Origin: a virus | Virus record (IMG/VR): IMGVR_UViG_3300038321_000021 | Coordinates: 1 to 53,116 of that record | Strand: one strand, 5' to 3' | DNA: 53,116 nt | Shown here: positions 1-53,116 of the stretch, piece after piece | Numbering within the stretch: position 1 is the stretch's first letter | Layout: each line of letters opens with the position of its first letter | Made by a program: the position numbers and the translations under genes | Notes under the pieces: model-generated | The model's database searches: none | What the model was told of the DNA's origin: nothing | Seen by the model: the letters and a program-made list of their open reading frames with translations, nothing else

Positions 1-99
1 ATAATAACACAAAAGTTACGATTACCCTCTCGATTGTACTTTGTTTCCTTTCCCGCAAAGTTGCGGAATATAATACGAGCGTTCTCAATGATAATGTTA
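1..99. repeat. Terminal direct repeat, copy 1 (identical to 53018..53116); circular closure overlap
   Basis: Read by eye: nt 1-99 (ataataacacaaaagttacg...caatgataatgtta) are repeated exactly at the window end. The repeat is internal to a minus-strand CDS. Confidence 0.9.
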
Positions 100-119
100 T
101 CTACATTTTTATAAGCCAT
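1..119 (-). CDS. 5' end (first 39 codons plus 2 nt) of the gp2.5-like SSB gene that wraps the circular junction; continues at 53017
   Basis: ATG at 119..117 sits behind the [55 protein letters not shown] then joins in frame to 53017 ([14 protein letters not shown]...). Total 483 nt = 160 aa plus stop. Confidence 0.7.
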
Positions 120-140
120 TTTGTTTTTCTCCTTTCTAAT

Positions 141-1415
141 TTAACGAACATCAAATGGTGTAGAATCGTTCCTAGGTTTATCGGGGTCTCCCCAAGGCGG
201 TGTCTTCGAAATATAAGGTTCGTCCGAAACAAACCATTCAAAATCGCCATACTCGGATATAGACTTAACAGCTTCATCGACCATCTTGTCATAATAGGAT
301 CGATCGATGTTGTCTTCTTTTCCGAGTTCGCTGACCATTTCGGATTCCAGCCACCTGTAGCCTTTCGACCCTGTAGCAGCGTAATACTTACCGTCTTTCT
401 CACGCATAAGTAATCCGCCACCACAACCAGATTTAATGGGGCAGAATTGACCAACTTTTCCAATGAATCGATAGTTGTGACCTTTATCGATGAGTTCTCT
501 CAACTCCTCAACTCGTTCACACTTACGCTTCATTTCCTCGTCATTAGGAAGATCTTGATTATTGATATCTTTCCAAAGTTTTTGGTACTCTTTTTCATAG
601 TCGGATACGTCCGGCAAATCTTCGTTCATATCCAAATATAGAGCCGAGGTTACAGATTTTGTCTCACACATGTCGTCAAATATAATTTCTTCCTTACTAA
701 AAAGTTTTTTGAATACGTATGGTACGGCAAATTGAGTACCCGTTGCTGACCAGGACCCATCTGTATACTTGGCAATATAAACCGCATCATTTACAAGACA
801 CATTCTGTCGTATGTAGCCTCGTGCTCAAATGTATAACCGTATTCCTTTCCAAAATCCATAACGAACTGTATAATCTCGGGAGTCGCATCGGGAATTTTT
901 ATAGAGTCGGTCTTAATATGAGCGACTGTGAATCCTCGACTATGTATCTCGTCTTGAAGTGTTCGCATGAACAACGCCCCTCGAAGTGCTACGATGTTGT
1001 TTTTGTTACGAATATCACGAAAAGGATTATCGAAATTCGCCGAAGTCAAACCATACACACTATTGGCAGCTATTTTCAAAGCGTTTGATAAAGCTGTAGT
1101 ATCCATGCCGTCATGTAAATATTTTGCTAATCTGCCTCCAAGCATTGTCTTAGCCGTCTCAATATCACCATGTTTAATAGCTATTCGGGCATCAAGAAGT
1201 TCTTTAAATCGTCCAGTATATTCTCCGAACACATTCATGTTGATAGCAGAGTTTGGGTGCATGGATTGAACGTCAAGTAACGCAACGTTTCCATACATTC
1301 CGGGTAAAGCATATACATATCCGCCTTTTCCAAGGTCTGTTCCTCTATACATATTATGAAATTGTTTGTCTGTGTCGTCGTATACAAATTCATAGCCAGG
1401 AAACGAATTAATCAT
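141..1415 (-). CDS. Family B DNA polymerase, polymerase (palm/fingers/thumb) half
   Basis: Motif A LLDVQSMHPNS (DxxSLYPS type), motif B KIAANSVYGLTSA (KxxxNSxYG), motif C HIKTDSI (DTDS type). Own SD GGAGGTG upstream of the ATG. Confidence 0.85.
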   Translation of the reverse strand: MINSFPGYEFVYDDTDKQFHNMYRGTDLGKGGYVYALPGMYGNVALLDVQSMHPNSAINMNVFGEYTGRFKELLDARIAIKHGDIETAKTMLGGRLAKYLHDGMDTTALSNALKIAANSVYGLTSANFDNPFRDIRNKNNIVALRGALFMRTLQDEIHSRGFTVAHIKTDSIKIPDATPEIIQFVMDFGKEYGYTFEHEATYDRMCLVNDAVYIAKYTDGSWSATGTQFAVPYVFKKLFSKEEIIFDDMCETKSVTSALYLDMNEDLPDVSDYEKEYQKLWKDINNQDLPNDEEMKRKCERVEELRELIDKGHNYRFIGKVGQFCPIKSGCGGGLLMREKDGKYYAATGSKGYRWLESEMVSELGKEDNIDRSYYDKMVDEAVKSISEYGDFEWFVSDEPYISKTPPWGDPDKPRNDSTPFDVR

Positions 1416-1962
1416 AAGACACCTCCAAAAGTATTCGCCCTTTACAAGTTTTGTTTTTTCCAGACTTTAGAAGTGAAATTGCCGATTTACTCACTCCTAA
1501 TGCCCTTGCTGCTTGCGTATGCGAATCAAAACGTTCAACTTTTCCCGAACTATTTTTAAGAGTAATCCGTCGATTACTTCCTTCTCCGTTTTCATACATA
1601 TCTCGAACATTATCTGCTTGCGTTCCCCATGCCAAATTTTCGACATGATTATTTTCTGGCTCATCGTCAAGGTGTCGAACTACAGGTTGATTGTCTGTAT
1701 TCGGAACGAATGACTCCGCTACGAGGCGATGTATATAGACGCGTTCTCTGCTTCCTGTATCCTTAAGCGATATTTCTAAGTGACCGCTTTTTATGTTTGG
1801 TGTAGGTGTCATAAATTTACGAGAGATGTCCGACCAAACACGACCTCTGTTGCTTATCTTATAAGAAGGGTGTCTAGATATAAACGCCCATTCTTCGTCC
1901 ATGTGTTCTTCTGAAATATAAATATCGTCGCCATATACAAACCTTGCTGCTATGTGTTCCAT
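1408..1962 (-). CDS. HNH homing endonuclease (NUMOD4-like N-terminus, HNH_3-type core, C-terminal HTH), inserted between the two PolB halves
   Basis: WAFISRHPSYKISNRGRVWS; VRHLDDEPENNHVENLAWGTQADN; AARALGVSKSAISLLKSG. Own SD AAGGAGA. Starts 15 nt after the upstream stop and overlaps the downstream ATG by 8 nt. Confidence 0.85.
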   Translation of the reverse strand: MEHIAARFVYGDDIYISEEHMDEEWAFISRHPSYKISNRGRVWSDISRKFMTPTPNIKSGHLEISLKDTGSRERVYIHRLVAESFVPNTDNQPVVRHLDDEPENNHVENLAWGTQADNVRDMYENGEGSNRRITLKNSSGKVERFDSHTQAARALGVSKSAISLLKSGKNKTCKGRILLEVSYD

Positions 1963-1977
1963 TTTAATTCTCCTTTC

Positions 1978-4692
1978 TTAAGACTGTTCGCCAGTCGCTA
2001 AGTCTGTATAAATAAGTCTTGGTTTTCTATCATTACCAAATATAATTCGAGTGGTCAAAGTATTTGTGGTATCATTAACCGTCATACTGGCCACATCAGC
2101 TAGAATTTGTCTCGCTAAGAAGTCGGAATTTCGAGCGTTGAATGTCGCCTCAGTTGCAATAACGTCATTGTCACAATACTCTGCAACTTTCGTCCACATT
2201 TCTTCTGGTACCGGTTTGTCCCACGGTAAACCAAGTTCCTGATGATGAATACCTAATTCTATTTGGAACTTTTTTAGGGACTGCTTCTTACTGGAGAAAT
2301 CGTAAACGTCCGTATAAGACACATTATAGGCTTCCCCGAAGAAACAATTCCGACTACCGTTAATGATCTTCTGAGATAGATTGTAAAGTTGCTCATTTGT
2401 ATAACCCATAAGTCTGGCATACAAAATATGATTATCATATCTACGGCAGTTGAACCCTACCAATCTGAATTTCATCAGATCTTCAATTTCAGAAGGGGAG
2501 GGGTTAATCATTCGTACAACAGGTTTTCCTTCACCTTCAATCTTCCAGTTCACTAAGAATAGGTTAGGGAAGACCTCAACATCATAGAAAACCAGTTTAG
2601 CATCATCATTTTTTCCTCCAGCGGAGGGATCCGCAGACTTAAACTGCATTTTATTTACCAACTTGATACAATAGTCGGCTTGGTGAGTGCTATTTGCAGC
2701 AAACGCCAATACTGCATTACGCATATCAGTGACGTCATAATTCAAGTCACTAGCATATGTATCCTCTAGTATTTTATAAATAAAGTCGATACTGGGCTTA
2801 GTACCTGGATGTATCTCTTTGTTAAGATTTCGTTTGATCAGTGTTCTAAGCCCTTTCTCGCTTTTTATGGCTTCAAAATTTACCATTTTATCTTCTCCTT
2901 TCAGCGGTAAACCAGAGCTAATGGTCGAGATAGGTAAGTTGTTGCATTTTGACAATTTTCGTCTTAATGAACTTTTACCAGTGAACACCTTAACTTCCAC
3001 ATAGTCATCATAAACTCGGCTCAGTTTTGAGACATCTCCAGTGTAAATATAATGCAGATGTATTCCTGCACCACTCTTACTAAGCTCTGCATATGTTGGC
3101 GGCCATTTACTAGCTTCTTCAACGTTCCTTTCAAAAGATTTATTACCGTCTCCATCTGGAATATCGAAGTCAATAACAATATGATTTTCCGGAACTCTAA
3201 CGTAATGGAGTTTTGAAGTATTTAACTCTGATAATTTTGACGTAACTTCATCCCATTTTTCAAAAGGTGTTTCGTTTTCCGTAGCGTACTGAGCAATACA
3301 ATCAGCACATTCTTTGTCAAATATAGATTTGTTTTTTACAAACTTTATATGCGTCATCTTTGTTTCTCCCTCTTCATCACCATCCGTCCTTTCCTCAAAT
3401 TTTTCCGTCCGAAATCCGCTGTAATAACTTCGAACCCTAGATCCATCATCAAAATTAAATCGATCTTTGTAATCCCGGAAATAATTCCTAAGCTCCTCCT
3501 TAAAGATTCTTTGTGAATATGGAAATGCTACCTTTGCCTCATCGCAGTAAGTCTTATACATTTCCCAAGCGGCTTTAAGTGTTGTTCCATCTTCCTTCTT
3601 GAACACATGGTATGAGTCAATAACGAAGTTGTAGAAATCGTTAGATGCACCAAGCATCGCCACTGGAATATAATCATCGTACTTACTGGGGTTCTTCAAA
3701 TATACTTCTTGGCAGTGATAAGCAATTGCCCCCAGTTCAAAGCCGACCTGTTTGACAATTGTTTTATATTCCTTCGAACTCAACTTATCGCCGGAAGGAG
3801 ATACGTCAATTAGTCTTCGGATAAGACCTGATTTTGCATCTGTGATTTTTACCGGCTTATTTGTGCCAAGGAACAGAAAACATTTAAAGCGATTTGCATA
3901 GGTCGATTTGAATTTTTCGTTTACCGTCATAAGCTCGTGGGAAACAAGACTATTCAACCTCGTATTATCTTCAATTTTGGAGAGGTCGCCGTCGTGTTGA
4001 ATCGCAACAAGCGGATTGGTTTTAAACGCTTCCAGCGCAAAAGAATTACTGGAAGAACCAAGAGCCCTAGCATCAAACACTGAATAATAACCTTCAAACA
4101 ACTGCTGGATGATGTTTAGTATTGTAGATTTACCGGTTCCCGCTGCGCCATACAGAACCATGAATTTCTGCAATTTCTTAGAGTCTCCGGATACAATCGA
4201 CCCGATCGCCCACTCAATCTTATGTCGTTCTTCCTCTATATATAGAGTGGACATCAGCTTGTCATAGGCAGACAAATCGCCAGCTTCAAGCGGATAACTC
4301 AGCTTTTTACTGGCGTAATCTTTTTTATCGGTTTTGTTGTTGGAAAATATAAGTTTCTCATCCAACATATGAAAGTGATCCCTCATCTGCTTCTGACAGT
4401 ATTTATGCCAAGAGTCAATCATTCCAGACTCGGCGTCCCACATATGCAGAACTTTTATATTAGAGTCAAATTTTTGGCGGTTTTCTTCTGCGTATCTATC
4501 TAATTCACGATCGATCAGCTGTAAAGCGGAATGTTCGTCTGTAGACCACAGACCATATTCCTCAATCCAGATAGCGTAGAAATCACCACCTCGAATCATG
4601 AGATCTGAGCTTTTTTTGATGATGAACTTTGGATAGATTTCTATTACGCCACGTTTTGTACTGCGTGTTGAAATCATAAGAAAGTCAACCAT
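1978..4692 (-). CDS. Fusion protein: P4/D5-type SF3 helicase + AEP (prim-pol) primase + PolB 3'-5' exonuclease domain
   Basis: Helicase (aa ~170-300): Walker A YGAAGTGKST (aa ~181-190), VAIQHDGD, FLGTNKP. AEP motifs: IVIDFDI and SGAGIHLHYIY (aa ~505-550). Exonuclease: ExoI FYDVEVFPN, ExoII GFNCRRYDNHIL, ExoIII YCDNDVIAT (aa ~700-850). Confidence 0.8.
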   Translation of the reverse strand: MVDFLMISTRSTKRGVIEIYPKFIIKKSSDLMIRGGDFYAIWIEEYGLWSTDEHSALQLIDRELDRYAEENRQKFDSNIKVLHMWDAESGMIDSWHKYCQKQMRDHFHMLDEKLIFSNNKTDKKDYASKKLSYPLEAGDLSAYDKLMSTLYIEEERHKIEWAIGSIVSGDSKKLQKFMVLYGAAGTGKSTILNIIQQLFEGYYSVFDARALGSSSNSFALEAFKTNPLVAIQHDGDLSKIEDNTRLNSLVSHELMTVNEKFKSTYANRFKCFLFLGTNKPVKITDAKSGLIRRLIDVSPSGDKLSSKEYKTIVKQVGFELGAIAYHCQEVYLKNPSKYDDYIPVAMLGASNDFYNFVIDSYHVFKKEDGTTLKAAWEMYKTYCDEAKVAFPYSQRIFKEELRNYFRDYKDRFNFDDGSRVRSYYSGFRTEKFEERTDGDEEGETKMTHIKFVKNKSIFDKECADCIAQYATENETPFEKWDEVTSKLSELNTSKLHYVRVPENHIVIDFDIPDGDGNKSFERNVEEASKWPPTYAELSKSGAGIHLHYIYTGDVSKLSRVYDDYVEVKVFTGKSSLRRKLSKCNNLPISTISSGLPLKGEDKMVNFEAIKSEKGLRTLIKRNLNKEIHPGTKPSIDFIYKILEDTYASDLNYDVTDMRNAVLAFAANSTHQADYCIKLVNKMQFKSADPSAGGKNDDAKLVFYDVEVFPNLFLVNWKIEGEGKPVVRMINPSPSEIEDLMKFRLVGFNCRRYDNHILYARLMGYTNEQLYNLSQKIINGSRNCFFGEAYNVSYTDVYDFSSKKQSLKKFQIELGIHHQELGLPWDKPVPEEMWTKVAEYCDNDVIATEATFNARNSDFLARQILADVASMTVNDTTNTLTTRIIFGNDRKPRLIYTDLATGEQS

Positions 4693-4698
4693 CGCCTT

Positions 4699-4932
4699 TT
4701 ATTCTCCTTTCATGCGTTTAAGCTCCTCGATCTCTTTACTTAGTTCTTCGATTTTTTTGTCTTGTCCATAATTATGGGTCTTCACCATAAGCGCATAGGT
4801 AGTAATAGTAAATGCGAAAGCGGCTAGCGTTCGGTTAAACCTTGCTTGATTTCGAAGTTGTTTTCTGATGTTTTTAATGGCGTCTGAAGAAGACTGTAAA
4901 CTTCCGAAAATATAATTAATCATTTCAACCAT
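4699..4932 (-). CDS. Hypothetical small protein (one hydrophobic segment, C-terminal coiled-coil-like)
   Basis: 77-aa ORF with SD AAAGGAGG 8 nt upstream. Confidence 0.6.
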   Translation of the reverse strand: MVEMINYIFGSLQSSSDAIKNIRKQLRNQARFNRTLAAFAFTITTYALMVKTHNYGQDKKIEELSKEIEELKRMKGE

Positions 4933-5146
4933 TAACTTTTCCTCCTTTCGTTTTGTGTTTCATGAAACTGTCCACGGTTTCAAACTTCCAATCTCTATGG
5001 TTATTGAAAGTAAATATAAATTCCGCATCGTTCTGCTGTCTTACGCGGATACTGTTTTTACCATTCGGAAACCATACTGCGACGCGGTTCCCAGCAAATA
5101 GCTCAAAATATAATTCGAACCATTTGAAAACTTCATTGTGAGTCAT
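4925..5146 (-). CDS. Hypothetical protein
   Basis: 73-aa ORF with SD AGGAGGGG upstream. No recognisable motif. Confidence 0.6.
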   Translation of the reverse strand: MTHNEVFKWFELYFELFAGNRVAVWFPNGKNSIRVRQQNDAEFIFTFNNHRDWKFETVDSFMKHKTKGGKVNG

Positions 5147-5156
5147 TTCACCCCTC

Positions 5157-5711
5157 CTAAGATGCTAGGATGTCGTCCAAATACCAACACATTTGGTACC
5201 AAATTTCAGCGGTTCGTAAATCATGTTTACAATTCTTAACAGTAAACAAACCGCCCTCGCCGTTTCGTTCATATTCTCGGTTAAGGAACCTCGTAATGAC
5301 GCTTTCCAAATACCATTTATCAAATATCGTGTCATGCATGGAACCCAAACCAAGATTTACAATCATGTTCCAGAACCATTGCCCTGTGCGATTGCCGATA
5401 TCGGGGTCATCCATAATATGTTCCTCGCAACGAATAGCAAGGGCTGTTAACATTTCTAAAACACTACAAGGACGGTCATCCAAATATGTTGCTATCATAG
5501 GGCTATTGTACTGACGCTCATATCCAAATCGATATCGGAGGTCTATCCCATCTTCGGCTCTGTTACCATCCATTTCAATAATATAGGTAAACTCCATATC
5601 ATGTAGGTGAGTCAAAAGCTTCCGATAGGATAGCCTTTTCGGATATTTTTCATTGCATACGAGCTGGTACATCCATTCGAAGTATTCTTTGTTCAGCTCG
5701 TTTTTTGTCAT
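5157..5711 (-). CDS. Hypothetical conserved phage protein
   Basis: 184-aa ORF with globular-looking composition. Start overlaps the upstream stop (TAATG). Confidence 0.65.
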   Translation of the reverse strand: MTKNELNKEYFEWMYQLVCNEKYPKRLSYRKLLTHLHDMEFTYIIEMDGNRAEDGIDLRYRFGYERQYNSPMIATYLDDRPCSVLEMLTALAIRCEEHIMDDPDIGNRTGQWFWNMIVNLGLGSMHDTIFDKWYLESVITRFLNREYERNGEGGLFTVKNCKHDLRTAEIWYQMCWYLDDILAS

Positions 5712-6301
5712 TAATCACTCACCGGCTTTCTTCTGATGATAACGCTCGAATATTTTCTTTGATCAAGAAGGATTTCATAGTCGCATTTCAGTCTGTCGTT
5801 TCTGACAAATACTGAATCATCTTCATACTCTCCAAAACTATTCAAAGAATCGAATCCGACAACGTCTTCGACATCATCCACGATTACATCGTTATCGTCG
5901 GCCAGAATTTGATCAGCGTAATAAGTTAGACTAATTGTTTCATAGTCATCTAAATCGCCAAACTCTTCCGGAGCGATAACATAAGGTTTATCTACGCTCA
6001 TAGGCTCCTCTTTCACCTCCTCGGGTTTTTCATCAACCAAGTCGGAATAGTTAGTATAACCATGTTCACTTAAACGGGCTGCGTATTCTATAACGCTCGG
6101 CTTTTCCTTTGCGTTGTCCGCCTTTATTCGGGCTTCTGTATTCTCAGTAAATTCGGCTTCTCTCTTTGAGAATACTTCTTTTACTGAATCAATTTCATCT
6201 TGAGCTATCTGCTCATATTTTTTCTCAACATACCGCCAGGTAACTACTGAACCGACGGCTACGCCGAGAACAAACATCATAAAATTTATTGTTTTATTCA
6301 T
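5711..6301 (-). CDS. Membrane-anchored acidic protein (N-terminal TM helix)
   Basis: N-terminal FMMFVLGVAVGSVVTW segment followed by a strongly acidic C-terminal half. SD GAGGAG. Confidence 0.65.
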   Translation of the reverse strand: MNKTINFMMFVLGVAVGSVVTWRYVEKKYEQIAQDEIDSVKEVFSKREAEFTENTEARIKADNAKEKPSVIEYAARLSEHGYTNYSDLVDEKPEEVKEEPMSVDKPYVIAPEEFGDLDDYETISLTYYADQILADDNDVIVDDVEDVVGFDSLNSFGEYEDDSVFVRNDRLKCDYEILLDQRKYSSVIIRRKPVSD

Positions 6302-6319
6302 AATCGTTCTCCTCGCTTT

Positions 6320-6832
6320 TTACCGAAATACATTTTCTCTATTCGGTCCCGAACAAAAGAACAGATACTCAGACAAAGCTTTACAATCATTTGCATACCA
6401 ATCAGTTAAAGTCTCTTCTGCGATTTGAATATCGCTTTCACTGACAGGGCGACTTTGTCTCCAGTAACCTACAAATTGTCCTTTGGTTGTTACAACATCA
6501 ATAACGTTTTCTCCAAATCCGCCATCTGATACACGATTAACAATGACTTCAACAACTTTACGTTTATCAGCCATTTTATCGTCATAACATTCCCCGGCTA
6601 ACGTCCGAACAATCGCTTCAACTTCTTCATCCGAAAATGGTTTTTCTTCTAACGGTTCTATAATCATTTCCGGAGTTTTGTATGACGTAGTGACAGTCGG
6701 TATAGCCGAAGTAATTGGTTTAGAAATCACAATCTCTCCAGTGTCGGTTTCATTGATAGGAATATTACTACAAACCATAAATATAAATACCGCACTCAGA
6801 GAGACTATGATTACCTTGTTTAATTTTCGCAT
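6320..6832 (-). CDS. Cell-wall hydrolase, SleB-like (Hydrolase_2-type) with N-terminal signal/anchor
   Basis: N-terminal VIIVSLSAVFIFMV. Catalytic-domain pattern AIVRTLAGECYDD...VVEVIVNRVSDGGFGENVIDVVTTKGQF resembles SleB-family hydrolases. Confidence 0.65.
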   Translation of the reverse strand: MRKLNKVIIVSLSAVFIFMVCSNIPINETDTGEIVISKPITSAIPTVTTSYKTPEMIIEPLEEKPFSDEEVEAIVRTLAGECYDDKMADKRKVVEVIVNRVSDGGFGENVIDVVTTKGQFVGYWRQSRPVSESDIQIAEETLTDWYANDCKALSEYLFFCSGPNRENVFR

Positions 6833-6855
6833 AAAAAGGTCTCCTAAAATATAAA

Positions 6856-6877
6856 AAGACTACCCTAGGGTAGTCTT
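6856..6877 (-). terminator. Intrinsic terminator-like perfect palindrome
   Basis: Minus strand reads AAGACTACCCTAGGGTAGTCTT followed by TTTTATATTTT, directly after the stop of the 6898..7860 gene. Confidence 0.6.
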
Positions 6878-6897
6878 CGTATTTTTTGATGCACTCA

Positions 6898-7860
6898 TTA
6901 CATCAGATCCAAAATGTTTCCATCTACATTGAAGTCAAGAAGGACTACTCGTTCGTATACTTCTTTTCCAAATCTTTCACGCATAACTGTATCTTTTACG
7001 AAAGATTCTTCATCCCTTCGGTAGGTTTCGTAAATCCCGAAATCAACGTAATTATCACCATTAGGGTTATTGGGATCATATACCCATCCAACAATTTGAC
7101 CGGCTTTAGTTCTAGGAATACCAAGGGTATCGAGTACGTCATTCAAGTACAAATATCCATAGGCTCTAAGTTTATCGTTAGCATACTGCTGCTGAGCTAG
7201 AAGAAACATTCGATTATAGTTTCCGTCTTTTTCCCAATAAGGATTAGACTCTTCAAAGAAGAAAGAATAATCACTCAATGAGTCTCTTTCCACAACGCTG
7301 ATGGTCTCTTTGACTTTCTTTTCCTTACCGTCTTCGCCGACGACAACTTTTTCAATCTTCTTAGCCTTGATACCGTGCTTCAGCTCGCGGTCGACTTCTT
7401 CGCCAAAACGCTCTACCACGTGATTTCTGTATTCTTTAAATCCTTTATCAACCGTAGCGTAAGCAGCAGCCAGTGCTACATTTCTCTGACGAAGAATATT
7501 ATTCGATGCCAGAATGCTACCAAGGGATAGTACACCAAGGGCTACTGCCGGAGCATAAAGTTTTGTCAATTTAACGCCTGTCTGAACATAAACGATTGCT
7601 AAATCTTTCTTAGCGTCTTCTGAAGTGTATTCCTCTACGAACGCCTCATTAGCCGCACAATCATGAATAGAGTTGATATCTTCTTTGGCTTTTTCTAAAA
7701 TATCATTCACTTTAGTAGTAGCTTTACAAGCCATGACCGCACTTACAACGGTTCCGACTACACCAGCCACTACGAGAATTTCCGGGCTATGTTTTTTGAG
7801 CTTAAAACCCATCTTGTTAAACGAACTACTTACAGTCGTCATAAGTTCTGCTTTTTTCAT
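6898..7860 (-). CDS. Membrane-anchored paralogue A (family with conserved SPEIL-x-GxxG TM motif)
   Basis: KKHSPEILVVAGVVGTVVSAVMACKATTKV plus C-terminal LNDVLDTLGI...GQIVGW. Paralogous to 9678..10472 and 11729..12529. Confidence 0.75.
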   Translation of the reverse strand: MKKAELMTTVSSSFNKMGFKLKKHSPEILVVAGVVGTVVSAVMACKATTKVNDILEKAKEDINSIHDCAANEAFVEEYTSEDAKKDLAIVYVQTGVKLTKLYAPAVALGVLSLGSILASNNILRQRNVALAAAYATVDKGFKEYRNHVVERFGEEVDRELKHGIKAKKIEKVVVGEDGKEKKVKETISVVERDSLSDYSFFFEESNPYWEKDGNYNRMFLLAQQQYANDKLRAYGYLYLNDVLDTLGIPRTKAGQIVGWVYDPNNPNGDNYVDFGIYETYRRDEESFVKDTVMRERFGKEVYERVVLLDFNVDGNILDLM

Positions 7861-7862
7861 AA

Positions 7863-7961
7863 TTAGATAATCTCCTTTTCGTTTTTAATAGATTTATACC
7901 CGGTATTACCAGGTCCGCATACACATTGTTTGGCTCTATCTAGAGTTTCTGCTCTTGTCAT
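7863..7961 (-). CDS. Small ORF (32 aa), not in supplied track
   Basis: MTRAETLDRAKQCVCGPGNTGYKSIKNEKEII. SD GAGGAG. Tightly packed between neighbouring genes. Confidence 0.45.
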   Translation of the reverse strand: MTRAETLDRAKQCVCGPGNTGYKSIKNEKEII

Positions 7962-7962
7962 T

Positions 7963-8070
7963 TTATCTCTCCTCATTCAAATATTCGTAATACTCGGATT
8001 CTGTTGCGAATAACATCCAACATCCAGCAACAAAACCCATGTATCCATATGAAGTCAGATATCCTTTCAT
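7963..8070 (-). CDS. Small ORF (35 aa), not in supplied track
   Basis: MKGYLTSYGYMGFVAGCWMLFATESEYYEYLNEER. Strong SD AGGAGGATTATT before the ATG. Confidence 0.5.
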   Translation of the reverse strand: MKGYLTSYGYMGFVAGCWMLFATESEYYEYLNEER

Positions 8071-8080
8071 AATAATCCTC

Positions 8081-8692
8081 CTAATTTAGCGGAAGGACTT
8101 TGGGTAGTTTAAGCATATAGCCGTCCCGTACTCTAATTACAGATGCACTTCGAATATCGGTCCATCCATATTTATTATCTGTATAATTTCCTGTTACGCC
8201 GACCAAATCATACAAATCTGCCACGCTAACCAAACCATAAGTAGAAATCAACTCGTCCATTCTTGACAGGACGTCTTCGGCTTCTCCTCGATTATCCAAG
8301 ATAATATCGTCGTAATTATAACTGGTCTTTGTCCTAGCCAAGTTATAATCTCTACGGTCATTTCCTCCATCGTAATAACTCCTGTAAGATTCCTTAGAAG
8401 CAGTGGAATTACTCTTTGTCCTACCTGTTCCCCCGTAAAGTATCATGTCAATACCGTTCGTCACGATATCCGAAATGGCTTTTTTAATTGCTGGAACCAG
8501 TACATCCAATAGAATATAGGACTTTACGTCGTTGACATCCTCCGAGATGAATACGTTCGTAAACTTCTGAATCTCGCTTTTTTTCTTGGATTTTACCGTC
8601 CCAGCAATCACTTTTTCCACTTTCTTTTCCGGCACAGATTCCCGTCGTTCTTCTTTGGATTTATGGGAATTTGGCTTGTATTGCTCCATCAT
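8081..8692 (-). CDS. Hypothetical protein (basic N-terminus, globular C-terminus)
   Basis: 203-aa ORF with SD AAAGGAGAAAAAC. No recognisable catalytic motif. Confidence 0.7.
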   Translation of the reverse strand: MMEQYKPNSHKSKEERRESVPEKKVEKVIAGTVKSKKKSEIQKFTNVFISEDVNDVKSYILLDVLVPAIKKAISDIVTNGIDMILYGGTGRTKSNSTASKESYRSYYDGGNDRRDYNLARTKTSYNYDDIILDNRGEAEDVLSRMDELISTYGLVSVADLYDLVGVTGNYTDNKYGWTDIRSASVIRVRDGYMLKLPKVLPLN

Positions 8693-8705
8693 AGTTTTTC
8701 TCCTT

Positions 8706-9263
8706 TCACACAGTTTTTAAAACCAGTTGTGGTTTTTGACTCATACTGTCTGCTATCGAGTTGTATATTTTAGACACGTTTTGTAGATTCTGATTAAATT
8801 CCTCCAACAGCGAATCTAAATCGTCATCGAATTTAGAAATCACTTTTTCTTTTGCTTCGTCTTTGATCTCCTGTTTTAAATCCGAAATATCAATATTGGA
8901 TACTTGATCGCGTATTTCCTTAGTTACAGAAGTCTTAATGTTAGAAAAAGATTTGTCAACAGAGTCTTTAACTTCATTATGCAATGCAGAACTAACTTTG
9001 CGTATTGTTTCTCTAGATAAAGAATAAACAACAGCGTTAACTTCTCTACATACCGCTTTATCAATGGCCATATCTACGATCGACCGAGAAACTTCAACAT
9101 GGATTGTTTTTGACATCTGTTCAACCGATTCCTCGATTAACTCATATGCCTTCTTAACTTTTACTTTCGAATACCAAGAGTATCCTACGGCAATAACCCC
9201 TGTTATTAATGCCGCGATTCCCAATCTTTCCGAAGCATTCATGTGTTTACTCCTTACGCCCAT
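8706..9263 (-). CDS. Membrane-anchored coiled-coil protein
   Basis: Start moved to the internal ATG (MGVRSKHMN...) behind SD GAAAGGAGAAAAATT. TM segment LGIAALITGVIAVGYSWY. Confidence 0.65.
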   Translation of the reverse strand: MGVRSKHMNASERLGIAALITGVIAVGYSWYSKVKVKKAYELIEESVEQMSKTIHVEVSRSIVDMAIDKAVCREVNAVVYSLSRETIRKVSSALHNEVKDSVDKSFSNIKTSVTKEIRDQVSNIDISDLKQEIKDEAKEKVISKFDDDLDSLLEEFNQNLQNVSKIYNSIADSMSQKPQLVLKTV

Positions 9264-9359
9264 AATTTTTCTCCTTTCAAAAAGAAAAAGGAAAAGCACC
9301 CTGTTAAAGGTACTCTCCCTCGTTAGAACTCTGTTTTCTATTTACTTAGGTACATCAAG

Positions 9360-9599
9360 TTACTCATCGATTTCGGCATCGTCAAAATCATCAACTTCTG
9401 CGTTAATCCTTTGCTGTTCCTTCTTGGTTTTGATTTTAGCCATTACCGGTTTGATTACATACTTGTAAGCTACAAAGCCTCCAAGAACTGTCAAACCGAC
9501 ACCTGCTGCCACCTTAAAAACCTTTCCAGAACTCGCTGTTGCGATTTCCTCAGTTGTTTCAATAACCTCTTCGTTTACCATGATTTCGTTCGTATCCAT
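9360..9599 (-). CDS. Small membrane protein
   Basis: 79 aa with TM AAGVGLTVLGGFVAYKYV. SD GAAAGGAGAAAAAC. Confidence 0.65.
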   Translation of the reverse strand: MDTNEIMVNEEVIETTEEIATASSGKVFKVAAGVGLTVLGGFVAYKYVIKPVMAKIKTKKEQQRINAEVDDFDDAEIDE

Positions 9600-9636
9600 T
9601 TTGTTTTTCTCCTTTCAAATATAGAAAAGTCTATAT

Positions 9637-9667
9637 GTTCTCCATTAAAGACCGTGTTTTTTTCGCG
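9637..9667 (-). promoter_or_regulatory. Promoter-like motif, divergent instance (CGCGAAAAAAACACGGTCTTTAATGGAGAAC on minus strand)
   Basis: Shares CGCGAAAA..ACAC..TTWATGGA with the 30-nt motif family. Lies upstream of the 9360..9599 gene. Confidence 0.4.
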
Positions 9668-9677
9668 TACCCAAATG

Positions 9678-10472
9678 CTACCTGTTGTACTCATATCTGG
9701 GGGCAATTTGATAATCGACAACAAGACAAGGAGTGCCTTCGTCCGCTAACTGTGAGCTGAACTGCAAATCTATGTATCCGTGATCGATGTTCCATCCGAG
9801 ATCATCGCCGATGCTGGTGGGGTTAAGCCCGATTTCGTAATAGAACTCGTTAAGAGAAATATACATTTCATCTCTCATTTGTCGATTGAGTTCATTTTCT
9901 GCCTTTTTCAACTTATCGATATCGGATTTAAAATATCGTCCTGAGATCACATCATAACAGAGGGTATTACCTCTTTCGGTAATGATGATTTCTCGACTAC
10001 TAACTGGATCTCGATTAATCCTATCCTTCGCCACGGCATCTCTTACGGACTGTTCTTTTTTCTCACCGATGGCTTCGATTACTTTTCCTTGGTATTCTTT
10101 CAGAGCTGACTCGGATAGAGTATAGGCCGTCGCTAATGCAGCGTTACGACGAACGTTTACGGAGCTTGCACCAATCAGACAAGAGATTGATAAACATCCG
10201 GTTATAGCTGCCGGAATATAGCATTTCCAGGTAAGTCGAATAACATCTTTTATCGGAAGTGGAGTGCTCCCATAAATAAAGTTTTGGTCATTATCCGCAC
10301 GTTCAAGACGCTCGTTATTAATAATTTCTAGTGCCTTTGGTGTTGCTCTTACCGCCATTACGGTAGTTGTAACCATTCCAGCGATACCGATGCCTGTTAA
10401 TATCTCTGGACTATGTTTACTTATTGCCGTCCGTATACTTTTGGCAATTTTAGATAAGTTTGGTTTATTCAT
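9678..10472 (-). CDS. Membrane-anchored paralogue B
   Basis: SKHSPEILTGIGIAGMVTTTVMAVRATPKALEI; C-terminal LNEFYYEIGLNPTSIGDDLGW. Confidence 0.75.
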   Translation of the reverse strand: MNKPNLSKIAKSIRTAISKHSPEILTGIGIAGMVTTTVMAVRATPKALEIINNERLERADNDQNFIYGSTPLPIKDVIRLTWKCYIPAAITGCLSISCLIGASSVNVRRNAALATAYTLSESALKEYQGKVIEAIGEKKEQSVRDAVAKDRINRDPVSSREIIITERGNTLCYDVISGRYFKSDIDKLKKAENELNRQMRDEMYISLNEFYYEIGLNPTSIGDDLGWNIDHGYIDLQFSSQLADEGTPCLVVDYQIAPRYEYNR

Positions 10473-10503
10473 TTATTCATTTTTTCTCCTTTCAAATATT
10501 AAC

Positions 10504-10518
10504 GGGGCACAAGGCCCC
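10504..10518 (-). terminator. Weak terminator-like hairpin
   Basis: Minus strand GGGGCcttgtGCCCC followed by GTTAATATTT, after the stop of the 10523..11074 gene. Confidence 0.3.
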
Positions 10519-10522
10519 TAGA

Positions 10523-11074
10523 TTATTTAACCAACCAGAATACCGGACGAACTCCAATAGAGTCCGAAGCGCTGAGGTAGTTCGCATAGCCATTGTCGTA
10601 CACAAAAGCGAAATCAGCCGCAGAAACTTCTTTTTTCGTGGCGTTTTTCAGCCAGTACCACTCGTAGTCGTCATTGAAATCAACAATACGATTCTTTCTC
10701 TTTTTCATAAGAGGAAGCTGCTCGTCATCATCTGGTTCCATTACATCGTTGTACCAATCGTCGTGACCGAACATCTGTCCGTATGTAGGAATTGTAAGAT
10801 TGTCGATCCTGTCTCTTAAATCTTTCGGAAATGCTGCTAATAGAACATCGTTGATCCATTTACAAAGATCTGATTTCTCATAACCGCCTTTATTAGTGTA
10901 TTTTTTATTCATGGGCTGCTCCGCAACACAGTCATCAAATAAGAACAGCGTTCCTTTGTCGGTGATTTTCTGTGCAGTCGCAGTAAATTCGCCAAACCCC
11001 GTTAACTGAATGATTATTTGGTCTCCCACCTGAATACTACTTGTTTCTAACTCCTGTTTTCTTAATACCTTCAT
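10523..11074 (-). CDS. Hypothetical protein. The C-terminal WYWLKN...GVRPVFWL pattern resembles a Firmicute domain of unknown function (DUF6273, from memory).
   Basis: Start set to MKVLRK behind SD GAAAGGAGAAAAAACC. Motif YEWYWLKNA...ANYLSASDSIGVRPVFWL. Confidence 0.6.
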   Translation of the reverse strand: MKVLRKQELETSSIQVGDQIIIQLTGFGEFTATAQKITDKGTLFLFDDCVAEQPMNKKYTNKGGYEKSDLCKWINDVLLAAFPKDLRDRIDNLTIPTYGQMFGHDDWYNDVMEPDDDEQLPLMKKRKNRIVDFNDDYEWYWLKNATKKEVSAADFAFVYDNGYANYLSASDSIGVRPVFWLVK

Positions 11075-11112
11075 GGTTTTTTCTCCTTTCAAATATAAAA
11101 ATTTAATAGTGT

Positions 11113-11460
11113 TTATAAAAATAACAAAATGATATCATCAGCAACTTCTTTTGCGATGGAAAATATATGCCTATATTGTTTCTTGCAGCCGTCACACTTA
11201 TAAACTTCCATTTCTTCAATAAAACCTGCTATGATATCAACTGGCGGTATTGGTTCACGTGAAGATCCCGTGATGTGGGAGGGGAGACGTTCGGCCTCGT
11301 TGTTCAGACGGTCTATGATCTCGTAAGCTGCCCATCTTGCGTAACTAAGATCTTCAAAGTATTCTTTTGATTCTTTCGGATTGACTTGTCCGAGATAATC
11401 AGTAGCACATAAACGTTCATCTATGTACTTGCTAATTATAGATATTGCTATATCGCACAT
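11113..11460 (-). CDS. Hypothetical protein (start uncertain)
   Basis: The track ORF N-terminus reads through the upstream hairpin cassette. The first ATG after the cassette (MCDIAISIISKY...) is taken as the start; its SD is weak. Confidence 0.5.
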   Translation of the reverse strand: MCDIAISIISKYIDERLCATDYLGQVNPKESKEYFEDLSYARWAAYEIIDRLNNEAERLPSHITGSSREPIPPVDIIAGFIEEMEVYKCDGCKKQYRHIFSIAKEVADDIILLFL

Positions 11461-11509
11461 TTCCTGATTACGGATTCTGACCGCCTCCCTCCTTTCACGC
11501 AAAGAAAAA

Positions 11510-11527
11510 GAGTCCTTGTTAGGACTC
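11510..11527 (-). terminator. Cassette hairpin GAGTCCT-AACA-AGGACTC plus T-run
   Basis: Minus strand GAGTCCTAACAAGGACTCTTTTTCTTT. Contains the stop codon of 11519..11677. Confidence 0.6.
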
Positions 11528-11677
11528 CTCTCCATCTCTCTTGGCAAGCGCCTCATTTACTTTTTCCTCAATCTTTTCATCCATCTTCTTGTCATTAACC
11601 CAATCGGTTATGAGCGTTGCTCCCATTCCGATCGCGGTTGCCGCAATACCGAGGATTTTAATTAATTTACTGTTCAT
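11519..11677 (-). CDS. Small membrane protein (52 aa), not in supplied track
   Basis: MNSKLIKILGIAATAIGMGATLITDW...RDGEES. SD AAAGGAGG. Ends in GAG TCC TAA inside the cassette hairpin. Confidence 0.6.
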   Translation of the reverse strand: MNSKLIKILGIAATAIGMGATLITDWVNDKKMDEKIEEKVNEALAKRDGEES

Positions 11678-11693
11678 AAAGCAATTACCTCCT

Positions 11694-11720
11694 TTCATAA
11701 TAGTGGTTGTAAATCTTGCG
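11694..11720 (-). promoter_or_regulatory. Promoter-like motif, class B
   Basis: Minus strand CGCAAGATTTACAACCACTATTATGAAA, directly upstream of the SD of 11519..11677. Confidence 0.4.
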
Positions 11721-11728
11721 GACTAGCC

Positions 11729-12529
11729 TTAGTAATCAAACTTGTTCGGGTCCCAAAGGGCCGATATCACACAGCATTCCATACCATCATCCAATACGGA
11801 TTGACTGTTTTCGAAGTCGAGCCACATAATTCCGCCCTCCAAGAATTCGTCCATCGACCATCCGATTTCATCACCGTGATTGATTGGTTCTATTCCTAGA
11901 AACTCATAAAATTCATTGATTGTGGTGTCGCCACGCAAACAAAGATTTCGGTTAACATGATATTGAGCATTTAAAACAGCAGCCATTGTCGCCGTAAAAT
12001 ATCTCTGCGAAAACAGGTCATAACAAAGGATTTTTTCGCTTTCTAGATCTAAATCAGCGGAGTACACCGAATATCCATCTGCTGAAACATAAGTATCCTT
12101 CGCCATTTGTGCTTTGATTTTGGAATCCGCGTCCTCACCATAAACGGTATTTGCAGACTTTCTATACCGCTGATAGGATTCACTCAATAAGGCATAAGCA
12201 CTCGTTAATGACGCTTGGTTGCGCTTGTTTAGGGCGTTTATTCCGACTATACAGGTAATGGTTGATAGACCCACCAAGGCTGCTGGAATATAACATTGCC
12301 AACAGGATTGAACCGCTTCGAGTTTTGTGTAGGCATACGGATCTCCGTCATGATTTTGCCTACTGTCGGCTCTAATAAGATCCACGGCTTTTGGTGTGAC
12401 TTTAACGGCCATTACAGAGGTGGCCACAACACCGATTGCGCCTATACAAGTTAGAATAGTTGGGGAGGACCGTTTTAAATATGACTTTGATTTGCGAAGT
12501 AACCCGTTTAGTTTTTGAATTCCTTTCAT
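11729..12529 (-). CDS. Membrane-anchored paralogue C
   Basis: KRSSPTILTCIGAIGVVATSVMAVKVTPKAVDL; C-terminal INEFYEFLGIEPINHGDEIGW. Confidence 0.75.
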   Translation of the reverse strand: MKGIQKLNGLLRKSKSYLKRSSPTILTCIGAIGVVATSVMAVKVTPKAVDLIRADSRQNHDGDPYAYTKLEAVQSCWQCYIPAALVGLSTITCIVGINALNKRNQASLTSAYALLSESYQRYRKSANTVYGEDADSKIKAQMAKDTYVSADGYSVYSADLDLESEKILCYDLFSQRYFTATMAAVLNAQYHVNRNLCLRGDTTINEFYEFLGIEPINHGDEIGWSMDEFLEGGIMWLDFENSQSVLDDGMECCVISALWDPNKFDY

Positions 12530-12553
12530 GTTTTTTCTCCTTTCAAAATATAA

Positions 12554-12573
12554 GAGTCCCTGTTAAAGGACTC
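12554..12573 (-). terminator. Cassette hairpin variant
   Basis: Minus strand GAGTCCTTTAACAGGGACTC followed by TTATATTTT. Confidence 0.5.
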
Positions 12574-12650
12574 CAAGTTTTAGAGAATCAGTATCCGGTC
12601 ACATCAATTCGATGTCTTATACTTCCGTCTTTCACGGTTAGAACCAACTG

Positions 12651-12681
12651 TTTCTCCATAATATAAGTTGTAAATTTCGCG
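12651..12681 (-). promoter_or_regulatory. Promoter-like motif, class B
   Basis: Minus strand CGCGAAATTTACAACTTATATTATGGAGAAA, immediately after hairpin 12692..12709. Confidence 0.4.
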
Positions 12682-12691
12682 TAAAAAGAAA

Positions 12692-12709
12692 GAGTCCTTG
12701 TTAGGACTC
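12692..12709 (-). terminator. Cassette hairpin plus T-run
   Basis: Minus strand GAGTCCTAACAAGGACTCTTTCTTTTT. Contains the stop of 12701..12871. Confidence 0.6.
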
Positions 12710-12871
12710 AGTCTTATACCAATCAGGGTGTTTACGTTTCATTTCTTCTTGATACTCATCACTAAATAAAAACATCACTTTGGAAACTTCCCCAGCTAAA
12801 CATATTGGATTTAGTTTTTTTGGTGCATATTTATCCGCACAATGTTTAATTTTGTTAATATCAATTTTCAT
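12701..12871 (-). CDS. Small hypothetical protein (56 aa)
   Basis: Start set to MKIDINKIKH behind SD GAAAGGAGTG. Ends ...YKTES with the stop in the hairpin. Confidence 0.6.
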   Translation of the reverse strand: MKIDINKIKHCADKYAPKKLNPICLAGEVSKVMFLFSDEYQEEMKRKHPDWYKTES

Positions 12872-12883
12872 GAAATTCACTCC

Positions 12884-12911
12884 TTTCATAATAGAGAGTG
12901 TAAATTATGCG
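12884..12911 (-). promoter_or_regulatory. Promoter-like motif, class B
   Basis: Minus strand CGCATAATTTACACTCTCTATTATGAAA, upstream of the SD of 12701..12871. Confidence 0.4.
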
Positions 12912-12941
12912 TAAATTTATTAAAAACGACCTTTTTCACTT

Positions 12942-13130
12942 AAAAATAGCACAAAAATAAGCCAAATCGTTTCTAAGGCTCTTATTAGCCTATTTAAGCG
13001 ACTTTGCCTATTTTAATGACTTATACCATTAGTTAATCTTTTAATGTGCCTTAAAACAGAAAATATGAGGTCTTTTTTCTTGCAGTCTTTAAAAAATGTG
13101 CATTTTAGGTAATTTCCTTGTAATATTCAC
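12942..13130. repeat. Non-coding dispersed repeat, copy R1 (diverged homologue of 14016..14215)
   Basis: Shared colinear blocks: aaaaatagc, aaatcgNttctaaggc, ttattagcc, tgactNat, aggNcttttttctt, ttgtaata. Confidence 0.6.
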
Positions 13131-13134
13131 GTAG

Positions 13135-13176
13135 AAAAACGAAGAGAACGTGTAATCCACACGGCTCTCCGCTTCT
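13135..13176 (-). terminator. Imperfect terminator-like hairpin plus T-run
   Basis: Minus strand GAAGCGGAGAGCCGTGTGGATTACACGTTCTCTTCGTTTTTC, after the stop of 13192..13584. Confidence 0.4.
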
Positions 13177-13191
13177 TGAACTATTAAGCCT

Positions 13192-13584
13192 TTATTTCTT
13201 AGTTGGTTTAAAACGGTTAAATAAACCTCTAAATGTAGTAGAGGTGTAAGTTCCAGTTTCCTCGAACCTAAATCCTCTCTTCATCCAGGCAGCATAGAAT
13301 ATCATCGGCAATATGATACCTGCTGCTTCTAATCCCAATCTAAAATATCGATCTTTGATCTGTTCTTCCAACTGGTCCTTCTTAAGTATGTTATCGCTTT
13401 CACGAGTGTCATACTTTTCATTAAAGTCCCATTCGTTTTTAGTCTCCTCGATTCTCAATCGGTAAAGTTTAGCCAAGTCATCAATTGCTGTCGATTTCTC
13501 TTTGCTTCCCGGTTCCAAGGTAGATAAGTCTCGAATCTCCGTCTTAATCTCCTCTCCTAACAAATCTTTGATTTCTTCGTCCAT
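13192..13584 (-). CDS. Hypothetical protein with C-terminal TM segment
   Basis: Start set to MDEEIKDLLG behind SD GAAAGGGGAATAAGA. TM segment LEAAGIILPMIFYAAW. Confidence 0.6.
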   Translation of the reverse strand: MDEEIKDLLGEEIKTEIRDLSTLEPGSKEKSTAIDDLAKLYRLRIEETKNEWDFNEKYDTRESDNILKKDQLEEQIKDRYFRLGLEAAGIILPMIFYAAWMKRGFRFEETGTYTSTTFRGLFNRFKPTKK

Positions 13585-13620
13585 TCTTATTCCCCTTTCA
13601 ATAAACAATTTAATTAGTTC

Positions 13621-13647
13621 CATAAAAGAGAGTGTTATTCGTGCGGA
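13621..13647 (-). promoter_or_regulatory. Promoter-like motif, class B (overlaps the 3' end of the upstream ORF)
   Basis: Minus strand CCGCACGAATAACACTCTCTTTTATGG resembles the 12884..12911 instance. Confidence 0.3.
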
Positions 13648-13856
13648 ATGAAGCTTTTAATACTAACCCTAAACGTTACGTATTTCTTTTTATAAATATC
13701 TCTAATATCTTTTGACAGTTCTAAAAACAAATATGGATCGTCGTCCGAATCAGAAGTATCCACTCGAAGAGAGCCGACTGACCGAGTTCGAAATATAATC
13801 ATTGTAAGAATGCAACCTATTAATACTCCGATTCCAAATATAATAATTAACTGCAT
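13635..13856 (-). CDS. Small membrane protein
   Basis: 73 aa. N-terminal TM MQLIIIFGIGVLIGCILTMIIF. SD AAGGAGGG. Confidence 0.6.
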   Translation of the reverse strand: MQLIIIFGIGVLIGCILTMIIFRTRSVGSLRVDTSDSDDDPYLFLELSKDIRDIYKKKYVTFRVSIKSFIPHE

Positions 13857-13949
13857 AACGAACCCTCCTTATTTCTAACCGGGAATTTCTCACATATCAA
13901 AATAGCATTTTTTATAGTTACCTGCGTGCTGGAAAATAACAAAAAGAAA

Positions 13950-13968
13950 GAGCCCTTGATTAGGACTC
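13950..13968 (-). terminator. Cassette hairpin without an upstream ORF (orphan)
   Basis: Minus strand GAGTCCTAATCAAGGGCTCTTTCTTTTT. The GAG TCC TAA frame has no start codon upstream. Confidence 0.5.
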
Positions 13969-14015
13969 AATCTTGTATAAAGAACCGTAAAATGAGCAAA
14001 TTTATAGCAAAAATG

Positions 14016-14215
14016 ATAAAAATAGCTCTAAAAAAGGCTAAAATAAGAGAAATCGATTCTAAGGCCATTATTAGCCATTCTGAAGAGTTTAACCCCGTTT
14101 ATGACTAATCCATCGCGCACCCCGAAGAACGTGACTTAGAACGCATTTTAAAAGGACTTTTTTCTTAAAAGTTAAAATTTTTCCCATATTACCAGCCTTT
14201 TTGTAATAAAAGATA
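14016..14215. repeat. Non-coding dispersed repeat, copy R2
   Basis: Colinear with 12942..13130 (see R1). Confidence 0.6.
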
Positions 14216-14374
14216 TTAATTTCGCGTTTTATTCAATAACCAGAAAAAACGTCTGTATAATTCGTAGTAAATATCCCTGCAACACGGAATTTCTAATCTA
14301 GCTTTCAAATAATCGTAAGAAACTCCTTTCCATAAATATAACGATGCATATGCAGCTGAAGTAAACTGCTTTCT

Positions 14375-14671
14375 TTAGATTTCTTTAAAGACTTGGCAAA
14401 TTCGTCTTGAGTATTCATTGAATCTAACATTAACCTCTTTAGCCCACTCCATAGCCTCTTTCATATCGCCGTTAACCTCATGGCCCATTACGGCTTTAGC
14501 TGTGCACTGGGCTAGATTAAGGCTCGCTTGCGCCATCTCTAGCTGTATAAGCGAGCCCTCCTCCCTTAATGTCGCGTTCTTCTGCTCTTTATGTTGGCGT
14601 ACTCCGATAATTGCTACTCCTATAGTGCCACATGTTGATATCATCGCCACGATAATGCTGGTTACATCCAT
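14375..14671 (-). CDS. Membrane protein with N-terminal TM helix (holin-like position after the tail fibre genes)
   Basis: MDVTSIIVAMISTCGTIGVAIIGV followed by a helical soluble tail. Function not established. Confidence 0.55.
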   Translation of the reverse strand: MDVTSIIVAMISTCGTIGVAIIGVRQHKEQKNATLREEGSLIQLEMAQASLNLAQCTAKAVMGHEVNGDMKEAMEWAKEVNVRFNEYSRRICQVFKEI

Positions 14672-14701
14672 CCGTCACGCCCCTTCCATCAAACGGTTTA
14701 G

Positions 14702-14824
14702 TTAGACTGGATCACCTCCTTTTTCGGCATCAAGCATAGATTGAACTTCTGCTCTGTATCTTTCTGGTACTTTCTCTATAACTCGGCGACCTTCTGTAAC
14801 TAAAGTGTAATAAAGTTGTACCAT
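14702..14824 (-). CDS. Small conserved phage protein (40 aa), not in supplied track
   Basis: MVQLYYTLVTEGRRVIEKVPERYRAEVQSMLDAEKGGDPV. Its ATG directly abuts the upstream TAG. Resembles the short proteins found between tail fibre and holin genes in Firmicute phages (recollection, unverified). Confidence 0.55.
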   Translation of the reverse strand: MVQLYYTLVTEGRRVIEKVPERYRAEVQSMLDAEKGGDPV

Positions 14825-15142
14825 CTATTTAGTACCTCCTTCCACTAGTTCCCGTAGGGCTATTACCTCTTCGAACGTCGTAGCAAGAGCGTCCATTAGA
14901 ATTATGTTTTGTTCTTCGATACGAATAAGTTTTTCTTCGGTAGTTTCGGGAATGGGATCGGAATATGTTGGTTCTATTATTGGCGGCTCTAGAGCATCCC
15001 ATTCTTCCTGTGTTATTGGTATAAAATTATCATTTATCGGGTAATTATTGTCCGTTTTTATAAACGTACCCATATCAGTAACGACAATTTGTTTGACATA
15101 AATGTATTTGATTTGTTCGTCGTTATTAATTTTGAAAAACAT
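14825..15142 (-). CDS. Hypothetical protein (tail-module end)
   Basis: Start set to MFFKINNDEQ behind AAAGGGTGG. The upstream ATG at 15163 has no SD. Confidence 0.55.
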   Translation of the reverse strand: MFFKINNDEQIKYIYVKQIVVTDMGTFIKTDNNYPINDNFIPITQEEWDALEPPIIEPTYSDPIPETTEEKLIRIEEQNIILMDALATTFEEVIALRELVEGGTK

Positions 15143-15165
15143 CGTTTTTCCACCCTTTCTCATAA

Positions 15166-15801
15166 TTATTCTAGGGAATATAACGCAACGCCATAGACGT
15201 TATTAGTACCCACCCTAGCGCATTGTATTATTAGGGAAGTTTTAAAAGGGATACAAAAAGAACTGGGACTCACGGCAATATCAATAAATCTCGCTTGTGT
15301 TGTCGGTTTTGGCAAGGCAGTGTGTGAGGCTACCTGTAACCCGGGATTGAATGCCGATGCGTAATATGAACTGGTCCCTAATTGAGTACCAACAGATCCC
15401 GTATTCCCGTGGAATATTTCTACACCATCAACAATGATCTTATATTGTCCGCCATCCCCTGTGGCATTATAGTTTAAATGACCCAATGCTAAAAATTCAC
15501 CTTTTCCTCTTATATTTAAAACGTCGGTTAATGTTTCGGGGTCAATATTCCATTCTATTCTTTTCATCCCCCTAGGGCGTTGCGTCTTAACAAGTTCTCC
15601 AGATATAAAAGAACGTAACTCCTTCACCTTAGCATGCACACTCCCGGCCGCACTAGACGCGTCCGCGTTAGACCCAACGTTAACCTTTATAGTATCGATG
15701 ACGGTTTTACTAGAATTCACAATGGTTTTTACAGAATCGATTAAAACGTTCAACGGCGTAGAGAGATCGCTATTGACTGCTTTTTTTATTATAGGCCACA
15801 T
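15166..15801 (-). CDS. Putative tail fibre / receptor-binding accessory protein
   Basis: 211 aa, beta-rich composition. TAATG-coupled to the upstream fibre gene. Confidence 0.45.
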   Translation of the reverse strand: MWPIIKKAVNSDLSTPLNVLIDSVKTIVNSSKTVIDTIKVNVGSNADASSAAGSVHAKVKELRSFISGELVKTQRPRGMKRIEWNIDPETLTDVLNIRGKGEFLALGHLNYNATGDGGQYKIIVDGVEIFHGNTGSVGTQLGTSSYYASAFNPGLQVASHTALPKPTTQARFIDIAVSPSSFCIPFKTSLIIQCARVGTNNVYGVALYSLE

Positions 15802-16721
15802 TACACAACCACCTCCGTAATACTTCCATTCGCATTAAATATTGTAGTGATGACGGAATTTTTAATCACTGTTACTCCATCCGTATCGTAGACTGTCACG
15901 GATACCGTTATTGTCGTATCCGGGTTAAACACTGTTGTCCGTACAGCTATCGTGGTGAGACCTACAGTGGTAAATATAGTCTCTGTAATGTCACCATTCG
16001 CCTCGAATACTGTATTGCGTGTACAACCCGGTAACTCACCGATATTATCGAAGTTGAAAGTTTGTAATAACGTAATATCATCCTTGACGAGATCATACCA
16101 AGCTTGAATTGTAATTTGACGTCCGTCGAAGTCGTTTTGTTGCTCCGCCATCTGATCGACCCAATCTTGAGAATGTACGGTAAAAGCACTATTCCATTGG
16201 GCTAATAAAGGCGCACTGTCAAGAGTTTCAAGAATACCAGTGCTTAATGGACACGCCGCAGTACCAACACGATTAGTAATGTTGGCCGCGATAATCTCAG
16301 TAACGTTCGCTCCCACGTAGACGTTCGCTAAAGGGTATTGGTGTACTAATTCGGTATTTATAAGAGTAGGTGCGATCGGGTTAGTTGCGGGCGTACCCTT
16401 TATAACCTTTATGCTATTCGCCCTTACTTCCTCCGAAGCGTTAATCTCCAACACCACAGTGTCGAGACGATTAAGAACTATCTCGGCGGGCGCAATCGCG
16501 TGTAATGACGCTACTGAATTATATGTCCACGTATGATCGAACCACGCCCGTCCGGAGCCAACTGTAACTTGCATACCATTAGCCGCCGAAACAATGAATG
16601 CCTCACCAATGGACATAAACACTCCGTCATTAAGGATACCATCAAATATCGACGATATGTCAGCGGCGTCGTACGTTCGATCGCCATTTTGCGAGTTGTA
16701 GAATCCATATGTTAAAGCCAT
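15801..16721 (-). CDS. Putative tail fibre / receptor-binding protein
   Basis: 306 aa. N-terminus MALTYGFYNSQNGDRTYDAADISSIFDGILNDGV is typical of Firmicute siphophage fibre proteins (recollection). Position downstream of the tail hub. Confidence 0.5.
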   Translation of the reverse strand: MALTYGFYNSQNGDRTYDAADISSIFDGILNDGVFMSIGEAFIVSAANGMQVTVGSGRAWFDHTWTYNSVASLHAIAPAEIVLNRLDTVVLEINASEEVRANSIKVIKGTPATNPIAPTLINTELVHQYPLANVYVGANVTEIIAANITNRVGTAACPLSTGILETLDSAPLLAQWNSAFTVHSQDWVDQMAEQQNDFDGRQITIQAWYDLVKDDITLLQTFNFDNIGELPGCTRNTVFEANGDITETIFTTVGLTTIAVRTTVFNPDTTITVSVTVYDTDGVTVIKNSVITTIFNANGSITEVVV

Positions 16722-16777
16722 TTTTACCTCCTTACTACTAAACGGTTGCGTTTACACCAACTTTTAAAGTCGGTATA

Positions 16778-17842
16778 CTAGTTATTACTGTTCCTCCTAA
16801 ACGTAGGGTATTCTTTGAGACCTGATAGATCCTGAGAATATATCATCTCTATAACACGTGTCTTAGCCTCTATGCCGTACTCATTGATAATCTGTACGAG
16901 ATCGCCGAGGAAGAAATCTTCGCCGTATTTATAAGTAGTAGCGCTATCTAACTCACCATCGAAAGATGTTGAGAAAGAGTGTTCGGACAAGACCTCAGAT
17001 CCCCTCTGCTCGAGCTGGGCGAGATATTCTTCGTCCGTTAGAGTAACACCATCAACTGTTCGATAGATACTCTTAGCGTCTGTATAGATTTCTCTCCTCG
17101 TTAAGCCCGATTCTCCACCGACCACCGTCGACTTCTCTTCACCATCTATGAGCGTTACCGTCCTCAGATTCGTTTTAGTCTCGATGTAATTACTATTCAT
17201 TAGATTTTCAAAGTTGGATGAGAACACTACGTAGGGATTATCAAATTGATCATACGATCTATCCTGACCCTTGTATAACTTGAATATGAATTTATCATCT
17301 GAGAGAGTTATCTTGAAACCGACACCTCTCTCAAAACAAAGGACAAGAACCGCTTCGTATAGATTAGTGCCGCGTTCAATTTGAGCGTCTACAGTTAAAG
17401 ATAGAATATTCGGATCGGTTGATGGTTCAAATATAAAGTTAGATATTTTACGATCTTCTATTGCTGGCGAGATAACGTTCTCATTAAGTAGGGTTTGAAT
17501 GGCGTCCTGAAAATTACCGGTTAGTATTGTTTGTTCCCAAACGATCCGTCGATCAAGAATGAATTCTAGAGATCTTCCTGTTACTATAAGATGATCGCCT
17601 TCCTCTATATCACATTCGATTTCCATACTTTCAATCATCATGAGATGTTCAGAACCTTTACGCCACAGGTAATAATCTTGTTGCAGAAATGACATCAACT
17701 CAAGATTTACGGGTGTGTAGATCTCAAAGTCACCAGCGCCATAATATCTATCAGTCCATATTAGGGATTTTAATGTATCTATGTTTTTTATAGTTTCTAA
17801 GTTGGGATTTAAAACGAGTAACTCAAAAAAGTCTCTTTCCAT
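16778..17842 (-). CDS. Tail hub / tail-associated protein (Gp37-like, recollection)
   Basis: 354 aa. Position immediately after the distal tail protein. N-terminal LVLNPNLETIKNIDTLKSLIWTDRYYGAGDFEIY pattern. Confidence 0.55.
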   Translation of the reverse strand: MERDFFELLVLNPNLETIKNIDTLKSLIWTDRYYGAGDFEIYTPVNLELMSFLQQDYYLWRKGSEHLMMIESMEIECDIEEGDHLIVTGRSLEFILDRRIVWEQTILTGNFQDAIQTLLNENVISPAIEDRKISNFIFEPSTDPNILSLTVDAQIERGTNLYEAVLVLCFERGVGFKITLSDDKFIFKLYKGQDRSYDQFDNPYVVFSSNFENLMNSNYIETKTNLRTVTLIDGEEKSTVVGGESGLTRREIYTDAKSIYRTVDGVTLTDEEYLAQLEQRGSEVLSEHSFSTSFDGELDSATTYKYGEDFFLGDLVQIINEYGIEAKTRVIEMIYSQDLSGLKEYPTFRRNSNN

Positions 17843-17854
17843 ATTTACCTCCTT

Positions 17855-18769
17855 TTAAATTCCCTGATATATTACTTGGTTTATTATTCTAAAATATAAG
17901 TTAACCCCGCCCTCTTCCGCGTCGAAGGCAAATACGTTATCTCCTTTTCGCAGGAACATCCAAGTTACATCGCGATCAAGACAGTTGATGATATTGTAGT
18001 ATACGCCTTCTCTTAGTAGTTGAATGGATTTATCACCCTTAATAGTGGATATAAATATAGAATCGCCCAATATAATAGGTTGTCCAGTTAAAGCGATTAA
18101 TTTATCTGTATCTATTTTCATATTCTCGAGGGTGTCCACGTTATAAATCCTTACATGTTCGGCAGTACCAACGGAGTGAATCTCGATATTGAAACCTATC
18201 TCCGAATCGCCATTGTAGAGTACTGTTTGAATTTGATTCTTAAGGAGGTTGCCCATTATGAGTAACTTGTCCGTTAAAGCTTCGTTCGAAAAAGGAAATG
18301 AGAAAACCTTTTCGAACCCGCTAAATACCGTTATCTGTCTACCTTTTGGTCCAGCGGAATAGAAATATGGATTCGGACACACTATTGAAATTTGTGTAGT
18401 CTCTTGCCTACTAAATATAATCGGCTCGTTCGACTCCACATATCCAAATATCTCAGCCGTACGATTGGTCGTCTCGATAAGGAGACGTATACGCTTCTTA
18501 ACGGGGAAATACTTGTAGGATTTTTGCCGTGCATCCTCTATCGTCGGGCTCTCTAAAAGAGCTAAATTGAAAACTATATTACGGGATGACAGACGAGCGG
18601 AATTATAGATTGACCCGTCAACACTAGATAACTCAGAAACATTTATATCCGCCTTGACCGGGCCCAGTCCTGATATTTCTTGAATGACGAACCCAGATTT
18701 CTCCGGGAACGCCAACTCAAGTTTTATAGATTCGTTTAGGTGGTTCGTTACGGTTATGGATTTTATCAT
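17855..18769 (-). CDS. Distal tail protein (Dit-like)
   Basis: 304 aa. Overlaps the tape-measure stop. N-terminus MIKSITVTNHLNESIKLEL...VIQEISGLGPVKADI is typical of siphovirus tail-component proteins. Confidence 0.65.
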   Translation of the reverse strand: MIKSITVTNHLNESIKLELAFPEKSGFVIQEISGLGPVKADINVSELSSVDGSIYNSARLSSRNIVFNLALLESPTIEDARQKSYKYFPVKKRIRLLIETTNRTAEIFGYVESNEPIIFSRQETTQISIVCPNPYFYSAGPKGRQITVFSGFEKVFSFPFSNEALTDKLLIMGNLLKNQIQTVLYNGDSEIGFNIEIHSVGTAEHVRIYNVDTLENMKIDTDKLIALTGQPIILGDSIFISTIKGDKSIQLLREGVYYNIINCLDRDVTWMFLRKGDNVFAFDAEEGGVNLYFRIINQVIYQGI

Positions 18770-21700
18770 GTAGTACCCACCACCCCTCTCAATGTTGATA
18801 TTTGATTCTTGGTTTGTCTGTAAATTTCAAGTCTGGATAAAGCTTTAGGCGAATAGTTATTCTGTACAAACGATACCTTTGTTTCCTGTGGAGTTTCAGA
18901 CCTGTTGACGCCGTCAGATTCACTAGATGCGGCGAACGTTGGCAGTTTCCTTATTACATCAGCTACATTTATTCCTTTATTCTTGGAGAGTAAATCGTTA
19001 ATGAGTAAACTTCCAGCCTCCACGTCACTGAGATCTAGAACGGGTCTGATGACAGGATCTAAATCCGCATTGTCGTTAATTACATCAGATATTGCCGATA
19101 TGACATTCTTCAAAGTAGATATCGTAGACATCCCCATATCGGCGGCAGATGACATACCAAGATGACTGTACTTCTTCAAACCTTCAGCAAACCCCACCAT
19201 TGACCATCTACCCAATTCGGCAAATTTCTTTGAGGGGGATGCTACTCCTATTGCGTCTCTGGCTGCTTGTAATGCGTCAGTAGCAGTTCGTGCTGCTGCC
19301 TGTGCTAGTTCGGAGGCTTTTGATAAGATGCCCCACTTCATTCCATCGACAATGTCTTGACCGAGTCCCATCCAGTCGGGAGTTCTCATAATGGATACAA
19401 TGTTGTCCGCAAACGTTCTGAAGTCTTTCTCACCTTTCGTCCGCAACTCGCCAATCTTCTTGAGCCAGTCGTTCTTCATATTCTCGATTGTCTTAGCGGT
19501 TTCTTCGGCTAATTGTTTTGTCTTCTCTTCAAATATGAATCTTTGCTCCTCGAGATCTATCCTGGCCTGCGCATTCGCCATTCTTATTTGGTTTGACGTC
19601 TCAATGCGCAAACCCTCAAGCTCTTTAGTAGCAACGGTCCTGGCCTGACTTGATTTTTCTTGCCATAGAGATACATACTCGATCAACTCCGGTTCGGACA
19701 ACTTATTCAAAGCTTTGATTTCAGATAAAGACCTAGGTCCCATCTTTTGTAGTTCGTCTATTAGTGCGGAGTCGACTCCTCTACCGGACAGATTACTCAT
19801 TTGTCTTGTCCAATCGTCGAACTCGTTAACCTGATCTTTTAAGTTCTTAATTAGATCGCTACCAAGCACCTCATCCTTAGGTTCAATCTTGTCAAATAAA
19901 CCGTACGTATCATATAGAGATTTTGTCCGCGATTTGAGGGCCTGATCATATTGAGCGTTAAGATCTCTAATATCTCTCTCAAGTTGATCGTTAATCTGTC
20001 TGCACGCTTCATAGTATTCTTGTTCGTATTGGATTCGTTTATCCATAGCGTCACGACTTACGTCTATAACCCCTTGTGCGAAGTCTGCATCGGCCTGGGC
20101 TATTTCTTTCTTTACGCGATAAACTTCTCGATCCGCTTTCTTACGTTCCTCAGTACCTTCTAAATATCTGGACTGAACGCGCTCCCAAGCATCAAGTTCT
20201 TCATATAAACTTAATTCGCTATAATACTTACGCTCGTCGATCCAGTCCGCAGAAGCGTTAAAGGCGTCCTCAGCAGCTTTCTCGGCTTCTTTTGCGGTTT
20301 TAGCCGCAGCTTTCTCAGCGGCAGTAACAGCCTTCTTAGTCATTTTCTCGGATGACGCTTCAACCTTAGGAGTACCTTTGTCTATACCAATAGCTAAACC
20401 GGCGGCGACGTTATCGCCTATTTCTTTAAATACTTCGGAAGGTGAACGAGTATCTAGTACGCGTTTGGCTGCATCAATAGCAGATGTCGCTAGATCTGTG
20501 ACACCCTCAACCACAGAGGATATCTTCTCTTTTATTCCATTTACGAGGCCCATCACTATCTGTCCACCAATCTCGATGAACTTATCAACAGCCTTTAGTA
20601 ACGTTTTAGCCATGAGAAGAACAATTTTACCTATTAGATTTAGGATCGCATCAACAACCATTTCTCCGTTTCGTTCGACGGCATCAGCGAGACCATAAAG
20701 GAAAGAGATCATCAATTCAAATCCAGCTTGTATGATGGCTCCTAATTTCTTTGTTACGCCGGAGATAAAATCAATAACTATGTCAATACCGGACTGAACG
20801 ACCTCTTTAATATTTGATTTGACGCCCTTAAGGAGGATAAGTACTAGTTCCCCACCGAGCTTCATTATCTTAGGTAGATAGGCCACGAACGATTCAAGGA
20901 GTTTTGTCAATAACGTTAGGGCCCCATCAACGACGACCGGTGTTAATGTGACCATTACATCCATAACGGCTAAGACAACATCCTTAACAGCTTGCGCGAC
21001 CACGGCAGCGCCCGATCCTATTACTCGTGCGAATTCGATAACTCCTTCGGCTAATGTTTTGGCAGCATATGGTATCAACCCTATGAGACTCGTCACGAGC
21101 GCTACTAATGCCACCGTGCCAGCTGTGCCAGCTACAGCTAATGCTGCTAGACCCGTCGATAGTGCTAAAATGCCAGCGCCAATGGCGACGATACCTATTC
21201 CTAATAGTGCGATCGCGGCTGAAAAGCCTAATATTGCGGGAATCGCTGGGGTTAACAAAGTCGTAGCTACGCCTAAAATAGCGAACGTGCCAGCTAAACC
21301 AAGTAGGGCTGCCCCTATCTGGACTAGTGACATGGAACCGATAGTTTTTAATGCGGTGGCCAATAAAGTAATACCCAAAGCGAGAATGACGAAGGACGAT
21401 GAGTCCACAATCGAGCCGGTCTTTGCTAGGGCGACGAAAGCAGCGACGACAAGAACTAGGGAAGCGGCTAACCCTAACAGGCCCCTGCCTAATTCTTCCC
21501 AAGACATGCTAGCGAACGCATCCAAGACAACGGTTAACATCATCATAGCACCAGCAATGTCAAGAAGCGCGAGGGACATAACAAATATGTTTTTAGGCAT
21601 GGCTATAAGGGCAACTGTTATGATAGCAAGAGCGCCACCTAAAGCTATGAGTCCTCTGGCCATCTGTTCCCAAGACATTGCTCCCATTTTGATGATAGCG

Positions 21701-24420
21701 GCAGCGAATATATTCATAGCCGCACCTAGGATTGTTAAACTGACCGCAGTGGCAATTACGTGTTTAGCGTTCCCGGAAAGTTTTAGAAATACTAAAATGG
21801 TTGTTAACATAACCGCAAGTCCTGAAAGCCCTTTAACCAAATCCCCAAGATTAATACTGCTTAATTTCTTTACTGCACCGGCTAAGACAGTTATGGCAGC
21901 TGCTAAAAGTAAAATTCCAACACTTTTTATTGCTCCCATTCCACTCAGATCAGCAACCTTCATAAATAACACTAACTCAGCCATTAAGACACCGACTCCA
22001 ACTAATCCTTTAGCCAAGTCGGCAAGGTCTAGACCCCCTAACTGTTTTACAGCTTGGGTAAGAATTAATATTGCAGTCCCAAATATAACAAAACCAACTG
22101 ACACTGCTATTAAGCTTTTAGAACTGGTTTCTAGTAATTTTGTTGCTCCTACTAATATGCCAGTCAAACCAGCTATAGCAGCAAGACCTTTTGCTACTCC
22201 ATTCCAATCAAGACTAGATAATTTCTTCATTGCCGATGCAAGTATAAGAATTGCAATTGATAAACCTATCATTCCAGTTGTGAGTGCACTAATTGCAAAG
22301 AAACCTTTAACCCCCGCAATAGCGTTAAATACGGCCATAGCACCAAAGAGTTCAACAAACATTGCTGTCATAGCAGCTAAGGAAGTAGTAAGTTTTTCTG
22401 AATCAATCATCGATATAGTCAGAAGAGCAGCAGCTAATATACCTATAGATATAGCAATTTTTAATAATACACCTGCTTTTAATTGTGATTGATAAGCCGC
22501 TAAACATCCTCTAACCCCATCGAAGATGCCAGTAATGCCGGATAAAAATCCTCCAGCACTATCAGTTATCTTAGTTAGTGAATCTATAAACTTTTTAATC
22601 CCATATAATATTGCAGCGAATAAACCATTGTTTATGAAATCAAATATGGAATTGAAATCGGCATCGTTTAGCGATTTAAATATACTATCGCTCAATCCAC
22701 TCAATATCTTACCGATTGTAGATGCTAGATTGTAGAAGAAAGAAATGAATTTTTCAAAAGCTTCACCAATCTTAATTAAAGGTTGAAATCTTTTTTCTAT
22801 TTGTCCAGTAAACTCGTCAATGCCAGTCATGTCTGGTGCTCTGACGGCTTTAAAAGCATTTGCTATAAGATCAGTAAACATTACAATTCCTTCTGCAACT
22901 GGTTTTAAGACTTTACCGATGTTTTGGATTACAACATTGAATGTATCCGAAGACTTTAATGCATCACGAATAGCAACTATAAAATCTCCAACACCACCGG
23001 TTACTGAAAGAAAACTACCAGCAACTGGAAATAATGCTTTAACAAGAGAAATAAGACCTCCAGCGATCGCTGTTAAAGCCATCTTACCAATATCAAGAAG
23101 AGCGAAAAAACCTTTGAATGTGTCTTTAATATTTTTAGCAGTTTCGTCTCCTATTTTGAGGTTTTCTGTGAAATTCTTAAGTCCTTCTGTTATAGAGACT
23201 AATTGTGCGCCCGTTATTGAAGGAAAGATTTCTCTAAAAGCTTCTCCTATAGGTTTTAAAATTTGTCCTAATGCTTCAAACGAGTTTCTAAACGAATCAA
23301 TAAGTGCTGCACGACCACCATTGTCTTTCCAGAACTGCAACATCTCGTTACGAGCATCAGACGTTTTATTAATAAATCCACCAATAGCTTCACTAACTTC
23401 TGTGAGTAGAGTCTTAGCTTCCTCGAAGTCACCAATAATGATTTCCCAACTCTTAGCCCAGCCAGAGCCAGCAGCTTCCTTCAAAGTGTCCCATAACTGA
23501 GTAAAAGTCTTGACTTTAGTGGCGGCATCTTCCATGGCTTGAGCTTCAGTAATAAGAGCATCAGCCTGCTCCTGAGTCCATTTACCAGACTCCATCATAC
23601 TCTTGGCGTAGTTAGTCGCACCATCAACGGTGAATTTATTCAAAGTCTGATTCAAAATATCAGCGGAAAGCCATCCTTCTTGCAACGAGTCTCTAAACGA
23701 ACCATTTGCTTTTATAATTTGGTCTACAGCAATTCCATGTTCTCTAGCTGTCTGCTTAAGAGCTTCCTGAAACTTCTCGCCACCCATACCAGCATTGACG
23801 ACTGAGTTCCAGTCCATAAGTTTTACCGTACCAGTTGCTAATGCCTGAGAAAGCTGGTACATTGCCGTCGATGCCTGCTGCGAAGACGAACCGGATGCTG
23901 CCGCTAAGTTAGCAATACCTTGAATGGCTTTTGCTGATTCTTCCAAACCAACTCCAGCAGCCGTGAAGGTACCGATATTGCGGGTCATCTCAGCGAAGTT
24001 GTAAATCGTCTTATCAGCATATGTATTTAACTCGTCGATGACTCGCGTAACATCCTTCATGGTCGTACCCTTACTCGCAGTATTGGATATGATCGTCTGG
24101 ATAGCGTTGATCTTAGTTTCATACTCTGAGAAACCAGCCTTTATCGGATCAATAGTTAGAGCTGAAACGATCCTCTTTCCGGCATTAATCGCAGAATTGG
24201 TGATATTTGCGAGGGCTGTTACTGCCATGACCTCAAGAGCCGAAAACTTCATACGAACTGATTCTACAGCTCTGCTAAGTCCCGACATGTCGGAGGCTCC
24301 GGTCAAATTCAAACTTTGTTTAAGTTTATCAAGAGTTGACATTGTAGTTTTGACATTTGACTCAAACTGTTTATTGTCAAACTGCATCTCAACAACTCTT
24401 GAATCGATTGTCCTGCTCAT
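18766..24420 (-). CDS. Tail tape measure protein (1884 aa)
   Basis: TP901-type core (NAIQTIISNTASKGTTMKDV...ASTAMYQLSQALATGTVKLMDWNSV). Long Ala/Gly/Leu-rich hydrophobic centre and coiled-coil C-terminal third. Canonical position. Confidence 0.9.
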   Translation of the reverse strand: MSRTIDSRVVEMQFDNKQFESNVKTTMSTLDKLKQSLNLTGASDMSGLSRAVESVRMKFSALEVMAVTALANITNSAINAGKRIVSALTIDPIKAGFSEYETKINAIQTIISNTASKGTTMKDVTRVIDELNTYADKTIYNFAEMTRNIGTFTAAGVGLEESAKAIQGIANLAAASGSSSQQASTAMYQLSQALATGTVKLMDWNSVVNAGMGGEKFQEALKQTAREHGIAVDQIIKANGSFRDSLQEGWLSADILNQTLNKFTVDGATNYAKSMMESGKWTQEQADALITEAQAMEDAATKVKTFTQLWDTLKEAAGSGWAKSWEIIIGDFEEAKTLLTEVSEAIGGFINKTSDARNEMLQFWKDNGGRAALIDSFRNSFEALGQILKPIGEAFREIFPSITGAQLVSITEGLKNFTENLKIGDETAKNIKDTFKGFFALLDIGKMALTAIAGGLISLVKALFPVAGSFLSVTGGVGDFIVAIRDALKSSDTFNVVIQNIGKVLKPVAEGIVMFTDLIANAFKAVRAPDMTGIDEFTGQIEKRFQPLIKIGEAFEKFISFFYNLASTIGKILSGLSDSIFKSLNDADFNSIFDFINNGLFAAILYGIKKFIDSLTKITDSAGGFLSGITGIFDGVRGCLAAYQSQLKAGVLLKIAISIGILAAALLTISMIDSEKLTTSLAAMTAMFVELFGAMAVFNAIAGVKGFFAISALTTGMIGLSIAILILASAMKKLSSLDWNGVAKGLAAIAGLTGILVGATKLLETSSKSLIAVSVGFVIFGTAILILTQAVKQLGGLDLADLAKGLVGVGVLMAELVLFMKVADLSGMGAIKSVGILLLAAAITVLAGAVKKLSSINLGDLVKGLSGLAVMLTTILVFLKLSGNAKHVIATAVSLTILGAAMNIFAAAIIKMGAMSWEQMARGLIALGGALAIITVALIAMPKNIFVMSLALLDIAGAMMMLTVVLDAFASMSWEELGRGLLGLAASLVLVVAAFVALAKTGSIVDSSSFVILALGITLLATALKTIGSMSLVQIGAALLGLAGTFAILGVATTLLTPAIPAILGFSAAIALLGIGIVAIGAGILALSTGLAALAVAGTAGTVALVALVTSLIGLIPYAAKTLAEGVIEFARVIGSGAAVVAQAVKDVVLAVMDVMVTLTPVVVDGALTLLTKLLESFVAYLPKIMKLGGELVLILLKGVKSNIKEVVQSGIDIVIDFISGVTKKLGAIIQAGFELMISFLYGLADAVERNGEMVVDAILNLIGKIVLLMAKTLLKAVDKFIEIGGQIVMGLVNGIKEKISSVVEGVTDLATSAIDAAKRVLDTRSPSEVFKEIGDNVAAGLAIGIDKGTPKVEASSEKMTKKAVTAAEKAAAKTAKEAEKAAEDAFNASADWIDERKYYSELSLYEELDAWERVQSRYLEGTEERKKADREVYRVKKEIAQADADFAQGVIDVSRDAMDKRIQYEQEYYEACRQINDQLERDIRDLNAQYDQALKSRTKSLYDTYGLFDKIEPKDEVLGSDLIKNLKDQVNEFDDWTRQMSNLSGRGVDSALIDELQKMGPRSLSEIKALNKLSEPELIEYVSLWQEKSSQARTVATKELEGLRIETSNQIRMANAQARIDLEEQRFIFEEKTKQLAEETAKTIENMKNDWLKKIGELRTKGEKDFRTFADNIVSIMRTPDWMGLGQDIVDGMKWGILSKASELAQAAARTATDALQAARDAIGVASPSKKFAELGRWSMVGFAEGLKKYSHLGMSSAADMGMSTISTLKNVISAISDVINDNADLDPVIRPVLDLSDVEAGSLLINDLLSKNKGINVADVIRKLPTFAASSESDGVNRSETPQETKVSFVQNNYSPKALSRLEIYRQTKNQISTLRGVVGTT

Positions 24421-24794
24421 AGCTTAGTAACCTCCCTCCATGCTTCATTTACGATTTTGTCAAAAATAGGCTGGATAGCAGGATTGATATAATCTCGCCC
24501 CTGTACCCAGCCGCCATTACGAGTTCCATGTCCATACTGCAGAATGATGGCTATTGGAACTCCATTTTGAATGTTTGAGTTATAAAAAGTAATCTTTGCT
24601 GAACCGTGTTTATTGGTTATCTCATAACGCCACGAACTCGCTGTAAGTCCGGAGTCTACGGGTGTTGCAGACGCAAGAGCGGCTACTCCCTCCCGACCGT
24701 ACTTGTCGAACTCTCCGAGACGAACGGTTTCTTTGGCTTTCTCCAGGAAACGTGTCAATTTAGAGAAGTCACCCTTTTGTCTGAACCTTATCAT
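24417..24794 (-). CDS. HK97 gp10-like head-tail / tail-completion protein
   Basis: Start set to MIRFRQKGDF behind SD AAAAGGAGAA. ATPVDSGLTASSW and ILQYGHGTRNGGWVQGRDYINPA patterns. Confidence 0.5.
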   Translation of the reverse strand: MIRFRQKGDFSKLTRFLEKAKETVRLGEFDKYGREGVAALASATPVDSGLTASSWRYEITNKHGSAKITFYNSNIQNGVPIAIILQYGHGTRNGGWVQGRDYINPAIQPIFDKIVNEAWREVTKL

Positions 24795-24819
24795 GTGGAA
24801 TTCTCCTTTTAGAAAAGCA

Positions 24820-25146
24820 TTAATTAGAAAGCAACGCTGGATTCTTATCCCAGAGAATCTTCGCTTCTTCGAGAGCTTTTTCAATTAACTTTTCAAGAGT
24901 TGCAGTAGAAATGAATAATCGAATAATGGCTGGAATATTAGGATAAACTTTTTCAATGACAGCGGCCAGTTTGAGGTTTCCGGTCCCTCCGCCATATTCT
25001 CTTTCCGCCCAAGTTACTAGAGCGAACAATATTTGATCTAGCACTGTCCACTGTTTTTTAACAATGAGTAAAATGATAAAAGCGATTGCTACAACGACAA
25101 CCGCCACACTATCCCAATTGACTGCTAAGAACTCTAATATTTTCAT
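24820..25146 (-). CDS. Holin-like protein (LL-H-type architecture)
   Basis: N-terminal TM VAVVVVAIAFIILLIV followed by WAEREYGGGTGNLKLAAV. Confidence 0.55.
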   Translation of the reverse strand: MKILEFLAVNWDSVAVVVVAIAFIILLIVKKQWTVLDQILFALVTWAEREYGGGTGNLKLAAVIEKVYPNIPAIIRLFISTATLEKLIEKALEEAKILWDKNPALLSN

Positions 25147-25189
25147 TCTCTCTCCCCTTTATCTGCTTGGAGGCGTTACTGCCCCCTTT

Positions 25190-25501
25190 CTAAATTGCAG
25201 GACTATTATCATTACCCCCGCGATCATCATGATGTTGAAAATTTTTAGCCTTCGCTGATTCAAAGGTTATTCCGCCTTCCTTGTGATCAGACTTCACAAG
25301 GTTAAGATATCCAGTAAGACCGGCGCCAATGATTATCTCGGCTAGACCGACAGCTGCAGTAAGCCATGCTGCCGTAGAAGTGTAATCGTTTTTAATACAG
25401 TAATACATCAGGACGAGAGTCTCCTGTGCGATGACAAAACCAGCAAGCACGACAAGAAGCGTCATTAACTTGCTCCATTCGAACTTTTTTTTGATCTTCA
25501 T
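25190..25501 (-). CDS. Holin-like membrane protein (2-3 TM segments)
   Basis: LMTLLVVLAGFVIAQETLVLMYY, AAWLTAAVGLAEIIIGAGLTGYL, charged C-terminus. Adjacent to the amidase. Confidence 0.6.
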   Translation of the reverse strand: MKIKKKFEWSKLMTLLVVLAGFVIAQETLVLMYYCIKNDYTSTAAWLTAAVGLAEIIIGAGLTGYLNLVKSDHKEGGITFESAKAKNFQHHDDRGGNDNSPAI

Positions 25502-25514
25502 AAGAACAATAACT

Positions 25515-26300
25515 TCATACTTTACCTATGAAATGGGCGAAGCGATGAAGTATAGTTACAAACTGCTCGCGAGTCAGAAGATCCTCCCACATATAATTCG
25601 GATTTCCATCCTCTGCCGTTCCGCCTCCAGCTATCAAACCATTGGTAATGGCCCAAGTTCTAGCGTCGTTACTATATGCATTACTGTCATTGTCTTTCAG
25701 TCTTTTCCGCATTTCCAACCAAAGCTCTTCAAACCTATCAATATTCATATCATTATCCTCCGTATTAATTTTGATATTAAGCCGCTTGTTGACTTCGTCG
25801 CATAGTTGCTGACGTCTATTCCAAATGTACGGCTGGGCACACCCAGTAGCTGAAAAATATCTATGAAAGGTGAGTGAAGCGTTTGGTGTATCGTCGCAAT
25901 AAATACCAGGGCGACCGTTTTTTTGTTTTATTCCGTGATTTCTTCGACACATATCAACACATAATCTCACAAGAACTTCCCAAGCAGCGGACGATACAGT
26001 CCAGTTAGGGCTTCCGCTGTCATTAGCCACTTCGATCGTTAAAGCGGCATTATCGTTTGCCAAGCTGCTACTACACCATGATCGATCTTTTTCCTCCACA
26101 TACATTCCAATTCGTCCATCGGAACCGATGCCATAATTAGATGAGGCGTTTCGCTTTGGTGTTTGAAATACCTGTCCTATAGACTCGACGGTGAGATTAC
26201 CCCCCACATGGTGCGGAGTGATTTTTGTTATTGTCTTATTTCGCGGCGCACTTTTGAACGGAGATATTTTTGTATATACGACCAAAGGGCTATTGCTCAT
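25515..26300 (-). CDS. Endolysin: N-acetylmuramoyl-L-alanine amidase (Amidase_2/PGRP type) with SLH-like C-terminal wall-binding repeat
   Basis: ITPHHVGGN...NASSNYGIGSDGRIGMYVEE...ANDNAALTIEVAN. C-terminal ARTWAITNGLIAGGGT...LLTREQFVTILHRF. Confidence 0.8.
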   Translation of the reverse strand: MSNSPLVVYTKISPFKSAPRNKTITKITPHHVGGNLTVESIGQVFQTPKRNASSNYGIGSDGRIGMYVEEKDRSWCSSSLANDNAALTIEVANDSGSPNWTVSSAAWEVLVRLCVDMCRRNHGIKQKNGRPGIYCDDTPNASLTFHRYFSATGCAQPYIWNRRQQLCDEVNKRLNIKINTEDNDMNIDRFEELWLEMRKRLKDNDSNAYSNDARTWAITNGLIAGGGTAEDGNPNYMWEDLLTREQFVTILHRFAHFIGKV

Positions 26301-26469
26301 CTTTATCTCTCCCATCTCCTCCGGCGCAGAAACTTAGAAAAGTCTCGGCATCCAGTACGTCACCCTCTTCGTCGTAAACTTTTCCGCTTACGGTGTCTAG
26401 TTTTAGTTCGCCCACATAGGGTAAATCGTCGTCGATTTCTCCATTATGGTAACGATAATTAAGGTTCAT
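26290..26469 (-). CDS. Small hypothetical protein (59 aa)
   Basis: Start set to MNLNYRYHNGE behind SD GGAAGGAGAGG. Overlaps the amidase start by 11 nt. Confidence 0.5.
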   Translation of the reverse strand: MNLNYRYHNGEIDDDLPYVGELKLDTVSGKVYDEEGDVLDAETFLSFCAGGDGRDKDEQ

Positions 26470-26521
26470 GATGTTTCCTCTCCTTCCGGTCGGACATCGT
26501 TGTTGTTTTTTTTTCATCACG

Positions 26522-27064
26522 TCACCCTCTCGTGTTCAATTGTTTTCTACGAGCCGCATTCAGGGCATTGTTGCGACTCATTATGTCTTTCTTACTTCTC
26601 TTCTTAGGTGGTTGATTCTTAATATTGCAAACTTTAATTAAAGTAAGAAGACGATTAAGATGCCACTTCTGACACTCAAATGGAATATTCAACGCAATCA
26701 TCCAATAATAAATAATTTCCGCCGTAATTAATTCTCTGTTTGTTTTACTGATTTTTTCATCCGAAAAATAAGTAGCTGTCATCGGAGCTTCTATATATTC
26801 GTTAATCTCAATAATGTTTCTATTAGTCAGATAGTTATATACTTCGGGATCTATGTTTTTCGTAATAGTCATAAATTTTATATAGTCCAAAGTTTCTTCG
26901 AGTGTTTTTTCCTGCTTTGTAAGAAATGCTTTGCACCATTTGGATTCCCATTTTGAAAGAGAGACGAGAGAATGCTCCAGTGACAACGTCTGCTCTTTTG
27001 TGAAGACGAATTCTTGTTTAATTTCATCCCATTGCTCAACAGCCGGTATTGTAATTCGAAGCAT
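26522..27064 (-). CDS. Tail assembly protein (gpT-like position) with its own start
   Basis: 180 aa with SD GGGAGGG. LEHSLVSLSKWESKW...WHLNRLLTLIKV pattern common downstream of siphophage tail chaperones (recollection). Confidence 0.5.
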   Translation of the reverse strand: MLRITIPAVEQWDEIKQEFVFTKEQTLSLEHSLVSLSKWESKWCKAFLTKQEKTLEETLDYIKFMTITKNIDPEVYNYLTNRNIIEINEYIEAPMTATYFSDEKISKTNRELITAEIIYYWMIALNIPFECQKWHLNRLLTLIKVCNIKNQPPKKRSKKDIMSRNNALNAARRKQLNTRG

Positions 27065-27085
27065 TCCTCAACCCTCCCAACATTT

Positions 27086-27484
27086 TTATTGATGTGTAAC
27101 CGGAGCCAATGTCGGCTGAGTAGTCTCTACTACCGGAACAATGCCGTTCACAAACTTAGCTGCTGCATCCGCATCTGTCGCCAGTTCCATAAACAACTGA
27201 GAGTATGCTTCTGTCTGAGAAAAAGCTGTAGAAAGTTCTTCAGACTTGATAAACCTCTTTCCATCCGGAGATTTTTCACCGTAAGCTTTAAGAATGATCT
27301 CTTTGAAAGTCTTAATAATTCTTTCACCGTCCTGTGCAGCAACGATCTTGTTAAGCATTTGGGTCATACCACCAGAAACACCCATCTCCATTTCTAAGAC
27401 CTCTGCCTTAGAAAGATTGAAGTAGAAATCCTCGGTCCTTTTGTTTCCGTCGAAGTCTTCATATGTGATGGTTTTTTTCAACAT
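27086..27484 (-). CDS. Tail assembly chaperone (gpG-like)
   Basis: 132 aa, acidic. FYFNLSKAEVLEMEM motif. Position directly after the major tail protein. Confidence 0.6.
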   Translation of the reverse strand: MLKKTITYEDFDGNKRTEDFYFNLSKAEVLEMEMGVSGGMTQMLNKIVAAQDGERIIKTFKEIILKAYGEKSPDGKRFIKSEELSTAFSQTEAYSQLFMELATDADAAAKFVNGIVPVVETTQPTLAPVTHQ

Positions 27485-27514
27485 AATAAATTTTCTCCTT
27501 TCAATAATAAAAGT

Positions 27515-27551
27515 GGGGAGCCGCTAGCCCTAATCCTGAATACGACTCCCC
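27515..27551 (-). terminator. Terminator / attenuator-like hairpin after the major tail gene
   Basis: Minus strand GGGGAGTCG...(19-nt loop)...CGGCTCCCC followed by ACTTTTATTATT. Confidence 0.45.
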
Positions 27552-27580
27552 GTACATTTAGTCGTGATGTTGTCTTGTGT

Positions 27581-28267
27581 TTAACCTGCGCTAACTTCCA
27601 TAAGGGCTATGATTTCGTCGGGAAGGGGAAGCCTTGGTTCCACTGCGGGAGCCTCGGGTTCGACCGTCGCATCTTTACCGTAAAGAATGGCCTCCAGAGC
27701 AGCCAACTTAGTTGCGTCGGCCTTAGTAGAGTCGATCGTGATAGAAGCAGTGGGCTTTGCGCCGGTCACGGAAACAGGCGTGGTAGTAACTTCCCAGGAG
27801 AAAGTGATCGCCTCAGGACTATCGTTAATAGTGGCGTAACCCTTCTCTGAGGGAGCCGCTAGAGCTCCGTAAATAATGTGAAGCTTGTAACCGTAATCCT
27901 CTCCATCGGAGTCGTTACCAAGAACGGTCTTATAAGAAAGACCAAACGCTTTGCGGTTCTGTTGACCGATCATCACGCCTGTAGCAATCTCAGCGGAACC
28001 ATCACACTGGGCAAACTCATCAGGATAGGTATAGGCCTCAATGGTAGCGCCGAACTCCTCGGCAGAAACGAGATTCAGATACTTAATGTTATCTGCATAA
28101 AGAGGCGTTGCTTCAGCTCCGGAAGGGCTCTCGGTTACGGCTGTGAGACCGTTCCAGGCGACACCGGTCGGATATGTACCGCCTTCCCCCTGAAGATAGA
28201 GCACGCCCTGATTTACACCGGTTTCGTAAAAACGTTCGCCGGTTTTATCCCAAACAAGTTTAGACAT
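27581..28267 (-). CDS. Major tail (tube) protein
   Basis: GERFYETGVNQGVLYL...GVAWNGLTAVTESPSGAE...AYTYPDEFAQCDG pattern. Position between the connector proteins and the chaperones. Confidence 0.7.
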   Translation of the reverse strand: MSKLVWDKTGERFYETGVNQGVLYLQGEGGTYPTGVAWNGLTAVTESPSGAEATPLYADNIKYLNLVSAEEFGATIEAYTYPDEFAQCDGSAEIATGVMIGQQNRKAFGLSYKTVLGNDSDGEDYGYKLHIIYGALAAPSEKGYATINDSPEAITFSWEVTTTPVSVTGAKPTASITIDSTKADATKLAALEAILYGKDATVEPEAPAVEPRLPLPDEIIALMEVSAG

Positions 28268-28282
28268 TTTTTAGTCCTCCTT

Positions 28283-28597
28283 TTAATATTGTAAAGTGAA
28301 AACATCATGATTAAGATTATCCGATTCGAAATGACGATTGAATCGACAAGTTGGTAAAGCAATAACTCTACCCACAATTTCACTATCAGGATCTTCATCA
28401 ATCACAGTTATGGAATATTTCCTCTGAGATAAATAAACCCCGTCATCAGCAAACATATTCTCGATGTCTTCGAGACCGTAAACAATGGCGGGGTATTTTA
28501 GTTTTATTGACTCAGGGGGTTGAAAATACACGTTTCGACTTCCGAGTAATTCCTCTAGTAAAGTCTGTAGTTTAAGCCTACGGGGCATTGTATACAC
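28283..28597 (-). CDS. Head-tail joining / tail completion protein candidate
   Basis: 104 aa between the capsid and tube genes. VYFQPPESIKLKYPAIVY pattern. Confidence 0.45.
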   Translation of the reverse strand: MYTMPRRLKLQTLLEELLGSRNVYFQPPESIKLKYPAIVYGLEDIENMFADDGVYLSQRKYSITVIDEDPDSEIVGRVIALPTCRFNRHFESDNLNHDVFTLQY

Positions 28598-28895
28598 CCC
28601 CTATAGTCAATATTAGTCTCGGGTACTGAACTTCGACATTTGATATCTTCCATTTAGCACCCATAAACTCAACGTAGCGCATCGAATGGAAATTCTCATT
28701 GGCAAACGGATCGGATACGATGCTGATCTCATTTGCAACATTGATGTTGTCGTTGAGTTGGTCGGTGGTCTGAAGTCTACGAGTATTTCGGACAAGTTCA
28801 CCGTAGTACATTTTTTCGGTAATCTGCTCCTTCCACACACCAGGCGTCGTTTCCACCGTTTCAGCGTAGCCGATTACTCCGTAAAATTTAGCCAT
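28578..28895 (-). CDS. Head-tail connector candidate
   Basis: 105 aa. Position only, plus the conserved-looking RYVEFMGAKWKISNVE segment. Confidence 0.45.
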   Translation of the reverse strand: MAKFYGVIGYAETVETTPGVWKEQITEKMYYGELVRNTRRLQTTDQLNDNINVANEISIVSDPFANENFHSMRYVEFMGAKWKISNVEVQYPRLILTIGGVYNAP

Positions 28896-28917
28896 TTTGA
28901 ATTTTCCCCTTTGTTAA

Positions 28918-29343
28918 TTATCCGACAACCTCTTCCTCAAGTTCCAAACTATTAAGAGTAAAGGTCTTCGTGATGTACACACCATCGAGCGTGGTGATTA
29001 CCCTGATCCGCTGATTCGTATTGGCAATACGGCCGACCCAGACCATATCAGAGTCAAGAGTTACAGGACCAGATGTACCTCCAAGAATCTCAACAGTTGT
29101 CGAGGCTCCTTCGCTATGTTCAAACTTAAGAACAAGGAAATTACCAGACTGCTGTTCCACGTTGCTAGAAAATCCGGTGAAGTCTGTTACGTGATGGAGA
29201 GTACCGTCAATAAAGGTATCATGGACGATAATGCCTGACTGTAAGTCACCAACCGACTTACCTAACCATTCGGCCTCGCTATCTTCAGGCTCAACAACGA
29301 GACTTACTGAAAAGACATTTCGAGAGCGATGGCAGAATAGGGC
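28918..29343 (-). CDS. Capsid C-terminal extension frame. No usable start; probably expressed by a -1 frameshift from the capsid gene.
   Basis: The frame is open from 29343 to 28918. The only start is GTG at 29160, which has no SD and lies in the middle of a continuous domain (...DLQSGIIVHDTFIDGTLHHVTDFTGFSSNVEQQSGNFLVLKF...). The frame overlaps the last 12 capsid codons in the -1 frame. Confidence 0.5.
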   Translation of the reverse strand, partial: ALFCHRSRNVFSVSLVVEPEDSEAEWLGKSVGDLQSGIIVHDTFIDGTLHHVTDFTGFSSNVEQQSGNFLVLKFEHSEGASTTVEILGGTSGPVTLDSDMVWVGRIANTNQRIRVITTLDGVYITKTFTLNSLELEEEVVG

Positions 29344-31016
29344 TTAATCAAAGCACCAGAGCAGCGGGTCTCAATCAGGTACTTTTGAGCATTGTAGTCG
29401 ATATCGAAATCGTCGAACATATTAACGGCTCCACCTTTATCGGCACCGATATTGTAATCGGTCAAGTTGACGATAATACCCATAAGGCCATACGTAGTAC
29501 CATCGTCGACTCTGCTGAGATTTTCCATTACTGGAACAGTTACGATTTCCTTAACGCGAAGAGCGGTAGCAAGCTTCGAAACAGAATCGTAGATAACTCG
29601 ACCAGTGGTGTCTTCCATAAGCAGACAATCGGTAAGAACATCCTCCGTGGTATATAGAGTAGGCTCGCCGGAACCCTTGTAGCTCTTACGGGACTTGATG
29701 GCCGCACGAATAAATGCCTTAGCCTTTTGGTCAGCTGTAGCATCAGCAGCAACAGTTACAGGAGCCTTAATGGTGTATAGATCAGCGTCGGTCCAGATAG
29801 GACGAATATTCTGTTCATTAATCTTGTCATCGGAAGAAGCCAAACGGCCGTCACCGACCAGAGCAGCGCGGGCAATTTCCTCGTCCAGCATCATACGCAT
29901 CTCGGATTTCAGCCATGCGACAACGTCGAAATCTGTGATGTCGACAACGTCGTCACGATCCAGTTTCTGCTTCTTATAAACAGTGGTTGGAGAAGTGGTA
30001 CGCTTTAATAGAGAGAACACTTCTTCCTTCTTGAGTTTACCCTTGATATACCCCTTGGCACGGGCATCTTCCTCGGTGATGTCAGCCAAAATAGACTTGA
30101 TGCGGGAGAACGGGGTGTGGTGGACAGACTTCATGACCTTCTCAACCCAGCCCATATCTCTTTGGATTAACTGCGGGGTGTTGGTAACGTTCTTGGCATC
30201 GGGGAACAAGTAATCGATGTTCTCGATACCGTGGGCAAGGGCACTGTCCTTCAGGCTGCCGTAACGCTTGGCATCAGCAAAGATGGCTTCCATATCGGAA
30301 TGGCTCAGAACATCCTCCTGAATATCTTCCTTGTCAAACACGTTGTGCTTCATATTATTTCCTCCTTTAGAATCGTCATTATTATTGTTATCTTCGGGCT
30401 CTTCTTTTTCCTCAAGAGCCTGCCCGATCATTGCATAAACTACCGTTTTCTGTTTTTCATTAAGAGTATTGAAGACGTCGGCAACGGTTTCCTCGTCCTC
30501 TTTTTTCTCGCTCTTAGACTCTTCTTTCTTGTCCTCGGGTTTGTCCTCCTTCTGATCATCGGCATGATACAGCGCAATGTTCTCACCCGTATAGATGATG
30601 GCTTCCTCATCGGATTCCTCTCCATGTCGAATTACAGCATCGATAAACGCACCGGGGTTCGCGCCTGCCAGAACGAGGCTGATTTCACGAATTGCGCCAT
30701 GAAGCACGCTGAAACCCTGCTGCTTAAGTTGGTTTGCATAGATAGACAGAGCAGACACGTCACCGTGCTCGACCAAAAGCTTAGCGTTCTTGCCGGATTC
30801 CGTTTCGTTGAATTTGCAGTATGCGTAGACACCCTCATCGCGATTCTCAAGCAGTGCGTGCCCAAGAACGTTCAGAGGGTCGTTATGCTGGTGGTTCCAT
30901 ACGAGGGGAACCGTCTGCCCATTGTTATCTTTAAATGCATCTTTCATGATGGTTCTACCATCAGAGCACTTGAGATTATTTCGGGTAGCCCAGCCACTGA
31001 AATCAAATTTCTTCAT
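29304..31016 (-). CDS. Prohead protease (HK97/S78-type) + acidic scaffold-like linker + HK97-fold major capsid protein, fused
   Basis: N-terminal PLVWNHQHNDPLNVLGHA...ALSIYAN...IREISLVLAGANPGAFID. Acidic stretch aa ~145-215. C-terminal capsid-type sequence (...MLDEEIARAALVGDGR...). Confidence 0.8.
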   Translation of the reverse strand: MKKFDFSGWATRNNLKCSDGRTIMKDAFKDNNGQTVPLVWNHQHNDPLNVLGHALLENRDEGVYAYCKFNETESGKNAKLLVEHGDVSALSIYANQLKQQGFSVLHGAIREISLVLAGANPGAFIDAVIRHGEESDEEAIIYTGENIALYHADDQKEDKPEDKKEESKSEKKEDEETVADVFNTLNEKQKTVVYAMIGQALEEKEEPEDNNNNDDSKGGNNMKHNVFDKEDIQEDVLSHSDMEAIFADAKRYGSLKDSALAHGIENIDYLFPDAKNVTNTPQLIQRDMGWVEKVMKSVHHTPFSRIKSILADITEEDARAKGYIKGKLKKEEVFSLLKRTTSPTTVYKKQKLDRDDVVDITDFDVVAWLKSEMRMMLDEEIARAALVGDGRLASSDDKINEQNIRPIWTDADLYTIKAPVTVAADATADQKAKAFIRAAIKSRKSYKGSGEPTLYTTEDVLTDCLLMEDTTGRVIYDSVSKLATALRVKEIVTVPVMENLSRVDDGTTYGLMGIIVNLTDYNIGADKGGAVNMFDDFDIDYNAQKYLIETRCSGALIKPYSAIALEMSFQ

Positions 31017-32296
31017 TTTGAATTTTCCTCCTTCGATTTGTTATTTGCCGTCCCGATCTTTTCTTCAGTCACATCATTCATTGAATCGGTTTTATCTTTT
31101 GACGGCTCACTCAGATTCTTATTCCTAAGCTCGTCCGCTTTCGGATCTTTCGATGGTTTCCAACCGATAACTTGCCGTATTTCATTCGAAGATGCGATCT
31201 CGTTTCGAGTAAACTTATCAGCGATCTCAGAAATCTCATTAACCGGAACAAGTTTGAACGGGTCTCTGAAGAATGAAATCGACTGCAATTGTGACCGAGC
31301 AGTTTTTGTGAGAAACTTTCGTTTCATCTCATCAACAATAGCCGAAAGAATAGGCTCAATCGTCCGGTTGTGGTAATTCAACATTGTCTTGTCGTCCGCA
31401 GTACCATCTAAGATGCTCTGAGTGATCCCCAACTGGCTGTATAGCATACTCGTTAGGTATTCAATCTGCTTCATTAGATTGTTCTCGACGGCACGATTCA
31501 GCTGTGTAATATGCTCAGTACCATCGGTATAAGCAATACCATACTTAGAACCAGCCAATTGATCCTCAATATCTTTACGCCGTTTTTCGGCCTGTTGGCG
31601 TCTTGCTTCTGTCTTGATTACATATGGCAACTGAATAATTAAATCCAACTTACCAGAGCTGCTCTGTTCGTCGACTACGTCTAATAGATTAAGTTTTCGA
31701 ATAAGCCGCTGCATGGTAGAGTTAGGTTCGTTCATAACTGCATACAAGGGATTTTCCACGATAGCCACCATGCTTTTAGGAATCTCAATATCCTCCTTAA
31801 GGCCGGTTTTCTCGTTATATACTCGAACCCTAACGTGATTTGGATACCAATCCAGAATCTTACCAGTTCGCATTGAATTGATATCATAGGAACCAGTAAT
31901 TTCGGGATTAAAGGTTGTGTCGACTGGAACAATAGCCACACATCCTTCATCAAGCATTGACATAACGGCGTCCTGTATAAAGGATCTACCAGTTTGATCA
32001 ATGTTGGCTTCGACGGTGAGGCAGCCGTTCAATCCCGATTCGATGACCGATAGAAAACGATCATTCTCGTCCAGACGAACATGTTGTACATTAATAGCAG
32101 CAGCATCTAAAGCAATGCGGTTATATACTGAAGTTACGATAGATCGCTCATTACCCCTTGTAAGTCTAGGTCTGTCTGGACGATAAGAATGACTAATCCC
32201 AATATCTCTATAGAAACTCGTGGGGTCTTTGTTGAGAAACACATTCCAAGCATGTTTTAGTCTGGAACCAAAAGTCACCTCCATTTTAGTCATCAC
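31013..32296 (-). CDS. Portal protein (start between 32284 and 32296)
   Basis: 427 aa located between TerL and the protease-capsid gene. SD AAAGGAGG. Acidic/basic C-terminal tail. Confidence 0.6.
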   Translation of the reverse strand: MMTKMEVTFGSRLKHAWNVFLNKDPTSFYRDIGISHSYRPDRPRLTRGNERSIVTSVYNRIALDAAAINVQHVRLDENDRFLSVIESGLNGCLTVEANIDQTGRSFIQDAVMSMLDEGCVAIVPVDTTFNPEITGSYDINSMRTGKILDWYPNHVRVRVYNEKTGLKEDIEIPKSMVAIVENPLYAVMNEPNSTMQRLIRKLNLLDVVDEQSSSGKLDLIIQLPYVIKTEARRQQAEKRRKDIEDQLAGSKYGIAYTDGTEHITQLNRAVENNLMKQIEYLTSMLYSQLGITQSILDGTADDKTMLNYHNRTIEPILSAIVDEMKRKFLTKTARSQLQSISFFRDPFKLVPVNEISEIADKFTRNEIASSNEIRQVIGWKPSKDPKADELRNKNLSEPSKDKTDSMNDVTEEKIGTANNKSKEENSK

Positions 32297-32301
32297 CTCC
32301 T

Positions 32302-32760
32302 TTATTTTTCGACTTTATCAACAACGGTACTTCTGTATGCGACCTTACCGGAGTCATAAATTCCGTTTTTTAGTTGGTTCATGTTATAACCTTGATCGGC
32401 AAGGGCCATGAATACTCCAACTTCTCCTCGTTTAGCTACAAATCGCACAACTTTACCAGATGGTGATGTTAAGTCGGAAACTTGTTCGTTCATTAGAGAA
32501 GCCATTTTTTTGTTATAAGAATTAATGGTGGCCGCACTTAGTTTACCTGATTTATTAACAGCGTTTGGGTCTTTCATTAACTCGTTGGCATATTTCATTA
32601 ATTCTTTCGAAGATTTTTTCCTGGCTTTATCTGTTATCTTGTCGGTGTTTTTCTTGACCCATTTGTGATCTTTTTTAGTAAGATTACCGAGCTGGGCTTG
32701 GGTTCTTCGTACACCCCATTTCATTCCGAGAATACCGTGATGGGCCAATCCATTATCCAT
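32302..32760 (-). CDS. HYG-LGMKWGVR leader protein 1
   Basis: MDNGLAHHGILGMKWGVRR followed by a basic Lys-rich body. Sits between TerL and the portal. Confidence 0.75.
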   Translation of the reverse strand: MDNGLAHHGILGMKWGVRRTQAQLGNLTKKDHKWVKKNTDKITDKARKKSSKELMKYANELMKDPNAVNKSGKLSAATINSYNKKMASLMNEQVSDLTSPSGKVVRFVAKRGEVGVFMALADQGYNMNQLKNGIYDSGKVAYRSTVVDKVEK

Positions 32761-32776
32761 ATGCTAATCACCACCT

Positions 32777-34522
32777 TTACTCAAAAGCATCTTTATTAGC
32801 TTTATAAGCGATATAGGCATCCATCATAGCGGCCACAGCATCGATCTTCTGCTCATATCGTTTCTTAAGTAATTTTCGATTTCCGTTCGTGTCTTCGAGT
32901 GTTATACAGTTACCCATGGCGAAAGTCATAAGTTCTTCGTCAAATAAAAGCATCCGCTCCTCAGAAAGTTTCTTTAACTCTCCAAGAGGAACGGATTCTG
33001 TTTTTGCACCCTGTATAACTTTTTCAATACCAAATGGTCCATTTTCGGATTCCCAACGTTCAACAAACTCTTTTGCGTTGTATGGATCAAAGCCGAAACA
33101 TCGCACATCATAACCGCATTCAGTTATATGACTGTCTAAATCCTCATAAACCTGCATCATGTCGAGCACAGTTCCCTCAAGAACGATCAAACTTCCTTCG
33201 TTCATAAATTGGTCATACTTAATTCTCATGGCCGCTGGTAATTTCATTAGTGTTAACGAAGATATGTAGTTTCTGGTTTTGACACCAAAACAACCATTTG
33301 GTAGAGGAAACAGAAATGTAAACGCACAGAAATCATCACCTTGTGAAAGGTCACCACCCAAGGCACAAGGCATTTGCCAAAAGTCTCGTTTCCTATGTTT
33401 GAGGGTTTCTTCATAAGTGAAGTAGTAAGTGTAACCCTCCATGGGAATCCCAAAACGCTTTGCCAAAATATCGTTTCTAGCTGCCGGGGCTTTTTCTGCT
33501 CTTTCGACATCTAGTTGATAAGTTTCATAGCTAACGGTCTTGCCAATATTTGGATTGGCCTTTATCCACATTTCCGGATTAGAAACTTCGTCGATTGAAT
33601 CAAGTTTGTACCACCAAATCGAAACATGAGGATTAATGTAATCACCTTTAAGAATGTCTGATAACTCCATTTTGATTGTATCGCCGCTCCCGTTTCGAAC
33701 AGTACCTTCTGAACTTGTTGCTACAATTAAATAGTCATCAACTTTAGAAGCACCCTGTTCAATAGCGCCAACAACGTCCTCTCGGATGTCTCCGGAAAGC
33801 CATTCATCTACGGTTGCTACTTTTGTTCGGAGACCTTGAAGTTTGGCAATTGACATCGGACGTATCTCTATCAAAGAACCAGTAAGAAAGTTCTCAATAC
33901 CTTTCTTTGTAGAGGCTAACTTCATTCGTTTAGCTTTAGCTCCGGTGGTATTTTGCAACGAACCTTCTGTAAGAAACTTAAACAAAGGACCTCTTGATCG
34001 AGTTATAGCTGTACGAATAGGGGACATTACTTCTTCAGCCTGTTTCATTGTAGGAGCTGTCGTAATCTGATGAGTCGTTGACGTATCAACGTTTTGGAAA
34101 TATGACTGAATGCACGAATCATATAGGGACTTAGCAGCACCTCTTCCAACTATAAGATACTGTTTGTTAATGAGGCGTTTCTTAATGGTCTTCTTTACGT
34201 AGTGTCCACCGTGTCCGTCTGGATTTGGTTCATAAACGCTTCGTTCAACAAAGTAATACCAACCAAAAACTTGTTCACCCCATAACTTAAAGCTATCTAA
34301 CAAATGTAAGTCGCCGCCATCGGTTAAAGTTAATTCAGATTCACAATAATTTATCCATCCTTCAACTGCTTGGTCGTCATAGTAAACTCCGGGGTTAGCA
34401 ATGAGATCGTCGATACGGTTCATCTCCATTGAGATTTCTTTGCATACCGGAATCTCCCCTCGGATAACGGCATCTCGAAACATGCCGTAATATTTTGGAA
34501 CGGCAGTGTTTGATAATGCCAT
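32777..34522 (-). CDS. terL: Terminase large subunit
   Basis: 581 aa. ATPase LIVGRGAAKS plus downstream acidic motifs. C-terminal nuclease region FGFDPYNAKEF typical of Terminase_1-type TerL. Confidence 0.85.
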   Translation of the reverse strand: MALSNTAVPKYYGMFRDAVIRGEIPVCKEISMEMNRIDDLIANPGVYYDDQAVEGWINYCESELTLTDGGDLHLLDSFKLWGEQVFGWYYFVERSVYEPNPDGHGGHYVKKTIKKRLINKQYLIVGRGAAKSLYDSCIQSYFQNVDTSTTHQITTAPTMKQAEEVMSPIRTAITRSRGPLFKFLTEGSLQNTTGAKAKRMKLASTKKGIENFLTGSLIEIRPMSIAKLQGLRTKVATVDEWLSGDIREDVVGAIEQGASKVDDYLIVATSSEGTVRNGSGDTIKMELSDILKGDYINPHVSIWWYKLDSIDEVSNPEMWIKANPNIGKTVSYETYQLDVERAEKAPAARNDILAKRFGIPMEGYTYYFTYEETLKHRKRDFWQMPCALGGDLSQGDDFCAFTFLFPLPNGCFGVKTRNYISSLTLMKLPAAMRIKYDQFMNEGSLIVLEGTVLDMMQVYEDLDSHITECGYDVRCFGFDPYNAKEFVERWESENGPFGIEKVIQGAKTESVPLGELKKLSEERMLLFDEELMTFAMGNCITLEDTNGNRKLLKKRYEQKIDAVAAMMDAYIAYKANKDAFE

Positions 34523-34534
34523 AATTTATTCTCC

Positions 34535-35050
34535 TTATCCCTTAAGTTCTTTAATGGCTAACGCTATAGACAACGCAGAACCCGTTAAAGCAAGTGTAGT
34601 CCCAGCAACATCTAATGTTTTTTTGGTAAAATCTCGCCCCTTTGAAATACTCGGTGCGATTTCGGGTGCAAACAAAGTATTATACTGTTTCTCTAAAAGC
34701 TCACGATTGATGCGGTCACGCATTTCTTTATCCGTCATTTTAGATAGGTCCATTTTTTGTTTAGTGGATCTCGGACGAGTTTCTTTTTCTATATTTCGCA
34801 TTTGTTTAACTAGATCAGAACTTGTATCGACTGTTCTTTTTTTGCGTTCTATGTCTTCTTTAACCCACCGTTTCGGATCGGGTTTACTGGTATCTATCCT
34901 AGAATCTTTTTTTTTAGATAGATTAGTTTGAATATCTCGATCATAACGTTTTTTACCAGTTGGTGTAAGAGTTCCGTCTTTGTTCTGGTAACGTCTTACA
35001 CCCCATTTCATACCGAGGACACCGTAATGTTTTAGTTCGTTATTATTCAT
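34535..35050 (-). CDS. HYG-LGMKWGVR leader protein 2 (basic, C-terminal hydrophobic segment)
   Basis: Start set to MNNNELKHYGVLGMKWGVRR behind SD GAGGAGGAAATTCAAA. C-terminus VAGTTLALTGSALSIALAI. Confidence 0.75.
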   Translation of the reverse strand: MNNNELKHYGVLGMKWGVRRYQNKDGTLTPTGKKRYDRDIQTNLSKKKDSRIDTSKPDPKRWVKEDIERKKRTVDTSSDLVKQMRNIEKETRPRSTKQKMDLSKMTDKEMRDRINRELLEKQYNTLFAPEIAPSISKGRDFTKKTLDVAGTTLALTGSALSIALAIKELKG

Positions 35051-35411
35051 TTTGAATTTCCTCCTCTTCAATTGTTTTTACAGGATCCGCCGCAACTTGA
35101 ATTCTCCATTCAAGCTCTGATATAATTCGGTTTGTAGACTCGATCACAGCGGAAATAAGAGGAGGATCGAAAAGAAGCTTGACCTTCATATACACATAGG
35201 ACTTTACTAATTCCAATCTTGAATTAGATGGAATAAAATCCGTCCATACTGAAGACTTGTCTTCGATCGAAAAACCTTCGGAGGGACCGACACCAATCTG
35301 AGTTAAAATCGATAGCACAGAATTGATGTGCATAGTTAAGTCCGCATCGAAGTGTGTATACTCTTCCGCAATTCCGAGCATCTTCTTAATTGATGTCAGT
35401 ATACTCTCCAT
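35043..35411 (-). CDS. Conserved phage protein (head-tail connector / packaging-associated family candidate)
   Basis: 122 aa. LGIAEEYTHFDADLTMHINSVLSILTQIGVGP...LLFDPP pattern seen in many Firmicute phages (recollection). Function not established. Confidence 0.4.
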   Translation of the reverse strand: MESILTSIKKMLGIAEEYTHFDADLTMHINSVLSILTQIGVGPSEGFSIEDKSSVWTDFIPSNSRLELVKSYVYMKVKLLFDPPLISAVIESTNRIISELEWRIQVAADPVKTIEEEEIQNE

Positions 35412-35423
35412 AGTAATCCTCCT

Positions 35424-35690
35424 TTACGATTGAATTGCGATAAACTTTTTCATACAGAATCCCTCAATACCAGAGGCCGTATAGACTTTATAAAATTCTT
35501 CGGTTGATTCGTTTTCATCAATCATAAGCTCGGTCTGGTAAACAACTTCGCAGACGATAGGAGCGTCCACTGCGGGTCTTTCACGAATATTGAGTTTCTT
35601 ACAGTCCGCTACAAGACCAATTTTAATTTCTTCCGGCTCGTCATGGCTTTCGGATTCATATGTAGTGTTGAACGTATCATCCTGGTACAT
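35424..35690 (-). CDS. SH3b-like domain protein
   Basis: LNIRERPAVDAPIVCEVVYQTELMI...FYKVYTASGIEGFCMKKFI fits the bacterial SH3 pattern. Confidence 0.5.
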   Translation of the reverse strand: MYQDDTFNTTYESESHDEPEEIKIGLVADCKKLNIRERPAVDAPIVCEVVYQTELMIDENESTEEFYKVYTASGIEGFCMKKFIAIQS

Positions 35691-35706
35691 TTATCGCTTC
35701 CTCCTT

Positions 35707-36141
35707 TTATTTATGCCTCCATGGGCAGGTATCATTTTTAGTTCGCTCAATCGGAGCTTTAATCAACAGATTTTCGTCGCCATAGTGAATTGCGTTATGA
35801 GTTGGATGAGTGGTAGAGATTAAGTATTCTGGATTTAACAGAAACCCGCTTTGAGTCACGATGTCTTTTGGCAGAATCGGATTCATGTGATGTATATAAA
35901 TCTTTCCTCTAATCTCATAACCTTCAATGCCAAGGTCACAACCGTTATCTCTCACAATCACAAAATCGCGAACGGCTTTCCATTCAGGCGACTTATAAAA
36001 GTTCTGGTTAATGAATCTATCAAATCCAAATGTCTCTTCTCCAACAGCTCCATTGAGTTTTAGATATTGGTATCGTTCCTCAAATGTTTGTAACTTGGAT
36101 AGTTCTGAATATGTCCTAATCATCTGAGTCACCTTGTCCAC
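35707..36141 (-). CDS. Packaging-associated HNH endonuclease
   Basis: VRDNGCDLGIEGYEIRGKIYIHHMNPI...THPTHNAIHYG. Position upstream of the terminase. Confidence 0.8.
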   Translation of the reverse strand: MDKVTQMIRTYSELSKLQTFEERYQYLKLNGAVGEETFGFDRFINQNFYKSPEWKAVRDFVIVRDNGCDLGIEGYEIRGKIYIHHMNPILPKDIVTQSGFLLNPEYLISTTHPTHNAIHYGDENLLIKAPIERTKNDTCPWRHK

Positions 36142-36451
36142 TATAGTTTCTCATAGCGTCAAGAGCATTTGTATAAAGCTCTTCAATTCTTTGCGCCGAC
36201 TGTAACGATTGTGTTTTTGCTTCAATCAACTCTTTCTGTTTCTCGAGAATTTCCTTTTCGATTTTCTCTTTGGTTGAGCCAAGCTTTAAGTAATGTGTGA
36301 TGACCTGAGAAGAAGCAGTTCCTTCTAATAACTGTTTCTCAGCAAGGTCCACGGCCAAGGACACTAGCTGATTCTCCCTGGCTTCCGGAGATAAAGCCGG
36401 TCTCATCTTTCTCGAAGAATCATAAGAGGTTACAGCCTTAGCTTTCTTCAT
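36116..36451 (-). CDS. Putative small terminase subunit / packaging accessory protein
   Basis: 111 aa, helical. LAEKQLLEGTASSQVITHYLKLGS motif. The call rests on position and size only. Confidence 0.35.
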   Translation of the reverse strand: MKKAKAVTSYDSSRKMRPALSPEARENQLVSLAVDLAEKQLLEGTASSQVITHYLKLGSTKEKIEKEILEKQKELIEAKTQSLQSAQRIEELYTNALDAMRNYSGQGDSDD

Positions 36452-36491
36452 CCTTACTGCCTCCTCTCGATTAAATATGATTTGGTTATGA

Positions 36492-37154
36492 TTATGTTTG
36501 TCTTTTTAGTTCCCGTATACTTTGTCGGGTTACTGGTTTTATTGAAATTACTTCCAGACTATCTTGTCGGTCGAATATGATGGACGGAACACGAGATATA
36601 ATTCCGGCATCGGCATCATCGATCATCATGTTATAACCTAAATCGGAAAGACTTTTTAAATATTTTTCTCTAACTTCGGAATTCGATGCCACTCCCAATG
36701 CTAATGAATTTTTATATAATCGAGCCTTTTCGTCATAGGTTTTAAGTTGATCTATTTTAGCTTTGATTTTATCTGGGGATGAAAAAACATTATACTGAGC
36801 TTCCGAGTTAGCTAATGCTTTTTTAAAATCATCATCGGAGTCAAGAAGTTTTATGAATTCATCAACTCTAACTTTCATCGAAGGAGCGACTAGATCTTTA
36901 GTTACTTTAAAAGTCATATTATATGCCGCTTGATTGAATGCGCTTCCTCTACGCATATATCCAAGAGCATCTTTTTTATCTATCGAAACAAAAGCATGTC
37001 CTTCTTTGTTTTTTTCAGAATCTGTAGCCGCCGTTCTATAAATCGTTGCTCCTTTTTTTATAGTGAAACCGTCTTTTCGAGATCCGATTTTATCCGCTTT
37101 TCTAACTCCCCACTTCATACCAAGGACTCCGTAGTGGGTTAATTCATTATCCAT
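36492..37154 (-). CDS. HYG-LGMKWGVR leader protein 3
   Basis: Start set to MDNELTHYGVLGMKWGVRK behind SD GAGGAGG. The track N-terminus (TTG at 37301) has no SD and a non-coding look. Confidence 0.75.
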   Translation of the reverse strand: MDNELTHYGVLGMKWGVRKADKIGSRKDGFTIKKGATIYRTAATDSEKNKEGHAFVSIDKKDALGYMRRGSAFNQAAYNMTFKVTKDLVAPSMKVRVDEFIKLLDSDDDFKKALANSEAQYNVFSSPDKIKAKIDQLKTYDEKARLYKNSLALGVASNSEVREKYLKSLSDLGYNMMIDDADAGIISRVPSIIFDRQDSLEVISIKPVTRQSIRELKRQT

Positions 37155-37351
37155 AATAATTACTGCCTCCTCTCGGTTAAATATTGTATGGTTCTCGTAT
37201 TGTTTCATGGGGGTTACATATAGTTTTGCATAGCATTTAAAAGAACTCACAAAGCCGACTAAAACCTTTTGAAAGGAGAATGAAAGAAATGAAGAAGTCA
37301 ACCTTGTGAGCTCTTTTAAATGCCATGCTGAGTAAACGCTTTCCTAAATAT

Positions 37352-37417
37352 CACCCCCGGGGAATTTTTAATGAGGGCGGCGATGACGGAGGGGGTGCGA
37401 TTTTTGCGACACCCCCC
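37352..37417. other. GC-rich palindromic / hairpin element (cos/pac candidate)
   Basis: CACCCCCGGGG (contains the 8-bp palindrome CCCCGGGG), then GGGCGGCGATGACGGA, then the hairpin GGGGGTGCGatttttGCGACACCCCC. All of this sits in an otherwise AT-rich 484-bp intergenic region upstream of the packaging genes. Confidence 0.35.
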
Positions 37418-37482
37418 TATATGTTCCGTCACCAAGAGCCGCAAACGTCTCGTCTTTGGAAATCTTCTAGAACAATCATTTA

Positions 37483-37690
37483 TTTCTAAAATAATTTCCG
37501 TTTAAACGAATGAAAAATAGTATGCGTTTAGGTACTTGCCGCTTGTCTTGCCGCCTTCTTATAGATGTTTCTAAAATAATTTCCGTTTAAACGAATGATA
37601 AATAGTATGCGTTTAAACGAATGATAAATAGTATGCGTTTAGGTACTTGCCGCTTGTCTTACCACCTTCTTATAGATGTTTCTAAAATCG
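37483..37690. repeat. Tandem duplication (85-bp unit x ~2.3, with a nested 26-bp unit x3)
   Basis: The unit starting TTTCTAAAATAATTTCCGTTTAAACGAATGA recurs at 37483 and 37568, and partially at 37679. The 26-mer GTTTAAACGAATGAWAAATAGTATGC occurs at 37500, 37585 and 37611. Each unit includes a copy of the last ~45 nt of CDS 37639..37890. Confidence 0.85.
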
Positions 37691-37890
37691 TATTTAATAA
37701 TTTCATCAATTGCTCTTTCAACTTCCAAATCGTTTTCTTCTTCTGATAATTGATCTGAAGTTCGAGCAATTCTTCCTAAGTAAGCACAAGAATCATAACC
37801 TTTTTCTACATCGAACAGGAACCAGGAAGTGAACTGTTCAAATGGATCGTAGGGGTTATCAAATGTTGTTAACATACATCTGCTTTTCAT
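37639..37890 (-). CDS. Hypothetical conserved small protein
   Basis: 83 aa. LTTFDNPYDPFEQFTSWFLFD...GY pattern. SD AAAGGAG. Confidence 0.65.
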   Translation of the reverse strand: MKSRCMLTTFDNPYDPFEQFTSWFLFDVEKGYDSCAYLGRIARTSDQLSEEENDLEVERAIDEIIKYDFRNIYKKVVRQAAST

Positions 37891-37897
37891 AATCAGA

Positions 37898-40747
37898 TCA
37901 CTCCTTTCCTTTCAAGTATTTTAATACTGTGGTCGACGATACACCAAGAGCATTGGCTATGTCTTTAGTTGTGTAACCAGAAGCTTTCATAGATGCAATT
38001 CGATTAATCTTAGCTGTGCTCAAAGAATTAGTGGTTCTCGGTGTGGCTCGCTGTCTAAGATCATCTATATCGACGTTATTGAGAATCTGGGTAAGTCTGT
38101 TTTCACTAATAGCACCGGCTTGAATAGCTTCCCATTCACGGTCAGATATTGTAACGGGTAACCTCTTGGCACCGACAATAGCCCGCGCCTTAGTTAACTC
38201 TTGTTGACCGAGTTTCTTTATTTCATTACGAGTTATGTCAGGGTTAGCCTGCTTTTTAGCATTGATGGCGGCATTAGCCATCAACTGGGCCTGTCTCTCA
38301 CGAGGTGCGTTTTTAAGGGCCACGTTAAGCTGGGACATAAGGTGGTCTACTTCTTCTTGATAAACTTTTTTAGCAGAGGAGGAGTACTCTATATTACCAG
38401 CCGTAACCATCTCCTTACGAGCCTGGTTGCCTAGGGCCTTCATCCGGTTGGCATATTCAGCGTAAACTCTTTCTGCCGGGGTGTTAGCGTCGGATACTAG
38501 TGTAAAGGCGTCGTCGGTTTCGGCCATCTTGGTAGATTGCTGTGTTCTAGTTTTTACTTTTCCTGTTTTGTCCACATATGTTTCCGCTGGTTTGTAAACG
38601 TAAGCACTTTTTGGTAAGGTTGGATCATACCAATCTTTATCCGCCTTATTGGCGACTCTATTGTATAGTAGAGCTCCTTCAGGACGAGTTGGATCGTACC
38701 AAGCCTTGTCTTTTGTATTAATTTTTGGACTGCCTGTTACTTTTAGTCTTGGTTCTTGTGATTTAGCTCTCGAGATTAAAGTAGCTGCTCCTTCTCTGTA
38801 TCGACCCTCTTTGTCATAGCTACCTTGATATTTTTTCTTAAGAGACGTTATATTGTTGTCAATCTCACTTTGTTTATAATCCAATTTATGTTTTTCAGCA
38901 TCGATAACCACCATGCTATGACGAACAGCTTTTGCTAATTCGTCTTGAGTGGCTCCTCTTAAAGTCATATCCGTAATTAGATTCGAAGCTTTACCCATTT
39001 CGGTTTGAGTATTACTCATAACCTTAATTTTTTTACCGTGACTATTATAATATTGGTCTCCTTTTTTTACAGTGCCGTAGCTCATTTTTGGGTCAAAATC
39101 ATCCAACCCATGTTTCGGGTCCATTCTAGTAGATGTGATTTTAACTTTACCCCCAGTGGGGATGACCATAACGGTATCACCATCAAAGTCGGCGCCAGAT
39201 AAACGATTAGCAACTTTACTGTTAATTCCGATAGCATCCGCTGGAGTGTTTCCTAAAATCCTCCGAGCTTCTGCTTGTTTATTATTAACGGTTAAGATTG
39301 GAATTTCAAACGTTCCACCATGAGGAAATCGTATCAAAGCAACTTGTTCCCCCGGTTCGAAGTTAGGAGCATAAACTTCGTTGTCTTTCATAGAGGTGAT
39401 AGGAAGTATTACCTGATACCTCTGACGGGGAAGGGCTGCCGCTTGTAGATGAATAGCCGCTGAATCGCAATCATCCGAAAACTTTTTTAACAAAACTTTC
39501 TTCAGCGTCGGATTCGGAAGTGACATAATTTCATCAAACTCTGCTTGTTTGTCGGCCGATGCTAGGTTGAGCTGTTTTTCTATCAAAGTTTTACTCTGTT
39601 TGGAAAGAAACTGAGAGGGAAGATTTTTGCTCCATTCGTCCCAATCGCCTTCTTCGGCTCTTTTATTGATTAAAGATAGTTGACGTTTCCCATCCTTGTC
39701 GATGTAATAACTTTGACCTCCTGCTTTAATTAGAGAACCGAAAGGATTGTCTGGATCTTTTTCAATGTTCTTTAGCACGTCACCTTTAGGAGTTCCTTGT
39801 TTTTTGTTGGTATTAAAAATAGCATCAACTCCATCTGGCATATTATCGGAGTATACAGCCATTCCTTTTATATATTTATTATCATCCACTAGAATACGAA
39901 CTTGTGCGTAGTGGGAGTTTCCTAAAGAAAGATCATCTACTCCTCTTCGAATCTCGACTACGCCATCTTTGTCATTTCCGCCTTCTTCCGCATAACGAAT
40001 CTTAATACGATTAGAATCCATACTCTTCGGATAGACAAAGGTATCAAAAGTGTCACCACCATCATGGGAAATATAATCTCGAAGAGAATGCACATTTTCG
40101 AGATTATAGATTTCTTTATGCTCGGTTCCCGGAGGACAGAGAACTTGGATATTAGTTTGTTTTCCGGGGTTTGTAACTTGGGGAACGCCGCCGCCATATA
40201 GTTCGTAACCCTCCATCTCTAAAATATAAAGAGCTTGTTTCATTTTTTCTCTAGAAATATTACCCAGCTCTCGTTCAACACCAACGCCAACATCGATCAT
40301 TCCTTTAGTGTCTACTTGTTCTTTGAGAAAATCGGCTACTTTTTTAGCTTGGTTCATACGGGCTTCGGAATTCTCATTTAACAAAGAGCGTACAGACGAA
40401 TCATTTTTATAACCCATCTTTTCAGCAATCTCATTCAGACTGTATCCTTTTTCTCGCAAACCTTTTGCAGTGTCAACTTGTAGCGACCTTCGCTCTGCGT
40501 TTGCTAAACTCACTTGTGTCCTAAATTGAGTCGAATCCAATCCCATAGATTTAGCAATTGCCATGTCGCCTTTCCAGGTCTTGCCGTCGTCATCTGTAAA
40601 AGTGAAGTTTTCTTTTCGAAGTTCATCCACACGACTCAAAAAATCACCGCTACGTTGAAAAGGGTTTTCGCCAGAACCCCAAGGATAACGCCCAGAACGT
40701 TTTGGCATACCATAATGTTTTAAAATATCTTCAGCAATGGGATTCAT
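37898..40747 (-). CDS. Single-polypeptide two-barrel DNA-dependent RNA polymerase (YonO-like) with N- and C-terminal HTH-like segments
   Basis: Beta-like barrel motif KYIKGMAVYSDNMPDGVDAIFNTN (aa 291-314). Beta-prime-like VALIRFPHGGTFEIPILTV...AIGINSKVANRLSGADFDGDTVMVIP (aa 468-530; ADFDGD codons at 39176..39193). HTH-like GYSLNEIAEKMGYKNDSSVRSLL and GYTTKDIANALGVSSTTVLKYLKG. Confidence 0.75.
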   Translation of the reverse strand: MNPIAEDILKHYGMPKRSGRYPWGSGENPFQRSGDFLSRVDELRKENFTFTDDDGKTWKGDMAIAKSMGLDSTQFRTQVSLANAERRSLQVDTAKGLREKGYSLNEIAEKMGYKNDSSVRSLLNENSEARMNQAKKVADFLKEQVDTKGMIDVGVGVERELGNISREKMKQALYILEMEGYELYGGGVPQVTNPGKQTNIQVLCPPGTEHKEIYNLENVHSLRDYISHDGGDTFDTFVYPKSMDSNRIKIRYAEEGGNDKDGVVEIRRGVDDLSLGNSHYAQVRILVDDNKYIKGMAVYSDNMPDGVDAIFNTNKKQGTPKGDVLKNIEKDPDNPFGSLIKAGGQSYYIDKDGKRQLSLINKRAEEGDWDEWSKNLPSQFLSKQSKTLIEKQLNLASADKQAEFDEIMSLPNPTLKKVLLKKFSDDCDSAAIHLQAAALPRQRYQVILPITSMKDNEVYAPNFEPGEQVALIRFPHGGTFEIPILTVNNKQAEARRILGNTPADAIGINSKVANRLSGADFDGDTVMVIPTGGKVKITSTRMDPKHGLDDFDPKMSYGTVKKGDQYYNSHGKKIKVMSNTQTEMGKASNLITDMTLRGATQDELAKAVRHSMVVIDAEKHKLDYKQSEIDNNITSLKKKYQGSYDKEGRYREGAATLISRAKSQEPRLKVTGSPKINTKDKAWYDPTRPEGALLYNRVANKADKDWYDPTLPKSAYVYKPAETYVDKTGKVKTRTQQSTKMAETDDAFTLVSDANTPAERVYAEYANRMKALGNQARKEMVTAGNIEYSSSAKKVYQEEVDHLMSQLNVALKNAPRERQAQLMANAAINAKKQANPDITRNEIKKLGQQELTKARAIVGAKRLPVTISDREWEAIQAGAISENRLTQILNNVDIDDLRQRATPRTTNSLSTAKINRIASMKASGYTTKDIANALGVSSTTVLKYLKGKE

Positions 40748-40750
40748 CTT

Positions 40751-41308
40751 TTAACCCTCCTCTGCTCTTATTTTTGATATCAACTTATCGAAGGTGATAA
40801 TCTTATCAATAATCGGAACTAGATCCTCTGCCGTCGGTGCATGATGTAAAATCTCGTCAGATTGATAAATTCGCAACTCGATCTCGATATCCGATGGTTT
40901 GGTTCTATACTCTAAACAAAAAAGAGCAGCGTATACTTCGAGTTGTTCCATTCGTGCTGGGGTAACCCCAGATTTATAATCGTGTATTCTAAGTAAATTA
41001 TTTTTAAAAGATATCGCGTCGGTTGTGCCAAAACAGTTCTCCGAATAGAACAGAGGTTGTTCGACGGTCATTCTAAACCCGATAGCGTCATTTACATACA
41101 TGTTCAGAGTTTTTCTAGATTTAGGCAATTTCTGTCCAAGTCTGATGCACTGAGCCGCAAAATCGTGAAGCATCGTTCCTTTTTGTGCCGCTGTGAATTT
41201 GGAATATGATTCAATTAATTTAGATTCATCGTAATTAACCCAATGATATTTACTAGCACCAAGAAATGCATGTTGCCCTTCAAGGTTTAAATGCTTGTTG
41301 AAGTTCAT
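40751..41308 (-). CDS. PD-(D/E)xK nuclease (RecB/YqaJ-like exonuclease candidate)
   Basis: Start set to MNFNKHLNLEGQHAF behind SD AGAGGAGG. GTTDAISF...LRIHDYKSG core. Confidence 0.6.
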   Translation of the reverse strand: MNFNKHLNLEGQHAFLGASKYHWVNYDESKLIESYSKFTAAQKGTMLHDFAAQCIRLGQKLPKSRKTLNMYVNDAIGFRMTVEQPLFYSENCFGTTDAISFKNNLLRIHDYKSGVTPARMEQLEVYAALFCLEYRTKPSDIEIELRIYQSDEILHHAPTAEDLVPIIDKIITFDKLISKIRAEEG

Positions 41309-41585
41309 CCAATACCTCCTCTTTATTTTCTGGACATATAAATCTTGAGAATGACATCTCATCCATACGCCCGACATAATATTCCTGATTCGGTTGTTTC
41401 TTGGCACCCTTATATTTTTTACATTCCAGGGTAGCCCACTTGTCATCGTGCAAAACTAATAGATCGGGAATTCCTTGAATATAACCCGAATCAAGTTTCA
41501 TAACCATGCATCCAGGGAACATCGTTTTTAATTCTTTAATAAGACTTGATTGAAAATCTTTTTCTAGTTTAGAACCTGTAGCCAT
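41280..41585 (-). CDS. VRR-NUC / restriction-endonuclease-fold nuclease (resolvase candidate)
   Basis: Start set to MATGSKLEKDF behind SD GAAAGGAGG. GIPDLLVLHDDKWATLECKKYKG = PD...ExK. Confidence 0.6.
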   Translation of the reverse strand: MATGSKLEKDFQSSLIKELKTMFPGCMVMKLDSGYIQGIPDLLVLHDDKWATLECKKYKGAKKQPNQEYYVGRMDEMSFSRFICPENKEEVLDELQQAFKP

Positions 41586-41656
41586 AAGTAGGCCTCCTTT
41601 CCTGTTTTTAGACAAACGAAAAAGAAAAAGTAAACGCCGGTCGCGTTTTATTCTTC

Positions 41657-41687
41657 TCTCTTCATAAAAGGGCATGTTTTTTTCGCG
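41657..41687 (-). promoter_or_regulatory. Promoter-like motif, divergent instance
   Basis: Minus strand CGCGAAAAAAACATGCCCTTTTATGAAGAGA closely resembles the 9637..9667 instance. Lies upstream of the nuclease genes. Confidence 0.4.
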
Positions 41688-41737
41688 TGGCTGTGATTGA
41701 GCAAAAAAAATGTGAAAATATACTGTTTTTACACTCG

Positions 41738-42067
41738 TGGCCAAATGCCCACTTATTTTGGCCATATCTATATATATCCTTAATCTTTTTATCACAGTTA
41801 ATAGAGAATAAAAGTGGGCAAGTGGGCTTTTCGTCCGAATAATTTTTCAAATCGGAGCAAATCGCCCAAAAACACCCAAAAAACGCCCAAAAAGGGCCGT
41901 TTTGAGAAAATGGACCCAAAATAAAAAGCCCACTTTCGTTTTTAAAAGTGGGCTTTTAGCCCACTTATTTGGCCAAAAAACCAAAAAATCGTCCGAACAC
42001 TCTCCAAAAATCAGCCCAATTTTTCACAAAACTCAAAAAGCCCACTTTGCAAAAATTAAAAGTGGGC
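41738..42067. promoter_or_regulatory. Iteron / operator array: 8 copies of GCCCACTT (both orientations) plus phased A-tracts
   Basis: GCCCACTT at 41747, 41928, 41959 and 42040. AAGTGGGC at 41812, 41820 (tandem), 41946 and 42060. Two pairs form hairpin-capable inverted repeats. CGCCCAAAAA / CACCCAAAAAA / CGCCCAAAAA repeat at 41861..41895. Confidence 0.7.
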
Positions 42068-42071
42068 AGAA

Positions 42072-42080
42072 ATTATATCA
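42072..42080 (-). promoter_or_regulatory. Extended -10 promoter candidate (TGATATAAT) firing into the iteron array
   Basis: Minus strand TGATATAAT. No good -35. The inverted repeat GCCCACTTT...AAAGTGGGC begins a few nt downstream. Confidence 0.35.
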
Positions 42081-42118
42081 ATTTTTAAAGGTTTACGGAC
42101 GAAATTTGCAAAAAGAAA

Positions 42119-42136
42119 GAGTCCTTGTTAGGACTC
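42119..42136 (-). terminator. Cassette hairpin plus T-run
   Basis: Minus strand GAGTCCTAACAAGGACTCTTTCTTTTT. Contains the stop of 42128..42415. Confidence 0.6.
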
Positions 42137-42415
42137 CTTCCATTCTTTTAATAACATTCTCATAATCTCTTTTACGGATTCTGATTGTTCGCTACGTTCT
42201 ATTAATCGATTTATATGAGCGTAATAGTCATCGGCTTGTTCCATATTACCAATTCGTCCCTCGATCATACTCACGGTCGATTCGCGAATTATTCCTAAAT
42301 CGCTCCGTTTCATGTCACGAGCTATATGATATTGGCCTATGTTTAGTAATGCCCTTATTGCTTTCATATAACTTCGATTAATTTCAGCTTGAGTTCTAAA
42401 AATCTCAAATCCCAT
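42128..42415 (-). CDS. Small hypothetical protein (95 aa)
   Basis: Start set to MGFEIFRTQAEINR behind SD AAAGGAGGAATTAATT. Ends ...EWKES with the stop in the hairpin. Confidence 0.6.
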   Translation of the reverse strand: MGFEIFRTQAEINRSYMKAIRALLNIGQYHIARDMKRSDLGIIRESTVSMIEGRIGNMEQADDYYAHINRLIERSEQSESVKEIMRMLLKEWKES

Positions 42416-42438
42416 AATTAATTCCTCCTTTATTATTA

Positions 42439-42469
42439 GTTTCCATAACAGGAGGTGTATGTTTAGCGC
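42439..42469 (-). promoter_or_regulatory. Promoter-like motif, class A
   Basis: Minus strand GCGCTAAACATACACCTCCTGTTATGGAAAC. Confidence 0.5.
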
Positions 42470-42477
42470 AAAAAGAA

Positions 42478-42494
42478 GAGGGGATGAACCCCTC
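42478..42494 (-). terminator. Cassette-position hairpin, different stem sequence
   Basis: Minus strand GAGGGGTTCATCCCCTC followed by TTCTTTTT. Confidence 0.5.
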
Positions 42495-42638
42495 ATTTTG
42501 ATATCCATATGACTGATGTTAAATCATCCATTATATCAATTTGATAAGTATCTCCTCTATCTTCTAAAAATTTGGTTGCTATTTCCTTCGTTGCAAAAGG
42601 TACTTCCATTCCATCTTTAAAAAATGCTCCATAGCTTT

Positions 42639-42827
42639 CTAAAATTGCACTAAAATTGCACGGTCTTTTGAATCATCCATTAAATAGTTTTTCATTATTT
42701 TTTCCAAGGTATTACTCTTTAATTTTTTATTAAGTAATACTGCCGTTGTTAAAATAACAATAGAACCTCCAACAGATAACACAATAATTTTATGCTCCTC
42801 ATAAAACTTTTTTACTTTTTTAAACAT
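42639..42827 (-). CDS. Small membrane protein (62 aa)
   Basis: TM IIVLSVGGSIVILTTAVLL. SD GAAAGGAGAAAAATC. Confidence 0.6.
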   Translation of the reverse strand: MFKKVKKFYEEHKIIVLSVGGSIVILTTAVLLNKKLKSNTLEKIMKNYLMDDSKDRAILVQF

Positions 42828-42851
42828 GATTTTTCTCCTTTCAAAAATATA

Positions 42852-42881
42852 GTTTCCATAATAGAGTATGTTATTATTGCG
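42852..42881 (-). promoter_or_regulatory. Promoter-like motif, class A (degenerate)
   Basis: Minus strand CGCAATAATAACATACTCTATTATGGAAAC. Confidence 0.4.
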
Positions 42882-42908
42882 TAAAAAATCACATAAAAAT
42901 AAAAGAAA

Positions 42909-42927
42909 GAGCCCTTGTTAGAGGCTC
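42909..42927 (-). terminator. Cassette hairpin variant plus T-run
   Basis: Minus strand GAGCCTCTAACAAGGGCTCTTTCTTTT. Confidence 0.5.
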
Positions 42928-42934
42928 AATCTTT

Positions 42935-43147
42935 TTACGGTTTGTTTTGATATTTTTTTACTAAAGCTTCGATATCATTATCTTTTTTACTTTGTTCGAT
43001 ATCAAGCTTATGTTTTGCAGCATCAACGACTATCCTACTATGACGGATTGATCTACTCATTTCTTCCTTTGTCGCGCCTCTTGATATCATATCTGTAATC
43101 AGATTGGAAATTTCGTCTATCTCTTTTGTACTTTTCACACTATTCAT
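42935..43147 (-). CDS. Small protein paralogous to RNAP residues ~586-643
   Basis: Start set to MNSVKSTKE behind SD GAAAGGAGAAAAGAAA. ISNLITDMISRGATKEEMSRSIRHSRIVVDAAKHKLDIEQSKKDNDIEALVKKYQ aligns with ASNLITDMTLRGATQDELAKAVRHSMVVIDAEKHKLDYKQSEIDNNITSLKKKYQ. Confidence 0.65.
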   Translation of the reverse strand: MNSVKSTKEIDEISNLITDMISRGATKEEMSRSIRHSRIVVDAAKHKLDIEQSKKDNDIEALVKKYQNKP

Positions 43148-43179
43148 TTTCTTTTCTCCTTTCAAAATATAAAAAGAAA

Positions 43180-43197
43180 GAGTCCTTGTTCGGACTC
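43180..43197 (-). terminator. Cassette hairpin plus T-run
   Basis: Minus strand GAGTCCGAACAAGGACTCTTTCTTTTT. Overlaps the TGA of 43196..43393. Confidence 0.6.
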
Positions 43198-43393
43198 AAA
43201 TTCTTTTACCATTATTAAATTTAGATTTGATTTTTTCAACAATCATTTCTCGATTACTGACAATATAACTTCCACCTATCAGAACCGCATAAACTGCCAC
43301 ATTAAGGATAATAATTTCCTTTCTATGTATTTTATTAAATTCTTTTCTAGGTTCCTTTACCATTGTTTTATAATCCTGAAACATTTCTTTCAT
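43196..43393 (-). CDS. Small membrane protein (65 aa)
   Basis: TM IIILNVAVYAVLIGGSYIV. SD AAAGGAGGAAATGAAAA. Confidence 0.6.
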   Translation of the reverse strand: MKEMFQDYKTMVKEPRKEFNKIHRKEIIILNVAVYAVLIGGSYIVSNREMIVEKIKSKFNNGKRI

Positions 43394-43408
43394 TTTTCAT
43401 TTCCTCCT

Positions 43409-43438
43409 TTTAATAGTGGTTTCCATAATAGGAGGTGT
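43409..43438 (-). promoter_or_regulatory. Promoter-like motif, class A (consensus instance)
   Basis: Minus strand CGCGAAAATTACACCTCCTATTATGGAAAC, directly after hairpin 43459..43477. Confidence 0.5.
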
Positions 43439-43458
43439 AATTTTCGCGTAAAAAGAAA

Positions 43459-43477
43459 GAGCCCTTGTTTAGGACTC
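43459..43477 (-). terminator. Cassette hairpin plus T-run
   Basis: Minus strand GAGTCCTAAACAAGGGCTCTTTCTTTTT. Contains the stop of 43469..43753. Confidence 0.6.
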
Positions 43478-43753
43478 CTCCTTTTTTGTTTTAATACTTT
43501 TTTTAATAAGTAAAAAACTAATAACAGCGATTACTCCCGAAATGCAACCAACTGTAAGATATTTGTTTTTAGTAAAATTAGATCCTGTTTGGTAATCCAA
43601 CGACACGACCTCGATTAAATTATCTCTAGCTGTACCAACTATTTTAGTACCATCTAAATTTTTACAATCGAAATCCACCGCTGCCTCCGCTAGTTCTCTA
43701 AACTTACTGCCATCCAAGTTGCTTGCAAATTTTCTAAATTTTTTCTCTGTCAT
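43469..43753 (-). CDS. Small protein with C-terminal TM anchor (94 aa)
   Basis: Start set to MTEKKFRKF behind SD GAAAGGAGAAAATGAG. TM VGCISGVIAVISFLLI. Ends ...KKEES with the stop in the hairpin. Confidence 0.6.
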   Translation of the reverse strand: MTEKKFRKFASNLDGSKFRELAEAAVDFDCKNLDGTKIVGTARDNLIEVVSLDYQTGSNFTKNKYLTVGCISGVIAVISFLLIKKSIKTKKEES

Positions 43754-43778
43754 CTCATTTTCTCCTTTCAAAAATATA

Positions 43779-43808
43779 GTTTCCATAACAGGAGGTGTAA
43801 TGTTAGCG
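43779..43808 (-). promoter_or_regulatory. Promoter-like motif, class A
   Basis: Minus strand CGCTAACATTACACCTCCTGTTATGGAAAC. Confidence 0.5.
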
Positions 43809-43868
43809 TATACATAAATATAACCCACGATTGTTATCCAAAAGCGGGTTATAAATATGTACTTATCG

Positions 43869-43991
43869 TTAACTATTATTTCTTAGATACCTAATCAGTA
43901 TCCAGATGAGCCATAGTCCGCCGGTTAACATAACTAGAATAAAATCTAGAAGTATACCAAATATACTACGCTTTTTCGTTCCTCTACTCAT
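43869..43991 (-). CDS. Small membrane protein (40 aa) translationally coupled to nrdD, not in supplied track
   Basis: ATGA overlap with the nrdD stop. MSRGTKKRSIFGILLDFILVMLTGGLWLIWILIRYLRNNS. Confidence 0.5.
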   Translation of the reverse strand: MSRGTKKRSIFGILLDFILVMLTGGLWLIWILIRYLRNNS

Positions 43992-46039
43992 AATTTTACC
44001 TCCTTATTTACGAATTTGTAAATCTCACTAACACCTACAAATCTCTCGTCAATATTTTTAATCCTGTTTCTAACAATGAGGGTAGGGGCTTGTATGATTT
44101 TGAGACTTGCTACAAGTTCTGGTTTGTCTTCTGCTAAAATTTTTACAAAATTGATTCCTGCGTTATTTAAAATCTTTTCAGCCTGGATACAATTAGGGCA
44201 AGTTTTTGTGCCAAATAAAGTAATGTCGTTGCGACAAGAAGCATCCATATCTATACGAGAAGTCGTATACACCTGTCGGTCTTTAAACTCCTGTACTTTT
44301 CCGTCATTCCAATTTTGGACCGGTCGATAATAACCAGTGATGCGACTGTAAATTTCTGTCTTCTCACCACAATCCGGACACAGGTCAACCTCCCCATTCA
44401 AATATCCGTGGTTCTTACAAATAGAGTAAGTGGGGGAGAGGGTGTAATAAGGAAGTTTATAGTTTTCAGCGATTTTACGAACTAGATTAGCAGCGGCTTT
44501 CCAATCTGGAAGCTTCTCACCAAGGAAGGCATGGAACACGGTGCCGGATGTGTATAGGGTCTGAAGTTCATCCTGGATATCAAGTGCTGAGAAAACATCA
44601 TCAGTGTAACCGACAGGAAGATGAGTGGAGTTGGTATAATAAGGAGTTCCGTTCTCGTTAGCAGTGATGATATCAGGATATTGCTTCTTATCGGACCTCG
44701 CAAAGCGATATGCGGTAGACTCAGCAGGGGTAGCCTCCAGATTATAAAGATCGCCATAGAGTTCCTGATAGTCGCTAAGTCGTTCCCTCATATGATTAAG
44801 AACCTCTTTTGCAAACTTTTGAACCCCCGGAGTAGACAAATCTTTGTGTAGCCACTTGGCATTTAGACCAGCTTCGTTCATACCCACGAGACCAATAGTA
44901 GAGAAGTGGTTATCAAACGTCCCTAAATATTGCTTAGTGTAAGGATAGAGTCCGGCATTCAGAAGCTTAGTGATAAATGTTCGTTTAATTTTGAGAGAGC
45001 GAGCCGAAATATCCATTAATTTATCTAACTTAGAATAGAAATCCTTTTCGTCCGAAGCCAGATAAGCGATTCTCGGCAAGTTAATAGTAACTACACCAAC
45101 TGAACCAGTGGACTCACCAGAGCCAAAGAATCCGCCAGACTTTTTGCGTAGCTCCCGCAGGTCAAGTCTAAGACGACAACACATGGACCGCACATCGTTG
45201 GGCTCCATATCTGAATTAACATAGTTTGAGAAATATGGAGTACCGTACTTAGCCGTCATTTCAAATAGGAGTTTATTGTTTTCTGTTTCACTCCAGTTAA
45301 AATCCTTCGTGATTGAGTAGGTGGGGATAGGGTATTGGAATCCGCGTCCGTGGGCATCCCCTTCGATCATGATCTCAATGAAGGCTTTATTAACCATGTC
45401 CATTTCCTTCTGACAATCGCCATAGGTGAAATCCATCTCCTTTCCGCCAACAATAGCAGGGAGGTTGGCCAGGTCGTTTGGAACTGTCCAGTCCAGAGTA
45501 ATATTACAGAAAGGTGCCTGCGTCCCCCAACGTGATGGAGTGTTAAGGCCAAACACGAAGGACTGTACACATTGCTTGATTTCTTTTTGGGTTAAGTTAT
45601 CCACTTTAACAAACGGTGCTAGGTATGTGTCAAAGGATGAAAATGCCTGAGCTCCCGCCCATTCGTTCTGCATAATGCCGATAAAGTTAACCATCTGATT
45701 ACAGAGCGTTGATAAATGACTTGCAGGAGTTGAAGTAATTTTACCAGCTACACCACCAAGTCCTTCTTGAATAAGCTGCTTCAAGCTCCAACCAGCACAA
45801 TAACCTGTTAACATAGACAAATCGTGCAAATGAATTGCAGCGCATTGATGTGCAATGGCAATTTCTCGGTCGTAAACATTCGACAACCAATAGTTAGCAG
45901 TTACAGCTCCGGAATTAGAGAGAATAAGACCCCCAACCGAGTAGCTCACTGTAGAATTCTCTTTTACACGCCAGTCGTTAACATGTATGTAGTCGTCGAC
46001 TAGCTCTTTATAGTTTAAAATATATTCATCATTTCTCAT
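43988..46039 (-). CDS. nrdD: Anaerobic ribonucleoside-triphosphate reductase (class III) fused to a C-terminal glutaredoxin/NrdH-like domain
   Basis: Zn site CKNHGYLNGEVDLCPDCG. Glycyl-radical motif SRITGYYRPV. Then ~90 extra residues with ITLFGTKTCPNCIQAEKIL...APTLIV (thioredoxin fold, CxxC). Confidence 0.9.
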   Translation of the reverse strand: MRNDEYILNYKELVDDYIHVNDWRVKENSTVSYSVGGLILSNSGAVTANYWLSNVYDREIAIAHQCAAIHLHDLSMLTGYCAGWSLKQLIQEGLGGVAGKITSTPASHLSTLCNQMVNFIGIMQNEWAGAQAFSSFDTYLAPFVKVDNLTQKEIKQCVQSFVFGLNTPSRWGTQAPFCNITLDWTVPNDLANLPAIVGGKEMDFTYGDCQKEMDMVNKAFIEIMIEGDAHGRGFQYPIPTYSITKDFNWSETENNKLLFEMTAKYGTPYFSNYVNSDMEPNDVRSMCCRLRLDLRELRKKSGGFFGSGESTGSVGVVTINLPRIAYLASDEKDFYSKLDKLMDISARSLKIKRTFITKLLNAGLYPYTKQYLGTFDNHFSTIGLVGMNEAGLNAKWLHKDLSTPGVQKFAKEVLNHMRERLSDYQELYGDLYNLEATPAESTAYRFARSDKKQYPDIITANENGTPYYTNSTHLPVGYTDDVFSALDIQDELQTLYTSGTVFHAFLGEKLPDWKAAANLVRKIAENYKLPYYTLSPTYSICKNHGYLNGEVDLCPDCGEKTEIYSRITGYYRPVQNWNDGKVQEFKDRQVYTTSRIDMDASCRNDITLFGTKTCPNCIQAEKILNNAGINFVKILAEDKPELVASLKIIQAPTLIVRNRIKNIDERFVGVSEIYKFVNKEVKL

Positions 46040-46088
46040 ATTGAGTTAATGTTCCTTTCCATGTATATATTTTTTTTAGAAAAAGAAA

Positions 46089-46107
46089 GAGCCCTTGTTC
46101 AGGACTC
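46089..46107 (-). terminator. Cassette hairpin plus T-run
   Basis: Minus strand GAGTCCTGAACAAGGGCTCTTTCTTTTT. Contains the TGA stop of 46099..46263. Confidence 0.6.
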
Positions 46108-46263
46108 CTCTTTTAATTGTTTAAGATTTTTGTTCATCCTCCTATAAAAATTGTAGTTACTAATGAGTATATCTCCTAAATCTTTAATGTACGTCACAGC
46201 CTTAATTACCAGATAAAATGGTAAATAAACCAAACCTACCATAAAATATAAGAAATTTTTCAT
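46099..46263 (-). CDS. Small membrane protein (54 aa), not in supplied track
   Basis: MKNFLYFMVGLVYLPFYLVIKAV...LKQLKEES. SD AAAGGAGGATTTTACA. Confidence 0.55.
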   Translation of the reverse strand: MKNFLYFMVGLVYLPFYLVIKAVTYIKDLGDILISNYNFYRRMNKNLKQLKEES

Positions 46264-46289
46264 TGTAAAATCCTCCTTTAATATTATGG

Positions 46290-46319
46290 GTTTCCATAAT
46301 AGGAGGTGTAATTTTCGCG
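46290..46319 (-). promoter_or_regulatory. Promoter-like motif, class A (consensus instance)
   Basis: Minus strand CGCGAAAATTACACCTCCTATTATGGAAAC. Confidence 0.5.
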
Positions 46320-46329
46320 CAGATAATGA

Positions 46330-46617
46330 TTATGAATTTATCCATTCGTAGTACTTCATACCACCTATAACTCCTAAAGTTGGAGCCAGCATTTCAGCGG
46401 CAGTTTTACTCCCAGTGATACCATATACCGCACCTGAGCCAAAACCACTACTAAATAAACCAGCCGCAACTGAAGCTCCTACCTTTAGTATCTTTTCGTT
46501 TCTAGAAGCTCGTTCCTGTTTGGTTTTTGTTGTTCTTTTAGAAGTCGAGGTCCCTCGATCTTTACGAACTCCCCACTTCATTCCTAGCACGCCATAATGT
46601 CTCAATTCGTTATTCAT
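46330..46617 (-). CDS. HYG-LGMKWGVR leader protein 4 (basic linker, Gly-rich hydrophobic C-terminus)
   Basis: Start set to MNNELRHYGVLGMKWGVRK behind SD GGAGGTTTATATT. C-terminus VGASVAAGLFSSGFGSGAVYGI...LGVIGGM. Confidence 0.7.
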   Translation of the reverse strand: MNNELRHYGVLGMKWGVRKDRGTSTSKRTTKTKQERASRNEKILKVGASVAAGLFSSGFGSGAVYGITGSKTAAEMLAPTLGVIGGMKYYEWINS

Positions 46618-47059
46618 AATATAAACCTCCATTTTTAATATCGATAATTCTTTGATTACTGCTGCCGTACATTTTTCCGGCAACTATTTTATCCTGTTCG
46701 AATCTACCGTCAACAATATAATCAGCCATCCTCGCAAGTTGAGTGTGTTTGATTTCTTCGTAGTTAAACCCGGTGTAAATCCATATATCTAAATTTTTAG
46801 GAAGAAGTTTTAAGAGGGAGACACATTCCTCTTGTTGATAGAACGGATCTCCCCCCGATAGCGTTAAACCATCAATATGCTTACATCTCTTAATATCCTT
46901 CGCTAGTTCTTCCAGAGAAATTTCTTTTCCTCCGTTGAAGTCCCATGTTTCTGGGTTTTGACACCCAACACAATGATGAGTGCATCCTTGACAGAATATA
47001 ACATAACGGACACCGTAACCATTAACAAGCGAACAAGATAGGGTTCCTGCTATTCGCAT
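46610..47059 (-). CDS. nrdG: Anaerobic RNR activating protein (radical SAM)
   Basis: Start set to MRIAGTLSCSLVNGYG behind SD AAGGAGG. Cluster CQGCTHHCVGCQNPETW. Confidence 0.85.
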   Translation of the reverse strand: MRIAGTLSCSLVNGYGVRYVIFCQGCTHHCVGCQNPETWDFNGGKEISLEELAKDIKRCKHIDGLTLSGGDPFYQQEECVSLLKLLPKNLDIWIYTGFNYEEIKHTQLARMADYIVDGRFEQDKIVAGKMYGSSNQRIIDIKNGGLYYE

Positions 47060-47072
47060 AGTAACAGCCTCC

Positions 47073-47231
47073 TTATGTAATCCAATTTTCCTTAGCGAAG
47101 AATAAAGGAAGTCCAATAATCAAAGAGAATATAAAAAAGGTGCCGTCGTATTCAATAAGAACACTCAGAGCACCAATCCCTATAAGTATAAGTGAATAGA
47201 TTTTATTTCTTATCAACTCTCGTCTCCACAT
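47073..47231 (-). CDS. Small membrane protein (52 aa), not in supplied track
   Basis: MWRRELIRNKIYSLILIGIGALSVLIEYDGTFFIFSLIIGLPLFFAKENWIT. SD AAAGGAGGACGAA lies inside the end of the upstream gene. Confidence 0.5.
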   Translation of the reverse strand: MWRRELIRNKIYSLILIGIGALSVLIEYDGTFFIFSLIIGLPLFFAKENWIT

Positions 47232-47628
47232 TTCGTCCTCCTTTTAAATCGCTGTCTTTTTCTACCCTGAAATATCCTCTGATGGTAATACCATTGTCAA
47301 ACTGAATATAACCCTCTCGGTTCCCATGACCGCAACAAGCGTTCATAACGGCTCCTAATCTTTGTATGCAAAAATCATCACCATTTTCATTTGGATAGTG
47401 GCCACATCTAGCACAGGGTCTAAACGGAATATCCGAAACCAATTCATTGTTGTCTTCGTATCTCCGGTTTTCGTTTTCGTCGGTGTATCGTTCGTACCCG
47501 TTGTTACTACACCTGTCTAACCATGAGTCGGGAATATCTTCCGACACCACTTCTTCGGTATCGGCGTACATCCATTTACCGTTACGGAAGATTATTTCGT
47601 GACCGTTAATATGTGATTTTACACTCAT
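47203..47628 (-). CDS. Cys-rich (Zn-binding?) hypothetical protein
   Basis: RPCARCGHYPNENGDDFCIQRLGAVMNACCGHG. Confidence 0.65.
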   Translation of the reverse strand: MSVKSHINGHEIIFRNGKWMYADTEEVVSEDIPDSWLDRCSNNGYERYTDENENRRYEDNNELVSDIPFRPCARCGHYPNENGDDFCIQRLGAVMNACCGHGNREGYIQFDNGITIRGYFRVEKDSDLKGGRNVETRVDKK

Positions 47629-47975
47629 GGTTTTCTCCTTTCAACAACCGTAACCTCACCCGAAGTAAGTCTTTCTGCTTCCTCAACAGTCAAAGCTTTC
47701 AGTAGAAGCAAATAGTTGATATGATCAGTAATTTTTTCATCCCACATTTCTTGAGGATAAGTTTTGCTAGACCTACACATATCATAAATACTTACGGTAT
47801 GCTTGGATAACATACCGGCAAGAGCATTAATCGGTGTAGTCATTTGAAGTTCAGCAGCCACTTTGAAATTATGTAGCCTATCCTCCGTAGCATACTCTTT
47901 AGCTTTATTAACTAGAATATCTACACATCTCTTCTGCTGCTCCTCGATGATAGTATTGAATTGTTCAGTTTTCAT
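47625..47975 (-). CDS. All-alpha MazG-like / DUF1599-like (nucleotide-modification-associated domain 1) protein
   Basis: LVNKAKEYATEDRLHNFKVAAEL...ALAGMLSKHTVSIYDM fits the DUF1599 pattern as I recall it. Confidence 0.5.
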   Translation of the reverse strand: MKTEQFNTIIEEQQKRCVDILVNKAKEYATEDRLHNFKVAAELQMTTPINALAGMLSKHTVSIYDMCRSSKTYPQEMWDEKITDHINYLLLLKALTVEEAERLTSGEVTVVERRKP

Positions 47976-47997
47976 CTGAAATCCCCCTTTTTTTCTA

Positions 47998-48405
47998 TTA
48001 CTTTGTTACGACTTGTGTTATTCCGGAATTGATAATCATCTTTTCACAAATTTTACATGGATTTACTTGTTCGGCAGGTATTAGTTTTCCAGCTTCAAAC
48101 CCGACCAAATATAAAGTAGAACCAATCATGTCTTTTCTCGATGCGGATATAATTGCATTCTGTTCAGCGTGTACAGCTAAACAAGCTTCATATTGCTCGC
48201 CATGAGGTATGTTGTTTTCCTCTCTCCAACACTTACCGACATCACAGCAATTATCCATACCTCTTGGAGATCCGTTGTAGCCAGTGGAGATAATTTCGTC
48301 ATTCTTGACGATAATAGCTCCGTATTGTCTTCGTAGACATGTACTGCGTTTCGCTACAGCTTCTGCAATTCCAAGGTAGTATTTGGTTTTAGATATTCGG
48401 TTCAT
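47998..48405 (-). CDS. dCMP deaminase (ComEB-type)
   Basis: Start set to MNRISKTKYYLG behind SD AAGGAGG. HAEQNAI and PCKICEKMI zinc motifs. Confidence 0.85.
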   Translation of the reverse strand: MNRISKTKYYLGIAEAVAKRSTCLRRQYGAIIVKNDEIISTGYNGSPRGMDNCCDVGKCWREENNIPHGEQYEACLAVHAEQNAIISASRKDMIGSTLYLVGFEAGKLIPAEQVNPCKICEKMIINSGITQVVTK

Positions 48406-48562
48406 AAGAGTCCTCCTTATCATTCAGCTGTTCCACCATCGTTACCCTATCTATACCAATTTCAAAATTTTTGGCATGTGAAATATCTGTAGTGTGCTGA
48501 CATTCCGGACTACAACGTTCACAAGCCCTTCTATCGCACAAATATAAAACAGTAGCCGACAT
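48389..48562 (-). CDS. Small Cys-rich protein (57 aa)
   Basis: Start set to MSATVLYLCDRRACERCSPECQH behind SD AAGGAGGAAGATTG. Confidence 0.5.
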   Translation of the reverse strand: MSATVLYLCDRRACERCSPECQHTTDISHAKNFEIGIDRVTMVEQLNDKEDSYEPNI

Positions 48563-49311
48563 CAATCTTCCTCCTTGCATTGAATAATCTCGCTCCACGG
48601 TAGTACCTCGATCCACATACAAAACTCTCGCCATTCATCAAGTTTGTGGCTTTTGCGCATTGGGTAAATACCAGCCAGAACTTCATAGTTCAACATAATG
48701 GTACGTTTCTGATTATAGGAAGAGGGAAGAAGTTGAATCATCTGCCACCAGTATTTTTTGTCTTTAGTTTCTAAATATAAGTTACGATAAAAATTCAAAG
48801 CATCTATTGTTATTAGTATCACACCCATGGATGAAGTATTAAAGCCTTGAGTTGGACCGAATTTTCCTATAATCTTATTGTCAGTTTCGATATTAGTTAA
48901 CGCTTCTAAGTGATCTATGGAAAAATCATCCAGAGTAAATTCCTTATCATGAAAAACGTGCATTGTAGAGCAGGAGTTAGCGACCGTACCCACTTTGTAG
49001 GTGTCAAACTCTTTCCACCAGTATAGAGGTGCTGTAATATCAACATACACGGTAATCATCCTACGAAACTTAGCGTGAACCGGACCACCCTTGACGAGCT
49101 TCATCATCAGCTCGTGGTCGTTCTTACCAATTTGGAAAGAGTGGTTGTAACCATGATTACACGGGTTCGCAGCACAGTTGACACAACCAATACCATCATC
49201 GCCGCCCTTACAAACACCACTATCAGATTTATCCCAGCTGTTCATCGGGTTTCGCATACCACGGATAGACTGATCGAAACCCATAACTTCTGTTTTTTCG
49301 AGTTTAATCAT
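48562..49311 (-). CDS. ThyX-like (flavin-dependent thymidylate synthase fold) protein with non-canonical signature motif and Cys-rich insert
   Basis: HELMMKLVKGGPVHAKFRRMITVYVDITAPLYWWKEFDTYKVGTVANSCSTMH aligns with the ThyX ...[35 protein letters not shown], but RHR is replaced by DTYK. Insert CKGGDDGIGCVNCAANPCNH. Confidence 0.55.
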   Translation of the reverse strand: MIKLEKTEVMGFDQSIRGMRNPMNSWDKSDSGVCKGGDDGIGCVNCAANPCNHGYNHSFQIGKNDHELMMKLVKGGPVHAKFRRMITVYVDITAPLYWWKEFDTYKVGTVANSCSTMHVFHDKEFTLDDFSIDHLEALTNIETDNKIIGKFGPTQGFNTSSMGVILITIDALNFYRNLYLETKDKKYWWQMIQLLPSSYNQKRTIMLNYEVLAGIYPMRKSHKLDEWREFCMWIEVLPWSEIIQCKEED

Positions 49312-49431
49312 TTATTTTTTCCTCCAATTTCGTTTTTATTTTATCGAGTATGGACTCAAGCGTTTTGCGGGAATTTGGATGAAGTTTAATATATTTTTTA
49401 CGTTGTTCGTACCATTGATTATATTGATAAC

Positions 49432-50106
49432 TCATATTTTCCGTTCCTTTCTTTCGTTGTACTCAGTTTCATCGATTTCATCCCAACCGTCCTTAGCGTC
49501 TTTGAAAAACCTATTAATCTCTATTTTTTCGCCATCAGGTTTAACTGCGTAAAATATACCCATTGTGTCAAAGTCGCCGTTCTTTTTATCAGTCAGAAAG
49601 TCTTCGCAATAAACAGCGATAGGTTTTCCGGCAGGATGATAAGGCATCGTAATCGGAAACATCTCATCGATGATTTTCGTTACCAGCCCCGAGCTAAAGG
49701 TATAATAGGGATTATTAATATCAATTCCGTAACATCTATCGATGTCTTTATATGTTACCGTCCCGTCAGAATAAACATATTTAAATAACGAACCCATTCT
49801 TGTACATTGATACGATGTGTATTTATCATTACCATCTCCAAAACGAGAAAGATTGCTCCAAACATCGTCTGTATCTTCAATGGGGGTTAACGGTTTACCA
49901 TCAATGAGTCTATTTAAAATATGTTTAGTCGACCCAATACTAAAGCCACTATGACTGTCACCCATAAGACTCTTAAAGGCTTTTAGAGCACTATCATAAC
50001 AGGCACAGCCATAATCCCAATCCTCATCGTTTTTTACACCAGAAGCTTCTCGTTCACGTTTACAAGCAATCTCAATTTCTTTTTCGGCCCAAGTTTGCAT
50101 ACTCAT
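49432..50106 (-). CDS. Hypothetical conserved phage protein (224 aa)
   Basis: Start set to MSMQTWAEKE behind SD GAAAGGAGAAAAAATA. The track N-terminus reads through the cassette hairpin. Confidence 0.65.
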   Translation of the reverse strand: MSMQTWAEKEIEIACKREREASGVKNDEDWDYGCACYDSALKAFKSLMGDSHSGFSIGSTKHILNRLIDGKPLTPIEDTDDVWSNLSRFGDGNDKYTSYQCTRMGSLFKYVYSDGTVTYKDIDRCYGIDINNPYYTFSSGLVTKIIDEMFPITMPYHPAGKPIAVYCEDFLTDKKNGDFDTMGIFYAVKPDGEKIEINRFFKDAKDGWDEIDETEYNERKERKI

Positions 50107-50137
50107 TATTTTTTCTCCTTTCAAATATAAAAAGAAA

Positions 50138-50155
50138 GAGCCCTTGTTAGGACTC
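50138..50155 (-). terminator. Cassette hairpin plus T-run
   Basis: Minus strand GAGTCCTAACAAGGGCTCTTTCTTTTT. Contains the stop of 50147..50368. Confidence 0.6.
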
Positions 50156-50368
50156 AGTCTCTTTTCGTAATTTGATGCCATGCTTTAAGTCTTCTAAAAG
50201 CACACTTGTTAATTCATACATCGCATCATTGAGATGACCAACATACTCAATTCCGTTTGGGTCTAAAGCCTCCCAAACAGCTACGTCGTTAATCCTTTCC
50301 TCAACTTTAGTAATTTTATAAATCGCCAGTGCTACTTTCTTTCGCTCGCCTTTTGTCATATTTATCAA
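50147..50368 (-). CDS. Small hypothetical protein (73 aa)
   Basis: SD GAAAGGAGATTGATAAAT. Ends ...RKETES with the stop in the hairpin. Confidence 0.6.
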   Translation of the reverse strand: MINMTKGERKKVALAIYKITKVEERINDVAVWEALDPNGIEYVGHLNDAMYELTSVLLEDLKHGIKLRKETES

Positions 50369-50373
50369 TCTCC

Positions 50374-50401
50374 TTTCATAATATGAGGTGTTTTTTTCGC
50401 G
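50374..50401 (-). promoter_or_regulatory. Promoter-like motif, class B
   Basis: Minus strand CGCGAAAAAAACACCTCATATTATGAAA, immediately after the helicase stop. Confidence 0.4.
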
Positions 50402-51628
50402 TTACCATTTAACAAACTTAGTCTCGTTAAAGTTTTTCTTCTCCTTAAGAGACCTACTGATGCCTAAGTCAATTCCACTCCGAGATTTCAAGTGGTAATA
50501 ATATAAATCTTTATAGGATGTGTTAAGCCTATCTGTTCTTCCGGCCGCTTGCGTCATAACCTTGTACGAATAATTCTGGGAGTAGAATATAATAGTGTCA
50601 GTCTTGATACAGTTCCAGCCTTCACAACCAGCCGTATACTGTACAAGGTAGACCCAACTCTTACTATTCGGAATAGGTTCATGTTTGTGACCGTTCCATT
50701 CAGCGACCTTTACTCTCGCTCCATATCCAAGGTCTCTAAGAATTTCCAACTCGTAGTCAAAGTTGTAAAATATGATTACTCGCGGATGTTGTCGGAAGAT
50801 TTCTAAAACAGCTACTTGTCTGGATTGGTCTGAGTTTACGATTTTGCGCCAAATATAACAAAGCCCACCTGCGTTCATGATGGGCTCATTTTTATATGGA
50901 TCCCAACGAGTTCGAGAAACGTCCTTATACTGCTCAACGCTATAGGAAACGTACACGTCTTCGTGGTGTGATATGGTTTCTCTCTTGAAATCCATCGTCA
51001 CAAGAATACTTCGTCGTAGTTTTAACAGTCTTCCAGTGTTAATATAACGGTCAACCTTAGGAAATTTCGTAAATCGACTATAGACAATATGTTCTCTAGT
51101 AAACTCAGTCCGGTTTTTATAGAAACCGTTTGCGATGAAGACCGGAATATAATCCTGCCATGTGTCACCTGGTGTAGCAGATAGCAAAATCCAATCGTTG
51201 TTTTTAACAATTTTAAGAAAGGACTTTACCCAGGCTCCACTACCGATAACCCGTTGCTCGTCAAATATAAAGAAAGCATCGGTGACTTCGGCGTATTTAC
51301 CAATGTTGTTCCAGCTATCAACAATTACTTTGTGTTTATGGTAAAGGTTCGTTTCCGGATGAATAGAAAGAAGGAAGGGTGAAAGCTCACCCTCCCATTC
51401 TAAAGTATCTCTTTTTCTTGCAGTTGTTATAATGTATAGGTCTTTAGGAGGATCGTCCATTGGAATATAATCACCACTAATTAAGCTGTTCGGATCTCCT
51501 CCGTTTTGGAGATAGTAGTAAGACAGGGCAGTTAAACTTTTTCCAGAACCAACTCCACCGCAGAGAATACATCCGTTTTTCATTTTTTTTACAGCTTCTA
51601 TCTGATAATCAAATAACTTAACGGACAT
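50402..51628 (-). CDS. SF2 (SNF2/DEAD-like) helicase
   Basis: Motif I GGVGSGKS, II FIFDEQ, III LLSATPG, VI TQAAGRTDR. Confidence 0.8.
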   Translation of the reverse strand: MSVKLFDYQIEAVKKMKNGCILCGGVGSGKSLTALSYYYLQNGGDPNSLISGDYIPMDDPPKDLYIITTARKRDTLEWEGELSPFLLSIHPETNLYHKHKVIVDSWNNIGKYAEVTDAFFIFDEQRVIGSGAWVKSFLKIVKNNDWILLSATPGDTWQDYIPVFIANGFYKNRTEFTREHIVYSRFTKFPKVDRYINTGRLLKLRRSILVTMDFKRETISHHEDVYVSYSVEQYKDVSRTRWDPYKNEPIMNAGGLCYIWRKIVNSDQSRQVAVLEIFRQHPRVIIFYNFDYELEILRDLGYGARVKVAEWNGHKHEPIPNSKSWVYLVQYTAGCEGWNCIKTDTIIFYSQNYSYKVMTQAAGRTDRLNTSYKDLYYYHLKSRSGIDLGISRSLKEKKNFNETKFVKW

Positions 51629-51665
51629 TCATCAACCTCCTTTCGTTTTGAAAATGTTCATTTAA

Positions 51666-52550
51666 CTATCGTTTCTTGAAGGGTAATTCCTTACATTGAA
51701 ATCCCGATGCGCCTTTATGTCCCCCACCACCATGTTTTTTAGCGATCTCCGATACGTCTATCGTCGTGGAATATAGACTTACGGTGTACTGATTACCGTC
51801 AAATACAAATGGCATTAGGACATCGTATTTTCCAACAGGAAGACTTTTGAAATATTCACTATTACAGCGACCGAGATTGACAGCAAAACATTTTACCCCT
51901 TCAAATTCGGATTCAAAACCCAGATTCATGTAGTCTCTAGCCCACCCGTCACGGAAAGCATTCATCGTGATACCATTTTTAATAAACTCTGAACAGGTAA
52001 AATCATCGGAGGATAGAAAGCCATCCCAAAGCCTGCTCGATGGCCAAAAGTCGTAAGCGTTAAAAGCCGTTATGAAATGTCTCGTGTCGTCTCCGTACTC
52101 AAATTTCCAAACATCCCAATCGGCAATCAGTTTTGTGAATCGGGGTGCATCTTTGGTCATAGAGGGGTCGAATGGTTTGATATCGCCCGTACCCCGTTGA
52201 GTCATATGATAAATATAACAATACGTCAGCATACATCCTGCAACACCGTCATATCTGATACCTCTGATTTTATATTCAAAATCTTTATATTTTTCAATGG
52301 CGGTTTTATGATGGTCTATCCAGGTTACATTTTTCGTGATCTTCAAAAGCTGTCGCATCTCATCTGGTGATATCGAATAATCGACGATGTAGATTTGCTC
52401 ATCTTTACGAATGGATTCCATCGGGAATGGTTTTGCGTAACTCATTTCAATAAAACTGTGGTCTATATATTGATCGTTTATACCCACGCTAAGATGAACC
52501 CAAAACCCTGAACATCTACCGTCGGCATCATTATGATAAAAGCACTTCAT
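51666..52550 (-). CDS. DHH/DHHA1 phosphoesterase (RecJ-like exonuclease or nanoRNase-like)
   Basis: HNDADGRCSG, WIDHHKT, HGGGGHKGASGF. Confidence 0.75.
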   Translation of the reverse strand: MKCFYHNDADGRCSGFWVHLSVGINDQYIDHSFIEMSYAKPFPMESIRKDEQIYIVDYSISPDEMRQLLKITKNVTWIDHHKTAIEKYKDFEYKIRGIRYDGVAGCMLTYCYIYHMTQRGTGDIKPFDPSMTKDAPRFTKLIADWDVWKFEYGDDTRHFITAFNAYDFWPSSRLWDGFLSSDDFTCSEFIKNGITMNAFRDGWARDYMNLGFESEFEGVKCFAVNLGRCNSEYFKSLPVGKYDVLMPFVFDGNQYTVSLYSTTIDVSEIAKKHGGGGHKGASGFQCKELPFKKR

Positions 52551-52653
52551 TTACCTTTCTCCTTTCAAAATATAAGGCAGGGCTGTTTCCTCAATGGACA
52601 TTTAACCAGACACATATAAAATCGGCACCCTGCAACAAAATTGGACGGTCCGC

Positions 52654-53116
52654 TTAGAAAGGAAGCTCTTCAGGTCCTTCCTCTTTGGCATACTTAGCCG
52701 CGAACTCGTCCTCCTCGATGGTTACATACATTGTCCTTAGATAGGCCTTAACTCCAGTCTTACCGTTGACTTCCCAGTTATAAGGTCTTATAGTCAAATC
52801 CACATTACGGATTTCAGCGAAGTCTAGAGTATCAATAGATTCATCATCCAGCGGAGTTTGTGAACGCCTCGTAACCATAATTACTTTAGGCGGAATATTA
52901 GCGAAACTAACTGCGACCTGAATATAATGTGTTGCATCGTCACCCTCGTCACGGGGAGCCAGAATTCTCACATTCCAACCATCTTCAGCCAATTTCTGGG
53001 CTTGTTCAGGGTCATCGATAATAACACAAAAGTTACGATTACCCTCTCGATTGTACTTTGTTTCCTTTCCCGCAAAGTTGCGGAATATAATACGAGCGTT
53101 CTCAATGATAATGTTA
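52654..53116 (-). CDS. gp2.5-like single-stranded DNA-binding protein candidate. 5'-truncated by the window end; the first 20 nt are at 119..100.
   Basis: In-frame continuation across the 99-nt closure repeat. Beta-rich body. Acidic C-terminal tail ending in an aromatic residue (EEGPEELPF), as in T7 gp2.5. Sits between the polymerase and the DHH/helicase genes. Confidence 0.5.
53018..53116. repeat. Terminal direct repeat, copy 2 (identical to 1..99)
   Basis: Exact match to the window start. Confidence 0.9.

Follow-up and report, generated by a model that had tools for sequence, protein, structure and literature searches.

A one-strand intergenic motif as the probable promoter class of a putative single-subunit phage RNA polymerase

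The 25–30-base signal repeated between the genes of the window (the whole analysed stretch of viral DNA, 53,116 nt) is probably the promoter class read by a putative 949-aa polymerase that the phage itself encodes, on the minus strand at 37898..40747. The motif itself is real and enriched, occurs on one strand only and in intergenic gaps only, and phages of two phyla, Firmicutes and Actinobacteria, have kept it along with the polymerase gene. The proposal of the first-pass annotation that this is a phage-polymerase promoter stands as far as the catalytic signature, the gene-strand co-occurrence and the non-sigma-A geometry carry it, while we infer from them that the motif works as a promoter, where exactly transcription starts and that this polymerase is the reader.

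The consensus of the signal is ttaCGCGAAAAttACACctCCTaTTATGgaaa, with the core CGC-N7-ACA-N7-TTATG. At no more than one mismatch this core is found 12 times on the minus strand of the window against 0.81 by chance, and the two near-matches on the plus strand at the same threshold are unrelated; the full 30-mer at up to three mismatches gives 3 sites, with 0 expected. The weight-matrix scan of the window was cleanly bimodal, with 12 sites at 27–48 bits and no plus-strand score as high as 3 bits over the whole window; a thirteenth minus-strand candidate at 14198..14228 is weak (9.8 bits) and doubtful. Each of the 12 copies is on the coding (minus) strand and falls within, or borders on, a gap between minus-strand ORFs; a rough ORF map puts the share of such gaps at no more than ~13% of the window. 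The 12 instances listed previously are all present on the minus strand, but one of them, placed at 43409-43438, was displaced by 10 nt (true site 43419/43424-43448). The earlier split into classes A and B gives way to a better sorting into an mRNA class of 11 sites and one positionally conserved variant at 41663 (class 2).

Within the mRNA class (minus strand; the first coordinate is the site start) the copies at 46295..46319 and 43424..43448 match the consensus exactly, the former being followed by a 54-aa ORF, a terminator and nrdD and the latter being fused directly to the upstream terminator 43450-43478. The copy at 42444..42468 is fused to the upstream terminator 42478-42494, and that at 12657..12681 to the terminator 12692-12709, with a leader of ~125 nt to a DUF6353 gene; the copy at 42857..42881 (CGCAATAATAACATACTCTATTATG) has a terminator 20 nt before it, and the copy at 43784..43808 stands between a hairpin with a T-rich tail and a 94-aa ORF. 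Three copies are short forms: 50377..50401 (CGCGAAAAAAACACCTCATATTATG), followed immediately by the Shine-Dalgarno site AAAGGAG and then by a 70-aa ORF; 12887..12911, where TTATG passes directly into the Shine-Dalgarno site AAAGGAG; and 11696..11720, where it passes directly into the Shine-Dalgarno site AAAGGAGG. The copy at 13621..13645 is a variant with TTTTATG, and that at 9643..9667 has TTAATG (1 mismatch) and precedes a 79-aa ORF and the genes downstream on the replication/lysis side. The distance from motif to Shine-Dalgarno site ranges from 0–2 nt (50377, 12887, 11696) up to ~78 nt (41663) and ~125 nt (12657), and is not always the 10–25 nt described before.

The motif accompanies the polymerase gene in related phages. 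The 74 metagenomic IMG/VR loci retrieved via the 949-aa protein contain 80 exact cores on the strand of the polymerase gene and 0 on its opposite (shuffled expectation 0.25), and the gene strands of Faecalibacterium phage FP_oengus and Arthrobacter phage Circum carry 12 and 6 sites, respectively, with 0 on the opposite strand of either. Streptomyces phage Scap1 has CGCAAGTTTTACAtgCcTTATAGTG in 6 copies, Lactococcus phage P092 has TTTAAGTTTTACATACCCTATAATG in 9–10 copies, and the L064 clade has the variant TTTACAC-N5-TCTTATG; the cluster AM Arthrobacter phages all possess the motif, at 5–9 intergenic places per phage, and matches are found also in some AU, Qui-like and Gordonia phages. The skeleton ACA-N7-T(T/A)(A/G)TG is kept in all variants.

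In Arthrobacter phages of cluster AU, a 32-bp repeat between genes has been described under the name of "boundary sequence" and taken for a substrate of recombination rather than a promoter (bioRxiv 10.1101/2020.01.10.891226). These phages encode a polymerase homologue and have motif matches at 28–30 kb, the region of the published repeat, which, likened by location and not base by base, is probably the same element as the window motif. It is nevertheless highly unlikely that such repeats serve just to shuffle small gene cassettes with no direct role in transcription: the strict single orientation, the fixed place just upstream of Shine-Dalgarno sites and of a tRNA-like gene, the purine-only sequence downstream and the positionally conserved copy ahead of the polymerase operon would all be left unexplained, as would the retention of CGC, ACA and TWATG while the bases between them drift and polymerase identity goes down to 36–45%. 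The reported cases of genes translocated or deleted between such repeats in AU phages (bioRxiv 10.1101/2020.01.10.891226) and the small-ORF cassettes at 42.1–43.8 kb, each flanked by a terminator and a motif, do agree with recombination, but cassette shuffling is the expected by-product of any repeated promoter.

The hairpins near the motif were also reconsidered. Only 5 of the 12 sites (42444, 42857, 43424, 43784, 12657) are directly preceded by one, not most of them as had been claimed, and because T-runs come after these hairpins they look like terminators. Promoter hairpins of the N4 type were rejected, since the distance to the motif is variable, T-runs follow, 7 of 12 sites have none and the hairpins close the preceding gene; the N4 precedent invoked earlier is thus unsupported. 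The promoters of N4 virion RNA polymerase are themselves small hairpins at a fixed position, and the two systems are alike only in the involvement of a phage polymerase and in having hairpins nearby. The terminator at 43450..43478 on the minus strand (GGAGTCCTAAACAAGGGCTC plus a T-run) is conserved in sequence and has sisters at 50138-50155, 46086-46110, 43180-43197, 42909-42927, ~42110-42138, 13950-13968, 12692-12709, 12553-12574 and ~11495-11529. The terminator loop C(C/T)TAACA(A/C)GG is common to the window, Scap1 and Circum and occurs on the coding strand only, which argues for a lineage-specific transcription machinery.

Five copies lie directly behind terminators, so that little RNA would cross them, and this bears on the very improbable explanation that the motif acts at the RNA level in long read-through transcripts, serving for RNA processing or as an anti-Shine-Dalgarno switch of translation. 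The class-1 copies do carry CACCUCCU, identical to the 3′ end of 16S rRNA, and pairing with the downstream AGGAGG is predicted for 4 of 6 window copies, three of which have z-scores between -2.4 and -4.7. However, the class-2 copies and the variants of Circum, Scap1, P092 and L064 are devoid of CCTCC and yet keep CGC/TTTACA and TWATG, the motif has no Rfam family match, and the pairing is better understood as secondary, silencing read-through transcripts.

The geometry of the motif is incompatible with sigma-A, and the first-pass annotation had already called its conserved core not sigma-A-like. No consistent TTGACA-like −35 element was found at 16–18 nt at the motif copies, and in the scan that bore this statement out the sigma-70-type matches were not enriched (54 against 51.8 expected and 47 against 50.1), none being above 10/12. 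In the sigma-A −10 element the adenine A(−11) is essential. The equivalent base of the motif is A in 38, T in 49 and G in 4 of 91 copies, and T in every FP_oengus copy; with T oftener than A at this second base and a Shine-Dalgarno site that can adjoin directly, the suggested use of TATTAT as a −10 does not hold. Five independent copies have GAAAGGAG directly after TTAT, and in FP_oengus a tRNA-like gene starts 1 nt after the G of the motif. The Shine-Dalgarno site or tRNA-like gene lying directly after TTATG points to transcription starting at about that G, and a start 7 nt past the hexamer is disfavoured because the Shine-Dalgarno site would be lost.

The same observations weigh on the unlikely reading of the motif as a host promoter, where sigma-A holoenzyme would use TATTAT/TATAAT as a −10-only element and the upstream block would be bound by a phage activator or repressor. 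A TATTAT, TATAAT or TATAGT hexamer is present in many lineages, and the perfect TATAAT of several of them (Circum, P092, L058) makes host sigma-A use possible there, but the base equivalent to A(−11) is T or G in 53 of the 91 copies, among them all those of FP_oengus. TTTACG stands 16 nt upstream in a few copies of the window (9/12) and the bootstrapping problem described below would disappear, while the corresponding start would remove the Shine-Dalgarno site in short-form copies and would land within the tRNA-like gene in FP_oengus. Moreover, the skeleton is common to phages of Streptomyces, Arthrobacter, Lactococcus and Faecalibacterium, hosts that differ in promoter usage.

As the reader of the motif we propose a putative single-subunit two-barrel RNA polymerase, and the catalytic signature formerly attributed to the 949-aa protein is present. 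It has an invariant DFDGD catalytic motif at residues 520–524 (LSGADFDGD being invariant across 10 homologues with 36–59% identity) and its full length is covered by a match to phrog_4291 "RNA-dependent RNA polymerase" (E=0), with a sub-threshold Pfam RdRP match over the catalytic loop. A helix-turn-helix (HTH) domain is located at each end, an N-terminal HTH_3 (residues 98–143) and a C-terminal one of the resolvase, sigma region 4 or LuxR type (909–946), on which the homologues have precomputed Sigma70_r4_2, Sigma70_r4 and GerE matches. These HTHs are the only database-significant domains of the protein, and under the host-promoter reading they could be the bound factor, the protein being a transcription factor and not a polymerase; the invariant DFDGD and a 45% identical core of ~700 residues are hard to square with a mere DNA-binding protein. 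The protein is placed in a putative YonO-like family of RNA polymerases from phages of Arthrobacter, Streptomyces, Gordonia, Lactococcus and Faecalibacterium, and an HHpred-based polymerase assignment reached the same conclusion (bioRxiv 10.1101/842583). Its AlphaFold model was poor (pLDDT 62, pTM 0.39), and a Foldseek search with this model gave no significant match, the best non-significant ones being RNA polymerase largest subunits (E 0.2–1). Among the non-structural proteins common to the window and all four cultured relatives the polymerase is the only one with a DNA-binding domain, and no sigma factor was found.

With the phage polymerase as the reader, its fused HTH domains would dock on the upstream block (CGCG-A-rich or TTTACA, ~−24 to −12), the A/T-rich T(A/T)TTAT stretch would then be opened, and RNA synthesis would proceed from the G of T(T/A)ATG or an adjacent base into the purine-only start G-R-A-R-A. 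Each small-gene cassette would have its own motif copy, and many would be closed by a cognate, sequence-conserved hairpin terminator. The class-2 copy at 41663..41687 on the minus strand (CGCGAAAAAAACATGCCCTTTTATG) is the last motif ahead of the nuclease-polymerase-structural gene run, and its position, ~930 nt upstream of the polymerase ORF, is kept in relatives. The minus-strand leader hairpin at 41617..41663 (GAAGAGAGAAGAAUAAAACGCGACCGGCGUUUACUUUUUCUUUUUCG), which would serve either as a terminator-like attenuator or to stabilise the 5′ end, begins at the G of TTATG, and it starts exactly there also in divergent relatives. From this variant copy with its structured leader the endonuclease-exonuclease-polymerase operon would be transcribed, as probably would the structural genes by read-through, and an operon behind its own motif copy would imply positive feedback.

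Such an arrangement also speaks against the phage-polymerase reading, since with the polymerase gene itself behind a motif copy, and with many motif-driven genes that look "early", the first polymerase must come by some other route. The enzyme might be injected, or it might first be made from a host promoter, for example the weak sigma-A-like TTGGCC-N16-TATATT (9/12) at 41717..41744 on the minus strand, ~30 nt upstream of the class-2 copy, which is kept in the closest relatives as TTGACC-N16/17-TATTTT and may be the entry point of the host polymerase for first expression of the phage enzyme. A further difficulty is that YonO of SPbeta, the one relative that has been studied, serves late genes from a single start, whereas here mostly non-structural genes lie behind the motif.

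YonO, of Bacillus prophage SPbeta, is a single-chain two-barrel DNA-dependent RNA polymerase with a DxDGD signature in common with the window protein; both genes are situated just upstream of an exonuclease and a structural/late module, and just as a structured leader comes after the class-2 copy, a non-coding RNA comes after the start used by YonO. Fused HTH domains are not reported for YonO, unlike the window protein, and one late operon is transcribed from one start, while the window motif is repeated 12 times. SPbeta is too distant to appear among BLAST matches to the window protein and contains no match to the window weight matrix; TCATTTATGAGGGT, similar to the motif's 3′ end, lies within the SPbeta interval bracketed by published primer-extension primers. 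The YonO promoter sequence is explicitly given as unknown (PMC5467207).

The late promoters of the two-barrel non-virion polymerases of phages phiKZ and AR9 have a conserved element abutting or overlapping the start and not at −10/−35: in phiKZ it is TATG, whose G is +1 (PMC4666361), and in AR9 it is AACA-N6-T-A/G, with AACA at −11 to −8 and the A/G at +1 (PMC5449584). The window motif likewise has T(T/A)ATG at its end, with the presumed start at that G, and an invariant ACA upstream, but the ACA-to-start spacing to this presumed start is 11 nt against 7 in AR9, and the motif reaches ~−24 with its CGCG/A-rich block. The phiKZ and AR9 enzymes are multi-subunit and their motifs 4–12 nt long, whereas the window enzyme, with its fused HTH domains, is a single chain; the AR9 polymerase reads the template strand and needs uracil. 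Promoters of the T7/T3/SP6 type resemble the motif in being long (~23 nt in the T7 type), highly conserved, asymmetric and running to the start (the probable one in the window), in preceding many genes, in the purine-rich initially transcribed sequence and in the presence of phage-specific terminators; T7-type enzymes, however, are right-hand single-subunit polymerases unrelated to the two-barrel ones, and the sequences are alike only in A/T richness. Thermus phage P23-45 gp96/gp64 and, putatively, the window protein are single-chain two-barrel phage polymerases, and P23-45 has polymerase-specific promoter motifs and, as in the window, conserved terminator sequences (a 26-nt motif in P23-45). 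In both systems the motifs were assigned partly via co-occurrence with the polymerase gene in relatives, although the P23-45 assignment was made by ChIP-seq and Cappable-seq and that of the window by comparative genomics, and the polymerase families, motifs and hosts all differ.

Thus, a signal common to related phages of very different bacteria provides a concrete route to test how this polymerase family finds its genes.

The skeleton CGC-N7-ACA-N7-TTATG, allowing at most one mismatch, was found at 12 minus-strand sites of the window versus 0.81 expected by chance, and these sites are exactly the 12 instances listed in the first-pass annotation, one of which, given as 43409-43438, was placed 10 nt off and is corrected here to 43419-43448. 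Two exact occurrences of the 30-mer CGCGAAAATTACACCTCCTATTATGGAAAC and one with 3 mismatches are present on the same strand, where 0 are expected. A weight matrix derived from 56 unique motif copies returned the 12 sites with 27–48 bits, all plus-strand positions scoring below 3 bits, and a single doubtful site at 14198 (9.8 bits). Each of the 12 copies is located between minus-strand ORFs, in gaps that together account for no more than ~13% of the window. The motif is a real and strongly non-random feature, and its length, asymmetry, copy number, intergenic location and co-orientation with the downstream genes are those expected of a phage-polymerase promoter. The spacing of 10–25 nt to the Shine-Dalgarno sequence assigned to it earlier covers only a part of the range, which is not uniform and extends from 0–2 nt up to leaders of ~78 and ~125 nt. 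Near-identical DNA was not found among GenBank phages, and the Rfam scan of the whole window matched no family.

The comparison set consisted of 74 IMG/VR loci fetched via the polymerase protein (37–86% identity), all of which carry the polymerase gene; in these loci the exact skeleton has 80 occurrences, every one of them on the polymerase strand, with 0.25 expected from shuffles. In cultured phages the variants are always co-oriented with genes and located just 5' of gene starts: gaCGCGAAAAAtaCAgcctCCTTTATGGAAg in Faecalibacterium phage FP_oengus (12 copies, all on the gene strand), ttCGCGTAAATTACAtgGGCTATAATGgaga in Arthrobacter phage Circum (6 copies, likewise all on the gene strand), tCGCAAgtTTTACAtgCcTTATAGTGAGACCCCTAC in Streptomyces phage Scap1, which has 61% GC (6 copies), and TTTAAGTTTTACATACCCTATAATGA in Lactococcus phage P092 (9-10 copies), to which the distant L064 clade adds TTTACAC-N5-TCTTATGAGAG (2 copies). 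The skeleton common to all lineages is (TT)TACA-N7-T(T/A)(A/G)TG, and the upstream CGCG block is retained down to ~44% polymerase identity and substituted in P092 and L064. When the Circum consensus was searched by BLAST, it was found at 5–9 intergenic places per phage in every cluster AM phage, and it also matched AU phages in their 28-30 kb zone, from which a 32-bp “boundary” repeat has been described (bioRxiv 10.1101/2020.01.10.891226). The motif could on that account be taken for a recombination boundary sequence, an explanation which, set beside its invariable position 5' of co-oriented genes, is considered very improbable. The motifs of the Microbacterium phage paper belong to other clusters, and the literature search found no paper or preprint with a promoter for this polymerase family.

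The motif and the polymerase gene co-occur independently of the host, in the 74 loci, in FP_oengus, Circum, Scap1, and P092, and in the AM/AU phages. Among the non-structural proteins common to the window and the four cultured relatives, the polymerase is the only one with a DNA-binding domain, and Pfam and PHROGs scans of 37 ORFs found neither a phage sigma factor nor another conserved transcription factor. Taken together, these comparisons make it likely that the motif is a new promoter class of the putative phage polymerase family, with the phage enzyme as its reader.

The other candidate reader is host sigma-A together with a phage factor bound upstream. The earlier statement that no TTGACA-like -35 lies at 16-18 nt was upheld, the bases there being unconserved with TTTACG in 4 copies as the best match, and sigma-70-type matches are as numerous in the window as shuffled sequence predicts, none of them exceeding 10/12. 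The suggestion that TATTAT serves as a sigma-A -10 did not hold, since position 2, the A(-11) equivalent, is T in 49 copies, A in 38 and G in 4. In FP_oengus the hexamer is CTTTAT in all 12 copies, and a sigma-type -10 (A at 2, T at 6) is present only in some lineages (Circum, P092), so that host sigma-A with an upstream phage factor is held to be an improbable reader, ranking well above the boundary explanation. TTACAC/TTTACA as a -35 with the -10 placed 17 nt downstream was rejected, since the lineages do not share the downstream hexamer, which would moreover fall past the Shine-Dalgarno in the short-form copies, where this sequence directly follows TTATG (50377, 12887, and 11696).

The start site was approached from the same copies. 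GAAAGGAG stands directly after TTAT in five independent copies, and transcripts begun 7 nt beyond the hexamer would lack the Shine-Dalgarno in short-form copies and in FP_oengus would begin within a tRNA-like gene. In this phage (2908-3006) a motif copy abuts the gene (ARAGORN 2935-3006, with an odd anticodon loop), which begins 1 nt past the G of TTATG. The leader hairpin behind the copy that precedes the nuclease-polymerase operon also starts at this G, divergent relatives included, and the first five bases from G read G-R-A-R-A across 65 unique copies with at most 10 exceptions per position. Thus, Shine-Dalgarno adjacency, the tRNA-like gene start, the leader hairpin start, and G-R-A-R-A together point to a transcription start at the G of T(T/A)ATG or directly beside it; T(T/A)ATG is the form of the motif 3' end in most lineages, with TAGTG in Scap1. 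The proposed arrangement is like that of the phiKZ non-virion polymerase, for which TATG with G as +1 was shown experimentally (PMC4666361); it is also akin to AACA-N6-U-A/G of AR9 (PMC5449584).

The proposed reader, the 949-aa ORF 37898-40747 (minus strand), contains SGADFDGDTVMV, and its LSGADFDGD segment, which includes the DxDGD metal-binding loop (D520-F-D-G-D524), is invariant across 10 aligned homologues with 36–59% identity to the window protein. The protein matches phrog_4291 over its full length (E=0), where “RNA-dependent RNA polymerase” is an annotation label, and Pfam RdRP covers the catalytic loop below threshold (E=1.3e-3, 18 bits versus a cut-off of 23.8). PDB searches with the protein and with the family profile gave HTH matches only, plus beta' at E=1.6. 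The AlphaFold2 model built from a 24-sequence alignment was poor (pLDDT 62, pTM 0.39), its Foldseek comparison with PDB returned nothing with E<0.2, and a further homologue search added little diversity. An HTH_3 domain was found at the N-terminus and HTH_7/HTH_38 at the C-terminus, where homologues carry precomputed Sigma70_r4_2, Sigma70_r4, and GerE matches. At least 250 phage records in GenBank contain homologues with 35–55% identity, the phages being those of Arthrobacter, Gordonia, Streptomyces, Rhodococcus, Microbacterium, Lactococcus, and Faecalibacterium. The family also numbers thousands of metagenomic proteins, and its prevailing annotation is HTH DNA-binding protein. The same protein was reported as a putative YonO-like polymerase and signature gene of this phage supercluster, with HHpred 95.7% for the RNA polymerase assignment and no promoter given (bioRxiv 10.1101/842583). 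The literature search for virion proteomics of the family found nothing. A separate 70-aa ORF at 42935-43147 (minus strand) is paralogous to polymerase residues ~584-641. It aligns with phrog_4291 positions 568-632 (E 3.5e-23), its tblastn matches in four relatives fall within their polymerase genes, and it could serve to regulate the polymerase or act as its decoy.

YonO and other single-chain two-barrel RNA polymerases are regarded as models for the enzyme from which all cellular RNA polymerases descend. The YonO promoter was stated to be unknown (PMC5467207). The 34-mer scan for the YonO start (B. subtilis coordinate 2225998) gave no match, and the start could thus be only bracketed on SPbeta (NC_001884), as the interval between the published primers. 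TCATTTATGAGGGT, at about position 60438 of the SPBc2 record, lies inside this interval. The yonN-yonK gap has two copies of TCATTTATGA(A/G)GGT as part of a 24-nt repeat, at 10434-10447 and 10591-10604 (minus strand, numbering of the SPbeta locus L079), and one of them falls in the interval bracketed by the primer-extension primers; the 14-mer repeat is not significant in SPbeta at up to 2 mismatches. It resembles the window motif 3' end and phiKZ TATG, and it is possible from this likeness that the repeat is the YonO promoter.

The first-pass annotation described a hairpin before most instances and referred to the N4 promoter hairpins as a precedent. Hairpins precede only 5/12 copies, at 0-20 nt, and no small hairpin at a fixed position was seen, so neither description fits; as T-runs follow these hairpins and they close the upstream ORF, they are best read as terminators and not as N4-type promoter hairpins. 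The terminator hairpins are conserved in sequence (GAGTCC-TAACAAG-GGCTC and a T-run) and are located on the minus strand of the window at 50138-50155, 46086-46110, 43450-43478, 43180-43197, 42909-42927, ~42110-42138, 13950-13968, 12692-12709, 12553-12574, and ~11495-11529, with conserved-hairpin regions in two relatives (L077, 23369-27200; L078, 17314-20112). The loop C(C/T)TAACA(A/C)GG is found on the coding strand only, with 5 strict occurrences and variants in the window, 3 in Scap1, and 3 in Circum. Cognate terminators were reported for P23-45, and by this analogy the conserved hairpins could serve the phage polymerase as cognate terminators recognised by their sequence. Since there is no motif between the terminator 50138-50155 and the next ORF, some terminators must leak. 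In the first motif-driven unit an anti-defence gene was identified at 49432-50181 (Pfam Tad3, type I Thoeris inhibitor, E 1e-29).

Read-through RNA is also the place where the motif could act as an RNA-level anti-Shine-Dalgarno or processing element. For CACCUCCU, which lies in copies of the mRNA class (class 1), pairing with AGGAGG further downstream in such RNA was predicted in 4 of 6 window copies, the predicted z for CACCTCCT-AGGAGG pairing reaching -4.7; however, CACCUCCU is missing from most lineage variants, and a primary role of this kind is regarded as highly unlikely. If the pairing is true, the gene would be translatable only when the transcript begins at the motif's own start. CACCTCCT in the motif equals the 16S rRNA 3' end (copies 43424-43448, 46295-46319, 42444-42468, and 43784-43808, and leaders). 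A strong AGGAGG Shine-Dalgarno is present at every window gene, which is at odds with the labels of MAG bins containing close homologues (Bacteroidales/Fermentimonas/Dysgonamonadaceae and Ruminococcus), labels which also conflict with each other.

One motif copy (41663-41687) is positionally conserved ~930 nt 5' of the polymerase ORF, ahead of the endonuclease-exonuclease-polymerase operon. In 9/10 long-flank relatives the 10 kb that follow the polymerase gene contain 0 copies, which makes this conserved copy the last one before the structural genes. Its leader hairpin (41617-41663, minus strand; 47 nt, -16.2 kcal/mol, z = -3.2) directly follows the motif and has a conserved purine-arm/pyrimidine-arm with a variable inner stem; 15 relatives keep the outer stem, in which no more than 2 pairs covary, and the structure looks like a 5' stabiliser or a terminator close to the promoter. 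About 30 nt 5' of this copy a weak sigma-A-like TTGGCC-N16-TATATT is located (41717-41744, minus strand), conserved as TTGACC-N16/17-TATTTT in ~12 close relatives, and it could be a candidate host promoter bootstrapping polymerase expression.

The long non-coding stretch 5' of the copy at 41663 (41690-42000, minus strand) contains a strong terminator at 41924-41957 and several AAGTGGGC / GCCCACTT boxes, and the equivalent place of L064 (8381-8430) has TTTTGCCCAC four times in tandem; both the boxes and the tandem repeat could be regulator sites or an origin. After the polymerase and a conserved 83-aa ORF, a ~480-nt non-coding region (37155-37700) holds a GC-rich block and two kinds of repeat, one a 26-nt tandem repeat (37584-37641) and the other a longer direct repeat; the genomes of actinophage relatives end at the equivalent position, and it is probably the packaging/terminus region. 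The relatives are 57-62 kb long and the window, which takes in the entire contig, 53,116 bp. Three DUF6353 paralogues (6898-7860, 9678-10472, and 11729-12529) are kept in all four cultured relatives, and 2/3 of these genes are directly behind motif copies.

In the proposed mechanism the single-chain polymerase would dock on the -24 to -12 block through its HTH domains, the A/T-rich stretch would be opened, and RNA would begin at G, so that the small-gene cassettes would be separate promoter-terminator units. The copy at 41663 probably feeds the nuclease-polymerase operon and, via read-through, the structural genes too, while the first polymerase molecules would need another source, either the host promoter candidate 41744-41717 or injected enzyme.

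A broader reading, which we put forward tentatively and consider somewhat less probable than its negation, joins these elements into a self-contained sigma-independent system. In it a single chain with built-in HTHs, one of them sigma-region-4-like, would read a bipartite promoter made up of the CGCG/TTTACA block and the T(T/A)ATG initiator (G = +1) and stop at cognate TAACAAG-loop hairpins; the system would have moved intact between Actinobacteria and Firmicutes phages, and the TATG-type initiator would be ancestral, common to the phiKZ polymerase and possibly, via TCATTTATGAGGGT, to YonO. How such polymerases find a promoter becomes testable in cultured phages, now that the proposed promoter is defined, its start base predicted, and candidate terminators are named. 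If the system is confirmed, the “recombination boundary sequence” of actinobacteriophages would be re-annotated as a promoter, and the family would provide a compact orthogonal expression system functional across Gram-positive phyla.

Follow-up and report, generated by a model that had tools for sequence, protein, structure and literature searches.

A separate gene for the putative bridge-helix and trigger-loop segment of a two-barrel RNA polymerase in a gut phage genome

The window analysed here is a complete virus genome of 53,116 bp with direct terminal repeats, the whole of the source record, and derives from a gut phage. Throughout the region of interest all genes are on the minus strand, and a block of small genes, most of whose products are predicted membrane proteins, is located between nrdD (43988-46039) and a module of VRR-NUC, exonuclease and RNA polymerase (RNAP) genes. 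Within the block, genes are set apart by conserved promoter-like cassettes and near-identical terminator hairpins (Table 1). The subject of this work is a 70-aa ORF in this block that had been predicted, from the sequence alone, to be a stand-alone copy of an internal piece of the phage RNAP; the ORF is present where it was predicted and has the Shine-Dalgarno sequence ascribed to it (AGGAG, 8 nt 5' of the ATG). The description of its surroundings as a cassette-bracketed block of small ORFs is accurate for the block but has to be modified for the ORF itself, which has no promoter-like cassette of its own and is the second gene of its unit, directly behind the hairpin of the upstream gene for a 65-aa protein. 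Judged by its sequence, the cassette in front of that upstream gene is the closest putative promoter from which the small ORF might be transcribed. The 65-aa protein has no Pfam or PHROG match, and tblastn in the loci examined retrieves only the protein itself. The organization of the locus is reminiscent of the promoter-gene-terminator mini-units (PeSL-like cassettes) of T4-type phages in that conserved hairpins bound the small ORF, its leader is conserved and the neighbouring units vary between relatives; the second position behind an internal hairpin is what distinguishes the small ORF from these units. The block is hypervariable, with a gene content that differs in every relative examined: in two related loci, L141 and L077 (NrdD 85-86% identical; L141 RNAP 81% identical), the flanking genes are kept whereas other small genes lie between them, and the copy of the RNAP segment is absent from both blocks.

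Table 1. Positions in the window of the small ORF, its flanking signals and the polymerase gene
Feature	Position	Strand	Basis
949-aa single-chain two-barrel RNAP (phage 1706 ORF75 / YonO / QDE-1 type)	37898..40747	minus	DFDGD, Pfam, AF2 model
Segment of the RNAP gene copied by the small ORF (residues 583-642)	38822..39001	minus	BLASTP, own-genome search
Terminator-like hairpin, 8 nt past the stop of the small ORF	42909..42927	minus	Terminator scan, repeat family D1
70-aa ORF, copy of a polymerase module	42935..43147	minus	ATG at 43147, stop 42935-42937; ORF list and sequence
Leader with Shine-Dalgarno, TATATTTTGAAAGGAGAAAAGAAA-ATG	43148..43172	minus	Direct-repeat family D4, four copies; common to three other genes
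Terminator-like hairpin GAGTCCGAACAAGGACTC followed by a T-run	43180..43197	minus	Terminator scan, repeat families D1/D3; overlaps the TGA of the upstream 65-aa gene
65-aa predicted membrane protein, first gene of the small ORF's unit	43196..43393	minus	ORF list
Promoter-like conserved cassette upstream of the 65-aa gene	43409..43457	minus	Repeat family D2, four copies; sigma-70-like TTTACG-16-TATTAT

The polymerase itself carries the DFDGD motif at residues 520-524, shows a weak match to Pfam RdRP (PF05183) over residues 511-631 along with HTH modules at both ends, is a member of PHROG 4291 and is 48-55% identical to its homologues from FP_oengus and a human-gut phage scaffold. The best matches of its AlphaFold model, which was built on 39 homologues and has a pLDDT of 79, are QDE-1 and the plant RDR2 (Foldseek E = 2e-8). 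In the VIA-align comparison, residues 242-781 of the model were aligned with residues 684-1186 of QDE-1 (Z 15.0, 371 residues aligned, rmsd 4.8), and the minimal RNA polymerases of Thermus phages were matched as well (P74 gp62, Z 13.7). A profile of the 39 RNAPs run against the PDB sequences retrieved HTH proteins only, with neither QDE-1 nor any other polymerase among the matches, so that the link to QDE-1 is structural and motif-based. The 949-aa RNAP belongs to the 'phage 1706' branch of the YonO-like two-barrel polymerases (Ruprich-Robert and Thuriaux 2010, PMC2919709), whose members are predictions in the literature that have never been put to a biochemical test (PMC2919709; bioRxiv 10.1101/842583). 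Polymerases of this kind are encoded by about 250 phages in GenBank (those of Arthrobacter, Gordonia, Streptomyces, Lactococcus and Faecalibacterium) and by many prophages of gut Clostridia.

The small ORF was originally predicted to be more than 50% identical to RNAP residues ~586-643, immediately after the catalytic barrel, and a BLASTP comparison bears this out: residues 9-68 of the small protein align without gaps to RNAP residues 583-642 (E = 4e-22), with 34 of the 60 residues identical (57%) and 82% positives, and the segment begins about 60 residues past the DFDGD loop. Homology extends over nearly the entire small protein, from approximately Met1 to residue 68 of 70, and the stop codon follows three codons past the KKYQ motif; by its place in the alignment, Met1 may be the counterpart of Met577, a conserved residue of the RNAP. 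When the complete 53-kb record was searched in six frames, the small ORF and the RNAP segment were recovered and no third copy. When compared to PHROG 4291, the small protein matches positions 568-632 of 909 (E = 3.5e-23), about 7% of the family profile, and the polymerase family, over residues about 568-633, is also the only source of detectable homologues. There is no PHROG or Pfam family to which the small protein belongs in its own right, a word-indexed protein search with the 70-aa query retrieved only the query, and a degenerate DNA pattern for an ORF-specific stretch had zero matches in IMG/VR. Thus, the 70-aa product is homologous to the two-barrel RNAP family at the sequence level but lacks the hallmark of these enzymes, that is, the two double-psi beta-barrels and the metal-binding loop, including the DxDGD motif; because neither the barrels nor the metal-binding aspartates are present, the small protein cannot act as a polymerase.

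So which part of the polymerase has been copied? In QDE-1 of Neurospora (PDB 2J7N, 7Y7R/S), the catalytic aspartates D1007, D1009 and D1011 are followed by a bridge helix that touches the template via L1082, M1084, N1087 and R1091, and by a trigger-loop subdomain (1102-1136) that contacts the NTP through V1115, D1116 and K1119; the bridge helix and the trigger loop are rigid and mutually packed (PMC9508822). The phage RNAP presents motifs in the same order, namely D520/522/524, then M584-G585-x-x-S-N589, then I615-D616-x-x-K619, with 27 residues between the Asn and the Asp compared to 29 in QDE-1. Over the entire series, the spacing of D524, N589, D616 and K619 agrees with that of D1011, N1087, D1116 and K1119 of QDE-1 within 13 residues. 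Both the bridge-helix and the trigger-loop motifs fall inside the part of the RNAP model that was aligned to QDE-1, the alignment being returned as ranges only. From the motif spacing and the range of the fold alignment, as opposed to a residue-level superposition, we infer that RNAP residues 583-642 comprise the bridge helix and the trigger loop. No other part of the enzyme is as conserved as this segment: its mean conservation is 0.82 compared to 0.60 for the whole protein, and 26 of its columns are invariant across 39 RNAPs whose sequences are otherwise 46-82% identical. In the RNAP model it consists of four helices (580-596, 601-620, 624-630 and 633-641), and the borders of the small ORF coincide with those of this predicted four-helix unit.

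The small protein possesses the features that define the module in QDE-1, where it comes directly after the DxDGD barrel and forms a compact, packed unit made of a helix with the template-contacting Asn and a helical hairpin with the V/I-D-x-x-K motif: it corresponds to the helical unit C-terminal to the catalytic barrel and retains N15 in the first helix as well as D42 and K45. The difference is that, in QDE-1 and in every described two-barrel polymerase, the module is part of the catalytic chain whereas the small ORF encodes it separately. The AF2 model of the 70-aa protein is all-helical (helices 3-22, 27-46, 50-56 and 59-67) and has a pLDDT of 91; this high confidence is no proof of autonomous folding because the input alignment consisted mostly of RNAP segments. 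Foldseek and VIA-align searches started with this model retrieved only generic or designed helical bundles (best Z 8.1, within the noise for helical proteins), and a search of the ESM Atlas with the small protein gave no usable match.

The small copy has diverged far from its presumed source. At the DNA level, it is 64% identical to the corresponding segment of the phage's own RNAP gene, falling to 47% at third positions. The dN/dS comparison of the two copies that had been proposed along with the original prediction gives a dN of 0.30 with dS saturated, a combination that rules out a recent neutral duplicate but is compatible with a selected function as well as with relaxed constraint. The small protein is roughly equidistant from all RNAP segments examined, sharing 32-37 of 60 residues with each, whereas those segments share 40-55 of 60 with the phage's own RNAP, and its terminal branch, at 1.34 substitutions per site, is about 7 times longer than the median (0.19). 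The changes are unevenly distributed. The small ORF keeps 20 of the 26 residues that are invariant in the RNAPs compared to 14 of the 34 in variable columns (Fisher p = 0.008), and the retained residues include SNLITDM, with N15, as well as GA, HS, V41-D42-A-A-K45 and the S..DN.I..L..KYQ pattern. At the six invariant positions that differ, the substitutions are M584I, G585D, A607S, M612R, V613I and I615V; together with the lack of catalytic motifs, the replacement of Met-Gly, Met612 and other invariant residues sets the small protein apart from the phage 1706 ORF75 / FP_oengus family. The 90%-identity cluster of the small protein consists of five variants with four amino-acid differences, all of them intact, and these variants come from JGI, ENA and Logan data, on 12 contigs or more. 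The comparisons thus show the small ORF to be intact and a genuine paralogue of a single structural module of the RNAP, from which it diverged long ago; the copy is old and fast-evolving but appears to be constrained in its core residues. The combination of fast evolution with a conserved core would fit a conflict or regulatory protein, and would fit relaxed constraint equally well. That we are dealing with a genuine gene that encodes a constrained fold, rather than with an accident of annotation, seems quite probable.

Free-standing copies of the module are rare in other phages. About 330 RNAP loci drawn from IMG/VR, metagenomes and genomes, taken with 5-6 kb of flanking sequence, contained no second copy, a profile HMM run over all ORFs of about 345 loci detected RNAP genes only, and all 50 of the 50 related IMG/VR records inspected, 12 of them at least 90% complete, lack a second copy, as do the nearest relatives examined. 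Short-frame matches in four loci (L129, L151, L153 and L183) were considered as candidates and rejected as RNAP-type sequence in broken frames. Among the 250 GenBank phages with the polymerase, the segment is found in a second place in seven; the six that were identified are all Streptomyces phages, namely TieDye, Madamato, Psst1, Psst2, pSs2407 and pSt2402, with the assignment to Rimavirus confirmed for four of the six, including TieDye, Madamato and Psst1. The proteins of these phages, 97-108 aa in length and sharing 55% identity with the corresponding segment of the RNAP of their own phage, resemble the small ORF in several respects: they are free-standing copies of the same segment, their genes occupy a comparable small-gene block upstream of the VRR-NUC/exonuclease/RNAP module and in the same orientation, they have lost the Met-Gly but kept D..K, and they evolve fast. 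The TieDye and Psst1 copies are only 47% identical whereas the RNAPs of the two phages are 89% identical and most of the neighbouring genes 62-93%; pairwise dN/dS among the orthologues is 0.7-1.3. Unlike the small ORF, the Streptomyces-phage copies lack 7 residues of the trigger loop by deletion and end in a C-terminal tail of 40 residues, which in TieDye gp74 shows weak HTH-like Pfam and PHROG matches (E 0.0008 to 0.01).

Do all these copies descend from a single event? The tree rests on 60 columns, is poorly resolved and is likely to be subject to long-branch effects. In the free tree, the Streptomyces-phage copies form a clade (94/90) beside the RNAPs of their own phages (89/81) and the small ORF is placed among the gut-phage RNAPs, but a single clade of all small copies is not rejected by the AU test (p = 0.58), and the constrained tree scores even higher. 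Lineage-specific residues, namely 'SA.DNGI', common to the Streptomyces-phage copies and actinophage RNAPs, and 'KHKLD', common to the small ORF and gut-phage RNAPs, would favour separate origins.

Metagenomic proteins extend this picture. A HMMER search of 1.84 billion representatives at E <= 0.001 produced 783 hits, dominated by proteins of RNAP length, of which the best 150 were inspected. Within these 150, Met-Gly precedes x-x-SNLITDM in 87 of the 87 long proteins (at least 500 aa) in which an SNLITDM-type motif was located. Another 46 proteins among the best 150 are short, keep the Met-Gly and run 7-347 residues beyond the module; because their sequence continues past it, these are best regarded as RNAP fragments from short or broken contigs. 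By contrast, at least eight short clusters in the same set lack the Met-Gly (that of the small ORF itself, P0006, P0007, P0040, P0047/P0155, P0057, P0058 and P0151), and six of the eight end 1-5 residues after KKYQ. Their N-termini vary, there being no extension, an unrelated one of 35-50 residues or a piece of the upstream region of the RNAP. In P0057, which is 46% identical to the small ORF over 67 aa and shares with it 'EID.ISNL' and a basic residue at the position of Met612, an N-terminal hydrophobic helix is fused to the module; P0058 also begins with a hydrophobic stretch, and its residues 41-128 match RNAPs only, at about 60-65% identity; searches for the loci of P0047 and P0058 recovered neither. 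The clusters are candidate genes, on contigs of 1-15 kb. That Met-Gly loss goes together with termination at the border of the module speaks for a class of free-standing proteins in its own right. The Asp that takes the place of Gly585 (as ID, LD or VD) would be expected to cap the helix that now opens the protein. A 'Rosetta stone' relationship, whereby the N-terminal membrane helix of P0057 would correspond to the 65-aa protein encoded upstream of the small ORF, was also considered and rejected, there being no similarity between the two.

The suggestion that the copied segment folds independently and can be exchanged as a module has good support: the borders coincide with those of a predicted four-helix unit, the QDE-1 counterpart is rigid and self-packed, and the module is found free-standing elsewhere with the same C-terminal border. 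The limits of the gene fall exactly on those of the domain, which shows that the bundle is an evolutionary unit, even if the small ORF is only a tolerated fragment. The polymerase family and its bridge-helix and trigger-loop elements were known already; what appears to be new is a separate gene for that bundle alone. A full-text literature search retrieved no paper on a bundle-only gene beside an intact polymerase, and we know of no described case in which these two elements are encoded as a small protein of their own next to an intact polymerase.

What, then, could such a protein do? An attractive possibility, in line with the regulator or competitor suggested along with the original prediction, is that the protein can fold by itself into a small bundle of helices that would work by binding in trans, without catalysis. 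Its target might be a two-barrel polymerase, either the phage's own, in which case transcription would be tuned or shut off, or that of a competing related phage or prophage; alternatively, it might bind whatever normally docks onto the bridge-helix/trigger-loop module. Small phage proteins that regulate RNAPs are well known, T7 Gp2, Xp10 P7 and P23-45 gp39 and gp76 among them, as are the secondary-channel factors Gre and DksA. By analogy, non-catalytic action on a two-barrel polymerase would be the class of function proposed here for the small ORF. To our knowledge, none of these regulators copies a polymerase domain, and all of them target the host multisubunit enzyme; no homology was found between any of them and the small ORF. 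Taken as a whole, the reading of the small ORF as a diverged paralogue of the module, a member of a sporadic set, which encodes a self-folding, trans-acting, non-catalytic protein, is the best explanation that we can offer, and we would give it about an even chance of being correct. The narrower proposal that the trans role is directed at an RNAP, exclusion of other phages included, is somewhat doubtful; a free copy would not readily displace a module that, in QDE-1, is rigid and covalently held. A broader generalization, under which phages of the 1706/Rimavirus/gut-Clostridia supercluster would have repeatedly released the bundle as a mini-protein that acts in trans on polymerases of this type, whether to switch their own transcription or, when related phages and prophages are in conflict, to serve as weapon or decoy, has to be considered speculative and unlikely.

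The most serious alternative is that the small ORF has no function at all and is a tolerated relic, that is, a piece of the RNAP gene captured by illegitimate recombination into a swap-prone block, where its frame stays open by chance or through weak selection. The gene is rare and, to judge by the gene content of its relatives, dispensable, given that phages with an 81% identical RNAP do without it; its absence from L141, L077, the 50 IMG/VR relatives and the ~330 RNAP loci is what a relic would predict, as are the very long branch of the small ORF, the dN/dS near 1 among the Streptomyces-phage orthologues and the turnover of gene content between nrdD and VRR-NUC in all relatives examined. 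Several observations are hard to reconcile with this scenario, however. At saturated dS, neutral change would be expected to have replaced far more than 43% of the residues of the copy, with no preference for keeping those that are invariant in the RNAPs (p = 0.008); furthermore, the borders match a structural module instead of arbitrary breakpoints, several diverged clusters both lack the Met-Gly and end just past the module, and the ORF has a strong Shine-Dalgarno sequence and is intact on at least 12 contigs. On balance, we view the relic scenario as unlikely although it deserves to be taken seriously.

Two more specific forms of action appear improbable to about the same degree. Under the first, the free module would be a decoy or sponge that soaks up a defence protein of the host, an inhibitor from a competitor or a small molecule that hits the bridge-helix/trigger-loop surface, so that the polymerase is protected. 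Such a role would fit the retention of the surface motifs SNLITDM and D..K while the remainder of the protein changes quickly, a pace of evolution that is typical of conflict genes, and the location among small accessory genes; against it, a pocket for NTPs or inhibitors also needs the barrels, and we know of no defence system that is aimed at a 1706-type polymerase. The second is inter-phage exclusion, whereby the module would bind the polymerase that related phages bring in, possibly at the membrane, and block their early transcription. In phages 1706 and ReqiPoco6 the polymerase is labelled 'structural protein' and thus may enter the cell with the DNA, prophages with a 1706-type polymerase are common in Clostridia genomes, and a link to the membrane could be seen in the hydrophobic N-termini of the metagenomic P0057 and P0058 and in the position of the small ORF behind a membrane-protein gene in the same unit, with other small membrane proteins encoded nearby. 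However, the small protein itself has no membrane segment, the upstream 65-aa protein is unlike the N-terminus of P0057, and the phage's own polymerase would have to escape by some means that is not evident.

Finally, an ordinary small HTH DNA-binding regulator, as suggested by the annotation of TieDye gp74 as a 'helix-turn-helix DNA-binding domain protein' and by the weak HTH-like matches in its C-terminal tail, is a highly improbable identity for the small ORF product, which is missing that tail, matches no Pfam HTH family at E <= 0.1, yields generic helical bundles and no HTH fold in the Foldseek and VIA searches, and is accounted for over its full length by the polymerase module.

If phages of this supercluster have indeed repeatedly released the bundle to act in trans on such polymerases, it would represent the first regulator made from a copy of a polymerase's own active-site element; if the small protein binds a polymerase, this would amount to a new way to regulate or attack two-barrel enzymes. 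Should the protein fold alone, structural and biophysical studies would gain a minimal, soluble form of the module, from a family of polymerases whose biochemistry has never been studied. In databases, the Streptomyces-phage copies are variously labelled 'HTH DNA-binding protein', 'RNA-dependent RNA polymerase' and 'hypothetical protein', and the present analysis corrects the first two of these annotations for such genes.

The free-standing copies of the bridge-helix/trigger-loop module that are encoded by Streptomyces phages (TieDye gp74 and its orthologues at four further loci, L013-L016) show pairwise dN/dS values of 0.7-1.3 and have a 7-residue trigger-loop deletion, and the identity between phages is only 47-62% for these copies compared with 89% for the respective RNAPs. 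The metagenomic protein P0057 (108 aa; 3.4 kb Logan contig), in which an N-terminal hydrophobic, membrane-like helix is joined to a free-standing module copy, is 46% identical to the 70-aa protein of the window over 67 aa.

As for the polymerase itself, residues 240-781 of the window RNAP model also resemble minimal RNA polymerases that Thermus phages encode as a single chain (Z 13.7 for P74 gp62, PDB 8F5M, and 11.2 for P32 gp64, 8F72). At an RNAP locus in a Ruminococcus sp. MAG (L183, JAJQEI010000013.1), an internal open frame of only 396 aa, with RNAP-type sequence, contains the polymerase segment; a split or a frameshift may have interrupted this polymerase gene.

Coordinates of the features discussed
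Feature	Position	Strand	Remark
Modeled RNAP	window 37898-40747	-	
TieDye gp74	L017:3043-3348		
396-aa frame	L183:5674-6860		
62-aa ORF	window 42639-42827	-	matches part of 85-aa ORF
38-aa ORF	window 42493-42609	-	matches part of 85-aa ORF
85-aa ORF	L077:2297-2554		uninterrupted
XRE-type HTH gene, 91 aa	L141:2276-2551		
Terminator hairpin	window 43180-43197		
Further hairpin copies	window 42110-42140, 42909-42927, 43455-43480, 46086-46110, 50125-50150		
Gene-free stretch	window 41600-42127		
Its apparent counterparts	L141:2910-3490; L077:3030-3520		

Within the variable block, a single ORF of the relative L077 corresponds to two ORFs of the window, which implies either a split in the window or fusion and truncation in L077. 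In the closest relative, L141, this block contains an HTH gene, and different small genes stand there in the window. The 65-aa gene has its TGA stop (43196-43198) within the first arm of a terminator hairpin, and the sequence of this hairpin recurs at five further positions in the window.

The stretch upstream of the VRR-NUC gene has no genes but contains repeated AAGTGGGC/GCCCACTT motifs, and it is apparently conserved in both relatives because similar spurious ORF translations occur there. This apparent conservation of the stretch points to a putative element acting in cis, for example an origin or an operator array.
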